Part shown: one piece after another, positions 1 through 64,000 of the stretch | Layout of the letters: every line of letters begins with the position of its first letter | Position numbering within the stretch: position 1 is the stretch's first letter | DNA from: Malacoraja senta | Lineage: Eukaryota | Direction: 5' to 3' | Length of the DNA stretch: 64,000 nt | NCBI GenBank assembly: GCA_038087875.1 | Contig: JAXLNO010002697.1 | Span: 62,001 to 126,000, forward strand | Notes under the pieces: model-generated | Database searches by the model: none | What the model was told of the DNA's origin: nothing | The model's input: only the letters and a program-made list of their open reading frames with translations | Translations under genes and position numbers: made by a program

Positions 1-155
1 CTCTTCCTTTCTTCTTCCCATCCCCCCTTCCACCACCACATCAGCCTGAAGAAGGGTCTTGACCCAAAATGTCGCCTGTATCCTTTGCTCCATAGATGCT
101 GCCTCACCCGCTGAGTTTCTCCAGCATTTTTGCCTACCTTGGATTTTCCAGCATC
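1..155 (+). mobile_element. Penelope-like terminal repeat with decayed hammerhead core
   Basis: CTGAAGAAGGGTCTTGACCCAAAATGTC followed by the shared gatgctgcc...ctgagtttctccagcatttt body. Confidence 0.6.
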
Positions 156-169
156 AAACAAACAATCTT

Positions 170-1620
170 TAAAATATTTTTCTACACATATCTCATGAAA
201 AGCTCCAGAATCAGATCATTACTATCCTCCCCACTGGAATGAGTGGAACATACGGCATAAATCTTGTCTGATGTGACGTTTTTCAGCCTTTATTGATATG
301 CAGTGAAGTCTTAGAAACATTTAGCAATGTTACAAAATTTTGAGATTTTAAAAATCAAGTCTGTAATTTATCCCATCAGATAAAGCATAAAAAGAAGTTT
401 AATTTGACACCTAATTCACTTTCATATCTTCAGTATTAAAAAGGTTATGGCCATTTTCATACTCTGAAATTAGCATCTTGTTCCCTATTGCTTTTCCATT
501 GACTTAACTCAAAAGCTGTGATCAAGGACAGTCAAAAGCCCATAACTTTCTTAAAAATTAAGAGAACTGAATGAAATGTTCAGTTATTATAGATTGAAGC
601 ATTCTGAAACAAATATGAAACAATCTTACTTGGATGACCTGAAATTAAAGTATATAATTAGTTAGTTACCCAATTGTAGCTAATTACAAAATTCAATTAC
701 TAGATCTAAACATCTCTTAAGAATTTCTTAAGAAAAAGTTAACATTTTTAAATAGCCTAAATGTTCAAATAACATTCACACAATAATTCACAATATAACA
801 TGATTTTTAAATCTCATGGTCATGAATTTATAGGCCAAATGGAAGGAATTTAGTGTTTAATTCCCGTAAATTAATGGCCATTTTAATAATCTTGCGAGTG
901 GGTTTTTGTGGAACGCGCTGGTTTGGAACGTTGCATTTGCGGTGAATTTAAACCTCATATCGGCAGGAAAAATACTGCCAGTTCGTATATTTACATAATG
1001 ACATTTTCGCAATGTGAAATTTTGATTAAAGGCATCCTTAGAAGCAAGTTTATATATAAAATAAACGGCTTTCCTTTACCTGTCCCGTACATGAAATCCG
1101 TCCCCGTTGTCGGCGTTGACGGCTTTAGAAGATTATTTTTACTTTACTCCTGTTCGTAAAATATTCAGTGCAGTTTAAAAGAAACTTAATAAAACGGCAA
1201 TCAAAGTGATTATTCTTTAGCATCTAAACAGCCTGACAGAAATCGATTTGATCAGGCTGGAGAAACAAGGCATTTTAAACCCGCCCATCTCTCAAAGGCG
1301 CCAAAGTCGCGCACACGGACAGCGACAGATCTGCAGCGTCGCTGAAGGTACGTTTTGTAACATACCTACAACATTGGCTTGAAAGCAATAGACTTTCACA
1401 ACAGCATCAAGAAGATTCAGCTGCATTCTGTTTCTTGCCTTCGTTTTTACAGAGGATACAAGAGAAATATCCTCTCAACGACAGCATTGCTGACAGGGGT
1501 TATTAGGCAAGTAAGGGCAAAGGTGGCAAGCTCTTTAAATGCCTGATGCTGAAGTACACCAATCCAAAACTGTTCAGTGTCTGTCGGGAGTCTATTTTTC
1601 GTAAATGGAGCTTCTTCTTT
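170..1620 (-). mobile_element. hAT-type transposase C-terminal remnant, split by a 1-kb DNA element
   Basis: FKELATFALTCLITPVSNAVVERIF dimerization-like motif; the reading frame continues across the 322-1368 insertion. Confidence 0.6.
322..1368 (+). mobile_element. Non-autonomous DNA transposon, about 1.05 kb, TAG termini, 7-bp TSD (copy 1)
   Basis: TIRs TAGCAATGTTACAAAA / TAGGTATGTTACAAAA; flanks aaacatt / caacatt; homologous to 50463-51498. Confidence 0.8.
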
Positions 1621-2540
1621 CCATCTATATCTGCCATACGGTGTGTTAAATGTCGTAAGCTGAGAACTCTCATCATCCAGTTCCACATGCCAAAACCCAT
1701 TCTTGACGTCAAACGTGCTGAAGACATTGGCTTCATTCAGGTCTGTGAGGACATCTTCAATCGTTGTCATTGGGTAATGACTTCTTTTCAGCCCCTTGTT
1801 CAGATCCCTCGGGTCGAAACACATTCTCAACTTTCCGTTGGGCTTTTCTACACACACAAGGCTGGATACCCTTAGAGTGTGGGTCTCTACTGGGGCAATT
1901 ATTTCAGCTTCTGTTAGTCTGTCTATCCTGTTTCAGCGTATTCCGTAAGGCTACAGGGACTCTTCGTGGAGGATGGATCACCAGCGTTACGCTGTCATCT
2001 ACCTGCAGACGGTACTTGCCCTCGAATTTACCTGTCCCTTCAAACACATCAGCATACTCAGCCATCATTCTTTCCTTGCTCAGAGAGATTTCACTGCCAT
2101 TCAGTTCTCTGTACAGACTGAGATGAGTCCCATCTGCTGGGCTGCCCTGCTTCCCAGGATTGGAATGCAGTCTTCCTCCAGGACTACAAACTCTACTTTG
2201 TATCTCCTTCCATACTTTAGATTTACTAGTTTCACCTTGCTTTATTCCAAGAGGCACCACTGTCGTATTGTTGTACATCGACAATACTTGCTTGGTTTCA
2301 TCCACATCCTTTGCATGCATCTTGGGAATGATGTTACATGTGGCTCCACTGTCTACCTGGAATTCTACTTCCTTCTCTTCCAGCATCGTGGTCGCAAAGA
2401 TTTTCTTTGGGAATTGAGTCTCCTCAACACAGTGAACACTCTGCTTTTGATGCTTCTGGTTGCAGTTCCACTGTTAGGCTGTGGGCCAAGGAGCTTTTTC
2501 GTTCAAGTTCGTGACCCAACTCACGATACTACCTGAATTT
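1621..2540 (-). mobile_element. Gypsy LTR retrotransposon protease-RT remnant
   Basis: FQVDSGATCNII protease motif; KPNGKLRMCFDPRDLNK...FWHVELD...TTFNTPYGRYRW RT motifs; frameshifted. Confidence 0.9.
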
Positions 2541-2544
2541 TTAA

Positions 2545-3247
2545 CATATTGTGTAAAAATATTATATAAATCATACCTGAAACTCGTCAAGACCAAAACC
2601 TGCACATTTTTTACAAATATGAGAAAAAGCTCCGAGTTGTAATTGTCCAATCAATGCACGTTTGACATTGACGTCGGACGCAAATTGACCAATCCCGCGC
2701 TTTTTTTTATGGTCGCTAGGCAGCGATGACCCTAGGATCATGGCTGCCTCCTCATTACATCAAAACAATAACAAGGTTTCCAAGGAATGAAGGTTATGCT
2801 AACCTTGCTGATAATTTTGTTTTTCAATTGATTTATCTGTATAAAGTTGGGGTCAATCAGTGAGTCAGTCGGATATTCAGTCAGTCAGACGGTCGGTCGA
2901 TCAATCGGTCAGTCTGTCGGTCGGGCTTGTCGGTAGGCCGATGGATGATGTGGAGAATCGGTCGGGCTGCCGGTGGGTGGTGACCGTTGGGGCGGGCCGC
3001 TGGTGGGTGGTGAGAGTGGTGACTGACAGGCAAGAAAGAAGACCAATCTGCTGATATAGCGATTTTTTAAACCTTCATAACTTGTAATCCTCCACCGATT
3101 GGAACAAAACTTGGTGCACGTGGAGGAGCGGAGACCAGTGAGTAAGGTGGCACAAAAATCCTAGCAATAAACGGTACAGTTTTTGTTCAAATTTAAAGAA
3201 AGGCAAACCGGAAGTTGTCAAGATGAGAGTTTTAGTAATAGTATAGA
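2545..3247 (-). mobile_element. Helitron-like non-autonomous element
   Basis: Minus strand starts A|TCTATACTATTACTAAAA, similar to the start of 26515-27048; internal (TCAG/TCGG)n tract; 3' CTRR end not identified. Confidence 0.45.
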
Positions 3248-3639
3248 TAATTATACATATTATGTATGATTACAGTCATGTTCACGTCATATACATACAT
3301 ATATACATATATATACACATATATAGTATAATAATATATGGTTTCAATAGACCACAGCACGGAATTAGGCTCCCCATGGTGTAATATGGGCATAGGACAC
3401 TAGATGGGGCTTACTTTTACAATCTAATTTTCTAATTAGTTTAATTAATTAATGTGCAACTTTTGGCATTGATGAGTTATGACTTCCTTCTCAATTATAT
3501 TTTATCTAAATCTGTGCAAAATTTCATGTAGTTCCGAGACATGGGTCATGAAAGTTAAATTCTAGACACATTTCTGAAGCTCGGCCCACAGCCTATGTGT
3601 GAATTTCATCATACTCTTGAATGTCATTATACTCATCAC

Positions 3640-4400
3640 TGGAGCTCTCCACTTCCCCCACTGCATGCACAGATTTGTTGCCTTTCTTTTCTTTCTTCTG
3701 GTTCTTCTGTTGCACCTGCTTTTCCATCCATTGTGATGCAAAATGATTTATCTTATGGCATTTGAAACACTCCTGGCCAGATGTTGGACATTTCTCCTTC
3801 TTCCTCTCATGTTTGTGTCCGCGGTATTTACACTGTATGGTTGGCTGGTATCTTGTCCCCTCTTGTCTTACTGCACAGACATCTTGTCGTTGGTCACCTA
3901 ACAGGACATCAACTCTGGCCTTGGAAAGCCTGGCATGCCTTCACACACTTTTCATCTCTTATGCCTCATATTATGCTATCACTTATCAGTGAATCCTTCA
4001 ACTCTCTGAAATTGCAATGAGCTGCCAAGAGCTTCAGTTCTGTTTAGAACAAATGTTTCCCCTCTTCTTGGCACCTTGTAAAGAATCAATACCTGTCGAT
4101 GGTCTCGTTCCTCACTGGTTAGCAATGCTGATCAAAAGCATCGAGAGCCTGCATTAGCGTCACTTCTTGTCCGTGTCCCTCGCGGTTTTATCGTTTGGTA
4201 GAGCTCTCTCCCTTGTGGTCCAACTAGGTACATGAGCATTTTCCTCTTTATCTTATCATCCTTCCCTGTCATGCTCAAATCAACATAGAGCTCAAACTCG
4301 TCCCTCCATTGGCTCCACTCCATTGGTATATCCGTCCATGATATATCCGCATTCAGACTTCTTCAGAGATTCTTCCATCTTCTAGAAGTAAGCATCATTT
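3640..4400 (-). mobile_element. Gypsy gag remnant (same element as 1621-2540)
   Basis: WSQWRDEFELYV...KMLMYLVGPQGRELYQT and downstream gag-like motifs with stops. Confidence 0.75.
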
Positions 4401-4439
4401 GGTTATTGGTCTTATTAAAACATTGTTTTTAGTTTGAAG

Positions 4440-6715
4440 TCGTACCGTGTGCACCAAACCCATAACATCAGGCATAATACCGTATATTGTCCAAAACACA
4501 AAGCCCAAAGTTTGACAGCATGAAACTTTTTCCTCCATGTCCAATCAACTCATGGATATGTTGTAACAATGATGTTGAAGTGTGAAAATCATTCGAGAGA
4601 ATAATAGGATTTTTAGCAATAACGTTCACTGTGATGTTTTGTTTAATTTCTGGATCATTAGCAGAGGTTTCAAATCCCAGCTCATGTTTTGGCCATTCCC
4701 TGTCTGGCTTACAGAGCAACTCTTGTCCATTGATCTATCTCTTATTGCTTAAGAAGCGGTCTGCTGTCAGTCCTCTGGAAGCTTCATCCGCAGGATTTTC
4801 TTTTGTGTTAAAATATTTCCATTAATGATACATCAGTTGCTCCCAATGCTCTTTCCATTGCCAAATTGTCTTTGTCCAAATCTAACTCTCTGGTCTCTTT
4901 GGCTCTATCATCTGGTAGAATGCTTCCAATACAACGCGACTGATGCTGATCCACTTGGAAAGCATGAATCCTCCCTTATTGCAGAGGGAAGTCAGATGTT
5001 TTACCATTTGAATTGCTTCCTGCTCAGTAGACATGGATTTTAAATAATCACCCACATAGAAATGATTCTTCAAAGTGGTTATCATTCCACTGTAAAATGA
5101 ACTTTGTGGTCCTCTGCGGTCTTCTTTGATGCAAAGTTCACACAACTTGGTGATGACACTGCTCCAAAGAGATGTACCTTCATCTGGTATTCAACAAGAT
5201 CTTGCTGTACATCCCCTTCAGGCCACCATACGAATCGCAGGTAGTCAATGTGTTTTTCTGATACTTTGACGATGAAACATCGCTCTGATATCAGCCATCA
5301 AAGCAATTGGTTCTTATCTGAATTTAATGAGAACTCCAATGAGTGAGTTGGTAAGGTCTGGACCTTACAATAGTTGACAGTTAAGTGATGTTCCTTTGAA
5401 GACTGCAGCCCAGTCAAAGACCATCCTCAAAGTCCCTTTCTTCGAGTGATACACCCCATGGTGCGGAATATATCATAGCTCTCCATCACTTCGATTCAGT
5501 TGGTTTGTTGGTACCAGTTCGGCATAATCTTTGTCAATCATATCCTTTTGGAAAGATGTATATTCCTCATGAAATTTTGTATTCTGGCCAAACTTGCGTT
5601 TCAAATTTAGGATGCGTTGCTCTGCCATATGACGATTATTTGGCAGACTAACACTTTCTTGTTTGAAAGGAAAGTCCAAACAATAGTGTCCGTCCATTAT
5701 CTTTACTGAGTAGTTCATAATATCCAAGAACTTTAACTCTTCCCTGGACATTTCTTCAGATTCCTTACTAGTTCTTTCATTGAAGTCATGATTGTATTGC
5801 TTGATCAATAGCTTTTCTAATTTACCAGTAGATATTTGATTAACAGCAGCGGCAGGATAGTTCTTCTGGTTTCCGCTTTCATTGTTCCTTCTCAAGGAGC
5901 CATAGATAACCCATCCTAGTAGGGTTTTCACAGCAAACGGTCCATCACCTTGGCTCCTCACAATCTGTATCGGTTCCAATGCCTTCAATGCATTCGTTCC
6001 GATAAGTAGGTCAATATCAGAATCTATTTTAGATATTTTGACATCCTTCAAGTAAGGCCATTGTCTCAAGTCCTCATGTCTGGGTATATTTTGATGACCA
6101 ATAGGCATGGTTTCATGTGTAAACACTTCAGATATTGGAATAAAATTATCTTCATCCAGACTAGATATTTCCCTACTTGTAATGTAATGATTAACGGACT
6201 CCTTCTCTTCATTCATGGTATGCAATCGAATCTTAATCTCCTCTCCTGTGATGTCCAGCCTTCTCATCATGCCTTCTATGCAGAAGGTAGCCGAACTTCC
6301 GTGATCTACAAATGGATATGTTTGCAACACTGTATTCGTCTTGCTATTCCTTACCTGTACTGGTAAGACAGAGAAGATACAGGCTTCTAACCCGGCCCCA
6401 ATATGAGCAGTTACTTGAGGTGAGGTGACAGCATCACTAGTAGCTGGCTTCTCCTTCTGTTCTATTTGCTCCGGTTACCATTATTCGGCCTGCTTTATCT
6501 CACCACTTTTCTCTCAGTCGTCTGGGCAGTTTTAGAATGATGGCTCTAGTATTACTAACAAGATTCATCTCCCCCATGTGGTTGAGATTTTTCATCGAGC
6601 TACATCAACCTCTAAGAAATTTTGCAAAATCAATGCCTCCACATCTTCTGGCTTGATATCTTTCCAAGCGTAGGCCTTCTCCATGTATACGTTAGGAATC
6701 CTCTGTTCAAAGTAA
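4440..6715 (-). mobile_element. BEL/Pao LTR retrotransposon gag-protease-RT-integrase remnant
   Basis: YMEKAYAWKDIKPEDVEAL and KLPRRLREKW gag; TYPFVDHGSSATFC protease; PHHGVYH and NHFYVGD RT; HELIGHGG integrase zinc-binding region. Confidence 0.9.
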
Positions 6716-7304
6716 CATTAGCAAATTTGCAGATGACACAAAGCTGGATGGCAGTGTGAACTGTAAGGAGGATGCTATAAGAATGCAGGATGATTTGGAC
6801 AGGTTGGGGGAGTGGACAGATGCATGGCAGATGAAGTTTAATGTGGATAAATGTGAGGTTATCCACCTTGGTATCAAAAACAGGAAGGCAGATAACTATA
6901 TAAATGGCGTCAAGTTGGGAAAAGGGGAAGTACAATGGGATCTAGGGGTCCTTGTTTATCAGTCTATGAAAGTAAGCATGCAGGTACAGCAGGCAGTGAA
7001 GAAAGCGAATGGCATGTTGTCCTTTATAACAAGAAGAGTCAAATATAGGAGCAAAGAGGTCCATCTGCAGTTGTACAGAGCCCTAGTGATACCACACCTG
7101 GAGTATTGTGTGCAGTTTTGGTCCCCTAATGTGAGGAAGGGCTTTCTTGCTATTGAGGGAATGCAACGTAGGTTTACAAGGATGGCGGGACTGTCATATG
7201 CTGAGAGAATGGAGCGGCTGGGCTTGTATACTCTGGAGTTTAGAAGAATGAGAGGGGATCTTATTGAAACATATAAGATTGTTAACGGTTTGGACATGCT
7301 AGAG
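6716..7304 (+). mobile_element. CR1 LINE RT fragment inserted in BEL, cut at its 3' side by the hAT element
   Basis: FADDTK...WQMKFNVDKCEV...PHLEYCVQFWSP motifs. Confidence 0.9.
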
Positions 7305-10025
7305 CAGTGGTCCCCAACCTTTTTTTGGCCATGCCCGACCTAATCACCTCTAAAATCCTGATGCCCCCCACCCCTCATGTGGTGATATATAATTCTTATC
7401 ATTTCAATACCTTGGTTTAAACAAGCTTCAAAAGAACATGGCATCCATGAAAAAGAAAAATGAAATAAACAAAAGACAGTTAAAGTTCTGAGCAAAAAAT
7501 TACTAAAAAATTGTTAAAAAAAAGAAAAAAACATTAGGTGGTATTAAAATAATAATAATGATAAATATGATAATAAAAGAGTATTCACAGGTAATAAAGA
7601 GAGAGAAAATTTCTATATTAGAATATTGAAATATTTGTGGATTGTCTCATACCAAAACAGCAAATAAAGTTTCAAAACATATAATAGAGAACTGAAATGT
7701 TATACAACACAAACTAATTTGAATGGAAGCTTTTTCTGTAATACATCGATCATTTTAATTACTGTACAATAAAGTAAAGGTACCTATCAAATGCAAAATA
7801 CCATTTGAGCTCACCTCAAGATAATTAGAATAAAGTTAGTGAGACCCTTGTGCTTCATGCCTGCTGCAAAGAGATTTTATATTAGGCACTAATTTAGTCA
7901 GCTTCAGTCTCAAATCTCCTCGTTTAGTGATATCCAGTCGATTTCTTTTCTCCAGTAGCAAATCATTTACAGCACTAAAGCCACATTCAGCTAAATATGT
8001 AGATGGGAATGGTAACAACCGTTTTCTTGCAAAGCTGGTTGAATTTGGGTATCTAGTTTCTGTCTCATCACAAAGCCATGCCATCACTCCTTTTATGTTG
8101 AATAAAGTTTTAACTGACTCATCATTTTGTATTTCCGAGAGTTCTTCTTGGTACTGCATTGAAACATCAGATAGATCCACTAGCACTGGCTGCATCACCC
8201 ATGTTGGAAAATCAATCTGTTTTAAATCAGAAAATCTTTCTTTCAAATCAGAGGCCAATATTTTCAGATGATCCACAATGACAAGTACAGCAGCATCAGT
8301 CGGCTCACATTTCTTTAGCCAATGAAACTGGTCAAAATTTTTGTCAGAAATATGTTTTTGGCATAACTCGATAAATGAAATAAAGCCAAATATCTTCGCC
8401 TTTGCATCAACAAGAGTTTTATTTGTTCCTTGAAGTTGTTTATTCAACACATTCAGTTTTTCAAAAATATCTGCTAAATAACTCACAAACGCTTTTCCAT
8501 CAACGGTTAGCAGGTGCTTCATTTCAGGCTTGTCACTTAAAAAGTCACAAAGCTCATCAAATAGTTCCATGAATCTTTTCAAACAATTCCCCTTCGAAAG
8601 CTACCGCACCTCAGTGTGAAGTAAAAGTCACACATGGTCTGCATTGTTATCTTCACAAAATTGCTGAAAAGACGCCCACATTTGGCATTAGCTTTGATAG
8701 CATTGATAGATTTTATAACTGATTTCAGTACCTCATTAAGTACAGGAGAAATATTTTTCGACACTAAGTTCTCTCTATGAATAACACAGTGCACAAGAAG
8801 CATTTCCGGATTCTCATCTTTCATCAATTTTAAGCAACCATTTTTCTTGCCCATCATAACAGGAGCACCATCAGCTGCACAAGATGTTATGTTTTCCATT
8901 GGTATATTATTGACATCTAAGTAGTGTTTTAGTTTATTATATATATCAGTGGCGGTAGTGGTGGTCTCTAACGATTTGCAGAATAACATTTCTTCAGCAA
9001 ATTCACCTTTATCAATATATCTTACATAGGTTAGCAATAAGGCCTCACTGTCTCTCACAGTTGATTCATCCATTTGTACTGAGAATTTTCTTGATTTCAG
9101 CTTTTCAACAAGTTGCGTTTCAATATCTTCACTCATTTCATCTGTTCTTCTCCTAACAGTGTTGTTACTGAGTGGCATGGCTTTAACATCTTTGTCATCT
9201 TTTTCCAGAACTGTTTTAAGAAATGCTGATAATGATGGTTTAATTAAATCCTCCCCTATAGTATGATTTTTTCCAGATTTAGCAATGAGTAAAGAAATTT
9301 CATAACTAGCCTCAAGAGTACGACTGACAGTAACAGTTTGTGCAGTGAACAGAGACTTTATTGTTGATCTTTTTTCAAACTTATCCTTTAAAGATTTGAA
9401 GTAATTCAAATCTGAATTTACATACGCACTATGTTTCGCCTTCAAATGCGCCTCAAGACGACCTGGTTTAATTGATTCGTTGGTCAAGCATTGTTGGCAT
9501 AAGAGGCAGAAAGGTGACCGACCGTTCACCATGGACAGCGGGTATGAAACCAAGTTTTAAATATTACTCTGAATACTGACGAACTTTCTTCTTGCTTGCA
9601 CTACTCATTTTAGCACGAGCAGTCAAAGAAATAATTCTCAGAAAATGGATTGCTTTCCCTTGAGAGAAAACGGAGGAAATAGATATTATAAGGGTAATTT
9701 AGCAAAAGCTCTTTGAATCGCATTTCTAAATCCAATTCAATAAATAAGGTTCTCCCATGACCTCGCGCGCTTCGTGCGACGTGCATGAAGAGCGATGGCG
9801 CGGTGATTATGTAATAACTACACAATAAAGACCTTTTTTACCCCAAAAAAATTATTTACTCAAAATAACATCTGAAACATAAACTACATATGTTTACCTG
9901 ATGGAAAATCCAAAAAAATAAAAATTGAAAATTTGGACCCAGACCTCCTCAGTCGCGCTCAATTGCCCCCCTTAAAAATCAAATTGCCCCCCTGTGGAGC
10001 GTACGCCCCACGTTGGGAACCACTG
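7305..10025 (-). mobile_element. hAT transposon, Buster/Charlie (ZBED8/SCAND3-like) family, full length, defective
   Basis: TIRs CAGTGGTCCCCAACC / CAGTGGTTCCCAACG; both flanks fit nnnTAnnn; BED finger, MDES, DGA, CVIHRE and AECGFS motifs. Confidence 0.92.
7836..9608 (-). pseudogene. hAT transposase pseudo-CDS
   Basis: ATG at 9608; TAA at 9564-9566; frameshift near 8668; TAG replacing W of the conserved RW motif at 8601-8603. Confidence 0.88.
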
Positions 10026-10530
10026 ATGTAAACGGTGGCATGCACATATGTGTAGTGGAGATTATAAATGGCATGGATCAATAAGGGTTAATCTACAAAC
10101 CTCACTTTTCATTATCTACATCATCGATTTGGCAACCACCAACTTTGTGGCTAGTTCCAGGTGTGCTTTTCGTTACCTTATCTCTTCTTCTTGTCGCCTC
10201 ATCTCTTCTCTCAGCTGTTCTTCTTGTCGCTCAATCTCATGTTTCTTCTCCAAGGTATTTGATTCTATTGAGAGTGCAGCTAGATCAACTTCAACTTCCA
10301 TTCGAGCAAAGGCCCTTGATGCTTTACTGGCTATAGAACCAGATTTATGTCCTGATCTTTGTGTAGATACATTTGAAATATTATCTTGAGGTGTAATCAC
10401 ATCTTCCATTCCAGCACCTTGTTGCGTGGCTTGTTTCCTGTTTTCCAGGCTGGCAAGCGAACAAGCTTCTTGGCTTCTTTCCAAACTTTAGCAGAACTAA
10501 ATTTCTCCAGACTCTTCAGAAGCTGTTTGA
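10026..10530 (-). mobile_element. BEL/Pao gag N-terminal remnant
   Basis: SNVSTQRSGHKSGSIASKASRA...AAL...LEKKHEIERQEEQLR coiled-coil pattern typical of BEL gag. Confidence 0.7.
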
Positions 10531-10589
10531 AGTAAACATTCCAGCTTCTGAATTCAACATAGTAGAATAGTTGTTCTACACAAGATTCT

Positions 10590-10785
10590 GGGCAGTGGGC
10601 AGGTGCTATAGACCTGCACGGGAAGGTAGACGCTCCCGTCCCCACGAGTCTCGGGCAGATGGGGCTCGTCAGCCTGGGAAGGCAGTCCATCTAGGAGAGG
10701 GAAAACTCTGATTTAAAACCTCCACTGCCTTGTGGCTATATCCAGTCATGGAAAAGGCTCCAGGAGTAAACCTGGCTGGTTGAGA
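10590..10785 (+). mobile_element. RTE-type 5' region fragment
   Basis: ggcagtccatctaggagagggaaaactctgatttaaaacctcc resembles RTE 5' UTR motifs; recognition only. Confidence 0.4.
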
Positions 10786-10905
10786 TCTATTTTCTTCAGT
10801 TCCTCTTCCAAGGAACCAGTCTTCAGTTCCTCCTGGTACTAATTTTTGGGCGAATCTCTCTCCAGAGATCCAGGCCAATCTGTCCCACTTCTACCACCTC
10901 CTGAC

Positions 10906-11393
10906 TGTAAGGTAGCTTTCGACTCGATATAATGGCAGATTATTATATTGTTCAAGGATTTTCTCCCTCTAGCCACTAGGAGAAGACACGGGGTGAGGAG
11001 ATAGCGTCGTTTTACGAATGGGAACTCTCCACGAGACATTCAAAGCCGTAGAAAGATAAATCATCAAAACAAACTCTCTTGATTAATAGTTTCTTTATTG
11101 TCAAAGTAAAACAGTCAGATATTCATCTAAACCTCTTCTTGATAAGTACATTTTAATCTTCGTCAAACTCCAGCATGTGGCTCCGAAATATTAGAAAACG
11201 TCTTTGGTGTTGGAAAGCTCTGACCATTGGTCGAAAGCTATACTGTCCCACCATGCTTCCTCCGAACTAAATAAAAACCTACAAGTTTCTTCCAAGAATC
11301 CCAGCAGCAAACACGCCTCTGACTACATAATATATCCCACCCACATAATTACAGGCAGACAACATTTAAAGGCAAATTCCATAATTTATGACA
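10906..11393 (-). mobile_element. Putative 5' LTR of the BEL element
   Basis: TGTCATAAA...AATAAA...TTACA on the minus strand, followed by GTCAGGAGGTGGTAGAAGTGGGAC, which resembles a tRNA-Leu-type PBS. Confidence 0.4.
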
Positions 11394-11414
11394 CAAAAAA
11401 TTAAGCCAAACGGC

Positions 11415-11610
11415 CACTACACTCACTCTCTCACTCACACTCTCACTCACTCATCTACTCACACTCACTCACTCACTCACTCACACTCTCATTCACTCAC
11501 TCACTCTCAGTCACTCACATTCACTAACACACTCACTCACACTCACTCTCTCACTGTCACACTCACTTACTCACTGTCACTCTCTCTTTCTCTGTCTCTC
11601 TCTTTCTCTT

Positions 11611-11654
<44 letters not shown>

Positions 11655-11655
11655 G
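11415..11655. repeat. Compound (TCAC)n/(CT)n microsatellite
   Basis: Directly visible. Confidence 0.95.
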
Positions 11656-12461
11656 GTAACCATGTGCCTATGATCTCCAGTGAGCAAGTGTTCGAAGAAG
11701 CTCACAAACAAAGATCTGGAGTTCCTACTCTTTTTTCCCCTCTCTTCCTTCATCCGGTCCACCTTAGCTGAAACACCAGTAACTAATATGTTCATCAGAC
11801 ACGGACTGCCCCGAACCTACATGAAAGTTTCAAAATCTCGGCGCTTTCTCTCAGCATTGAGTGCACTAATGTAAAAAGAAAATGTATCTACGGTATTGGA
11901 CACAGATGTTAAACACAAATTGCCTGCGGTATCAGTGAAACCTTCTGTATATATACTTTTGTAAATAGTTTTGAATATTCCCTGTTTTTAATTAGTTTTT
12001 AAGAAAATAGCTATTATTAATGAATTTCAGTGCATCAATTTGTTTTTTGAAATAAAATTTTGAGATATTTAACGCATTAGGCTTTGGCGGCTGTTATTTT
12101 TCTGCTCTGACCTTAACCGCTGCTCTCTGCATGTTGTTTATTTGTTGTTCTGAGTTTGGTTCCATGGTATGGATTAGGTATTGGGAATACAGCCATCTCT
12201 TACACATCACAGATCCAAGCACAAGTCTAATTTCCCAATAAGCTGTTCACGTACTATTTATGGTAACTCCCTTCAATAACATTATCGAGATAGACACAAA
12301 GTGCTGGAGTTACTCAATGGGCCGGGCAACATATCTGGAGAAAAACGATGGGTAATTTTTTTGTTTTGTTTAGAGATACAGCACGGAAACTGGCCCCTTC
12401 AGCCCACGGAGTCCATGCCGATCAGCGATCCCCGCACACTAACGCTATCCTACACACACTT

Positions 12462-13010
12462 ACTTACTTAGACTTAGTTCCTCCCACACTGTTGAGTGCG
12501 TTGGGCAGCAAGCTTTGGCCATTCTGTTCGGTTATGTGCAACGTCTTCCACCCTCGATAGGTTAGTGTCCCGGGCTTCCAAATCCTACCAGAATGTTCAC
12601 CTCATGTGAGTTTTGGTCGGCCTCTTTTCCTTCTTCCGTCAGCTTGCCATGTCATTGCTATCTTAGGTGCACGTTCTGCTGACATTCTGAGTACATGTCC
12701 TGCAGATTTCATCCTGTGTCCCTCCATGTCCTGGATGAGAGGCTTTGTTGCAATTTCCCGGTAGATCTCCTCATTTGTGATGTGGTCTCTGTAGCTAGTC
12801 TTCAGGATCCTCCTCAAGCAACGTTGTTGGGATGCATCCAATTTATTTTTCATCTTCACATTGATTTTCCATGTATCAGTGGCACAGAGGGCTGTAGGGA
12901 AGACTACGGACTGGAAGAGTTTGACTTTTAGCATCTTGGATATCCCACCACTAGACCATATTGGCTGCATTTGTCTGAAGATTGATGCAGCTTTACCAAT
13001 TCCGGGTATT
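12462..13010 (-). mobile_element. RTE-clade LINE 3' fragment
   Basis: KLDASQQRCLRRIL...GHVLRM...GRRKRGRPK; (TAAG)n tail. Confidence 0.85.
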
Positions 13011-13029
13011 TTATAATTTTTACCGAAGC

Positions 13030-13184
13030 AAATTAAAAACCCTAGCGTCTTTGGCATTTTGGAGGAAACCGGAGCACCTGGAGAAATCCCACAAAGGTCA
13101 CGGGGAGAACGTAAAACTCCATACAGACAGCACTCATAGTGTGGATCGAACCTGGGTCTCTGGCGCTGTAAGGCAGCAGCTCTA
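13030..13184 (-). mobile_element. tRNA-derived V-SINE (HE1-like), partial
   Basis: B-box GGTTCGATCC and conserved central domain. Confidence 0.8.
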
Positions 13185-13646
13185 ACGTGGGTGACGTTTC
13201 GGGTCGGGACTCTCCTTCAGACTGAAAATAGAGGGGAGGGAATTGGAGGTAAGAATAGAATAGAAACATAGAAAATAGGTGCAGGAGTAGGCCATTCGAC
13301 CCTTTGAGCCAGCACCGCCATTTAATATGATCATGGCTGATCATCCAGAATCAGTACCCTGTTCCTGATTTCTCCCCATATCCCTTGATTCCATTAGCCC
13401 TAAGAGCTAAATCTAACTCTTTTAAACACACGGACCAATATAGAACAAATCAGGGCCAGCAACAGGTGAACAGCAACAGCAAGGAAGGGTGGAGCCCATA
13501 ATAGCCCATTGTTGGCTGGGGAAGAGGTTATAACGAAGGGATACAATTAACATTATTACCGACCCAAAACATTGCCTATCCATGTTCTCCAGAGATACTG
13601 TCCCACTCAGATATTTTGTGTAGACCAGCATCTGCAATGGAGCAGT

Positions 13647-13674
13647 CTGAAGAAGGGTCTCGACCCGAAACGTC
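13647..13674 (+). ncRNA. Minimal type I hammerhead ribozyme core (Penelope-associated), intact
   Basis: CTGAAGA-A-GGGT(CTCG)ACCC-GAAAC-GTC: CUGANGA box, 4-bp stem II, GAAA box, palindromic ACGU stem III, GUC triplet. Confidence 0.7.
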
Positions 13675-13903
13675 ACCCATTCCTTCTATCCAGAGATGCT
13701 GTCTGACCTGTTGAGTTACTCCAGCATTTTATGTCCAGCATCAGCAGTTCTTTGTTTTCATATTCTCCCTTCTACCCATTCCTCCCCCACTCCCAATTCT
13801 TCCGTCTACACCGCATCTGCACCCAGGATGAGGTGTTCCAGACCAGGGCATCGGAGAAGTCCTCATTCTTTAGGGAACGGGGGTTCCCCTCTTCGATTAT
13901 AGA

Positions 13904-16900
13904 CAGCAGTTATCACCTATGTTTGCAGCTCGTGGAGAGGAGAGGAGATCAGGCACCTGGCACAATTCCAGGAACCTGACTCCGGTTAATCCACTCAGTA
14001 AACCGCTCACTTTAACAATACTAAATTCATTTTAAAATAGTTAAGAGATAAAGAGTGAGTAGGATATGGAATCGAATACATTTGACATATATATAAATTG
14101 TAACTGGGTGAAATAGAACTGAATTGGAAACGGTAATGACCCCATAGATTTTGGGTAATAAATACAGCGGGGCTAACTTTATACCAACTACGCCGGAAGC
14201 GTTATGGATGTCGTACCCCACAGACGAGTGGGCCACTCACTACGGTGTTGAAATTTTAGACACCGTAAATTTATTTGATTTATATATATTTTTTTTAATC
14301 ACAATATGTCACATCTGTGTGTTTTTTCTTCAAGGACAATCGCGCAGGAGAACTACCAAGGAAGTCTATAATAGAAATACTCCCAAAATAACCAGAGTCC
14401 GGAGGTATGAACGCACCACAATAATTAAGGTCATTAAAATTGGTAAAAATGCATGACGACAATCAAAAGAAAATAGGAGGAATCACATTATGTAGTTGGA
14501 ATATAAGGGGGATTAATGAACCTATTAAAAGGGGCAAGATACTAGCTCAGTTGAAATCATACAACACGGACATAGCGTTTCTACAGGAAACACATCTTAA
14601 ACAGCAAGATCAGACAAGACTGAGGGCGAACTGGATAGGCCAAACATTTCACTCTTCATTTACCTCCAAATCTAGAGGTACTGCAATTATTATTCGTAAA
14701 GGAATTCCATTTAAATCAAAGAACACTATTTTAGATAAGGAAGGGAGATATCTTATAGTAGCAGGGGAGATCAATAATATGCCAATTACGCTGGTAAACA
14801 TATATGCGCCCAACTTTGATAACCCTCAATTTTTTAATAAAATTCTGAATATAATTGCAGAATCTAATTATCAAAATGTTATAATCGGAGGAGATTTTAA
14901 TTGTGTTTTAGATCCTTATTTAGATAAATCGATGCAAAAACAAAAAGGTCAGACGAAATCTAAAACCAGTGAACTCTTACACACATATATGGAAAACACA
15001 AATATAACAGATGTATGGAGGATTGCAAACCCGACGGGAAGGGATTACTCGTTTTATTCAATGGTGCATAAAACATATTCACGGATAGACTATTTTCTTG
15101 TGGATACAAAATTAATTTCGCAATCTCTGAATCCTAAATATCATATTAATGCGATCTCAGATCATTCTCCGTTAACTTTTGTTCTAAAACTAGAAGGAAT
15201 GTCTATGAATAAACCGTTCTGGAGGTTTAACTCACAAATTTTAAAAGACCCTCAAGGGAGTATCTATCTAAAAAAACAGATGGATCTATTTTTTGAGTTA
15301 AATGATACACCAGAGATATCCCCCACGTTATTATGGGAATCCTTCAAAGCATTTATAAGAGGAGTCATTATTTCATTTCAAGCTTATCAAAATAAAAAGA
15401 ATAAGAATGAACAAAGACACTTAGAAGATCAAATAAAACAGTTAGATATAGATAATGCTAAAGACCCAACTATGGATAAACATAATAAAATACTACTACT
15501 GAAATTTCAGTTAAATAAATTACTGTCAGAGAAAGTTATAACATTATTTCAAATCACAAAACAAGAACACTTCGAATTCGGGGACAAACCCCACAAACTT
15601 CTAGCACGACAACTTAAAAAACGGGAAAAAGAGAATGCAATATTAAAGATTAAATCAGATAGAGGGGAAGTATTAACACTACCCAAGGATATTAATAAAA
15701 GATTTGCTCAATTTTACCAGAATCTATACACATCTAAAACGTCAATAGACAATAATAAAATCTCAGAATTTTTAGATAATTGTAATCTACCACAATTAGA
15801 ACGCAGGGAACAAGAGGAACTGGGAGCACAAATTACTTCTAAGGAGATAGAAGACACAATAAAAACACTAAAAAATGGAAAAACACCAGGACCAGACGGA
15901 TTCAGTAATGAATTTTATAAATCTTTTTATGATATAGTTACTCCACGATTACAAAAAATGTATACATATGCTTATAAAGAGCAAAACCTACCTGAAACAC
16001 TAGCGGAATCAACGATCATATTAATACTTAAAAAAGATAAAAATATAGAAGAACCAGGATCATATAGAGCTATTGCTTTGTTAAATACGGATCAGAAAAT
16101 AATAGCAAAAACATTAGCCAATAGATTAAGCAAGTATGTTAGTAGACTAATACATGAGGATCAAACAGGATTTATACCTAAGAGACACTCATTTAATAAT
16201 TTGAGACGTTTGCTTAACATAATGCATTCACATAAATCTTATGACCAAGAGTTAGCTATCATCTCACTGGACGCAGAAAAAGCGTTTGATCAAGTAGAAT
16301 GGGACTATATGATCAAAGTATTGCAAAAATTCCAATTGGGAGAAAACTTTATTGCATGGATAAAACTACTATATAACAAACCTACGGCTAGAATACTAAC
16401 TAATAATATATTATCTTCAAAATTCGAATTATCTAGGGGCAACAGACAAGGATGTTCACTATCACCGCTGTTATTTGCTTTGGTAATTGAACCCCTTGCT
16501 GAAAAAATAAGAACACACTCGAATATTCACGGTTATAACACAAAATATTCAAACAACAAACTATCCCTATATGCTGATGATGTACTACTGTACATCACAA
16601 AACCACAAATTAGTATACCAAATATATTAAACTTAATTGAGGACTTTGGATCCTTTTCAGGATATAGAATAAATTGGAACAAAAGTGAAATTATGTCGAT
16701 TAAACCAAAAGACTCAACACATCTCAGGAAATTCCCTTTTAAAATAGCTATGGAAAAATTCAAATATTTAGGAATTGAGATTACTAGAAATTACCATGAT
16801 ATGTTTAAAGCTAATTATAATCCCCTACTTAAGAAATTAAATAATCTGATTAAATTTTGGAAAACACTTCCGATGTCCTTAATAGGTAGGATAAATGCTA

Positions 16901-18647
16901 TAAAAATGATTTTCTTACCACAAATCCTTTACCTATTTCAATCAATACCTATATATCTCCCAAAAAAGTTTTTCAAAAAACTGGACTCAGACATTACAAA
17001 TTTTATATGGGATTACAAATCCCACAGAATACAAAGAACACACCTTAACAAACGAAAAGAGTTGGGGGGTCTAGCGCTCCCTAACTTTATGTATTATAAC
17101 TGGGCAGTAAATATTAAAAATATGATTCACCTGCTGGACAATTCTGCCCAGCAGGTGGACTGGATTATAATGGAAAAAGGGGATTGCTCCCCGAATAATA
17201 TAGGAGCGATTATTCTCTCTCCAATAAATTTGAATAATAAAAATTATAATAAAAATCCAATTATATATAGCACTATTAGAACATGGAAGCAAATAAAACA
17301 GAATCTAAAATTAAGAAACCTATCTCTCTTAATACCAATAGTCAATAACCCATCGTTTAAACCTTCAATCATAGATAAAGCATTTATACAATGGGAAAGA
17401 ATGGGAATTAAAACGCTCGAAGATCTGTATGAATTAGAAAAATTACTATCATTCCAACAACTACAACTGAAATATAATTTGAAAAATAATCAATATTTTA
17501 AATATCTACAAATCTGTGACTATTTGAAAACACACACAAAAGATTATTATAATATGCCTTCCGACTTACTAGATGAAGCAATGAAGACAAAGGCGGAATC
17601 AGTTAATTTAATATCATACTTATATAATATCATCTTAAATATAGAAATACCCACAACAGATGGAATTAGAAGAGATTGGGAACAAGATCTAGGTATAAAA
17701 ATTTCAAAAGAGAGTTGGGATAATCATTTATTACAGGTGCATAAATGCTCGATCAACGTACGACATACGCTTATCCAATTTAAAACATTACATAGATTAT
17801 ATTATTCAAAAACCAAACTAAATAAAATCTTTCCTAACGTCTCACCAATCTGTGATAAATGTATATGTCAAGAAGCTACCATAGCACATTCTTTTGTTTT
17901 TTGTACAAAAATCCAAAAATTCTGGTTTGAAATATTTGATATTTTTTCAAAATTAATCAAAATAAAACTGGTACCAAAACCAGAATGGATTATTTTTGGA
18001 ATATCGGAAGGTATTCCTGAATTAAACGTGTATCAGAAGAATTTACTCAATTATGGGCTAATAATGGGAAAAAAGCTTATACTTAAATTCTGGAAAAATG
18101 CGCCCACACCAACAATAAAAATGTGGACATCAAATATGTTGGAAACATTACATCTGGAAGAGATGAGATTCCTCCTAGTAGGCAAAGTAGATCAATTTCA
18201 AAAGACGTGGTCTACGTTTTTGGACCTATTACAAGCATGAGGTGCAATAGTAATTTAGAAAAACAAATAAATAAATAAAAGGTATCTGGACCTGGTAATG
18301 GGAGGTAAAATAAAAACAGACTTGGTTGGTAGTTCCTTCTCTATGAAGTATGGTATAAGAGTTATAATAGAGCGATTGTTCCTTCTTTCTTTCTCTTTTT
18401 TTTTTCTAGGGTCTATTTTCTAACTTTACTTCCTTCTCTAACTTCTTTTCTAAGGGGCTTTCTTTTCCCAACACTCTTTTGCACTTCACAACCTTTGCGC
18501 ACTTTCTTCACTTTTCTTACTTCTTTCTTTTTCTTTCTTAAAGTTTAAAAAAGTGAAGCGGTACAAAAAATGTATTAATATATACGTGTTGTACATTACT
18601 GTAATCTACCGTACTTCTAAAAAATAAAAAAAATAAAAAAAATAAAA
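13904..18647 (+). mobile_element. L1-clade LINE, 5'-truncated, with poly(A) tail and ATAGA TSD
   Basis: TSD at 13899-13903 and 18648-18652 at a TT|ATAGA site; A-rich tail 18619-18647; T-rich 3' UTR. Confidence 0.92.
14440..18240 (+). CDS. L1 ORF2p: APE endonuclease, reverse transcriptase and C-terminal Cys-rich domain, uninterrupted (first ATG at 14449)
   Basis: SWNIRG, FLQETH, GGDFN, SRIDYF and SDHS endonuclease motifs; PGPDG, DAEKAFD, QGCSLSP and YADD RT motifs; CDKC...H...C. Confidence 0.97.
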   Translation: MVKMHDDNQKKIGGITLCSWNIRGINEPIKRGKILAQLKSYNTDIAFLQETHLKQQDQTRLRANWIGQTFHSSFTSKSRGTAIIIRKGIPFKSKNTILDKEGRYLIVAGEINNMPITLVNIYAPNFDNPQFFNKILNIIAESNYQNVIIGGDFNCVLDPYLDKSMQKQKGQTKSKTSELLHTYMENTNITDVWRIANPTGRDYSFYSMVHKTYSRIDYFLVDTKLISQSLNPKYHINAISDHSPLTFVLKLEGMSMNKPFWRFNSQILKDPQGSIYLKKQMDLFFELNDTPEISPTLLWESFKAFIRGVIISFQAYQNKKNKNEQRHLEDQIKQLDIDNAKDPTMDKHNKILLLKFQLNKLLSEKVITLFQITKQEHFEFGDKPHKLLARQLKKREKENAILKIKSDRGEVLTLPKDINKRFAQFYQNLYTSKTSIDNNKISEFLDNCNLPQLERREQEELGAQITSKEIEDTIKTLKNGKTPGPDGFSNEFYKSFYDIVTPRLQKMYTYAYKEQNLPETLAESTIILILKKDKNIEEPGSYRAIALLNTDQKIIAKTLANRLSKYVSRLIHEDQTGFIPKRHSFNNLRRLLNIMHSHKSYDQELAIISLDAEKAFDQVEWDYMIKVLQKFQLGENFIAWIKLLYNKPTARILTNNILSSKFELSRGNRQGCSLSPLLFALVIEPLAEKIRTHSNIHGYNTKYSNNKLSLYADDVLLYITKPQISIPNILNLIEDFGSFSGYRINWNKSEIMSIKPKDSTHLRKFPFKIAMEKFKYLGIEITRNYHDMFKANYNPLLKKLNNLIKFWKTLPMSLIGRINAIKMIFLPQILYLFQSIPIYLPKKFFKKLDSDITNFIWDYKSHRIQRTHLNKRKELGGLALPNFMYYNWAVNIKNMIHLLDNSAQQVDWIIMEKGDCSPNNIGAIILSPINLNNKNYNKNPIIYSTIRTWKQIKQNLKLRNLSLLIPIVNNPSFKPSIIDKAFIQWERMGIKTLEDLYELEKLLSFQQLQLKYNLKNNQYFKYLQICDYLKTHTKDYYNMPSDLLDEAMKTKAESVNLISYLYNIILNIEIPTTDGIRRDWEQDLGIKISKESWDNHLLQVHKCSINVRHTLIQFKTLHRLYYSKTKLNKIFPNVSPICDKCICQEATIAHSFVFCTKIQKFWFEIFDIFSKLIKIKLVPKPEWIIFGISEGIPELNVYQKNLLNYGLIMGKKLILKFWKNAPTPTIKMWTSNMLETLHLEEMRFLLVGKVDQFQKTWSTFLDLLQA

Positions 18648-19257
18648 ATAGATGAGGCTCTCACCAGGGTCTCCTCTATATCCCGCAGCTCTGCTCTCAC
18701 TCCCCATCACCCTACTCGTAACAAGGACAGAGTCCCCCTTGTCCTCACCTTCCACCCTACCAGCCGTCGCATTTGCTTTCACCTCCTTTCCCCATTTTGT
18801 ACCAACATTTGATACAGTAACATTTAAACGACGGAGGAAGGAACTACAGATGCTGGTTTACACTGAAGATAGACACAAAAAACAGCGGGTTAGACAACAT
18901 CTCTGGAGAAAAAGAATATGTGACATTTTGGTTTCAGACTCTTCTTCGGACTCAAGTCTGTTGCCATCTGTAAAACATCTGTCATGTTTCAATGGTAGAC
19001 TTCCAAAATATATTGGACATTTGGGCACAATTTCAGAAAGTGTGGTGCGTAGGTCCCGAAATGAAAGCGAGGAGCCAGGTATTTCGGGAGGCACCTTTAT
19101 TTATGTCCTTCTAGATTGTAGGGAAGTCCACGAGAGAAAGATGGCACCCAAACCCTTGCCTTTAAACCTCTGGTTAAGGGCCGCCTCTGGACTGAACCAT
19201 TCCCGTGCCGAGGGGTTTGACAGTTAGGATGGTCCGACCCTTGGGAGCCGCCACAAA

Positions 19258-19557
19258 AGTTTAGATTAGAGATACAGTGTAGAAACAGGCCCTTCAGCCC
19301 ACTGAGTCCGTGCCGACCAGTGATTACCCGCACACTAATACTATCCCACACACTAGGGACAATTTACTATTTTATCAAAGCCAATTAAGCTACAAACTTG
19401 TACATCTTTGGACAGTGGGATGAAACCAGAGCCCCCCGGAGAAAACCCACTCAGTCACGGGCCGAACGTACAAAATCCGTACCAACAGGACCCGTATTCA
19501 GAATCGAACCTGGGTCTCTAGCGCTGTGAGGTAGCAACTGTACCGCTGTGCCGCCCC
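19258..19557 (-). mobile_element. V-SINE (HE1-like), full length
   Basis: A-box, B-box, central domain and CR1-like tail ending (CTAAA)n. Confidence 0.88.
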
Positions 19558-20057
19558 TGAATGTATCCAACTGTAAATCCTTGGTGTTGCACCTGTTACA
19601 TAGTTCTCTTGAATGAGCTTTCCAATTACACAAAGTGGCGTTCTCTGTTACAGGATTCTCAGTAGGATTTGCATTAGAGTGCAAGGATTTCTGGCTGCCC
19701 ATTGCTATGAATCCAGCTGTTTTCCTTGCTGGTTCTGGTTAGACAGATGTTTCCCATAAATAGTCTAATGATCCAAATGAATTGGAGAAGTGAGATTCAC
19801 AACAATCCAGAAATCAGTTTAGCATTTTGATTAATATGTTCTTTTAAACAAGATTAGTCATGGAATGTGCAACTTCTCATGTATGGTCTGTAAACTCTTC
19901 CTATATTGTGATCTAATTATGCTTCTAAACTGATAGCCAAACATCAACATCAACATTCCCTGTGTTCCCATTCTATTTTCACTTGGTTCTCAGAATAAAA
20001 ATTTTAAACTTTGGAGATTACTCCACCTTATTTTCTCTTACATCTTCAAGCTTTGCA

Positions 20058-21052
20058 AAACCATATAACCATATAACCATATAACCATAACAGCACGGAA
20101 ACAGGCCATCTCGTCCCTTCAAGTCCGTGCCGAACATTTTTTTTAAATTATTATTATTTTTTTTAATTAAAAATAAATACTTCCCCCTAGTCCCATCTAC
20201 CTGCACTCAGACCATAACCCTCCATTTCTTTCCCGTCCATATACCCATCCAATCTATTTTTAAAGGATAACATCGAACCTGCCTCCACCACTTCCACTGG
20301 AAGCTCATTCCACACAGCTACCACTCTCTGAGTAAAGAAGTTCCCCCTAATGTTCCCCCTAAACTTCTGTCCCTTAATTCTCAAGTCATGTCCCCTTGTT
20401 TGAATCTTCCCTACTCTCAATGGGAAAAGCTTATCCACGTCCACTCTGTCTAACCCGCTCATAATTTTAAAGACCTCTATCAAGTCCCCTCTTAACCTTC
20501 TGCGCTCCAAAAAATAAAGACCTAACTTGTTAAACCTTTCTCTGTAACTTAGTTGCTGAAACCCAGGCAACATTCTAGTAAATCTCCTCTGTACTCTCTC
20601 TATTTTGTTGACATCCTTCCTATAATTAGGCGACCAAAATTGTACTCCATACTCCAGAATTGGCCTCACCAATGCCTTGTACAATTTTAACATTACATCC
20701 CAACTTCTATATTCAATGCTCTGATTTATAAAGGCCAGCACACCAAAAGCTTTCTTTACCACCCTATCTACATGAGATTCCACCTTCAGGGAACTATGCA
20801 CAGTTATTCCTAGATCCCTCTGTTCAACTGCATTCCTCAATTCGCTACCATTTACCGTGTACGTCCTATTTTGATTTGTCCTGCCGAGATGTAGCACCTC
20901 ACATTTGTCAGCATTAAACTCCATCTGCCATCTTTCAGCCCACTCTTCCAAATGGCCTAAATCTCTCTGTAGACTTTGAAAATCTACTTCATTATCCACA
21001 ACACCACCTATCTTAGTATCATCTGCATACTTACTAATCCAATTTTCCACAC
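20058..21052 (-). mobile_element. Young CR1 (HER1-like) LINE 3' fragment
   Basis: Open RT C-terminus (YADDTK...GRWD*) nearly identical to 58520-59497; (TGGTTATA)n tail. Confidence 0.95.
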
Positions 21053-21067
21053 CAAATAACCAAATAA

Positions 21068-21312
21068 TTAGTTTAGTTGAGTGATACAGCATGGAAACAG
21101 GTCCTTGGGCCCACCGGGTCCGCTCCAGCCAATGATCATCCTACACACTAGGGACAATGTACAGAAGCCAATTAACCTACAAACCTCCATGTCTTTGGGA
21201 TGTGGGAGGAAACCGGAGCACTCGGAGAAAACCCACGCGGTCACGGGGAGAACATACGAACTCCGTAGAGACAGCACCCGTAGTCAGGATCGAACCAGGG
21301 TCTGTCGCACCA
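21068..21312 (-). mobile_element. V-SINE
   Basis: B-box, central domain and tail. Confidence 0.85.
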
Positions 21313-21324
21313 AAGGTTCTTAAT

Positions 21325-22190
21325 GATAGACACAAAGTGCTGGAGTAACTCAGCAGGTGAGCCAGCATCTCTGGAGAAAATGGATAGGTGACGTTTCACA
21401 GAGTGTTGGAGTAACTCAGTGGGTCAGGCAGCATCTCTGGAGAAAATGGATAGGTGACGTTTCACAGAGTGTTGGAGTAACTCAGCGGGACAGGCAGCAT
21501 CTCTGGAGAACATGGATAGGTGACGTTTCACAGAGTGCTCGAGTAACGCAGCGGGTCAGGCAGCATCTCTGAAGAAAATGAATAGGTGACGTTTCACAGA
21601 GTGCTCGAGTAACTCAGTGGGTCAGGCAGCATCTCTGGAGAACATGGATAGGTGTCGTTTCGGATCAGGACCCTTCTTCGGACTGATTGTGGGTGGGAGG
21701 GGGTGGATTGGAAGCAAGAAAGGACCAGGACAAATCAGGACCGGCAACAGATTACCTCAGGCAAGGACAGTACAGAAACATAGAAAATATGTGCAGGAGT
21801 AGGCCATATGGCCCTTTGAGCCAGCATCGCCATTCAATATGATCATGGCTGATCATCCAGAATCAGTACCCCGTTCCTGCTTTCTCCCCATATCCCTTCA
21901 TTCTGTTAGCTCTTAGAGCTATATCTAACTGAAAGGCTGATTATCTGCTAGGGATGGTGTGAATCTGAGGAATATATTGTGAACTGTGGAACTAATTAAC
22001 TGACTTTTAGTGCAAGAAGGGGGTGGGAGGGTGGAGGGGGGGGGAAGGAGAGGAGGAAGGGGAGCATATGTAGAAGTTACCTTAACTCAGAGAATCCAAT
22101 GTTTACATTACTGGGTAGTGAGTTGTTCCTCCATGTTGTGTACAGCCTCAATCTGGCAAAGGAGGAGGCCCGGGACACATTTCTTAAAGT
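21325..22190 (-). mobile_element. Penelope-like 3' remnant: endonuclease C-terminus, 3' UTR, hammerhead-bearing terminal repeat and tandem array
   Basis: VPGLLLCQIEAVHNMEEQ...NVNIGFSELR* at about 22075-22190, then a pyrimidine-rich UTR and a CCGAAGA...GAAACGAC core; interrupted by a CR1 tail at about 21770-21930. Confidence 0.7.
21339..21668. repeat. Tandem array of five 66-bp units
   Basis: GGTG(A/T)CGTTTC recurs at 21387, 21453, 21519, 21585 and 21651. Confidence 0.95.
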
Positions 22191-22544
22191 CACACACATG
22201 CCGTAGGTAGAACAATGGAAGATAGACTATATTCCTCACCAATGTGAGGTGAAGTACTTGGTGAGGGCTATTCACGGTGGGAATGCGTAGGGAATGGTGG
22301 ATTCCTACGGAGTATTGAGGAATGGGGACTTTGGAGTTCGAGGATCCTTGAAATTGGCAACATTTAAGGTGGTAAAGAAGGCATACAGGATATTTACCTT
22401 CAATATCTGTTATCTCTACTACTGATTTTCCAGCATCCTTGGTTCCAGAGCCTTTCTGGATTATCTGTTTTGCCGGACCAACAGTGAAGTGGTTTTTTGG
22501 TGTGGGCTATCCAGTCAGTGGAAAGGCTATACATGAATCCCAGA

Positions 22545-22848
22545 ATACATACATCTTAGAATAAAGGGGAGGCCATTTGAGACTGAGGTGAGAAAAGACT
22601 TTTTCACCCAGAGAGTTGTGAATTTGTGGAATTCCCTGCCACAGAGGGCAGTGGAGGCCAAATCACTGGATGGATTTAAGAGAGAGTTAGATAGGGCTCT
22701 AGGGGCCAGTGGAGTCAAGGGATATGGGGAGAAGGCAGGCACGGGTTATTGATAGGGGACGATTAGCAATGATCACAATGAATGGCAGTGCAGGTTCGAA
22801 GGGCCGACTGGCCTCCTCCTGCACCTATTGTCTATGTTTCTATGATAA
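22545..22848 (+). mobile_element. CR1 LINE 3' end
   Basis: ttttcacccagagagttgtgaat...gaagggccg...ctcctcctgcacc (ctatgttt)n tail. Confidence 0.85.
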
Positions 22849-22923
22849 CAACCAAACCCCTCCTCTAGTAGGGAAACAAAAATGCAGCATCTATGGAGCG
22901 GAGGAAATAGGCAACGTTTCAGT

Positions 22924-22951
22924 CTGAAGAAGGGTTTGGGCCCGAAACGTT
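22924..22951 (+). ncRNA. Minimal hammerhead ribozyme core, intact, variant stem II and GUU triplet
   Basis: CTGAAGA-A-GGGT(TTGG)GCCC-GAAAC-GTT; stem II pairing kept despite sequence changes. Confidence 0.65.
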
Positions 22952-23207
22952 GCCTATTTCCTTCGCTCCATAGATGCTGCTGCACCCGCTGAGTTTCTCC
23001 AGCATTTGTTTACCTTCCATTTTCCAGCATCTGCAGCAAAGATACTAGAGGATCCGCGATATAATCTTTGATCTGCAGTTCCTTCTTCAACACTTTGTCC
23101 TCGAGTATCTTTGTTGTCCACAAAGGCGCTTCCGGCGGGAGGGGGGACGGGACAGTTTAGGAGTGGGTTTTTGTTGTTGTTTGGTGTATTGAGGGTGGGA
23201 TGGAGAG

Positions 23208-23358
23208 NNNNNNNNNNNNNNNNNNNNNNNNNNNNNNNNNNNNNNNNNNNNNNNNNNNNNNNNNNNNNNNNNNNNNNNNNNNNNNNNNNNNNNNNNNNNN
23301 NNNNNNNNNNNNNNNNNNNNNNNNNNNNNNNNNNNNNNNNNNNNNNNNNNNNNNNNNN
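23208..23358. other. Assembly gap (151 N)
   Basis: Run of N. Confidence 1.
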
Positions 23359-23361
23359 GAG

Positions 23362-23600
23362 AGTGGGTTTGTAGGTTAATTGGTTTCTGGTAAAGATTGT
23401 AAATTGTCCCCCTGTGTGTGTGTAGGATAGTGTTAGTGTGCGGGGATCGCTAGTCTGCACAGACTCGGTGGGCCGAAGGGCCTGCTTCCGCGCTGTATCT
23501 CTAAACTAAACTAGTGTGTGAACGGACGATCGCTGGTCAGCACAGACTCGGTGGGGCCGAAGGGCCTGTTTCCGTGCTGTATCTCTAAACTAAACTGGTC
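23362..23600 (+). mobile_element. V-SINE 3' half with tandemly duplicated tail
   Basis: cagactcggtggg(g)ccgaagggcctg...tatctctaaactaaact occurs twice in a row. Confidence 0.85.
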
Positions 23601-24087
23601 TAAACTGGTTGAAGAACATAATTCAAACATCAAGTTGTCTACCTTGGATTTTTCCAGCATCTGCAGTTCTTTCTTAAACATGTACTTGTTCCTTGTACTT
23701 TTCCTGAGTGTATGATGGGGGTAATATGGAGTGAGCTTTACCCAAAATCAAATGTGAGGTAAGAGTCGTTTAATTGTCATATGTATCAACAATAGAACAA
23801 CAAAATTCTGACTTGCTGCAGCTTCACCTGCATGTAACTGCAATAACACAGAGATAATATAAAACAACCAATAAAACAATAAATTAATAACTGTAATAGT
23901 GGACTATCATAATAGTGCAAAAAACTAAATTCATATTACATTCAAAGACAGTCCGTAGATGATCATAGATGCTGAAGTTAGTTTTGTGTGGTGTTGAAGA
24001 GCCTGATGTTTGCTGAGAAGAGACTATTCTTGAATCTGGTTGTCACGGTTTTCAGGCTGCTGTATCTTTCCCTATATCTATACTTAG

Positions 24088-24394
24088 GGGCGGCAGGGTG
24101 GCACAGCGGTAGAGTTGCTGCCTTATAGCACCAGACACCAGGGTTCGACCCTGACTATGGATGCGGTCTGCACGGTGTTTGTATGTTGGGTGAACGCATG
24201 GGTTTTCTCCGGGTGCTCCAGTTTCCTCCCACACTCCAAAGACGTACAGGTTTGTAGGTTAATTGGTTTGTAAATTGTAATTTGTACCTAGTGTGTGTAG
24301 GATAGTGCCAATGTAAAGGGATCATTGGTCTTCGCAAACTTGGTAGGCCGAAAGGCCTGTTTCCACGCTGTATCTCTAAACTAAACTAAACTAA
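24088..24394 (+). mobile_element. V-SINE (HE1-like), full length
   Basis: TGGCACAGCGG A-box, GGTTCGACCC B-box, (CTAAA)n tail. Confidence 0.9.
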
Positions 24395-24439
24395 TTCTGC
24401 CCTGAGAGTGTGTGCATGGACAACGCAGACACAGCTTAA

Positions 24440-24752
24440 AGGCCCTGTCCCACTGTACGAGCTAATTCAAGAGTTCTCCCGAGTTTCCCCCGATTCGAAC
24501 TCGGAGAATTACGGTAATAGCCGCTCGTAGGTACTTGGGGCTCTCGTGGACTTTTTTCAACATGTTGAAAAATCTTCACGAGTCTTCACGAGCTTACCGC
24601 GTTTCCCGAGTACCTGCCGTTAGCGTTACGAGCCGCTAGGAGACTTCCCGAGCTCCGACGTACCCGCTACGTACATTCTACGTGCTTACCACGAGTTTAA
24701 TTTTTTTAACTCGGGAGAGCTCTTGAATTACCTCGTACAGTGGGACAGGCTT
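24440..24752 (+). mobile_element. MITE, PIF/Harbinger-like (copy 1)
   Basis: TIR GGCCCTGTCCCACTGTACGAG; TTA/TGA-type flanks; inverted homolog at 39182-39498. Confidence 0.7.
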
Positions 24753-24999
24753 TGAATTTTCTTTTTAAAAGGCAGTATATTGAGGCAACTGGCAGAATTG
24801 GTGCCCCTCTGCTACAGCAACTTGGATTCAATCCTGATCTCGGGTACAACGTGTATCATTTTCTTGTTCTCCCTATGACACGAGGATCTCCACCAAATGC
24901 TCCGTTCCTCCTATATCTCAAAGACATGCGAGTTGGTTGGTTAATTGAATTTTGTAAATTGCCCAGTGCGTGATTGGATGACAGATGTTGTCTATGTTT

Positions 25000-25270
25000 A
25001 GTTTAGTTTAGAGATACAGTGAGGAAGACCCTACAGCCCACCGTGTCTGCACCGACCAGCGATCCCCGCATTTTAACGCTACCCTACACACACTAGGGGT
25101 AATTTTACCTTTTATACCAAGCCAATTAACGTACAAACCTGTACATCTTTGGAGTGTGGGAGGAAACCGAAGATCTTGGAAAAAACCTACGCAGGTCAAG
25201 GGGAGAACGTACAAACTCCATATAGAAAAGCACTTGTAGTCAGGATTGAACCCAGATCTCTGGCACCATG
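25000..25270 (-). mobile_element. V-SINE
   Basis: Central domain and tail. Confidence 0.85.
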
Positions 25271-26514
25271 CCATCCTTCAGCAAGGTCCCACATGGGTGG
25301 CTGGTCCATTAGGTTGGAAAACATGGGATCCAGGGTGAGCTAGTCAATTGGACACAAAGTTGGCTTGGTGGTAGGAGTCAGAGAATGGTAGTGCAGGGTT
25401 GTTTTTTTACATAGGAAGCCTGTGACCAGTGGTATGCCTCAGGGACTGATGCTCTGATGTCATTCAGTCACACACAGTGCTCTCAGACTGATTAATGATT
25501 TCAATTTGCAGAAATGAAAGAGATGAAGGAAAGAGAGATAGAGCTGAGGGATGAGAGATGGAGAGATAAATAGATGGAGAGAGGTAGGGAGATAGAGAGA
25601 GATATATATAGTGAGATGGAGAGAGATGATAGATAGAGAGAGGGATAATGTGATTGATACTTGTTGAGAGCAGAGCTGAAAATAGGTGAGGTGCCCTTGG
25701 GAAACAGTGTGGAAACAGGATGTCTGGGGATGGCCAGTTTATAAATGGACTACACTATGAAGGAAAATAGATCAATGTTAAGAGTTCTCAAGCCAGATAA
25801 GCAAAACAAAGATGTGTTTTGTTATTCAGTCCATGGATGAGTGGCAACTTGAATTTCTTGATTTTCTTTTCAGAGTTCAGACCTTGGATTAGAGTCTATT
25901 GTGCAACAAATCAGCTGAGCCCCTGGACAGATTAATGGTTGCCTGTTCAACATTCTGTACAACTGTAACATGACACCCCAACCCTAGTCCTCAGTACCAT
26001 GGCTGAGGAAACAAGGCACAACATATACTCTGCGTAGGAATGAACAGCAGATGCTAATTTAAACCGAAGATAGACACAAAAAGCTAGAGAGACTCAGCGG
26101 CAATATTTCTGGAGAGAAGGAATGGGTGACGTTTTGGGTCGAGGCGATTCTTCAGACATATATTCCCTTCACTTCCCTATCAAACTATGATGCCATTTTC
26201 AGGGAATTATGTAATTGTACACCAAGGTACAGCTCCATTTACAATCCTGCAATAGATTTGGCCAGTCATGATTTGACTTCCCAAAATGCATCAAATCACA
26301 CTTATTTGAGTTAGTTTTCAACTGGCATTCCTTCCCTCCCTCACCTCCCATCCCCTCACCTCCATACCTTTCCGGTTGATCAACATTATTTTGTAATCTT
26401 AGACAACAATTATCATTACCTAATATACTTATCAATTTTGTTGTCAACTCTGGCAAAGAAGAATCCAAAGATACTTTATGTACATTCAAGAGTCAATATT
26501 GTTTTATTGTCATA

Positions 26515-27048
26515 CCAGACCAAGTGCAGATCGGGTCTGCTCCCCCAACGAAATATTCCAGCACTCATCCGTTCCCCCAACGCAACCCGTTTGGCTTAAA
26601 AAAACACTTTAATCATGAATAACCCGGTGGGGGGAGGGGGCAGGGGGTGTGGCACTCGGCAGCTTGAGAGCCCATCGTGATTGGTGCACTGGAGGGGGGT
26701 GGGGAGGGGGGAGGGAGGGTTGGAGCACTGGAGTGCCCGTCCCTCCTGGAGTGGCCCTGTCCTGCCTTGCGAGTGCATTGTGAAGTCACTCGGATTTTGT
26801 TTCCAAAATGGAAGAGTTTGAAGAAATGAGACTGTTTAAATTTTTTTTACGATTAATAACTTCGGAAATATAGGTGGAAATATGACGGGAAGATGTTTAT
26901 CGCCACCACGGGAAAAATGTGAGTACGACGTGTGAAAATGAGAAAGCTGTGGCCTAGCATTAGGAAGAAGATAGCAATTAACCAGATTGACACACACAGA
27001 GACACATCGTGGGCACAAACAAGCCAAAGACTTTTAGTTATATAGAGA
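26515..27048 (-). mobile_element. Helitron-like non-autonomous element
   Basis: 5' A|TC, 3' CTGG|T, no TSD; the flanks rejoin as gtcata+tgtcc of a host repeat. Confidence 0.7.
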
Positions 27049-27049
27049 T

Positions 27050-27520
27050 GTCCTAGATAGAACAATGACATTCTTACTTGCAGCAGCACAACAGAATATG
27101 TAAACATAGAACACTGTAAACAATATAAGAAACAAGAAATAAAAATATCTGGGTGTGTATATATACACATACTCACAAATACACATATATACAGATCATA
27201 TTCGTATATATATATCCACACACACACACTCATATGTACACACAAAAAACAAACAATAATGGTGCAACAATAACAATAATAGTCTATGTAGTTAAGAGCT
27301 TGTTTAAGGCTGTAGTGTTTAATAGCCTAAAGGCTGTAGGGTAGAAGTTATTCCTGAACCTGACGTTACAGTTTTAAGGCTCCTGTACCTTCTACCCTAT
27401 GGCAGGGGTGGTGTGGGTCTCTGATGATGCTTGCTGCCTTTTTGAGCTTCCTTCGATGGTAGGAAGGTCAGAACCCGTGATGGACTGGGCAGTGTTCACA
27501 AGTTTTTACAGTCTTCTTCA
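27050..27520 (-). mobile_element. L2-like LINE 3' fragment
   Basis: Resembles other L2 3' ends in the window (23750-24080, 41430-41690). Confidence 0.55.
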
Positions 27521-27589
27521 CTCCTATATTAAATGAATGAGGGTAACTTGATAAAGAATAAATCCACTCAGAAAATAAAAGCTGTCATC

Positions 27590-28510
27590 ACTGTGAGAAG
27601 CTGCATGAGATGAGCAAGATCTTCAATGAGTATTTCTCCCCTGTTTTTACTGTGGAGAAAGATTTGAAGATGAGGGAGCTTGCAACAGGAAATGGAGATG
27701 TCTGGAGGACAGTCCGTGTTATGGCCGATGATGTGCTGGACATCCTAAGACATATGAAAGTAGATAATTCACCCAGACCTGATCACATATATCTGAGGAC
27801 AATGTGGGGAGCTAGAGAAGAAATTGCAAGCGCCCTGACTGAGAGATATGAATCATTGTTAGACATGGGTGAGGTGCCGGATAACTGGAGGTTGGCAAAT
27901 GTTGTGCATCTATTTAAGAATGACTACAGGGCAAAACCTAGAAACTATAAATCAGTGGGCCTACAATCTGCGGTAGGTAAGTTACTGGACAGGATTCTGA
28001 GAGATGGGGTAAATATGCATTTGTAGAGACAAGGGCTGGTCAGCGTAGTTTCGGACGTGGGAGATCATGCATCGCCAATCTGGTAGTTTTTGGAAAAAGT
28101 AACCAAGAAGGTTGATGATGATAAGGTCATAGACATTGTACATATGGTCTTCAGCAAGGCCTTTGATAAGTTTCTGCATGGTAGGCTGCCCTTGATGATT
28201 AGAGCTCATGGCATTCAGGGAGAACTAGCTGCCTAACCAATGAATTAGGTTCATGGAAGGAAGCATAGGGTGATAGTGGAAGTGATTTTCACACAGGAGG
28301 CCTGTGACTAGAGGTGTCCCTCAGGGATCTGTGCTGGGCCCATTGCTGATTGTGGTTTATATGAGCAACTTAGATGAAAATGTGCAGCATGATTAGAAAC
28401 TTTGCAGATGACATTGACATAGTTGGTATCATAAACAGTGAACATAGTTATCAAAAATTACAGCTGGATCTTGATCAGTGAGACAAGTGGGCTGAAGAAT
28501 GGTTAATGGA
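27590..28510 (+). mobile_element. Degenerate CR1 ORF2 fragment
   Basis: FNEYFSPVFT...PRPDHIY...WRLANVVHLFK...NYKSV; frameshifts. Confidence 0.85.
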
Positions 28511-28519
28511 GCTTCCAGG

Positions 28520-29040
28520 CCTGACCTACTGACACTGTTGATCATGCCACCATCAGCCCACAAAGCTTCCAGGCCATGTTTGCCTCCAACCTTCACCTGT
28601 ACTCTAGTCCCTCGTGGGCCCATTGACTCCGCCGATCCTCACCTCGTCACCGGCCACCAGCCGGCCAAAGACATCAACTCACATGGTTTGCAGTCCCAGT
28701 TTTCGGCCATTGGCTGTTGGCCCCTACAATGTATGGTAGAGCTGTCTGGGATCCTTCCCCCCCCTGCGACTTACTTCTGATACAGACCAGTCAGTCTTGA
28801 ACAGAGGCCTTACCTTTGTACCCCTACACCCCCCACTTCAACGAGTTCAGGGCTTACCATGATGTAGAGCTCTTCTTCAGTTGCCTCCGCTTCCGAGCCT
28901 TTTTCTACGGGAAGGAGTCCTCACCTCCTGGTGAAAACACCGTCCTCCATATCCAACATTCCCCCTCCTCTTTGACCCCCTGTGCCGGCCTTCTACCCTC
29001 TCCCGACCTGTTTATTTCGAACTGCCGGCATGACATATCT
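28520..29040 (+). mobile_element. Penelope-like ORF N-terminal fragment
   Basis: RGLTFVPL...PHFNEFRAYHDVELFFSCLRFRAFFYGKESSPP...DLFISNCRHDI. Confidence 0.75.
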
Positions 29041-29852
29041 CTAAACCAAACTCAATTATGAACAAATGGTGATTCAATTCTAAGTCAGGATGGATCCCAG
29101 GTCAGGTTCTCACACATCTGCTGACCTTGTTGTTCTTGTGCTTGAGATGTTGAGTTTGGAATGTTCTGATGGGCTAGACGACACGTATCTGCAGTGTGTT
29201 TTGTCGCTGGTTAAAGCTTGTGGTGCAGTGAATAAACGAGGAAATGAAATTGAGCATTGTGCAATCAACAACAGACAATCACTTTTGACTTTATAATGGA
29301 AGGAAGGTCACTAAAGTCCCAGATCTTGATTACTGAGTACTCTACATTTTCCAGGCACCTAACATTGATTTACCTTGATTGGGTTACTTGGATCTGCATA
29401 AGGAATGGGAACAGCTTCAAACAATCTACTTGATTGTCGTTAATTAATTTTATTAATAATATCATAGAGTCATAGAGTGATACAGTTTGGAAACAGGTCC
29501 TTCGGCCCAACTCGCCCAACAATGTCCCAGCTACACTGGTCCCACTTGCCTGCGATTGGTCCATATCCACCCAAACCTGTCCTATCCATGTACGTCCAAC
29601 TGTTTCTTAAACAATAGCATAGTCCCAGCCTCAACTCCCTCCTCTGGCAGCTTGTTCCATAAACCCACCACCCTTTGTGTGAAAAAGTTACCCCTCGGAT
29701 ACCTATTAAATCTTTTCGCCTTCACCTTGAACCTATGTCCTCTGTTCCTGGGCAAAGTAATCTATGCATTGAATAACAGTTGATTGCGTTATCATTTCAA
29801 TGTGTGCTGATCTTTCAGGAAACGTTCCAAGTCAATCCATGTTCATCACACT

Positions 29853-29945
29853 CTGAAGAAGGGTTTCGGCCCGAAACTTTACCTATTTCCTTCGCTCCAT
29901 AGATGCTGCTGCACCCGCTGAGTTTCTCCAGCATTTTTGTGTACC
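29853..29945 (+). mobile_element. Penelope-like terminal repeat with hammerhead core (UUCG loop; stem III mutated)
   Basis: CTGAAGAAGGGTTTCGGCCCGAAACTTT. Confidence 0.6.
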
Positions 29946-30999
29946 TTCATCACACTCATAGTCACTTTGAGGTAACATTGGCAGGGCAGGTTGTCGCTTC
30001 TAGTAATCTTGATAAGGAATGTCTAGCCAAGTGTACAATGCTCAATTATTTCATAAAGTCAGATTCAAGTTAGGGCCGTGGACCAGTGTCTGTTCCATGC
30101 AAGATTAATCCTGATATTGTGAACTTTACACTAATACCAAATAATGTGGGCTAAACCCTGCAGCTCCAAACCAGTGCTGCCACCAAAGCAATAGGTTACA
30201 AGGTGAAGTTAAATCACTACATTGTTTACAACTTTGGAGTTTTGATTTATGCAAAATGTTAGTGGAAATGTGGTAACTCTTGTATTGTCTCAATGTAATC
30301 TATATTTCCTGTAGTCTTGTACTAAAGTATGATTGTGTATTGTAAATGTTTGACAGAACTGTATGCAAAAAGGAATTTCACTGAACCCAGGTATATGTGA
30401 CAATAAAGTACCATTGAACCATTGAATCAATGCACCCACTGTCACTTGAATACATAAGCAGGTTATAGTCAAGAATTATTTTAAAATTCATTTGCCCAGG
30501 TTTATGCACAGGTATGAAGTATTAATAGTCTCAGTTCAGTTTAGTTTATTGTGAAACAGTGAAAGCTGTTTACAGTGAAAAGCTTTTGTTGTGTGCTAAC
30601 CAGTCAGCAGAAAGTCAATACATGATTGTAATCGATCTGAAGATAGACACAAAAAGCTGGAGTAACTCAGCAGGACAGGCAGCATCTCTGGAGAGAAGGA
30701 ATGGGTGACGTTTCAGGTTGAGACTTTCTTCAATTCTTCTCTCCAGAGATGCTGCCTGCCCCGCTGTGTTACTCCAGCTTTTTTATGTCTATCTTCTGTT
30801 TAAACCAGTATCTGCAGTTCCTTCGTACACATTACAATCGATCCATTTACAATGTATCACAGCAACTGGAGAAAGAATCTCATCCTTTAATCCCATTTTT
30901 TCCCCTCAGTCCAACACACTGAACACAATGGAAATTAGCTGACTGACCGGAGATGTGTTCTCCATGACTTTGCATAACTCAAGCTGTGGAAGCTCTACA

Positions 31000-32530
31000 G
31001 AGCTGTAGATGTTGTGTACATGGATTTCAGAAAGGTATTCGAAAAGGTAGCATGGTAGGCTGCTCTGGAAGATTTGATCACATGAGATCCAAGGAGAGAT
31101 AGCTGAATGGATAGCAAATGGCTCCATGGAAGGAAGCAGAGGGTGATGGTGGAAGGTTGCTTCACTGATTGGAGGCGTGTGACTAGTGGTGTGACTCAGG
31201 GTTCGGTGCTGGGCCCGTTACTGTTTGTCATCTACATAATTGATTTGGATGATATAATGTGGGGCAAGATTAGCAAGGTTGCTGATGATACAAAAGGGAG
31301 TGGTTTTGCAGATAGTGAAGATGGTTGTGAACGATTGCAGGTAGACAATGGTTGTGAACGATTGCAGCAGGATCTGGATCGATTGGCCAGTGGGCTGAGG
31401 AATGGTTGATGGAATTTAATACAGAGAAGTGTGAGGTGTTGCTTTTTGGGACATCTAACACAGTAAATAGTCGGTCTCTGGGGAGTGTTGAGAGGAGAGG
31501 GATCTAGGAGTACAAGTGCAAGGTTCCTTAAAGGTCGAGTCATAGGTAGATAAGGTGGTCACAAAGGCTTTTGGCACATTGTCCTTCATCAGTCAGAATA
31601 ATGAGTACAGAAGTTGGGAGGTCATGTAGCAGTCATATAAGACATTGGTGAGACCGCATTTAGAATATTGTGTTCAGTTCTGGGCACCATGTTATAGGAA
31701 ATATGTTGTCAAGCTTGAAACTGGTCAGAAAATATTTACAAGGATGTTGCCAGGACTAGAGGGTGTGAGTTATAGGGAGAGGTTGAGTAGGCTGGGTCTC
31801 TATTCCTTGGAGCGCAGGAGGATGAGGGGTGATCTTGCAAGAGGTATACAAAACCATGAGAGGAATAGTTCGGGTAGATGCACAGAGTCTTTTGCCCAGA
31901 GTAGGGGAATCGAGGACCAGATGACATAGTTTCAAGGTCAATGGGAAAAGATTTAATAGGAATCCGAAGGGTAACTTTTTCACACAAAGTGTGGTGGGTG
32001 TATGGAACAAGCTCCCAGAGGAGGTAATTGAGGCTGGGACTATCCCCTCGTTTAAGAAACAGTTAGGCAGGTACATTAATATGACAGGTTTGGAGGGATA
32101 TGGACCAAAGGCAAGCAGGTGGGACTAGTGTAGCTGGGACATGTTGGCCGGTGTGGACAAGTTGGGCCGAAGGGCCTGTTCCCAAACTATATCACTCTAT
32201 GACTCCATAACTAAACCAGGGGCCACAGTCTTAGAATAAAGGGGAGGTCATTTAAGACTCGGGTGAGAAAAATCTTTTTCACCCAGAAGATTGTGAATTT
32301 ATGGAATTCCCTGCCACAGGGGGCAGTGGAGGCCAAATACTGGATGGATTTAACAGAGAGTTAGATAGAGCTCTAGGGGCTAGTGGAGTCAAGGGATATG
32401 GGGAGAAGGCAGGCATGGGTTATTGATAGGGGACGATCAGCCATGATCATAATGAATGGCGGTGCTGGCTCGAAGGGCCGAATGGCCTCCTCCTGCACCT
32501 ATTTTCTATGTTTCTATGTTTCTATGTTTA
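31000..32530 (+). mobile_element. Two adjacent CR1 3' fragments
   Basis: GVTQGSVLGPLLF, ADDTK and RPHLEYCVQFW motifs; two different 3' tails. Confidence 0.88.
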
Positions 32531-33080
32531 AAAATCATGGAAGGAAGGAGATAATTTTCATTGGAGATGGGTTGTATGATGTGAAAGTGTTCATCGAATG
32601 TAAAATTTCTGTTTGCATTTGACTAGGTCAGTTTATCTTGGCATTACATTTGGCATATACATTGTGGGCCAAAGGGTGAGTTCCTGACCTGTAATATTCT
32701 GTATCTGATAGTGTACAAAGCACACGTTCACCCTGCCTCTGTTCCTGTACCTCTTCTGACTGATCTGTTGGGCTGAGACTCCAGCCCCAACCTCTTACAC
32801 AATGTGAGATTTGTGGAATGACAAATACATTTCCATCACTTAGTGACTGGAGCACCTCGGGCACTGGGCCAAGTGTTTGCTGATAAACTGTCCACTATTG
32901 CCTGGGTTCTTGAGTGAACAAGGCACTCTTTCAATATCTTCTCAACTATCTAAAAGATCAAGTAACAGGGTGGAACGTAATTAATTCAATTTGAAGTTCA
33001 TATTTATGTTATAAAATTAGATATGATAAATATAGATTAATTGCATAAATGTAGCTGTCATTGATAAGCTTGATCTGTTC

Positions 33081-33276
33081 ACACCATTTTGAATCACTTG
33101 CCCGTTCAAAAATTCCTCCATTCACACCATTCTGAATCACATACCCCATTCAAAAATGTATCCACCAGCACCATTCTGAAGAACATCCCCATTCAAAAAT
33201 GTATCCACCAGCACCATGGTGAATCACATACCCCATTCAAAAAATTATCCATTCACACAATACTGATTCACATACC
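33081..33276. repeat. Minisatellite, about 43-bp unit, about 4.5 copies
   Basis: caccattctgaatcacataccccattcaaaaatgtatccaccag-like units. Confidence 0.85.
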
Positions 33277-34699
33277 AAATGTGCAGGAAGGAACTGCAGA
33301 TGCCAGTTTACACGGAAGACAGACACAAAATGCTGGAGTAACTCACAGGCAGTATCTCTAGAGAGAAGGAATGGGTGACATTGTGGGTCGAGACCCTACT
33401 TCAGACCAAGATGTGTTCAGATCCAATAGACTACTATTAAATTTTATAAGTTCACATTTCCATCCAAATCCCACTGACTCCCATTTCACAGTCAACAGCT
33501 CCATTCTCATTGACATGCGATTTACACATAGGCCAGGAGGATTTTCCCCCCCAATGGATCTCAACCCAAAACATCACCCATTCCTTCTATCCAGAGATGC
33601 TGCCTGTGCCTGTGAGTTACTACAACATTTTGTGTCTATCTTCGGCTTAAACCAGCATCTGCCGTTCCTTCGTGTACATTAAGAATGTTTTGAACTTGTT
33701 TAGCATGGTTTGAACTCATTGTTTGAAACAGAATTCATTAACATTGTCCAATAGGGAGAGTGAGTATTTCTTTAATAAATGCCCCAATTTGTTTGCTTTT
33801 CCTCGTGAAAGGCTGTGCTTGGTATTGGGTTTCCTGAATTCAACTGTAATCAATATCAGACTGACAGACAAAAAGCCTTGATCTCGCCATTAACTATGGG
33901 GTAACATGCAGTCTAGTTCAGGCTAGGCTGTGATGTCTCCCAGTAAATGGAAATAGCTCTCAAACATACCATATGAGAACTGATCTTCAAAGTTCAGTCA
34001 TGTGAGAAAGTTACTGTAGAGAGTGTGTCTACTTACAGCTAAAGCAGAACAAGAGGTCAGTGCACTTGTATCAGAGAAATTGATTAAAACATGTTTAAAT
34101 AACCTACGCCTTTCCAGAGAATGCCATCTTGTAACAAAAGGCCTGTTATCAATAGATTATGAGAGGTGGCTGTTGATTGAATTGAATTGAATACTTTATT
34201 GTCACATGTGACAAGGCTCAGTGACATTCTTTGCTTGCACACACAAGGCATGGAAATAGTTGCCCATAAAGGGCGCTTACAAAGTGACAAATTTCCATCC
34301 CCCCACGCCAGGTCCTCCTTTGTTCCTTCCCTCGGCAGCGGCGCCCTCAATTCCACGTCTCCATCCTCGTCCATCGGTAGGCGCCATCATCGACCGCCAC
34401 ACCGGCCTCTTCACTAACGCTGCCTGGTCCTCTCCGGACACCTTCGTGGCACCAACCCAAGCCCCCGCTGCGGGCTCCATCCACCCAGGCAAGAAGTAAC
34501 TGTGAGTTGTGTGCAAAACATTTTTTTCATGCGGTGTCAGCCACAGCATATCTCCATTCTCAGTCAGAGAGCCACGGGTCAATATCCCACCAAAGAAACA
34601 CCAGTGGATTCTAGTGCTATACAGGGCGTTCTGCAGAGATTGTTGCAATTTTATAACCACATGTTAAACCAAAATACTACCAGGCACAACTGGCAGAGC

Positions 34700-35262
34700 T
34701 GCTCCCTCAGTGCTAGAGAATATTGTGAGCAATTTTGGGCACTATATCTGAGAAAGGATGTGCTGGCTCTGGAGAGGGTCCAGAGGAGGTTTACAACAAT
34801 GATCCCAGAAATGAGTAGGTTAACCTATCATGAACATTTGTTAGCACTGGGCCTGTACTCTCTGGAGTTTAGAAGAATGGGGGGGGGCCTCATTAAAATC
34901 TACAGAATAGTGAATGGCTTGGATAGAGTGGATGTGGAGAGGATGTTTCCACTAGTGGGAGAGTCTAAGACTGGAGGCCATAGCCTCAGATTTAAAGGAA
35001 GTTCTTTTAGGAAGATGAGGAGAAATTTCTTAAGGCAGAGGGTGGCAAATCCATGGAATTTGTTGCCACAGAAGGCTGTGGAGGCCGTCAGTGGATATTT
35101 TTAAGTCGAAGATAGATAGATTCTTGATTGGTACAAGTGTCCAAGGTTATGGGGAGAAGGCAGGAGAATGGGGTGAGGAGGGAGAGATAGATCAGTAATG
35201 AATGAATGGTGGAGTGGACTAGATGGGCCAAATGGCCTAATTCTACACCCATTCCTTATGAC
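34700..35262 (+). mobile_element. CR1 3' fragment
   Basis: EYCEQFWALYLRKDVLALERVQRRFT. Confidence 0.88.
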
Positions 35263-36699
35263 CTGGCCTTGTTTCTGCCCTCAAGTACTGTCCATGTGGA
35301 GTTTGCACCTTCCCCCTGTGACTGCGCTGGCTACCTCCAGGTGCTCCAGCTTCCTTGTACACCACATGCTGGCTTGTTGTTTAATCGGCCTCCGTGAAGT
35401 CAAAATATGATGCATAAATGTGATAACACTGAACTGGTGTGAACGGATGGTCAATGACTGGTGTGGATTCGGTGGGCTGAATGGCCTGATATATATTTCA
35501 GCCCTCTAAAAAATAATCCCAAAACGTTATTTAAGGAATACAGGTTAATCCCAGAATCCTCATTGATATTTTTCTTGCAGTTGATACCACCGAAGAACAC
35601 AGATCATCTGTAGCTCATCACATTTCCCTTTGAATGAAAATTGAAAGCAGTGTTTGAGAGTGTCAGCTGTGAGGACAGGTTGGACAAACTTAGATCATTT
35701 GCTCTTGTGGAGTTGGAATATGAGGGGGATAAAGGACACCTGATGGAAGTATATATAATTATGAGAGACACAGAGTAGAGAGGAGTAAATCTTAAATGAT
35801 TTTTTACACAGAGAGTGGTGGGTGCTTGGAGCATGCTGTCAGAGGAAGTAGTGGAAACAGATATGATAGCAATGTTTAAAGGCATTTAAACAGGCATGTA
35901 TGTGGTACTGCCCTATGTTTTATGTTAACTAATAAATTGATTTTGACTGTCGCGCCACACAGTGGCTCTTTTATTTTTTATTTTTATTATTATCTTGTTT
36001 ATCTATTTATACTCTGTTTATGGGCCTGTTAGGCTGCTGCATGTAATAATGTAATTGTTCTGTTGTTGGAACATTTAATTAGACATTTCATTAAAGAAGC
36101 TTAACTCTCTTGTCTCTCTTGGGTCCTGACATGTGAACAGAGAGGAAATAAAGGGGTGTGTGGAAAGGAACAGCAGATGCTGGTTTAAACCAAAGGTAGA
36201 CACAAAAATCTTGAGTAACTCAGTGGGAAAGGCAGCATCTCAGGAGAGAAGGATTGGGTGATATTTTGGGTCGAGACCCTTCTTCAGTCTGGATAGACCA
36301 TGTGCAGGAAGATGGGGGCAAAGTTTGTAAAGGCAACATAGCCAGCACAGACATTGTGATGCTAGGGCTTGTCCCTGTGTCATCCTGCTCAATGTTCTTT
36401 GTTTATTCATTCAATAGTGTTTACTTTTCAAGAAATACTCAGTGGTTCTAAATGTTTTTAAAATGTTGTGAAAGGTTTTGCAAGAATGAATCTATATATT
36501 TTACTTTTTTCTCCGTTTTTCATATTCTGATTTACATTGTAAAGAATCTCATTGCGTACGCACACAGAAACCAACCAAACAGTATCATACTTCAAGGCCA
36601 GAGTTTATGTTGCACTTGAACCTGCAAACACCCTTGTTGGTATAACTTTATCAGTGTAACCATCTGTTGGCTTGTTACTTATTTGTTTACCGAGGCAGC

Positions 36700-37010
36700 T
36701 TGCTGTTAAATAAAGGTGTTATATTTACCCCAGCTTCTCACTATGTAGCAGATCCCCCCCCTTGTCAATCTTTTCCGAGAGTTTCCCTTCTTTATCTCTT
36801 TCCTTTGCTGCTACATTTTCCTTGATCTCCATTCCCTTTGTCCTGTTTTCACATCTTACACATCCTTATCTATACAGTTCCTTATCTATCGACCTCCCAT
36901 TCCCCTGACATCAGCCTGAAGAAGGGTCTCGACCCAAAATGTCACCCATTCCTTCTCTTCAGAAATGCTGCCTGTCCCGACGAGTTACTCCAGCATTTTG
37001 TGTCTATGTT
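36700..37010 (+). mobile_element. Penelope-like 3' UTR and terminal repeat with CpG-decayed hammerhead core
   Basis: CTGAAGAAGGGTCTCGACCCAAAATGTC at 36916. Confidence 0.65.
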
Positions 37011-37460
37011 CTGATTGGATCTCTTGTTGTTTCCTTGCATTCTTATTTTGATTGTCATTAAAGTTGTTGGCGTTGCCTGTACTGGATCCCACCCCTGGCC
37101 CAAGACAAGCAACAAGACACAATGACATAAAAGTTAACATAAACATCCACCACGGCAGAATCCCACATTCCTCACTGTGATGGAAGGCAAAAAAGTCCAA
37201 TCTTCTTTCTTTTTATTCTCCCGCGGTCGGGGCAGTGGAGCCATTGTCGGGGTGATCGAAGCTCCCGCAGCGGGCGGTTGAAGCACCTGCGTAGGGGCGA
37301 TTGAAGCTCCTGTGTCGGGGTGGTCGAAGCACCTGCAGCTTGGAACTCCCAAGGTCGGTCTCTGACCAGAGACCGCGAGCTCCGTGATGGTAACTCCGCA
37401 AGCACCCACAGTTGGAGCTCCGAGGTCGATCCCTGGCAAAGGGATCATGAGCTCCGTGAT

Positions 37461-38540
37461 CTTCTTCTTTTCGTGTCTTTGAAGCTGGTTGGCTATATGA
37501 CAGTTTCCCATTCCTTTACACAGTCCTTTGCATTTTTATTGAACACTGCAAGATACTTTGAGCTGCACTGGTTGGGTAGTAGGGGGAAGACAAGGCAGTG
37601 CTGCATTGTGTGGTCCTCTTCTCCACCTTCACAGGTGGTTTGGCCAGTTTCATAGCCCCATCTGGCCATGGCTTCCTTTGATCGCCCTGTTCCTGTTCTC
37701 AGGCGGTTGAGCGTCTTCCACTGGACCCATGGTGCTTCTGAGCCCGGAGGGAGGGCTTCAGAAGGAGGGATACCCATGTCAGTAGGAGGGGGGTCGTCCT
37801 CGAGCCTTTTTGTCCATTGTTGGAGTCTGGTTTCTTCCCGTGATGCTATTAGGGGCTGGACATGGCTGAGAAAGCTTCTCCTGGACTTCAGCCGTTGGGC
37901 CGGGGGTACACGTCCGTAGTGGAGGTGGCGTTCATCACTGGTGGCCTTGGTCATCTCTACTCGGCTGGCGACTTTCCGTCTCACATCAGCAGGGGCAATG
38001 CCAGCGAGGAGGTGCAGGTTTTTTATGTTGGTGGGCTTCAAGCAGCCAGTGATTGAGCGGCAGGTGTTATTCAACGCTGGGTCTAGTTTCTTGGCATGGG
38101 ATGATCTCTCCCAGACAGGACACGCATACTCCGCAGAGGAGTAGCACAGGGCCAGAGCAGTAGATCTTAATGTGTGAGCTGTGGCTCCCCATTTGGAGTT
38201 GGTCAGCTTCCGGAGGATGTTATTCCGGGAATTTACTTTGTTTGGTGTTTTTGACGTGTTCCTTATAGGAGAGAGTGCGATCCAGTGTTACACCGAGGTA
38301 GACAGGGTTGGTGCAGTGCTCAAGAGGTGTTCCAGACCATGTGATGTTAAGGGGTCTGTTTGCTTCCCGGTTCCTGAGATGGAACGAGCAGGCTTGGGTC
38401 TTCGCAGTGTTTGCGTGTAGGTGGTTGCGCTCGTAGTAGAGGTGTAGCTCATCTTTTTTTGGAGGAGGTGGTGGTTCACAGTGTCATACGCGGCAGACAG
38501 ATCAACAAAGACGGCTCCTGTCACCAGTCCTTTCAGGAAC
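37461..38540 (-). mobile_element. Vingi/Ingi-like LINE, 5'-truncated and internally deleted, TSD CCGTGAT
   Basis: DLSAAYDTV; NNTCRSITGCLKPT...LAGIAP; LNRLRTG; degenerate C-terminal zinc finger; (AAG)n tail; TSD at 37454-37460 and 38541-38547. Confidence 0.7.
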
Positions 38541-39181
38541 CCGTGATGGTAACTCCGTGATGGTAACTCCGCACGCTCCCGTGGTGGAGCTCTCAATAGT
38601 CGGTCTCCACCAAAGGCCGCCAACTCCTGGATGTTAGGCTGCAGTGCGGACCGAGATACGATACAGAAAAAAATCGCATCTCCATCGAGGTAAGATATTA
38701 GAAAAGGTTTCCAACTCCCCCAACCACCCCCACCGTAAAACAAGCTAAAGAACACTAAAAACATACATTTAACACATGGGTCAGCATCCTTGTTCTGCAT
38801 AGGAGCCAGGACCCATGTCTGTGAGTGGATGGCGGGCCACATCTATCACCATAGTTAATAATTAATTAATTATAGTTTTAAAAAAATCGCGACAAAAATG
38901 TAACAAAAAGACAATTACCCCCGCGACAAATACGACTAAAGTGCAACACTGTGGTCGGAGCGGAATTGCTCACCGATCCCGCTGATGCTTTGTTTTCCTC
39001 CAGCCCGTCCGCTGCTGAGCTCCTGAGGAAACCGCTCCAGTACCGCCTTGTCGAAGTCGCTCTCATCCCGCTGCAGTCTCACACAAGCCGCAGCACTGAG
39101 GTGGGGGACGCTTTCACTTTGCGTGGTCGGGAGGATGGAAGAGGGGGTGGGAGGGTAGGGGCGGAAAGAGAGAGAGATTTA

Positions 39182-39498
39182 AGGGCCTGTCCCACTGTAA
39201 GAGGTAATTCAAAAGCTCTCCCGAGTTTTAAAAAAAATCATACTCGTGGTAAGTACGTAGAATGTACGTAGCGGGTACGTCAAAGCTCGGGACGTCTCTT
39301 AGCGGCTCGTAACGCTAACGGCAGGTACTCGGGAAACGCAGTAAGCTCGTGAAGACTCGTGAAGATTTGTAAACATGTTGAAAAATGTCCACGAGAGCCC
39401 CGAGTACCTACGAGCGGCTATTACTATAATTCTCCGAGTTCGAATCAGGGGAAACTCGGGAGAACACTTGAATTAGCTCGTACAGTGGGACAGGCCCT
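39182..39498 (-). mobile_element. MITE, PIF/Harbinger-like (copy 2)
   Basis: TIR AGGGCCTGTCCCACTGTA; flanks TTA / TGA. Confidence 0.72.
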
Positions 39499-39769
39499 TG
39501 AGTCGACGGGTATTGTGATATGGAATTGGCTCTGTGTGTGTGTGTGTGTGAGAACTACTCTCGGATAAGTGTTGTGTGTGTTTTGTGTTACGCCTGCGGG
39601 CCAGATGATTTCGAGTTACAGTCCGGATCTGGGCCGTAGGTTGCCAACCCCTGATTTAACACAAACTGTTAAAACACAAAGAATGAAGGGACAGACAGAC
39701 TGTTGGAGAGGCAGCTATTGCTGGCGCCACCAAGTGGTTGGGTTGGTTAGTTAGTTTGCAGGCGCCACC

Positions 39770-40690
39770 AACATTGATGGAGTTGCGAAGAGTGAAGAAG
39801 GCTGTAGTGTACAATGGGAAATGCATCAGATACAGAAATGGGCAGAAAAAATGCAAATGGAGGTCATTTTGAGCAAGTATGTCACACTTTGAGTGGTCGA
39901 ATGTAAAGGAAAAGTATACAGTTATTGGCAAGACCCTTAACAGCATTAATCTACAGAGAGATCTTGGGGTTGAATCTTGTGTTTCTAGAGACAGGAAGTC
40001 ATAATACAGTTTTATAGGGCTGGGTAGTCCACATTTGGAGTACTATGTGCAGTTTTTGTTGACCCATTACATTAAGGATGTAGAGGCATTGGAAACGGTG
40101 CAGAGGTTTACAAGAATGATGCCTCAACTAGGGTGTGTTGGCTACATCAAACATATGGACAGATATGGATTGCTTCCGCTAGAATGCCGGAGTTTGATGG
40201 GACACCTGATAGAAGTACATACAACCATGAGAGGTATAGATAGGATAGATAGTCAGAACAGGGGCAGTCACTGTGGCGTAGCGGTAGAGTTGATGCTTTA
40301 CAGCGCTTGCAGCGTGGGAGACCCAGGTTCGATCCCGACCACGGGTGCTGTATGTATGGAGTTTCTACGTTCTCTCCATGACAGCATGGGTTTTCTCCGA
40401 GATCTTCGGTTTCCTCCCACACTCCAAAGATGTACAGGTATGTAGATTAATTGGCTTGGTGTATGTGTAAATCGTCCCTAGTGTGTGTAGGGTAGTGCTA
40501 ATGCCCAGGGATCACTAGTCGGTGCGGACCCGGTGGGCCGAAGGGCCTGTATCTCTAAACTAAAATAAACTAAACTTAACATGGATGGAAACATTGAATA
40601 CAAGAGGGCATAGCTTTAAGATGAGAGTCTAAAGGAAATGTGCAGGGCATGTTTTTTCACAGACAGTGACGAGTGCCTGGATGACACTGT
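39770..40690 (+). mobile_element. Old CR1 fragment interrupted by a V-SINE (40261-40575)
   Basis: The CR1 sequence resumes after the SINE tail. Confidence 0.8.
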
Positions 40691-41744
40691 CTGAGGTGTG
40701 TTTGATGCTGCAGGTAAATATATTGTCTTGCCTTCAGAGGTGTTGGGTCAAAATCTTGCAAACCCCTCCAAAAAGTCTGTAGCAGTCAGGTTTCTGCTTC
40801 ATCTCAGTCCTTGCGAGGAATCTCACAACTGGGCAATAAATTCAGGGTCACCCAGATTGCAAACACTGATGGAAACAAGCCAATTACCATTTGGTGTAAC
40901 ATTAAACTCACAGTTACATATTAACAGAAAATAAATATATCAGTACCTCAATAAAGTTGATGTTTCATGCTGACTAGGGTGTGGGAATTAGATGACTTGG
41001 GAATGGAATTTAGTTTTGTCTGAATATTTAATGTACCAAGTAAATACACTTAAGATATCAGCAATCAAGTAATTATTATGTGTTTTCACAATCACCACAA
41101 TAGATCAGTACAGCACAGGAACAGGCCCTTTGGCCCACAATGTCTGTGTTGAACATGATGCCAAGACCAACTCCTATCTGCCTGCACATAATATACCTCC
41201 ATTCCCTGCACATCCTACAACAATAAGGGCAACATGGTGATGCACCACTGGAGTTGCTGCCTTAAGTGCCACACAGCCGGGTTTGATCTTGACTATGGGT
41301 ATGTAGGTTAATTGGGTTGGTATAAATGTAAACCTGTTCCAAGTGTGTGTAGGATAGTGTTAGTGTGCGGGAATTGGTGCGGACCCTGTTTCTGCCCTGT
41401 ATCTCTAAACTAAACTAAACTAAATGTGCTAACCAGTCAGTGGAAAGACAATACATTACAATCGAGCCATCCATAGTGTACAGATATATGATCAAGGGAA
41501 TAACATGAATAACGTTTGGTGCAAGATAAAGGCAGTAAAGTCCGATCAAAGATTGCCCGAGGATCTCCAATGCAGGAGACAGTAGTTCAGGACTGCACCC
41601 TGGTTGTAGGTAGGATGGTTTCAGTTGCCTGATAACAATTGGGAAGAGACTGTCCCTGAATGTGGAGGTGTGAATTTTCACAATTGGTTATATGAAGAGT
41701 AAAGTTGTTGTTATTCCGTTCTGATGGGCGTTTGACGGCACTAG

Positions 41745-42140
41745 GCCTCTACTCGCTGGAGTTTAGAAGGATGAGGGGGGGACCTCATTGAAACTTACCG
41801 AATAGTGAAAGGCCTGGATAGAGTGGATGTTGAGAGGATGTTTCCACTAGTGTCAGCATATCACCAGAGGGCATAGCCTCACAATCAAAGTACACTCCTT
41901 TAGGAAGGAGATGAGGAGGAATTTCTTTATTCAGAGGGTGGTAAATCTGTGGAATTCTGCCACGGAAGGCTGTGGAGGCTGTCAATGGATATTTTTTAAG
42001 GCAGAGATAGATAGATTCTTGAATAGTACGGGTGTCAGGGGTTATGGGGAGAAGGCAGGAAAATGAGGTTTGGAGGATAGGATAGATCAGCCATGATAGA
42101 TGGGACGAATGGCCTAATTCTGTTCCTATCACTGATGATC
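41745..42140 (+). mobile_element. CR1 3' fragment
   Basis: GLYSLEFRRMRGDLIE-type sequence and tail. Confidence 0.85.
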
Positions 42141-43494
42141 TTATGATTGAGTAAATAGCTGTCTGTAGTATTAACAATGACAAAACAAGTATATAGGTCA
42201 GTGTAGCATGCCAACGTCTTGGTAAAACTCATTCAAAAGTATTTTATTAAATGCTCATAATTCAGAAATGACACTGGTGGATATACAATGAAATTCTCGG
42301 TCTGTTGCACATAAAACACTTCCAGAGCTATTACACCACAGCTTTGATAATGAGTATTGTTACCTGTGATCTGTCGGGTCAACAAAACACAGCCCCCATA
42401 CGTTACCATGTTCCATAAATATTCACATGACATGGGACTGGGATGTTGTCTATGTGGAGTTTGCATGTGCTCCCTGTGACCATGTGGGATTTCTCCCGGT
42501 GCTCCGGTTTCCTCGCACATCTCAATGATGTACAGGTTTGTAGGTGAGTTGGCCTTTGTAAAATTGCCCTAGTGTATCGAAAGCGGATGTGAAAGAGGGA
42601 TAACAGAACTGGTGTGCAGGATGGTTGGTATCAACTCGATGAGCTGAAGGCTCTGCATCCATGCTCTATAACTCAACTAAACTAAGCAATCTTATCGAAG
42701 CTGTGGTGTAGAGCGTGGTTCGTATTGAAAACAAAGATCCTTGTTGACTGGCCCATTAAATACTTGAAGCACTGAGTGAAGCATTAAATGCAAAGGCAAT
42801 TACTTCTCCACTACACCATCAGGTATGTGAACAAGGAATGCAGCTTACAGTATGTGACAAAGACAAGTGGCAAAATAACTAGGAACGAACTGCAGATGCA
42901 GGTTTAACCCGAAGATAGGCTCAAAAAGCTGGAGTAACTCAGCGGGTCAAACAGCATTTCTGGAGTCTGAACAAGGGTCTCATCCCGAAATGTCACCTAT
43001 GTCTTGTATCCAGAGATGCTGTCTGATCCGGTGAGTTTCTCCAACTTTTTGTGTCTATCTCTCGCAAGATATGTATATGATGTTTGAGAGGCTTTTAGAT
43101 CGACAAACTGATCTGCAGGAAATAGAGGGATATGGATCAAGTTGCAGTTGGATGGGATCAGTTTAGCATCTCATCATGTTCACCACAGACATTGTGGGCC
43201 AAAGGGCCTCTTCCTGAGATGAACATTTTTATGTTTTATATAAAATAAGATTAGTAATCAGCTGTAAGCCCCCTTGAACAGACTGCATCATTCAATAACA
43301 TTATGTCCAATCTGATTTCGATCAGTTTACTGCATTATTCCTGCTACCTTTGATTCATTTCTGATCTAAAATTCTCTATATCTCAACCTGGAAAATATTC
43401 ATTCACCTTATCTTCACAGCTGGAATAGAATGTTCAGGCAAATCATACACCTCCTGGAAAATAAATCTTCTTCATAGCTATTTTAAAGAAGAAC

Positions 43495-43670
43495 CTGGCA
43501 AGGGAGGATTGCCGAGAACAAAGAGGGTCTCGGGGTTGGGGGGGCTGATAATACAGGTGAACCCAACATGGAGCGGCTGTCGAGAACAAAGATGGTCCCA
43601 GGGTTGGGGGCCGTTGATAACACAGGTGAACCCAACATGGAGGGACTGCCGAGAACAAAGAGGGACCATT
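43495..43670. repeat. Minisatellite, about 69-bp unit, about 2.5 copies
   Basis: cgagaacaaaga...gggttgggg...caggtgaacccaacatgga repeated. Confidence 0.85.
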
Positions 43671-43807
43671 GGGGACTGTAATGATTACTTTGTAACTGTG
43701 TCGACACCCTATACATGGTGACTCTTTGTATGTCATGCAAAACAAAGAATTTCACTGTGACATGACTCATATGGTAATAAAGTATCAATCAATAAAATGG
43801 GCGACCT

Positions 43808-43813
43808 TTTATT
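43808..43813 (-). promoter_or_regulatory. Candidate polyadenylation signal (AATAAA) for the class I-like gene
   Basis: AATAAA on the minus strand about 580 nt after the stop codon; positional inference only. Confidence 0.3.
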
Positions 43814-43929
43814 CCAAAATGTGGCGCAATGTATGACTTTGGAATCACAGGGTAACTGGTGAAGACAGCACTTGAAAAATTAATGGCTGAATGTAAAGCC
43901 ATCAGTCAGCATTGATACAATAAAGAGCA

Positions 43930-44418
43930 TAGAACATAGAACAGTACAGCACAATAACAGGCCCTTTGACCCACAATGTTTGTGCCGAACATGATGCCAA
44001 GACCAATTGTTATCTGCTTGCACATAATCCATATCCATCCATACCCTGCATATACATGTGCCTATCTAAAAGTCTCTTAAATGCCACTATCATATCTGCT
44101 TCCACCACCACCCCCGGCAGCACATTCCAGTCACTCGCCACCCTTGGCGTAAAACACTTGTCCTGCACATCTTTTTTAAACTTTGCCACTCATTGCAAAG
44201 CTATACCTGCTCTTATTTGATATTTCCTTCCTGGGTAAAAAGTCAGATGGTCTACCCTATCGCTACTCCTCCCAGTTTGATATATTACTGTCAGGTCTCC
44301 CCTCAATCCCCGACATTCCAGAGAAAACAATCCAACTGCCCAGTCTGTCCAACTTCTCCCTGTGGCTAATACCCCACTAATCCAGGCATCATTCCGGTAG
44401 ACCTCCTCTGTATCCCAA
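43930..44418 (-). mobile_element. Old CR1 3' remnant overlapping the stop codon of the class I-like gene
   Basis: gatacagaggaggtctaccggaatgatgcctgg...gggcctgtt...(ctatgtt)n. Confidence 0.8.
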
Positions 44419-44618
44419 CGGAAGCTGATTGTGCTTCATGGTCACTGCAGTCCGCTGCTGGTCTCTGCTGTTGTCAGCTGGTCCCTGTTCATTGAAAGGT
44501 TTCATCTTTTTCCTCTTCTTCCAGCAACCAATTCCAAGGATGATCCCCAGGAGAATAAGAGGAACAATTACAGCTCCAGTCACGATCCTAATCTTTATAT
44601 CTTCTTTCGCTGCCATCT
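44389..44618 (-). CDS. MHC class I-like exon 5, connecting peptide, transmembrane helix and cytoplasmic tail (IVTGAVIVPLILLGIILGIGC-WKKRKK...)
   Basis: Acceptor caacag| in phase 1; about 21 hydrophobic residues followed by a basic stop-transfer cluster; open to TGA at 44389-44391. The true 3' end is uncertain. Confidence 0.8.
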
Positions 44619-44869
44619 CTGTTGGCATATATAGTGCATTTTAAACATGTATTGATCAATAACGACTTTGTAATGATTTTATTATCTACATTAAACTAGC
44701 ACTGTTCATATCTAATTACAAAGTAACAAAGTCTTAGATTTATGTAATTGTCCAGACGATGGATGTTTAAATAGATCAATGAAAAATCTTTGAAGTTCAT
44801 ATTAGCGTTGAGATTTTATCTGCAGCATTTAATTATGAATTTAAAGAATCAAGCATATGTCAGAAATAA

Positions 44870-45680
44870 AGATTCAAGATTCAAGATATTTTATTTGTCA
44901 CATTCACATACACCCGGGTGTAGTGAAGTGAAATGCTTTTTGCCATTATGCAGCACAAAAAAGAGAAGAATACAGACATCACACCAAGATAGTCTTAACA
45001 CTGAACATCCCCCCACAATGGCTCCCACCATGAGGGAAGGCACAAAGTCCAGTCCCCCACCCCAGTTCACCCATAGTTGGGCCCATTGAGGCCTCCACAG
45101 TTGCCTCTACGGAGGCCCGATGTTCCAGGCCGTTCTCGGCGGGTGATGTTGCTCCGGCGACGGGAGAGTCCTCCCAGCGGCCTGGGAACCCTGGAACGGC
45201 CGCTTCCGCACTGGGGGCCGCGGCTTCCGAAGCCAACAAGGCCGCGCCGGTTGGAGCTCCACAACTGGCGCTCTCATATAGAGATCCCAGGCTCCCGGTG
45301 TAAAGTTCAGCGCCGCTGCCCGCAGCTGGTCGCTCCACAGTCCCGCAGCCCCGCGATGTTTTCTCCAGTGATCCTCAGCTCACCGGAGCTCCAGCGCGGC
45401 GACCCGGGCAAGGCATCGCCCGCTCCGCGATAGCGCTCCAGCGCTGTGCCGCCGCCGAAGCCGAGGCTCTGGGCGGTCCCCAACAGGAAACGCCGCTCCA
45501 GGCCTGCTGGTAGGCCGCGAGGACGGGTCGAAGCTGCAGCCCAGAGAAAAGCTGCCTCTCCGGCCAGGTAGGGACCCTGAAAGGTAGTTTCCCCCTTCCC
45601 CCCCCACACAAAAAAGTCTAGACCTCCAAAACAAAACACTTTACTGACTAAAATAAAAAAGAAAGGTGAAAGGACAGACA
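44870..45680 (-). mobile_element. GC-rich non-autonomous repeat with L2-like (gaatctt)n tail; related pieces at about 34170-34500, 37050-37460 and 38541-38870
   Basis: Shared head/tail motifs and gagctcc-rich body; family unassigned. Confidence 0.45.
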
Positions 45681-45847
45681 GGTCAGCGCCCCCGGTGGTC
45701 TATTTGCAGTGTAGAGGTCAACAAGGCTATTTTCTTATGTTGACCATTGTTATTTTAGCAAATAAAAGTGAACCCATTTATAGTTGATAAAACTTCAAAG
45801 GTTTTAAACTTTGCTGATATTTAAATATCTGAGAGTTTGATATTTTC

Positions 45848-45864
45848 ACACACACGCACGCACG

Positions 45865-45896
<32 letters not shown>
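45848..45896. repeat. (CA)n/(CACG)n/(CG)n alternating purine-pyrimidine tract
   Basis: Directly visible. Confidence 0.95.
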
Positions 45897-46079
45897 GGTG
45901 CTGCTACTTCAGACTGATAATGAGGTTGGATGTGGCACCACTATTGGCCTTTTGTGCAACTAACTACTATCAAAAAAATTAGCTAGATGCCCAAGAAATA
46001 AGATAAGAGACCTTGGCCAGGATCAGCCTATCTTGCTTCCTACATTTGGATGTGTGAGTTAAGGGTGACAAGAATAATT

Positions 46080-46880
46080 TTTACCATTGGAGCAGAAGTA
46101 GGCCTTTCAGTCCATTGAGTCTACTCCACCATTCAGTCATGGCAGATCTATTTTTACCTCTGAATCCCATTCTCCAGCCTTCTCCCTGTAACTTTTGGCA
46201 CTCATAATAATCAAGAACCTATCATTCTCTGCTTTAAAATATGCAATGACTTGACCCACACAGCTGTCTGTATCAATGAATTCCACAGATTCACCACCCT
46301 GTGACTAAAGAAATTCCTCCTCATCTCCATTTTGAAAGTACGTATTTTTATTGTGAGGCTGTGCTAGACTCTCCCATTACTGAAAACATCCTATCCACAT
46401 CCACCAACTGGGACTTTCATTAACTGGCAGGTTTCAGAGATTTCCCCCTCATCCTTCTAAATTCCCACGAGTAGAAGCCCAGAGACTTCAAACATTCCTC
46501 ATACGTTAAATCAATCATCCCCAGGACATACTTCCTCTGGACCCTCTCCAAAGCCAGCACATCCTTTCTAATATGGAGCCCAAAACTGCTCACAATATTC
46601 CAAATGTGTCTTCACCAGTGCCCGATAAATCCTCAGCATTATATCATTGTTTTTATATTCTAGTCCCCCCGAAATGAATGCTGGCATTGCATTTGCCTTA
46701 CTTACCACTGACTCAATCTGCAAATGAACTATTTGGGAATCCTGCACTAGTATTCCCACTTTGTAGCCCAGATTTCTGAATTCTCTCCCCATTTAGAAAA
46801 TAGTCTATGTCTTTATTCCGACTGCCAAAATGTAAAACCAGACACTTGCTACACTGTATTCCATTTGGCTCTGCTTTGCC
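46080..46880 (-). mobile_element. CR1 3' fragment in intron 4
   Basis: KTHLEYCEQFWAPY. Confidence 0.85.
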
Positions 46881-46885
46881 CACTC

Positions 46886-47540
46886 GGTGGAACTGCTGCC
46901 TTACAGCGCCAGAGACCCAGTTCAATTCTGACTACGGGTCCCGTCTGTACAGAGTTTTGTACCTTCTCCCCGGGACTTGCGTGGGTTTTGCCTGGATCTC
47001 CGGTTTCCTCCCTCAGTCCAAAGACAGACAGGTTTGTAGGTTAATTGGCTTGGTATAATTGTAAATTGTCCCCTAATAAGTAAGATAATGTAAGTGTGCA
47101 GGGATCGCTGGTTGACGCAGACTCGGTGGGCTGAAGGGCTGGTTTCTGGGCTGTATCTCTTAAACTAAAACCACATTCCATTGACTATCAATAATTCTGG
47201 GCAATTAGATAACCACAAATTAATAATGGGTGGCACAGTGGCGTAGCAGTAGAGCTGCTTCCTTACTGCACCAGAGACCTGGGTTCGATCCTGACTACAG
47301 GTGCTGTCTGCAAGGACATTGTATGTTCTCCCTGTGACTGCGTGGGTTTTCTCCGGGTGCTCCGGTTTCCTCCCACACTCCAAAGAAATATGGGCTTGAA
47401 GGTTACTTGGCTTAGGTAAAATTGTAATTTGTCCCCAGTGTGTTGGTTAGTGTAAATGTACGGGATGATCACTGTTCAGCGAGGACTCAGTGAGCTGAGG
47501 GGTCTGTATCTGCACCATATCTCTAAAGTTTAAAGTCTAA
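46886..47540 (+). mobile_element. Two V-SINEs (46886-47170 and 47227-47540)
   Basis: A/B boxes, central domain and tails. Confidence 0.85.
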
Positions 47541-47635
47541 ATGCACAGCTTAGTTAAGAGTGTGAGTTGAGGCTGTTATCTCAGTCCAGGAGGTTTATTG
47601 TCTCAAGTGTTCAGCCGCATTGACTTGCCACTTAC

Positions 47636-47911
47636 CCTGTGGAACATTGACTCCCTGCAGCAGAGTTGCATGTTCGATGTAACAGGAGAATTTTGCCACA
47701 TCTTCTCTACTCAGTTGAATTGTATTCTTCAGCTGGTAAGTCCCATCCCAATTGGGCAACAGATCATCACTGGATTCAGACTTGTGGACCCCCTCACCAT
47801 CTCTCAGCCACGTTACATCGATGGCCCGTGGCTAGAAGCCTGTGACAAGGCAGGAGAGTCTCAGTGATTGCGACCCATCACTTTTAATCCCAATAAACAC
47901 CTCAGAGGTTT
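47636..47911 (-). CDS. MHC class I-like exon 4, alpha3 Ig-C1 domain with in-frame stop (LSCLVTGF*PRAIDVTW...PNWDGTYQ...FSCYIEHATL)
   Basis: Found by manual translation; it is absent from the ORF track because of the stop. Acceptor ttgcag|, donor |gtaagt, 92 codons; C-x3-GF(Y)P, W, DGTYQ and C-x3-H motifs. Confidence 0.92.
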
Positions 47912-48726
47912 CTGCAAGTGTAAGAAGCGTCAGAATCAGTGAAGACATGAACAAAAGCCTTCAATTGTAAGATCACTGCAACTCACCACTTTCCCAATCA
48001 GAGTTTTTTCTCTGGCTGAACTAAGTTTCCAGCCTAGACCCAAAATGCTGGAATAACTCAGCAGGTCAGGCAGCATCTCTGGAGAGAAGGAATGCCCAGA
48101 GATGCTTCTGACCCACTGAGTTACGCCAACATCTTCTATCTTCAGTGTAAACCAGCATCTGCAGTTCTATCTTGCACAAGGTTTACAGCCTTTTCTCTTT
48201 TCATTTTGCATTTCTGGCAAAACAACAAAACATTTAGTTTTAATACAACTGACATGCTCCTTATCTTAGCTCCAGACTTGAACTGACAGCACAGATGAAA
48301 GGGGAATGCAGGGCCCAATGGAGGAGTATAACTCACCATTGGGATTGATACTGTAGACATGATTGCTTCTATTTGTTCATGAATCTCAGCTGAATAATAA
48401 CACTAAATATTCCAAGAGGGAATGGGAGGAAGAAGTTCTTCAACCAGAGAACTGTTGGAAATTGAATGTCACCATCCCAAGGAGTAATAGAGGCAAATAG
48501 AGAATCTGATTGGGTTTCTGATCAGCACAGCAACAGACCCTTCAGGCCACAAGGTCGGTGCTAAACATAAGACCAAGATACATATTCCTCCATTTCCTGA
48601 ATATCTATATGACTGTGGATAAAGGACACTGGTACAATATTTATCTTTCACTTGCACTTCCTACCCACTGGCTCCATCTAAGAGGCATGTTGCCAGACAA
48701 TTTACTGATACCCTCGCCCAAGAACA

Positions 48727-49018
48727 GGGTGGCGAAGCGATCGAGCTACTGCCTTACAGCGCCAGAGACCTGGGTTTGTTACTAACTACGGGTGCTTGTT
48801 TTTACACAGTTTGTACGTTCTCCCTGTGACCTGCGTGGGTTTTATCCGAGATCTTCGGTTTCCCCTCACGCTCGAAAGACGTACAAATTTGTAGGTTAAT
48901 TGGATTGGTATAAATGCAAATTGTCCCTAGTGTGTGTAGGATAGTGTTAGTGTGCGGGCATGGCTGCTCGGTGCGGTGTCGGTGGGCTTCCGAGCTGTAT
49001 CTCTAAACTAAACTAAAT
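48727..49018 (+). mobile_element. V-SINE
   Basis: tRNA-like head and (CTAAA)n tail. Confidence 0.85.
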
Positions 49019-49116
49019 AATTACTCAAGTGACAGCCTGACGTGCATGATATTTCCCACCTGATCTATCCAGAGGATATCCTCTGGCCCATCAGTCAGAG
49101 TGCCTACGTCGTGTAC

Positions 49117-49398
49117 CTCTCCTCTGTAGTGCTTCTTGTCCACACTCCAGATATATCCGCAGCCACTTCACACAGTCCTTCTCCAGGAGATCTTTAAAAT
49201 ACTTGTTCATGAAGGTGTTGACATTCCACCGATCTGCTAGCATCTGGAAATCTGGACGTAGTGCAATCCAGAACATTCTGTCCTTGTCAAAAGCACAGGC
49301 ATCCTCCCCATCATAACCCAGTCTGACAAACCCATCAGTGGAATTGTCACTGTCCACTTCACAGCCGCAGAAACCCTGCACAAAGAAAACAGCTTGGG
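49117..49398 (-). CDS. MHC class I-like exon 3, alpha2 domain (QAVFFVQGFCGCEV...GYDGED...DRW...DCVKWLRIYLECG)
   Basis: Acceptor cctcag|, donor |gtacac, 94 open codons; GC..GYDG.D..W..W..C..WL..YL signature of class I alpha2. Confidence 0.95.
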
Positions 49399-50462
49399 CT
49401 GAGGTAGGGGTGGAGGATTTGGGTTGGGGTGAGTGGATGGAAGGGAGAGGCAATTTACAAATCAGTTCTCAGCATGGTACAAACAGGCATAACAGAACAC
49501 AACATAGAGCTGTACAGCACAGGAGCAGGTTTAGTTCAGAGATACAGCGCCGAAACAGGTCCTTCGGCCCACCGAGTCCGCACTGACCAGTGGTCCCCGC
49601 ATATTAACTATCCTACACAGACTACTTTTCTTTCCAGCTTTCTCCACCCTACTCCATCACTCTAAATGGTCCTGGTCTCATATGTTTTCTGTCCATTTGT
49701 CCACAGCATGCTGCCTGACTCGTTGAGTTCCTCCTGTTTGTTTTTAATTCAGATTGGCAGCATCTGCAGTTTGCTGTGACTCCATCTTAGCACAATGGAT
49801 GATCAATGTGGATTCAGTGAGCAGAAGGGCCGGTTTCCATGATGTGTGACTCAATGACCCATGGTCTATATACTGAGGGCATGGACTAACCTCAAGTGTT
49901 GAGGGGGGAAGCTTTACTGTTGCGGATGTAACACTAAAGGAGTTCTGCTGTGTCAGAAGGGTAGAACTCAGATTCTGCACTTTCGTACATAAAGAACAGA
50001 GGAAGGAGTGCATTGTCAGATGGGCAATGTTATACAGTGAACAGGTCAGTCTCAAGGTTAAGGCAATGCAGATGGGTAGTACATCAAGGCTGTTGCACAG
50101 TGTGGGATTGCTACACTCTCTGTGGATTGCTGCCAATATTGAGGGAATGCTGGATTAACAGAATATTATTGTTGAGGGAATACATCATAGTCACCATCAA
50201 CCAGCTTAAATCAAGGTCCCATCTCTAGGTGATCAGGCTATAAATAAACTAATGGTTTCTCCCTCATTCCAGCCCAATAAAACAGATGATCCAATCCATC
50301 CACTTTTTACTGGTGTTAAATATCAAATGCTTAACCCATAAAGAGACTATCACCAGCCAACTGTTATCAATGGGTGTTCAGCAGTTAGGACACATTAAAT
50401 ATAGACGATGGGCCGTGTCTCTATCAAAATGTGATGGAGTAAATGTCTGAAACAGCATCAAT

Positions 50463-51498
50463 TAGGTATGTTACAAAACCTACCTTCAGTCGCGCTGTAA
50501 TTCTGCCACTGGCCGTATGCGCGATTTTGGCGCCTTTAAGGGGGGGCGGGGTTAAAACGCGGGTTTCTCCTTCCTTGTCCTAGTTAATATTTTGTTGGAG
50601 TACAAGCGCTGGCTGATGAATCGTTCCTACCGGCGTTTTGTGAATTTTTTATTTTTATTAAATCGTCAATGTCAGCGCTAGAGTAATTTTAAAAGCAGCT
50701 CCTGAAGCGTCAACGCCGATAACGGGGACGGATTTCACACACGGGACAGGTAAACGAAAGTGGTTTCTTTAAATGTATAAAAGTGCTTCTTAAGAAGCCT
50801 TTAATTCACATTTTTTCATGCGACACGGTGATTTTATTCCCCGAACTAACGGCAGTATTTTTCATGCCAATACGGGGTTAAATTCACCGCAAATGAACGT
50901 TCCAAATGATCGCGTTCCAGAAATCCTCACTCGCAAAATGAATTAAATGCCCATTAATTTACAGGTATTAAACATTCAATTCCTTCCATTTGGCCTGTAA
51001 ATTCATGAAAATGAGATTTAAAAGTTATGTTATATTGTGAATTATTGTGTGAATGTTATTTGGACACTTAGGCTATTTAAAAATGTTAATCTATTCTTAA
51101 GAAATTGATAGATGTTTAGATCTAGTAATTGAATTTTGTAATTAGCTACAATTAGGTAACTAACTAATTATATGCTTTAATTTCAAGTCATCCATACTTT
51201 CATGTCTTCTAAGTAAGATTGTTTCATATTTGTTTCAGAATGCTTCAATCTATAATAACTGAAAATGTCTTTCAGTTATCTTAATTTTTAAGAAAGTTAT
51301 GGGCTTTTGACTGTCCTCGATCACAGCTTTTGTGTTAAGTCAATGGAAAAGCAATAGGGAACAAGATGGCCATAACTTCTTTAATACTGAAGATATGAAA
51401 GTGAATTAGGTGTCAAATTAAACTTCTTTTTATGCTTTATCTGATGGGATAAATTGCAGACTTTATTTTTAAAATCTCAAAATTTTGTAACATTGCTA
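50463..51498 (-). mobile_element. Non-autonomous DNA transposon, TAG termini, perfect 7-bp TSD CATCAAT (copy 2)
   Basis: TSD at 50456-50462 and 51499-51505; inverted homolog of 322-1368. Confidence 0.85.
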
Positions 51499-51505
51499 CA
51501 TCAAT

Positions 51506-52110
51506 GGTGCTGAAGTGAAAAAGGTTGAGAGTTTCTGGTTCCCCTACTGCCTCAGGAGACTAAGGAAATGCGGCATCTCCAATGACTCTTACAAACGTCT
51601 ACAAATGTGCCATAGAAAGCATACTGACAGGTTGTATCACAACTTAGTTTGGAAAGAGTTCTGCCCAAGACCGCTGGAAATTGCAGGGAGGTGGAGATGT
51701 AGCACAGTCGATCACACAAACATGATTCCCCACCAGTGAATCCACCTGTATTTCAACTGGTTCAGGAAAGCAGACAACATAATCAAAGATTCATCCCGCT
51801 CTGGTCATTCCTTCTTCTTCCTGCAGAAGGTACGTAAGCATTAAAGCGTGCACCACCAGACTCAGTAACTGTTTCCTCCCCTATGTTGTCTGGTTTATGA
51901 ACAGTCCTCCCTTATGCTAGGGTTCACCTCAACCCCATTGTAGACACTGGACTTTGTCTCTGGCACTGGTGCCTTACAATGCTGAGAACTACATTCTGCA
52001 CTCTTTGCTCTACCTATTGTACGAGTTTGGTTTGATTGTATTTATGAATAGTTTTCTTTGATGTGATTGACTAACATGCAAAAAAAGTGTATCAGAGAAT
52101 CATGTGACAG
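51506..52110 (+). mobile_element. L2-clade LINE 3' fragment
   Basis: INGAEV.KVESF...LRRLRK...IESILTGCIT-like residues. Confidence 0.7.
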
Positions 52111-52181
52111 CAACAAAACTAAAACAAAATCCATTTGTTCCATCACTGGGTGTCTACCCCAGGTCCGGTCATGACACTTAC

Positions 52182-52442
52182 TCGAGATACCATGTTGCTG
52201 TTGGTAGACTATCTCAGCATTTCCTCTGACAATCCCATGAAAACCTGCAACTGTGATGGCCATTGAATCCCATTGATCCTGCGGGCAAGACTGGGCCATC
52301 CATCGCTGTCTGGGAATAGCCAGCTCTAGTGTGCTTTCAAAATATGCTATCTGGAGGTCATCCAGCATTGCTACCATACTGTACTCAGGCAGCTCACTCA
52401 ATCCATGGTTCAACAGGTAGTAAGATGCAAGATGGTGTAAAT
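52182..52442 (-). CDS. MHC class I-like exon 2, alpha1 domain (DLHHLASYYLL...AMLDDLQIAYFES...PRQRWM...QWDSM...HGIS)
   Basis: Acceptor ttgcag|, donor |gtaagt, 87 open codons; motifs match class I alpha1 (H-x-L start, DD-x-Q, PR-x-x-WM, W60). Confidence 0.9.
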
Positions 52443-52619
52443 CTGCAATGCATAAACAATAATAAATATGATTGTATCATTCACTGAAAATAACTAAGAG
52501 TTATTAAACTGATAACAATACAATAACTTTGAATAAGGGAGTCACAAGGACCTGCAGATGCAAGTGCTGGATGAACTCAGTGGGGCAGGCAGCATCAATG
52601 ATCAGGTGACAATTTGTGT

Positions 52620-52940
52620 CAGGAGCCTTTAGTTTAGTTTTTAGCTTAGAGATACAGCATGGAAACAGGCCCTTCGGGCCACTGAGTCCACACTGACCAG
52701 CAACCCCCACACGCTAACACTATCCTACACACACAAGGGACAATTTACATTCTACACCAAGCCAATTAAACTACAAACCTGTACGTCATGGAATGTGGGA
52801 AGAATCTGAAGATCTCAGGAAAAACCCACCCGGTCAGGTGGAGAATGTACAAACTCCATACAGACAGGACCCGTAGTCAGGATCCAACCTGGGCATTGGT
52901 GCTGTAAGGGCGATAAGGCAGCATCTCTAATGCTGCACCA
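52620..52940 (-). mobile_element. V-SINE
   Basis: Central domain and tail. Confidence 0.8.
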
Positions 52941-53494
52941 CTGATCCTTCTACAAGAGTTGGCTAGATGGGCTCTGATACCTATTCCACCAATTGTGGTC
53001 GAGGTATTGAATGATCCTATTGGATTGCTTCCCATCTTCAAAGATCTATTATTATCTATCATGTCGATACAGCCTACTAGTTACAATATTCCAAAATTCA
53101 AAGAATATTTTATTATATTAAGAAAATGGACAACGTCAAGGAGATTCAGCAGGGAATCAGGGCCTACGGCTGAATGGCCTAATTCAATCATGGCTGCTCT
53201 ATCTCGCCCTCTCAACCACATTCCCTGCTTTCGCCCCATAACCCTTGACACCCATACTGATCAAGAATCTGTCAATATCCACCTGAGAAATATCCATTGA
53301 CGTGGGCTCCACGGCTGTCTGAGGAGGCCCATATCCTTCTAAACCTATCTATCCATGTACCAGATTAAATGTTTCTTAAATGTTGCGATAGTACCTGCCT
53401 GAACTCCCTTCTCCGGCAGTTCATTCAGTACTCCCACCAAAGCTATGCCTCTGGTTCTTATTAAATCTTTCCCCCCTCATTTTAAACTTATGTA

Positions 53495-55026
53495 TTCATT
53501 TTTTGCCCATTTTGGTTTCACCATGTAGAAATTACACCTGTGTTTATACATAGTCCCCCCATTTCAGGGCACCATAATGTTTGGGACATGGCTTCGCAGA
53601 TGTATGTAATTGCTCAGGGGTATTTAAATGCCTCCTTAATGCAGGTATAAGAGAACTCAGCATCTAGTCTTTCCTCCAGTCTTTCCATCACCTTTGGAAA
53701 CTTTTATTGCTGTTCATCAACAGGAGGACCAGAGTTGTGCCAATGAAAGTAAAAGAGACCATTATGAGACTGAGAAACAAGAATAAAACTGTTCGAGACA
53801 TCAGCCAAACCTTAGGCTTACCAAAATCAAACTGTTTGGAACATCATTAAGAAGAAAGAGTGCACTGTGAGCTTACTAATCGCAAAGGGACTGGCTGGCC
53901 AAGGAACACCTCCACAGCTGATGACAGAAGACTTCTCTCTATAATAAAGACAAAACCCCAATCCTTTACTAATCGCAAAGGGACTGACAGGTCAGAAACA
54001 CTCATCAGGAGTCAGGTGTGGATTTGCCAATGACCACTGTCCGCAGAAGACTTCATGAACAGAAATACAGAGACTGCACTGCAAGATGCAAACCACTGTT
54101 TAGCCACAAAAACAGGATGGCCGGGTTACAGTTTGCCAAGAAGTACTTAAAAGAGCAACCACAGTTCTGGAAAAAGGTCTTCTGGACAGATGATACAAAG
54201 ATTAACTTATATCGGAGTGATGCCAAGAGCAAAGTATGGAGGAGAGAAGGAACTGCCCTAGATCCAAAGCATACCACCTCATCTGTGAAACACGGTGGTG
54301 GGGGTGTTGTGGGCTGGGCATGTATGGCTGCTGAAGGTACTGGCTAACTTAGCTTTGTTGACCATTCAGCTACTGATGGTAGCAGCATAATGAATTCTGA
54401 AGTGTATAGACACATCCTATATGCTCAAGTTCAAACACATTGGCCTCAAAACACATTGCCCAGCGGTTCATACTACAGCAAGACAATGATCCTAAAGCAA
54501 CAAAGGAGTTTTTCAAAGCTAAAAAATTGTTAATTCTTGAGTGGCCAAGACAATCACCCGATCTGAACGCAACTGAGCATGCCTTTGATATGCCAAAGAG
54601 AAAACTGAATGGGGACTAGCCCCCAAAACAAGCACAGGCTGCAATACAGGCCTGGCAGAGCATCGCCAGAGAAGTCACCCAGCAACTGGCGATGTCCATG
54701 AATCACAGACTTCAAGCAGTCATTGCATGCATAGGATATGCAACAAAATACTAAACATGGCTACTTTCATTTACATGACATTGCTGTGTCCCAAACATTA
54801 TGGTGCCCTAAAATGGGGCAGACTATGTATTTTGTGACTATGTAAATTGACTGCTGTAATTTCTACATGGTGAAACCAAAATGTTTAAAAAATTGCCTTT
54901 TTTTTAATCTGACAATGTGCACTTTAACCACATGTGATTTTTTTCTATTACAAATCTCAAATTATGGAGTACAGAGGCAAATAAATATATGATGGGTCTT
55001 TGTCCGAAACATTATGGAGGTCACAG
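53495..55026 (+). mobile_element. Tc1/mariner transposon (long IR/DR-type TIRs), defective; left TIR truncated
   Basis: Frameshifted transposase 53742-54757 (MKVKETIMRLR...TVRRRLHE...WTDDTK...KHGGG...QQDNDPK); repeated ccataatgtttgggaca; right end followed by TA. Confidence 0.9.
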
Positions 55027-55404
55027 TATGTACGATCAATTCACACTGGCCAATTTACCTCTCAGCCTCTCATCTTTGGAATATTGGGAGAAACTGGAAT
55101 AACCAGAGGAAGCACACATGGTTTCAGGGAAAGAATAAAAGTGCCACACAGGTTGTAGTAGAGATCGGGATTGAGTCCAGGTCCTCATAGGCACCATCTC
55201 TATGAGCTGCAACCCTGAAATGCCCATCTGGTGGGAAATCTCTGCATGGAATGGGGCACTTCTGACTTATGAGGACATTGGGATTCTGTAACAGTAAGTG
55301 TAAAGAAGACCTTACTGATGAGTCCCGACTATCAAGGCTTGGGTGGGGTGGGGGGTGGGGGTGGGGTCGGAGCAGACTATAATAAACAGGGTCTAAACTG
55401 AAAC

Positions 55405-55940
55405 TCGACACATACTGGAGTAACTTAGTGGGTCAGGCAGCATCTCCGGAGAAAAGGAAAAGGTGACGTTTCGGGTCGAGACCCTTCTTCAGACTGAGAA
55501 TCAGGAGACAGGGAACCAAGCGATATGAAAAGGTACATAGAACAAATTAATAAAAGATATACCCCCGACTCTGTCTGAAGAAGTGCCTTGACCTGAAACG
55601 CCATCTATTCCTTTTCTCCAGCGATGCTGCCTGACTTCCTGATTTACTCCAGCTTTTTGTGTCTATCTTCGGTGTAAACCAGCATCTGCATCACCAGTCT
55701 GAAGAAGGGTCTAGACGCGAAACATCACCCATTTCGTCTCTCCAGAGATGCTGCCTGTCCCGCTGAGTTACTCCAGCTTTTTGTGTCTATCTTCGGTTTA
55801 AATCAGCATCTGCAGTTCCTTCTTACACATCTAAACTGATGTCTAAACTGAAACATCACCTATCCATGTTCTCCAGACATACTGCCTGACCTGCTGAATT
55901 ACTCCAGCATTTTATGTGTATTAACCAGCATCTGCATTTT
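55405..55940. mobile_element. Cluster of four Penelope-like terminal repeat units (one minus, then three plus in tandem)
   Basis: Cores at 55465-55492 (-, intact), 55575 (+, decayed), 55699 (+, decayed) and a partial unit at about 55845. Confidence 0.75.
55465..55492 (-). ncRNA. Minimal hammerhead ribozyme core, intact, sense to the class I pre-mRNA (intron 1)
   Basis: Reverse complement reads CTGAAGAAGGGTCTCGACCCGAAACGTC. Confidence 0.7.
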
Positions 55941-56614
55941 CTTGTTTCTACATGAATAAGCAGTATTTGTTCTGTGATAAAGTTTCCATGCAGCACACCA
56001 GACAGTGTCAAAGTTCAGTGTCAAAGTGAGGTGAGAAGGGGCCCCAAAGGGAGAGTTAGAAGTGTCTGTTTCAGTGTTACCAGGAGAAACATAAGAAGGC
56101 TAGTGGAATACAGTAATGATAAAATCCACGTGACTTCCCAAAACACTCCACAACCAAGGATTTTTGTTTTATATGTTATTATTTCAACAGGGGAATCACC
56201 ATTTTATATTTACTTTCATCTGATAACAATGGGATTAAACTTTCAGGATGAGTAGGTTTGTAATCTCCAAGCCTTCACGATTGTCAGAATAGTTAGAAAG
56301 GAAGCATTGTGTGGGAAGAAATTGCTCATCAGATTCCCATTAAATCTTCCCCCCCCCCCCTCAATTTAAACCTATGTCTTCTGGTTCTCGATTCTGTAAT
56401 CTGTTGAATATGTTGCCCACTTGAAAATTTCCAGATTTAGATTGATATATTTTTGTTCATTAAGGGTGTAATGGGTTAGAGCTCAGCCACAATGTCTGTG
56501 CCGAACATGATGTCAAGTTAAACTAAACTGCTTGTACATGATTCATATCCCTCAAGTCCCTACATATCCACGTGCCTATCCTCAAGCTTCTTAAATCTCA
56601 TTATCGTCTTCTGG

Positions 56615-59497
56615 GGAAGTCGTGGATAGAGCCTGGATTGACACCTGGAAGTATGTTGTTGTGGCGATCAGTGACACATGGTTGCAGGAGGGCTGTGATT
56701 GGAAACTAAATATTCCAGGATTTCGTTGCTTCTGGTGTGATAGAATTGGAGGGTCAAGAGGTGGGGGTGTTGCATTGCTTGTCAAGGAAGATATTACAGC
56801 AGTGCTTTGGCAGGATAGAGTAGAGGGCTCGTCTAGGGAGGCTATTTGGGTGGAACTGAGAAATGGGAAAGGTGTAGCAACACATATAGGGGTGTATTAT
56901 AGACCGCCTAATGGGGAGCAAGAATTGGAAGAGCAAATATGTAAGGAGATAGCAGATATTAGTAGTAAGCACAAGGTAGTGATTGTGGGAGATTTCAATT
57001 TTCCACACTTAGACTGGGAAACACATACTGTAAAAGGGCTGGATGGTTTGGAATTTGTAAAATGTGTGCAGGATAGTTTTTTGCAGCAATACATAGAGGT
57101 ACCTACTAAAGAAGGGGCAGTGCTGGACCTCCTGTTAGGAAATGAGACAGGGCAGGTGGCGGAGGTGGGCGTTGGGGAGCACTTCGGGTCCAGTGATCAC
57201 AATACCATTAGTTTCAATATAATTATGGAGAGGATCAGAACTGGACCTAGGGTTAAAATTTTTGATTGGAGAAAGTCTAACTTTGAGGAGATGCGAAAGG
57301 ATTTAAAAGGAGTGAATTGGGACATGTTGTTTTATGGGAAGGATGTAGTAGAGAAATGGAGGACATTTAAAGGTGACATTTTAAGAGTACAGAATCTTTA
57401 TGTCCCTGTTCGGTTGAAAGGAAATAGTAAAAATTGGAAAGAGCCATGGTTTTCAAGGGAAATTGGACACTTGGTTCGGAAAAAGAGAGAGATCTACAAT
57501 AATTATTGCCAGCATGGAGTAAATGAGGTGCTTGAGGAGTGTAAAGAATGTAAAAAGAATATTAAGAAATAAATTAGAAAAGCTAAAAGAAGATATGAGG
57601 TTGCTTTTGCAAGTAAGGTGAAAGTAAATCCAAAGGGTTTCTACAGCTATATTAATAGAAAAAGGATAACAAGGAATAAAATTGGTCCATTAGAGAGTCA
57701 GAGTGGACAGCTATCTGCAGAGCCAAAAGAGATGGGGGAGATATTGAACAATTTTTTTTCTTCGGTATTCACCAAGGAGAAGGATATGGAATTATGTGAG
57801 GTAAGGGAAACAAGCAGAGTAGCAATGGAAACTATGAGATTCAAATAAGAGGAGGTGCGGACACTTTTGAAAAATATGAAAATGGATAAGTCTCCAGGTC
57901 CTGACAGGATATTTTCTAGGACAGTGAGGGAAGTTAGTGTAGAAATAGCAGGGGCTATGACAAAAATATTTCAAATGTCATTAGAAACAGGAATAGTGCC
58001 GGAGGATTGGCGTACTGCGCATGTTGTTCCGTTGTTTAAAAAGGGTTGTGAGAGTAAACAAAGCAATTATAGACCTGTTAGTTTGACGTCAGTGGTGGGC
58101 AAATTAATGGAAAGGATACTTAGAGATAATATATATAAGCATCTGGATAAGCAGGGTCTGATTAGGAACAGTCAACATGGATTTGTGCCTGGAAGGTCAT
58201 GTTTGACTAATCTTCTTGAATTTTTCGAAGAGGTTACTAGCGAAATTGATGAGGGTAAAGCAGTGGATGTTGTCTATATGGACTTCAGTAAGGCCTTTGA
58301 CAAGTTTCCTCATGGAAGGTTGGTTAAGAAGATTCAATTGTTCGGTATTAATGGTGGAGTAGCAAGATGGATTCAACAGTGGCTGAATGGGAGATGCCAG
58401 AGAGTAATGGTGGATGGCTGTTTGTCAGGTTGGAGGCCGGTGACTAGTGGGGTGCCTCAGGGGTCTGTGTTGGGTCCACTGTTGTTTGTCATGTACATCA
58501 ATGATCTGGATGATGGTGTGGAAAATTGGATTAGTAAGTATGCAGATGATACTAAGATAGGTGGTGTTGTGGATAATGAAGTAGATTTTCAAAGTCTACA
58601 GAGAGATTTAGGCCATTTGGAAGAGTGGGCTGAAAGATGGCAGATGGAGTTTAATGCTGATAAATGTGAGGTGCTACATCTCGGTAGGACAAATCAAAAT
58701 AGGACGTACATGGTAAATGGTAGCGAATTGAGGAATGCAGTTGAACAGAGGGATCTAGGAATAACTGTGCATAGTTCCCTGAAGGTGGAATCTCATGTAG
58801 ATAGTGTGGTAAAGAAAGCTTTTGGTGTGCTGGCCTTTATAAATCAGAGCATTGAATATAGAAGTTGGGATGTAATGTTAAAATTGTACAAGGCATTGGT
58901 GAGGCCAATTCTGGAGTATGGTGTACTATTTTGGTCGCCTAATTATAGGAAGGATGTCAACAAAATAGAGAGAGTACAGAGGAGATTTACTAGAATGTTG
59001 CCTGGGTTTCAGCAACTAAGTTACAGAGAAAGGTTGAACAAGTTAGGGCTTTATTCTTTGGAGCGCAGAAGGTTAAGAGGGGACTTGATAGAGGTCTTTA
59101 AAATTATGAGCGGGTTAGACAGAGTTGACGTGGATAAGCTTTTCCCATTGAGAGTAGGGAAGATTCAAACAAGGGGACATGACTTGAGAATTAAGGGACA
59201 GAAGTTTAGGGGGAACATTAGGGGGAACTTCTTTACTCAGAGAGTGGTAGCTGTGTGGAATGAGCTTCCAGTGGAAGTGGTGGAGGCAGGTTCGATTTTA
59301 TCCTTTAAAAATAGATTGGATGGGTATATGGACGGGAAAGGAATGGAAGGGTATGGTCTGGGTGCAGGTAGATGGGACTAGGGGGAAGTAAGAAGAAAGA
59401 AGGGGGAAGGAAAAAAAAAGTGTTCGGCACGGACTTGAAGGGCCGAGATGGCCTGTTTCCGTGCTGTAATGGTTATATGATTATATGGTTATATGGA
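56615..59497 (+). mobile_element. Young CR1 LINE, near-complete ORF2 with two in-frame stops (57570, 57846), antisense in intron 1
   Basis: APE motifs (GDFN, SDH) and RT motifs (GVPQGSVLGP, YADD) in one frame; (TGGTTATA)n tail. Confidence 0.95.
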
Positions 59498-59699
59498 AGT
59501 GGTGGTGATGTAATGGATAGGGTCTGCAGTACAGGAAGCATGCAACAAACAACAAGATGGCAACAACATTAACACAACATTGATTTGTCATTTGATGCAG
59601 GCTGAATTTTACCATCATGTGGGTGTCTAACACCAGCTGAGGAAATCTTGGAGAGGTGGAACACCTACTAATGCAGAAGTCACTTCTTTATTGAAAGTG

Positions 59700-60130
59700 C
59701 ACATCACCGGTTTACCTGAATTCTGTCTGAGGTATTAGTGCAAGAACAGATTGGACAAACATGGATTGTTTTCTCTTGTATACTGGAGGTTGAAGGGAGA
59801 CCTGATGAAAGTGCATAACATGGTGAGAGGCACAGACAGAGTGGACAGCCAGAACCTTTTTCCCAGGGTGGAAATGTTGAAGACCAGAGAACATCACTTT
59901 AAGGTTGGAGAAGCAATGTTCAAAGGAGATGAGCGGAGCAAGTTGTTTTATGTGGAGGGTGGTGGACACCTGTACTGCGCTGCCAGTGGTGGTGATGGTG
60001 GTGGCAGATATAACAGTTACATTTCAGAGGCTTTTAGATAGGTACATAGATAGGCAGGGAATGGCCGGATACAGATCACATACAGGTAGAGGAGATTAGT
60101 TTATTTTGTTCGGCACAGACATTGTGGGCG
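59700..60130 (+). mobile_element. Old CR1 3' fragment
   Basis: GLFSLVYWRLKGDLMKV. Confidence 0.8.
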
Positions 60131-60195
60131 AAGGTAGACAAAATGCTGGAGTAACTCAGCAGGTCAGGCAGCATCTCTGGATAAAAGGAATGGGT

Positions 60196-60223
60196 GACGT
60201 TTCAGGTCGAGACCCTTCTTCAG
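60196..60223 (-). ncRNA. Minimal hammerhead ribozyme core, near-intact (G.U at base of stem II), intron 1
   Basis: Reverse complement reads CTGAAGAAGGGTCTCGACCTGAAACGTC. Confidence 0.55.
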
Positions 60224-60526
60224 ACTGAAGGACTGAAGGAACTGCTCCTGTGCTGTATTGTCCTATGTTCTATGTTCATTATTTACCTGTATTCAGTTCC
60301 TCTGTTCATTGGATTGCCAAGGTAACCATAGTGTATATAACTTCCCACAGGTGCTTTTACAACTCAGGAATGACCGTTACCCAAAATTATTAATACATTC
60401 AATTCAATCATTCAATTAATACATCCAAGACAATGTACCCAGGGCAAACACAGGGACTGTGCAACAGTAAATAGAATCAGTTTTGTTGTTTCCTCAAAGT
60501 TCACAAGTAGAAGGAGCATTGCTTAC

Positions 60527-60578
60527 CAGAGGAGACAGTGGCCACACCGTAAGTGTTGAGTAAGGTAAAAAGAAGCAT
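60527..60578 (-). CDS. MHC class I-like exon 1, signal peptide MLLFTLLNTYGVATVSS
   Basis: ATG with A at -3 (aacATG), 17 mostly hydrophobic codons ending in small residues, phase-1 donor G|GTAAGC; joins alpha1 in frame. Confidence 0.75.
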
Positions 60579-62309
60579 GTTTAACAGCCGCCCACAGCAC
60601 TATTTAACCAGGAGAGTAAATGCAGCAACAGTAACTTAATCTCTTGTACTTTTTTAACAGAACTCTGCTGTGAAGCTAATTATTGGTCCATGTGTACACA
60701 AACCTGATAACAATGGGAATGAGACCACTTGTTCTGGTCACTAATTACCAGTGAATACAGTTTAAGGATCAGGTTTTATGGTAGGGATTATATTGGTGTT
60801 TTAAGGACAACAATTACAAAATCATATTTCACATAGCATCTTACAACCGAATAGATGTTTCTCAAAGTATAACTATTTTACAATTCAGAATGCAGTCAAT
60901 TCCACAAACTGCAGTTTTAGATAAACCAGATAGTCTACTTTACTGTGTAGGAAGGAACTGCAGATGCTTGTTTTACTGTAGGCAGATGCAAAAAGCTGGA
61001 GTAACTCAGCGGGTCAGGCAGCATTTCTGGGGGAAAGGAGTAGGTGACATTTCGGGAAGGGTCTCGACACAAATCGTCACCTTTTCCTTTTTCCCAGAAG
61101 TGCTGCCTGACCTGCTGAGTTACTCCATCTTTTTAGAAGCATAGAAAATAGGTGCAGGAGGAGGCCATTCAGCCCTTGGAGCCAGCACCGCCATTCATGG
61201 TGATCATGGCTGATCGTCCCCAATGAATGCCTGCCTTCTCCCCATATCCCTTGATTCCACCAGCCCCTAGAGCTCCATCTAACATTTTTGTGTCTGTCTT
61301 TAGTCCACTTTACTGTTATTGCTTAAGTAATAAAAATTGGACAATGCATGTGTAATAATTTCCCAGCCCTTATTTGAGGTAATACCATGCGTCTTTTTTT
61401 TCAGCTGGGAGGAGAGACATGAGCTCAGTTTAAAGTTGTGTCTAGGTGTAAACGTGCAGCACAGTCTCAACATCAGTGCAGAAATCTCTCATTGAGCCTT
61501 CTATTAATACATGGCCCTTTACACCATGTCCCACTCACCTGAAAACTATGCTCTCCATTACTTTCCACCCTGTGGAAAAGTTTCTGACTCTCTATCCCAT
61601 CTATGCCTCTCATAGTTTTATATACTTTTATCAACCTCCAGCATTCTAGCGATTACAATCTAAGTCTGTCCAACCTCTCCTTCTAGCTAATATCTAATCT
61701 GTGCATCATTCTGGCAAACCACCTCTGCACTAATTCCATGCTTCCAAATTCATCCTGCATTGGGGCAACTAGAAATGCCGATAATATTCTAAAAGTCGCC
61801 TATCTGAAGTTCTATTCTCCGACCAGTCTGACTGCCCCCCTGATTAAAAATTATCTGTCTGCTTCGTTCACACCCTCTCCTAGCTAACAATGATCTATTC
61901 TACATTTTCCTTGAACTACATCTCCTTTGATGTCATTCTTTCATACCTTACACTTCCTTATCTCCATGTCTCCTTTTCCTCTTCAGCCTGAAGGGACTCA
62001 ACCAGAAATGTCACCCATTCCTTCTATCCAGAGATGCTGCCTGTCCCGCTGAGTTACTCCAGCATTTTGTGTCTATCTTTGAAGTTCCATAAAGCAGCAT
62101 ATGACTTCCTGACTCTTATACTCAATGCTATGAATAGTGGCTTCTTTACCACTCTGGCTTTCAATTGATTGAAGGCGGAAAGGACCCAAACAATTATACA
62201 GCAAAAATCTTAGTGGTGGGACTGGAACAGAATTTTTTTTTTAAAGCAATAAAATCAAGGATATTGTTCATAAAAAAGTAAAATATTTATTGTCCCGGTA
62301 TGGCAGGAC

Positions 62310-62758
62310 AAACATGTGATGAAAGAATGGACTGACTGGGCTTATATTCATTGGAATTTAGGATGACATGGGATCTTATTAATTCCTTAGGGACATAAAA
62401 TTCCTTAGGGATTGGACAGTTAGATGCAGGAAAAAATTTCCCGATATTGGGGGAGTCCAGAACCAGGGGTCACAGTTTACGAATAAAGGGTAGGCCATTT
62501 AGGACTGAGATGAGGAAAAACATTTTCTCCCAGAAAGTTGTGAATCTGTGGAATTCTCTGCCACAGAAGGCAGTGGAGGCAATTCACTGGATGTATTCAA
62601 GGGAGAGTTAGATCTTAGTGCTACAGAATCAAGGGATATGGGGAGAAAGCAGGAACAGGGTACTGATTCTGGATGCTCAGCCATGATCATATTGAATGAC
62701 GGTGCTGGCTTAAAGGGCCTAATGACCTACTCCTGCACCTGCTTTCTATGTTTCTAAT
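62310..62758 (+). mobile_element. CR1 3' fragment
   Basis: Typical CR1 3' coding end, 3' UTR and tail. Confidence 0.85.
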
Positions 62759-63563
62759 CAGTGCTGCAGATGGATTGTTAAACGTTCATTATTTTCAAAG
62801 TTCTGCCCCAGTGACTAAAATGCAACAGGTTGTTCATGCCGAGGAATTTGAAGTTCTTCACCATTCCCACTTCAGCACTCGCACTTCTACACTATTGATT
62901 CTGACTTCAATGTGTCAATGATTCTTTATTGTCACTTGTGCACTGCACAGTGAAATTCTTGCTCCCGTCGCCATAATTTGGCAGTATTTACAAAAGAAAA
63001 AGAAAAAGTCCAATGTCCGGTCTGTATGTTGGATTTACTGGAGACCCCCGATCCAGGTTAGCTCATTGCCAGGGGGGCCACCTCCGTCACCCTCGACCAG
63101 CTCGGCCCGCCAACTGACGTCCCTCTCGTCGCCCAACTGGCTCTGTGTCCCGGGAGGCAACCCCTATCCTGGAGGTAATACCTCAGTCCCTCTCTTAGCG
63201 GCCCACTCCTTGCGTCCGTCGGCGGCAGCGGTTCCCTCCTCCACGACTCTCCGGGTTTCGGGGCCAAGCTCAGCAGCTTCCACCGGGTTGCTCTTCACAC
63301 CGGCGAACCAAACCTGCCGCCACATATGGCTGCAGGCGACCGGCCGAGTCCATCTTCGTTCTCGGCGGCCGCCTGGTCGATTCGTGTTGGGTTCCGTGGG
63401 GCGATCCGTGGTCATTTTCTTCTGCCGCTGCGGTGCATCCCAGAAGCTTATGGCTTGTACACCATCTTCCTTCCAGCAGTCGATAACTAGCTCCTTCAAA
63501 TTCACCTTGCTGACATTGAGGGAGAGATTGGAGATTCTGCAATAGAATAGTGAACATATTTAG

Positions 63564-63872
63564 GGGTGGCACAATGGCGCAGCGGTGGAGCTGCTGTCTT
63601 ACAGCGCCAGAGACCCGGGTTCGATCCTGACAACGGGTGCTGTCAGTAAGGTGTTTGTACGTTCTCCCCGTGATCACATGGGATTTCTCCGGGAGCTCTG
63701 ATTTCCTCCCACACTCCAAAGACATACAGGTTTGTAAGTTATTGTCCTTCGGTAAAAACAATGGTAAATTGTCTCACCTGTGTCGGATGGTGCTGGTTTA
63801 TGGGGATCGCTGGTCGGCGCGGACTCAGTAGGATGAAGGGACTATTTCAGCGCTGTATCTCTAAAACTAAAC
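63564..63872 (+). mobile_element. V-SINE, full length
   Basis: TGGCGCAGCGG A-box, GGTTCGATCC B-box, (CTAAA)n tail. Confidence 0.9.
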
Positions 63873-64000
63873 AAAATGGTCTGATTTTCTTTTTTGTGTT
63901 TTTGGAAGGAATTCTGTCCCTGATTTGTGTATTGGCCTTTATAACTTATTTTTTTAATTCTGATTATATGTTAACCATAAATCTCTGTAAGGTGTCCTTG

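What the first reader, a model, noticed from the sequence alone, without database searches (positions are those of the whole stretch)
44389..60578. Divergent non-classical MHC class I gene with a CD1-like remodelled groove
Seen: a complete exon set reconstructs to a class I heavy chain. By manual alignment to HLA numbering, most peptide-terminus anchors are lost (Y7->S, Y59->Q, Y123->A, T143->L, Y159->L; only W147 and Y171 kept, K146->R). Several features parallel human CD1d as I recall it: AMLDDLQ vs AWLGELQ, QDQW vs DQQW, GCEVDSDNST vs GCEVHPGNAS (same N-glycan position), and LLEKDC vs LLNGTC. Class I-type PRQRWM, GYDGED and W133/W147 are retained. Inference: a lipid- or small-ligand-binding lineage that is either an intermediate between class I and CD1/EPCR or a convergent copy of them.
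Basis: partly seen in the sequence, partly recalled or inferred. Interest (0 to 1): 0.8.

Follow-up and report, generated by a model that had tools for sequence, protein, structure and literature searches.

The report
Broken skate UGA-sister MHC class I gene
This is a real five-exon MHC class I-like gene of a skate, from an old shark-and-ray lineage with a very greasy groove that sits next to the lipid-binding "UGA" gene. This copy carries a stop codon and is most likely a dead duplicate, not a link between class I and CD1.

Summary
The exon set is real. Five minus-strand exons (leader, alpha1, alpha2, alpha3, TM/tail) have canonical phase-1 splice sites and join into a 361-codon class I heavy chain. 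"Complete" overstates it: alpha3 holds an in-frame TAG at the Tyr of GF-Y-P (47832-47834).

The gene is neither CD1 nor MR1. It falls with full support in a conserved shark-and-ray lineage that NCBI auto-names "MR1-like", with about one gene per species. That lineage is sister to UGA (PDB 9ch4, 37-39% identity) and far from UFA (8gm8). In Leucoraja a UGA copy lies on the same 127-kb contig, and in sawfish the lineage sits in the MHC-Ib cluster.

The lineage's predicted groove is the most hydrophobic of all groups compared, matching CD1b on that measure, and is almost invariant. Common ancestry with CD1 is neither supported nor rejected (AU p 0.27).

This copy also has changes at lineage-invariant sites, including F7S and H59Q, and dN/dS of 0.78 against an intact paralogue. 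It is probably a recent pseudogene or null allele. The scan had already found an intact copy of this lineage elsewhere in this genome (s1-140257).

The parts
60527..60578 (-). Exon 1: start codon and 17-residue signal peptide, with a phase-1 donor (G|gtaagc)
   Evidence: The same peptide is encoded upstream of alpha1 in Leucoraja L001:100-150 (100% identical) and Pristis L003:5581-5631 (94%). Shark orthologues P0153 and P0155 start with a near-identical leader.
52191..52442 (-). Exon 2: alpha1 domain (252 nt)
   Evidence: The best PDB match is 9ch4 (shark UGA) at 75.7 bits. It carries the window-specific changes F7S, D->E, V->I, F->C and H59Q at lineage-invariant columns.
49117..49392 (-). Exon 3: alpha2 domain (276 nt), with the Cys101/Cys164 pair, an extra groove-floor Cys at HLA position 99 and the DNST sequon. 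An equally in-frame acceptor lies 6 nt upstream (exon start 49398).
   Evidence: Pfam MHC_I E 2e-16. 95% identical to P0001.
47636..47911 (-). Exon 4: alpha3 Ig C1-set domain (276 nt), interrupted by a stop codon
   Evidence: the part after the stop matches C1-set at E 2e-8; its best PDB match is 9ch4.
47832..47834 (-). In-frame TAG replacing the conserved Tyr of the GFYP motif (codon 220)
   Evidence: The orthologues and the paralogue P0001 have TAC/Tyr here.
44389..44618 (-). Exon 5: connecting peptide, transmembrane helix and a roughly 45-residue cytoplasmic tail ending in TGA. There is no YxxI/YQNI motif.
   Evidence: P0001 and Pristis have the same single-exon TM plus tail layout. Skate UGA instead ends in RRDYQNI.
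43808..43813 (-). AATAAA, a possible polyadenylation signal about 575 nt after the stop (tentative)
   Evidence: Pattern match only.

Best explanation
The stretch is a paralogous copy of a conserved elasmobranch nonclassical MHC class I gene. NCBI auto-names this lineage 'MR1-like'; I call it lineage A. It is the sister of the shark/ray UGA gene and lies beside it in the MHC-Ib region.

Shown: the exon structure, the lineage placement, the loss of peptide-terminus anchors and a very hydrophobic, almost invariant set of predicted groove residues.

Inferred: intact members pair with beta2-microglobulin through a normal alpha3 domain. They hold a hydrophobic, lipid-like ligand in a groove lined by Leu, Ile, Val, Met, Phe and small Gly/Ala residues, with a few polar residues near the top (H59, T66, N77, Q84, R146, D163) and an invariant free Cys at floor position 99. 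They display this ligand at the cell surface without the tyrosine-based endosomal sorting tail that UGA and CD1b have.

This particular copy is most likely non-functional. A TAC->TAG change truncates the chain at codon 220, between the two Ig cysteines of alpha3 (214 and 270) and before the membrane anchor. The stop lies in the fourth of five exons, so the mRNA should also be a target of nonsense-mediated decay (inferred). The inactivation is recent, because all splice sites and the rest of the frame are intact.
For: Structure: five exons, canonical sites, all phase 1, with Pfam MHC_I and C1-set matches.

Lineage: win_gene pairs with Leucoraja P0001 (100*), inside a ray clade, inside a 13-row one-per-species clade (100/100*). 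That clade is sister to UGA (98/97*) in the alpha1-alpha3 and alpha1-alpha2 trees. The alpha3-only tree also gives lineage A at 98*. 9ch4 is titled 'shark nonclassical MHC class I, UGA' and 8gm8 'UFA'. The lineage profile scores 172.6 bits to 9ch4 against 73.7 to 8gm8.

Linkage: P0001 and a UGA copy, P0240, are on one 127-kb contig with consecutive accessions. Pristis P0151 is LOC127585976, marked MHC-Ib on the sawfish MHC chromosome.

Groove.

Model: AF2 on P0001:1-283 gives pLDDT 91 and a class I fold; the best match is 9ch4 at Z 27.8, rmsd 1.9 over 267 residues.

Pseudogene: TAG. At 116 columns invariant in at least 8 non-skate orthologues the window copy departs at 12, 7-8 of them private, while P0001 departs at 5, 0-1 private. 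dN/dS against P0001 is 0.78. A second Leucoraja copy (L002) is also dead, with a stop at the Cys164 codon.

Sister-lineage lipid binding: PMC12562908.
Against: Polarised by Pristis, nonsynonymous to synonymous counts are similar on the window branch (20:7) and the P0001 branch (15:6). Relaxed constraint is therefore not specific to this copy, except at invariant columns.

No RNA run was found for this gene, so expression is unknown in either direction.

Lipid binding is inferred from residue composition and from a personal-communication statement about UGA and UFA.

The species of the window is not established, so whether P0001 is a paralogue or an orthologue rests on an earlier scan note (s1-140257).
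Confidence: 0.65

Rival explanations
1. The gene is functional. The TAG is an assembly or base-calling error, or one allele of a polymorphism, and the locus encodes a working extra copy of the UGA-sister molecule with an altered A pocket (F7S, H59Q).
For: There is only one disabling change. All ten splice sites, the start codon and the remaining 360 codons are intact. Synonymous divergence from the intact copy is low (dS 0.069).
Against: Private replacements at 7-8 lineage-invariant columns against 0-1 in P0001. dN/dS is 0.78. A third skate copy is clearly dead, so copies of this gene do decay in skates.
Confidence: 0.2
2. The lineage, together with UGA, is the cartilaginous-fish counterpart of CD1 by common descent, as the first reader proposed ('intermediate between class I and CD1/EPCR').
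For: Groove hydrophobicity equals that of CD1b. Forcing lineage A, UGA and CD1b into one clade costs only 4.7 lnL units (AU p 0.27). Chicken CD1-1 is the second-best cluster representative by structure at Z 26.0. PMC10751288 and PMC12562908 call UFA and UGA 'CD1-like'.
Against: No CD1 chain is in the top 60 PDB sequence matches for alpha1, alpha2 or the lineage profile, while fish, bird and shark class I and MR1 are. PF16497 scores stay below its cutoff and far below PF00129. In the free trees CD1b joins the long chimaera branch, not lineage A plus UGA. The structural Z values of CD1, ZAG, HFE and classical class I are tied within 1 unit. Only mammalian CD1b was sampled. There is no YxxPhi tail.
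Confidence: 0.1
3. The stop is bypassed by skipping exon 4, which is phase 1-1 and 276 nt long and therefore in frame. This would give an alpha1-alpha2-TM protein with EPCR/ULBP-like architecture.
For: Exon 4 is symmetrical, so skipping it keeps the frame.
Against: There are no RNA data at all. The splice sites of exon 4 are canonical and strong. All orthologues keep alpha3.
Confidence: 0.04
4. It is an MR1 orthologue, as the NCBI product name of its relatives suggests, and presents small metabolites through a Schiff base.
For: MR1 chains are the best PDB sequence match for alpha2 alone (64 bits).
Against: Marsupial MR1 nests among tetrapod class I, away from lineage A. Forcing them together costs 29 lnL units (AU p 0.10). 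By hand alignment of the alpha1 sequences, the position of MR1 Lys43 holds Ala, Thr, Ile or Cys in lineage A.
Confidence: 0.02

Closest known systems
Shark/ray nonclassical class I UGA (PDB 9ch4, released 2026-03-18; skate proteins XP_032898133, XP_055521885)
   Same: It is the sister lineage (98/97* support). A UGA copy lies on the same 127-kb Leucoraja contig as the intact paralogue P0001. Both share the motifs LNHG, AGFHG, (M)N.YFK.LLE.DC and A123, and have lost most peptide anchors. UGA is the best structural match (Z 27.8) and gives the best alpha1 and alpha3 sequence matches.
   Different: Only 37-39% identical. UGA keeps Y7 and Y59 and has a less hydrophobic groove (+0.58 against +1.28). 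UGA has a short tail with RRDYQNI; an earlier scan note places it on a separate exon. This lineage has a long Tyr-motif-free tail in the TM exon.
[quoted passage not shown]
   Same: About 90% protein identity. The genes are collinear, introns included, at 85-92% DNA identity, and share the leader, exon layout and tail.
   Different: P0001 is intact (TAC at the GFYP codon) and keeps F7 and H59. The two differ by transposon insertions in introns 1 and 3.
CD1 (mammalian CD1b sampled; chicken CD1-1 3jvg by structure)
   Same: The groove positions are comparably hydrophobic, the class I peptide anchors are lost, and there is the same three-domain, presumably beta2m-type architecture.
   Different: No significant preferential sequence similarity. 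PF16497 scores are below its cutoff, there is no endosomal YxxPhi tail, and the phylogenetic link is unresolved.
Shark UFA (PDB 8gm8, released 2024-11-27)
   Same: It is an elasmobranch nonclassical class I described as CD1-like. It shares the MLDDLQI strand motif in alpha1.
   Different: Much more distant: 73.7 bits to the lineage profile against 172.6 for UGA, and Z 22.0.
MR1
   Same: It gives the best PDB score for the alpha2 exon alone, and NCBI names the lineage after it.
   Different: It lies in a different clade, and the Lys43 equivalent is missing.

Membership tests
MHC class I heavy chain superfamily | An alpha1-alpha2 platform (PF00129), a C1-set alpha3 and a TM segment, each domain on its own phase-1 exon, with the Cys101-Cys164 pair | tested here: met
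Classical peptide-presenting class I (elasmobranch UAA) | Conserved peptide-terminus anchors Y7, Y59, Y/R84, T143, K146, W147, Y159, Y171 | tested here: not met
   Only W147 and Y171 are kept, and K146 is R. The gene lies outside the UAA-like clade.
UGA-sister lineage ('MR1-like' of NCBI; lineage A here) | Membership of the one-per-species shark and ray clade | tested here: met
   100/100* clade of 13 rows. 54-72% identity among orthologues, then a drop to 33-36%.
UGA-sister lineage ('MR1-like' of NCBI; lineage A here) | Lineage signatures: the MLL.TLLN leader, FH.LAFYY, MLDD.QI, AGFHG, FFVQG.CGC with a Cys at floor position 99, the DNST sequon, FMNKYFK.LLEKDCVKW, and TM plus a long tail in one exon | tested here: met
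   This copy departs at F7S and H59Q and has a stop in alpha3.
UGA (PDB 9ch4) | Placement inside the UGA clade with high identity to 9ch4 and its orthologues | tested here: not met
   37-39% identity. It is sister to that clade, not inside it.
UGA (PDB 9ch4) | Short cytoplasmic tail with the RRDYQNI sorting motif | tested here: not met
   The tail has no YxxI, whereas skate UGA P0237 and P0239 have it.
UFA (PDB 8gm8) | Close sequence relation to 8gm8 | tested here: not met
   73.7 bits for the lineage profile, below shark UAA at 108. 32% identity.
CD1 | Match to the CD1/EPCR-type platform profile (PF16497) above its threshold, or CD1 as the nearest sequence relatives | tested here: not met
   22.7-32.8 bits against a cutoff of 35, and PF00129 at 78-97 bits. 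No CD1 in the top 60 PDB hits.
CD1 | Common clade with CD1 | tested here: inconclusive
   The clade is not recovered, but it is not rejected either (AU p 0.27). Only CD1b was sampled.
CD1 | Large hydrophobic ligand cavity | tested here: inconclusive
   Residue composition fits. Cavity volume and depth could not be computed.
MR1 | Lys43 for the Schiff-base ligand, and membership of the MR1 clade | tested here: not met
   The equivalent position is Ala here and Ala, Thr, Ile or Cys in orthologues (hand alignment of the sequences). MR1 groups with tetrapod class I.
EPCR | An alpha1-alpha2 platform joined directly to the TM segment, with no alpha3 | tested here: not met
   An alpha3 exon is present with strong splice sites. 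Exon skipping is untested.

The most novel reading that the evidence does not exclude
The UGA-sister lineage could be a third elasmobranch lipid-presenting class I molecule. I found no name for it in the literature I could search. It has an invariant, extremely hydrophobic groove and a free groove-floor cysteine, and unlike UGA and CD1b it would load at the surface or in the secretory pathway rather than in endosomes. In skates it has started to multiply. The window copy would then be a young, still-expressed variant (the TAG being polymorphic or an error) whose A pocket was remodelled (F7S, H59Q) for a different ligand.
Probability: 0.15. Interest if true: 0.6.

Novelty: new member of a known kind. 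Interest (0 to 1): 0.4.

Why it matters
Sharks and rays are the oldest animals with an MHC. Recent structures of UFA and UGA suggest that lipid presentation is as old as peptide presentation. This gene shows that UGA has a conserved sister lineage with an even greasier groove and no endosomal sorting tail. It also shows that skates carry extra, decaying copies of that lineage. The intact paralogue, not this copy, is therefore a good target for lipidomics and structure work. The result is also a caution that the 'MR1-like' database names in elasmobranchs are misleading. The window copy itself is probably a pseudogene, useful mainly for dating the duplication.

Tried and rejected
- **Reads.** The TAG, expression and splicing could not be checked.
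- **Sequencing runs.** The look-up of sequencing runs found two likely same-species DNA holders and no RNA holder.
- **Other class I exons.** A search for further class I exons in the window found none.
- **Neighbouring genes.** The large ORFs elsewhere in the window are LINE endonuclease/reverse transcriptase or have no Pfam match. The window gives no synteny information.
- **Literature.** Searches for the PDB codes, for UFA/UGA and for a possible 'UHA' name found no primary paper. The two J Immunol papers on UDA and UEA are not held, so what I say about them is from memory of their abstracts.
- **Pfam PF16497 as a CD1 signal.** Rejected as a marker, because MR1 scores higher on it than this lineage does.
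- **Structure ranking.** It does not discriminate: CD1, ZAG, HFE, MR1 and classical class I all lie within about 2 Z units.
- **Branch-specific N:S counts.** These did not single out the window copy.
- **CD1 sampling.** The CD1 search returned only mammalian CD1b, so the CD1 question stays open.
- **Modelling this copy.** The window's own spliced protein could not be handed to the structure tool because it has no single reference. P0001:1-283 (90% identical) was modelled instead.
Full report
**1. What is in the sequence**

On the minus strand between 60578 and 44389 there are five exons. All have canonical AG/GT borders and all junctions are in phase 1.

| Exon | Coordinates | Length |
|---|---|---|
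| Leader | 60578-60527 | 52 nt |
| alpha1 | 52442-52191 | 252 nt |
| alpha2 | 49392-49117 | 276 nt |
| alpha3 | 47911-47636 | 276 nt |
| TM/cytoplasmic | 44618-44389 | 230 nt, ends in TGA |

Joined, they give 1086 nt. Pfam recognises alpha2 as MHC_I (E 2e-16), alpha1 weakly (E 1e-3) and the part of alpha3 after the stop as C1-set (E 2e-8).

The leader exon lies 8 kb upstream because a LINE sits in intron 1. It is validated by identical or near-identical leader exons at the same relative place in Leucoraja and Pristis and by the N-termini of shark orthologues. A second in-frame acceptor 6 nt upstream of the alpha2 exon is equally possible. This does not affect any conclusion.

The set is not intact. 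Codon 220, the Tyr of the GFYP motif of alpha3, is TAG (47832-47834). The same reader filed this separately (s1-140872). No other class I exon lies in the window. The rest of the window is mostly LINE sequence.

**2.

I mapped HLA-A2 numbering through an alignment with a reptile classical-like sequence. The window gene has S7, Q59, Q84, A123, L143, R146, W147, L159 and Y171. The table is therefore correct.

Two of these residues are peculiarities of this copy and not of its lineage. All orthologues have F7 and H59.

**3. Which gene family it belongs to**

- *Orthologous group.* Searching with P0001 gave roughly one hit per species in rays and sharks: Pristis 72%, Hypanus 67%, Mobula 66%, Pristiophorus, Heptranchias, Scyliorhinus and Cetorhinus 60%, Stegostoma 58%, Hemiscyllium 57%, Mustelus 56% and Chiloscyllium 54%. 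Identity then drops sharply to 33-36% for all other class I sequences.
- *Trees.* The window gene pairs with P0001 inside a ray clade. That clade lies inside this 13-row lineage (100/100*), which is sister (98/97*) to a clade holding Pristiophorus, Leucoraja and Amblyraja proteins.
- *Identity of the sister clade.* Foldseek and VIA-align titles identify it. 9ch4 is 'Crystal structure of shark nonclassical MHC class I, UGA' and 8gm8 is '... UFA'. 9ch4 is the best PDB match of alpha1 and alpha3 and of the lineage profile (172.6 bits). It is only 37-39% identical, though, and a carpet-shark orthologue of my lineage is about as far from it. UFA scores 73.7 bits.
- *Conclusion.* The gene is neither UGA nor UFA. 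It is UGA's sister lineage.
- *Tails.* Skate UGA proteins end in RRDYQNI. This lineage has a long tail without a Tyr motif, encoded in the TM exon.
- *Other named lineages.* From memory of their abstracts (the papers are not held), UDA keeps 8 of 9 anchors and UEA is absent from rays. Neither fits.
- *Name.* I found no name for this lineage in the searchable literature.

**4. Genomic context of the lineage**

P0001 and a UGA copy (P0240, XP_055486429.1) lie on the same 127,421-bp Leucoraja contig and have consecutive accession numbers.

The Pristis orthologue P0151 is at CM019888.1:13,956,125-13,977,896. This is LOC127585976, flagged 'MHC-Ib' in the sawfish MHC map of Verissimo et al. 2023. 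It is the first of four MHC-Ib genes next to TRIM39-like genes. The lineage is therefore MHC-linked, as that paper states for all elasmobranch class Ib genes.

**5. CD1, MR1 or class I?**

*Sequence.* The lineage is class I-like. No CD1 chain is among the 60 best PDB hits for alpha1, alpha2 or the lineage profile, whereas carp, chicken, duck and shark class I and MR1 are. PF00129 scores 78-97 bits. PF16497 scores 23-33 bits, below its 35-bit cutoff and below what MR1 itself scores.

*MR1.* MR1 (Antechinus) nests among tetrapod class I. Forcing it together with lineage A and UGA costs 29 lnL units (AU p 0.10). By hand alignment of the alpha1 sequences, the Lys43 equivalent is Ala in this copy and Ala, Thr, Ile or Cys in orthologues. 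The NCBI name is therefore misleading.

*CD1.* CD1b forms a very long branch that joins the chimaera sequences in the free tree. Holding CD1b with lineage A and UGA costs only 4.7 lnL units (AU p 0.27). Common descent with CD1 is thus neither shown nor excluded, and only mammalian CD1b could be sampled.

*Structure.* An AlphaFold2 model of P0001:1-283 (pLDDT 91) has the class I fold. 9ch4 is the best match at Z 27.8. Chicken CD1-1, ZAG, HFE, classical class I and MR1 are all tied at Z 25-27. Fold therefore does not discriminate between them.

**6. The groove**

I compared groups over 41 HLA pocket positions.

| Group | Mean Kyte-Doolittle | Charged residues |
|---|---|---|
| Lineage A (UGA-sister) | +1.28 (range 1.06-1.46) | 2 (R146, D163) |
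| CD1b (alignment less certain) | +1.40 | 4 |
| UGA | +0.58 | 4.3 |
| Chimaera class I | +0.40 | 8.3 |
| Multicopy shark clade | +0.26 | 6.0 |
| MR1 | +0.17 | 6 |
| Shark classical-like | +0.12 | 8.0 |

- The pocket residues are almost invariant between sharks and rays.
- They include small residues at G69, G76, G97 and A123, and an invariant cysteine at floor position 99.
- This pattern fits one conserved hydrophobic ligand and not a peptide repertoire.
- A review reports, as a personal communication, that UFA and UGA crystal structures and mass spectrometry indicate lipids like those bound by CD1d (PMC12562908).
- Lipid binding by this sister lineage is therefore a reasonable inference but is not shown. 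I could not compute cavity volume.

**7. State of this copy**

*Relation to the intact copy.* The window gene is collinear with the Leucoraja P0001 locus through exons and introns at 85-92% identity. The two differ by transposon insertions.

*A third copy.* A further Leucoraja copy (L002, the source of the odd model P0021) has a stop at the Cys164 codon and no alpha1 within reach.

This agrees with my independent placement. It implies that the window copy is an extra paralogue.

*Signs of decay.* The evidence is mixed.

- At 116 columns invariant in at least 8 non-skate orthologues, this copy departs 12 times. Seven or eight of these are private: F7S, D->E, V->I, F->C, H59Q, P->S, the stop and S->F.
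- P0001 departs 5 times at those columns, with 0-1 private.
- Pairwise dN/dS is 0.78.
- Polarised with Pristis, however, both skate branches have similar N:S counts (20:7 and 15:6). Constraint seems to be loosened in both.

*Expected effect.* The stop lies 195 nt before the last exon junction, so nonsense-mediated decay is expected (inference). Any product would lack the second Ig cysteine and the membrane anchor.

*Limits.* I could not confirm the TAG in reads, and no RNA data were found.

**8. Verdict**

The functional reading, a hydrophobic non-peptide groove, is supported at the level of the lineage. The evolutionary reading, a new intermediate towards CD1/EPCR, is not.

The gene is a member of an annotated, MHC-linked lineage sister to the structurally solved UGA. 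This copy is most likely a young pseudogene or null allele. The lineage itself deserves experimental work, using an intact copy.

Noticed in passing
window 14440-18240 (+): An uninterrupted 1266-aa ORF with endonuclease and reverse-transcriptase domains. It is an apparently intact LINE ORF2 and possibly a young, active element.
   Followed up: partly
window 56622-59381 (+): A LINE fragment (endonuclease ORF of 316 aa plus reverse-transcriptase ORF of 508 aa) is inserted in intron 1 of the class I gene, antisense to it. It is absent from the Leucoraja paralogue's intron.
   Followed up: partly
L002:11725-14217 (Leucoraja erinacea JAMYXN010000412.1): Another copy of the same lineage is a pseudogene, with a stop at the Cys164 codon of alpha2 and no alpha1 exon found. 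The RefSeq model XP_055486496.1 built on it is an artefact. GPR139-like genes flank it.
   Followed up: partly
L001:100-150 and L003:5581-5631: The RefSeq models of the orthologues miss the true leader exon. XP_055486430.1 is 'partial'. The sawfish model (P0151) has a 72-residue N-terminal extension that is probably wrong, because a conserved MLLFTLLNTY... leader exon lies upstream of alpha1 in both loci.
   Followed up: yes
protein set (P0164-P0224): A 55-row, shark-only, multicopy class I clade (100* support) lacks Y7, Y159 and Y171 but keeps T143, K146 and W147. It is probably the published UEA family. No ray sequence fell in it.
   Followed up: no
lineage alignment A1 (HLA position 99; P0001 residue 97): An invariant unpaired cysteine lies on the groove floor in all 12 orthologues, next to the structural Cys101. 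Rays add a further Cys at position 124.
   Followed up: no
window 23208-23358: A run of 151 N (assembly gap or mask). It was left untouched.
   Followed up: no

Follow-up and report, generated by a model that had tools for sequence, protein, structure and literature searches.

A probable non-processed pseudogene in a nonclassical MHC class I lineage of elasmobranchs

Structure of the class I locus

The window (the whole 64,000-nucleotide stretch of Malacoraja senta DNA that was analysed, in whose numbering all positions without a prefix are given) contains an MHC class I gene on the minus strand, with five exons between an ATG at 60578 and a TGA at the end of exon 5 (Table 1). No second class I gene was found in the 64-kb window. 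Three loci were used for comparison: L001 and L002 from the little skate Leucoraja erinacea, and L003 from the sawfish. All introns of the window gene are GT-AG and lie in phase 1, and the spliced frame has no frameshift and is open apart from one in-frame TAG. The original prediction, made from the letters of the window, had described intact splice sites and phase 1 introns; the five-exon model agrees, and the cores of its splice sites are the same as in the intact little-skate copy L001.

The leader exon is identical to L001:100-151 at 51 of 52 nt and 90% identical to the sawfish leader, and the leader peptide agrees with those of the orthologues from Heptranchias and Pristiophorus. The most likely start of the alpha2 exon, placed by homology to the intact skate gene and to the sawfish, is 49398; the alternative start at 49392 would give an exon of 276 nt, and both starts are in frame. 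The donor of this exon (G/gtacac) is weak and is identical in L001. The alpha2 exon contains a strong-looking acceptor (ttttctttgtgcag/G) 22 nt from its start, the use of which would shift the frame. Since the intact skate copy and the sawfish have an identical site, it was rejected as a lesion, and it is evidently tolerated or unused. The cytoplasmic tail is seven codons longer than that of the sawfish. Its LINE-derived end is also found in L001 (L001:22150-22177), and a LINE insertion as a tail lesion of the window copy was ruled out because the intact skate copy has it in common.

Upstream of the ATG, we observed a CCAAT box (ggaccaataatt) at ~105 nt and an A-rich TATA-like run (ttaaaaaagt) at ~65 nt, in a region that aligns with the sequence upstream of the leader in L001. 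The remainder of the window is mostly transposon-derived. It includes an uninterrupted LINE ORF2 of 1271 codons with endonuclease (PF03372) and reverse-transcriptase (PF00078) domains, which may belong to a young, possibly active retrotransposon, and a second LINE in class I intron 1, antisense to the gene, with its endonuclease and reverse transcriptase in two open stretches. Intron 4 holds a GC-rich stretch with several open frames across both strands and no Pfam match, followed by a (CA)n/(GCAC)n microsatellite.

Table 1 Features of the class I locus and of the rest of the window (a slash marks a splice junction)
Feature	Position	Strand	Remarks
LINE ORF2	14425-18237	+	1271 codons
Exon 5, connecting peptide, TM and cytoplasmic tail	44389..44618	-	TGA at 44391-44389
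Tail end	44389..44410	-	last ~6 codons and stop within LINE-like repeat fragment (self-BLAST)
GC-rich stretch, intron 4	44980-45700		
Microsatellite, intron 4	~45850-45900		
Exon 4, alpha3 C1-set Ig domain	47636..47911	-	276 nt, phase 1 at both ends
GAT GAT, one codon a private insertion	47763..47768	-	SSDDLL here; SSDLL or SSGVL in all others
In-frame TAG	47834-47832	-	
Exon 3, alpha2 domain	49117..49398	-	282 nt; acceptor ctacctcag/CC; Pfam MHC_I match
Strong-looking acceptor in exon 3	49376-49392	-	
Exon 2, alpha1 domain	52182..52442	-	261 nt; PDB 9ch4_A match
Private alpha1 replacements	F24S 52425-52423; F70C 52287-52285; H74Q 52275-52273; D53E; V60I	-	invariant-site test
Second LINE, intron 1	56595-59378	+	antisense to the gene
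Exon 1, ATG and 17-residue leader	60527..60578	-	donor CTG/gtaagc, phase 1
CCAAT box and TATA-like run	60640-60700	-	

A stop codon in the alpha3 exon

On the minus strand, exon 4 reads ...ACA GGC TTC TAG CCA CGG..., with an in-frame TAG in place of the tyrosine of the alpha3 GFYP motif. That GGC TTC TAG CCA replaces this conserved tyrosine (47832-47834) was the starting point of the original prediction, and both the minus-strand reading and the alignment bear it out. The same codon is TAC in L001, the closest copy, and a single C-to-G change of its third base (plus-strand base 47832) gives TAG. The tyrosine is unchanged in all other aligned sequences of the lineage (12 of 12), and the TAG is private to the window copy among the fetched sequences (L001, L002, and the sawfish L003).

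An ORF through all domains is absent, and the TAG would end the product at residue 224 of 366. The piece of exon 4 beyond the stop matches the C1-set family (PF07654, E 2.2e-8), and the alpha3 exon holds LSCLV, DVTW, and FSCYIEH, which contain the Cys pair and the C-strand Trp of a C1-set domain. The exon begins after a good, pyrimidine-rich CAG acceptor (...cacttgcag/AA at 47911) and ends at a donor (CAG G/gtaagt at 47636) whose CAG/GTAAGT agrees with the U1 consensus at 9 of 9 positions. Within the exon, 77 nt separate the TAG from one end and 198 nt from the other. Its distance to the last exon junction is 196-198 nt, close to the ~200 nt given at the outset and far enough for nonsense-mediated decay (NMD) under the exon-junction rule.

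The stop had been described as the only lesion in the five exons. This holds for stops and frameshifts, but the window copy also carries six private replacements at invariant sites, a private L185R change, and the extra GAT codon in alpha3.

A nonclassical lineage sister to shark UGA

The alpha2 exon matched the Pfam MHC_I family (PF00129) at E 2.1e-16. The alpha1 exon matched it at E 1.1e-3, below the family cut-off, and matched PDB 9ch4_A at E 1.5e-20. When 1.8 billion representative proteins were searched with alpha2, a single near-identical match was found (L. erinacea XP_055486430.1, 95% identical). This protein, used in turn as query, returned one protein per species from sawfish, manta, stingray, and eight sharks (54-72% identity), whereas all other class I lineages in the same search reached ≤36% identity. 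The C1-set domain is carried by every lineage protein that was returned (13 of 13).

In the phylogenetic tree, the 12 lineage sequences, which come from 11 species, form one clade (SH-aLRT 100). Its branching reflects the shark/batoid split, with support of 97 for the batoid clade and 100 for the pairing of the window copy with L001. The lineage is sister to the UGA-like protein (support 99) and lies outside it, in a tree that held one UGA-type sequence only. The predicted model of a shark orthologue (108 sequences, pLDDT 92), used solely to find the nearest solved structure, came closest to PDB 9CH4 (Z 29.5, rmsd 1.6 Å, 41% identity), the PDB title of which is 'shark nonclassical MHC class I, UGA'; a first model built from 12 sequences was poor (pLDDT 53) and was discarded. 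In sharks and rays, UGA and UFA are described as CD1-like genes that bind lipids and occur in one or a few copies (PMC12562908). Veríssimo et al. (2023) list the sawfish orthologue (LOC127585976) only as 'MHC-Ib', next to other MHC-Ib entries.

Classical anchors were scored by BLASTP of the shark orthologue against one classical-type sequence. The residues Y7, Y59, Y/R84, T143, K146, W147, Y159, and Y171 correspond to F7, H59, Q84, L143, R146, W147, L159, and Y171 in the lineage, which keeps two of the eight peptide-terminus anchors (W147 and Y171). Because the other six are lost, the lineage is nonclassical, and it probably does not present peptides. The window copy is changed further at two anchors (S7 and Q59). 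From these sequence comparisons, the lineage is an old nonclassical class I gene of elasmobranchs, sister to shark UGA.

In one annotated isoform of the lineage, Chiloscyllium plagiosum X2, alpha2 runs straight into ...GFYP...; this implies an acceptor inside alpha3 and removal of the first ~22 residues of the domain. An isoform of this type would not bypass the skate TAG.

Copies of the gene in skates

The intact little-skate copy L001 (L. erinacea scaffold JAMYXN010000384.1, gene model XP_055486430.1) belongs to the same lineage as the window gene, has the same five-exon layout, and is collinear with it in both introns and flanks. At the nucleotide level, the two are 85-94% identical by segment, 90-98% in exons, and 90.8% over the aligned stretch, and they have the leader, the splice-site cores, and the LINE-derived tail end in common. 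Unlike the window copy, L001 has TAC at the stop codon, is without the extra GAT codon, and keeps all of the 116 invariant positions examined below. With canonical splicing, it has a fully open ORF of 365 codons.

The public model XP_055486430.1 looks wrong at two places. It omits the leader exon (L001:100-151, 10 kb further upstream), and it runs 13 codons into intron 3 (L001:12702-13040), joining at a non-canonical AT...AG site that starts with ATATCCTC. If this reading were applied to the window, a TGA would fall in the extended alpha2 exon. Such a second lesion was rejected because the canonical ...QRR/ site is the one used in the sawfish and in all sharks, and because the canonical donor opens the L001 frame and the ATATCC motif is missing in the sawfish.

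The second little-skate copy, L002 (L. erinacea scaffold JAMYXN010000412.1, gene model XP_055486496.1; ~91% identical to the window), is a disabled skate copy of the same lineage, as is the window gene. The lesions differ between the two: in L002, which is plainly dead, the Cys164 codon of alpha2 is replaced by a stop and alpha3 has lost one codon, and the GFYP tyrosine is kept. No alpha1 match was found in the fetched L002 locus.

In a three-way alignment of the skate copies (47578-50350), the private branches of L001 and L002 (5-7%) are about twice the length of that of the window copy (~2.8%), and the distance between L001 and L002 (12%) is greater than the distance of either to the window (9%), a pattern that is not clock-like. 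Local differences in mutation rate, repeated gene conversion, or less accurate unplaced scaffolds are possible sources of these branch lengths. A mosaic or gene-conversion origin of the short window branch was considered, and no block pattern was found.

Loss of constraint in the window copy

Either skate copy has a dN/dS of 0.26-0.27 against the sawfish, whereas that of the window copy against L001 is 0.77, and 0.92 in the mature ectodomain. Using the sawfish to polarise changes, we assigned 19 nonsynonymous and 6 synonymous changes to the window branch, for which the neutral expectation is 78% nonsynonymous. Long-term constraint is rejected for this branch (P=0.004), on a small count of 25 polarised changes. 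The branch leading to L001 is somewhat relaxed too (16N:7S). The strongest excess of private replacements in the window copy is in alpha1 (7N:1S).

We examined 116 columns that do not vary among at least eight other orthologues. Seven of them are changed in the window copy only (F24S, D53E, V60I, F70C, H74Q, P201S, and Y225stop) and none in L001 only (p=0.016). F24 and H74 are the equivalents of the classical pocket residues Tyr7 and Tyr59 (BLASTP). In mature numbering, F24S, F70C, and H74Q are F7S, F53C, and H57Q.

The rates of exons and introns were compared by counting private substitutions in the alpha2 and alpha3 exons and in their flanking introns in the three-way skate-copy alignment. 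The exon/intron ratio is 0.90 (not significant) for the window copy, 0.41 (p=0.001) for L001, and 0.71 (not significant) for L002. About 4% of random substitutions in the ORF create a stop, which gives an expectation of 1.0-1.1 stops in 26 changes. Decay is modest, with no frameshift and one in-frame indel in 1.1 kb. The picture from these counts is of a copy that would have drifted without selection through its whole private history, which, on a rough clock scaled on the skate-sawfish dS, may cover tens of millions of years.

Interpretation of the disabled copy

In our view, the window gene is, with a probability of about 0.8, a non-processed pseudogene (or null copy) derived from a nonclassical MHC class I gene of elasmobranchs that is sister to shark UGA. 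It combines a disabling mutation with retained introns and exon structure and with neutral evolution, as is characteristic of non-processed pseudogenes. A pseudogene or null allele had been the fallback of the original prediction, and the stop, the neutral N:S ratio, the exon/intron ratio of 0.90, and the departures at invariant sites now support it. Two further descriptions did not survive the same comparisons: the alpha3 exon and the gene are not otherwise intact, given the neutral N:S ratio, the equal exon and intron rates, and the invariant-site departures, and evolution of a neutral type over the entire private branch contradicts a very recent pseudogene.

Since the split from its nearest relative, the exons of this copy would have changed at a neutral rate and in a neutral pattern, and one stop is about what drift predicts. 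A C-to-G change would have turned the invariant GFYP tyrosine codon into TAG, with the loss of constraint coming before the stop or alongside it. Because the rates are neutral and invariant sites have changed, constraint seems to have been lost long before the stop, or independently of it. A spliced transcript, if there is any, would carry the stop ~197 nt before the last exon junction and is a predicted NMD target, and any protein would end after 224 residues, without most of the Ig domain, its second cysteine, and the membrane anchor. The function of the lineage would be carried elsewhere, since an intact and still constrained relative exists in the little skate.

The pseudogene reading has to be weighed against other explanations of the same codon. 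A recent null allele that segregates at an otherwise functional locus, with a young TAG and intact alleles in other individuals, would account for the single disabling mutation and for the retained splice sites, leader, and both disulfide cysteine pairs, provided that the other private changes were tolerated or reflect adaptive divergence of a duplicate; old, divergent haplotypes are known in MHC regions (PMC10751288). We regard it as unlikely, given that exon and intron rates are equal along the whole private branch, that N:S is neutral, and that seven invariant residues have changed against none in L001, including the equivalents of pocket residues 7 and 59. An error of assembly or base calling, with TAC as the true codon, is less probable by some distance. 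The difference from the nearest relative is indeed one base, but the loss of constraint in this copy is independent of base 47832. Substitution errors at a given base are also rare in polished long-read assemblies. Read-through of the UAG to a full-length protein, in which near-cognate decoding can insert Tyr, is the most improbable of the readings considered here. C is the leakiest +4 context after a stop in eukaryotes and is the base that follows the window TAG, but the downstream CCA CGG does not fit known read-through motifs (CARYYA; UGA-CUAG), the basal rate of read-through is at most ~1%, the bulk of the mRNA would be lost to NMD, and neutral evolution argues against any retained function.

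The original prediction had favoured a different outcome, in which skipping of exon 4 gives an EPCR-like alpha1-alpha2-TM protein. The exon 3-exon 5 join that it requires (AGA G/AG ATG) was checked and is in frame and open, as had been claimed. However, MHC class I and Ig-superfamily genes usually have symmetric phase-1 domain exons, and introns are all phase 1 in all three genes that we modelled. This symmetry is generic; an in-frame skip is therefore not special to the window locus and gives no evidence for skipping. A class I platform that evolved together with alpha3 and beta2-microglobulin usually misfolds in their absence, which also counts against such a product. Nonsense-associated exon skipping does exist, at an estimated 5-30% of nonsense mutations, and acts mostly through the loss of exonic enhancers (PMC8464065). 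Against it stand the perfect donor and the pyrimidine-rich CAG acceptor of exon 4, both unchanged from the intact copy, and the position of the TAG well inside the exon. Moreover, all 13 lineage proteins keep the C1-set domain, an alpha3-less annotated isoform is absent among them, and alpha1, which the skipped product would need, carries damaging-looking changes (7N:1S; F7S, F53C, and H57Q). The EPCR-like product is thus unsupported, and an alpha1-alpha2-TM protein with the EPCR/ULBP domain layout, made by constitutive skipping or by nonsense-associated altered splicing, is a shade less credible even than a base error. The same very low probability applies to the specific proposal that the TAG copy is still expressed and that exon 4 is skipped owing to the nonsense codon, giving a beta2-microglobulin-independent molecule. 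If true, it would be a live example of alpha3-less receptors (EPCR, ULBPs) arising from a full class I gene.

A tidy gene with one stop tempts one to tell a functional story, and simple comparative tests indicate a drifting dead copy instead. The intact little-skate copy (XP_055486430.1) is the one to choose for functional work.

Comparison with known systems

EPCR (PROCR) and ULBP/RAET1 share an alpha1-alpha2-anchor layout only with the hypothetical exon-4-skipped product. No alpha3 exon is known in the EPCR and ULBP/RAET1 genes, whose platforms fold independently of beta2-microglobulin; the window gene, by contrast, has an alpha3 exon with consensus splice sites. The list of 60 PDB sequence matches to the alpha2 exon did not include EPCR. 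Shark UGA (PDB 9CH4), nonclassical and CD1-like, is the closest solved structure and has the AGFHG motif of the alpha1 helix in common with the lineage, yet it represents a sister lineage and not the same gene, the 12-sequence clade excluding the UGA-like protein.

Class I families produce pseudogenes by birth-and-death evolution, for example HLA-H, -J, -K, and -L. Like these, the window copy would be a duplicated gene that kept its exon structure, was disabled by point mutation, and drifted neutrally near working relatives. Its lineage, unlike that of the HLA pseudogenes, is one of elasmobranchs, and outside skates the search gave a single annotated protein for each species. There were 11 such shark and ray species, whereas skates have at least three diverged copies of the lineage, of which only one looks alive. 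In skates, a nonclassical lineage that is stable elsewhere has gone through a minor episode of birth-and-death evolution.
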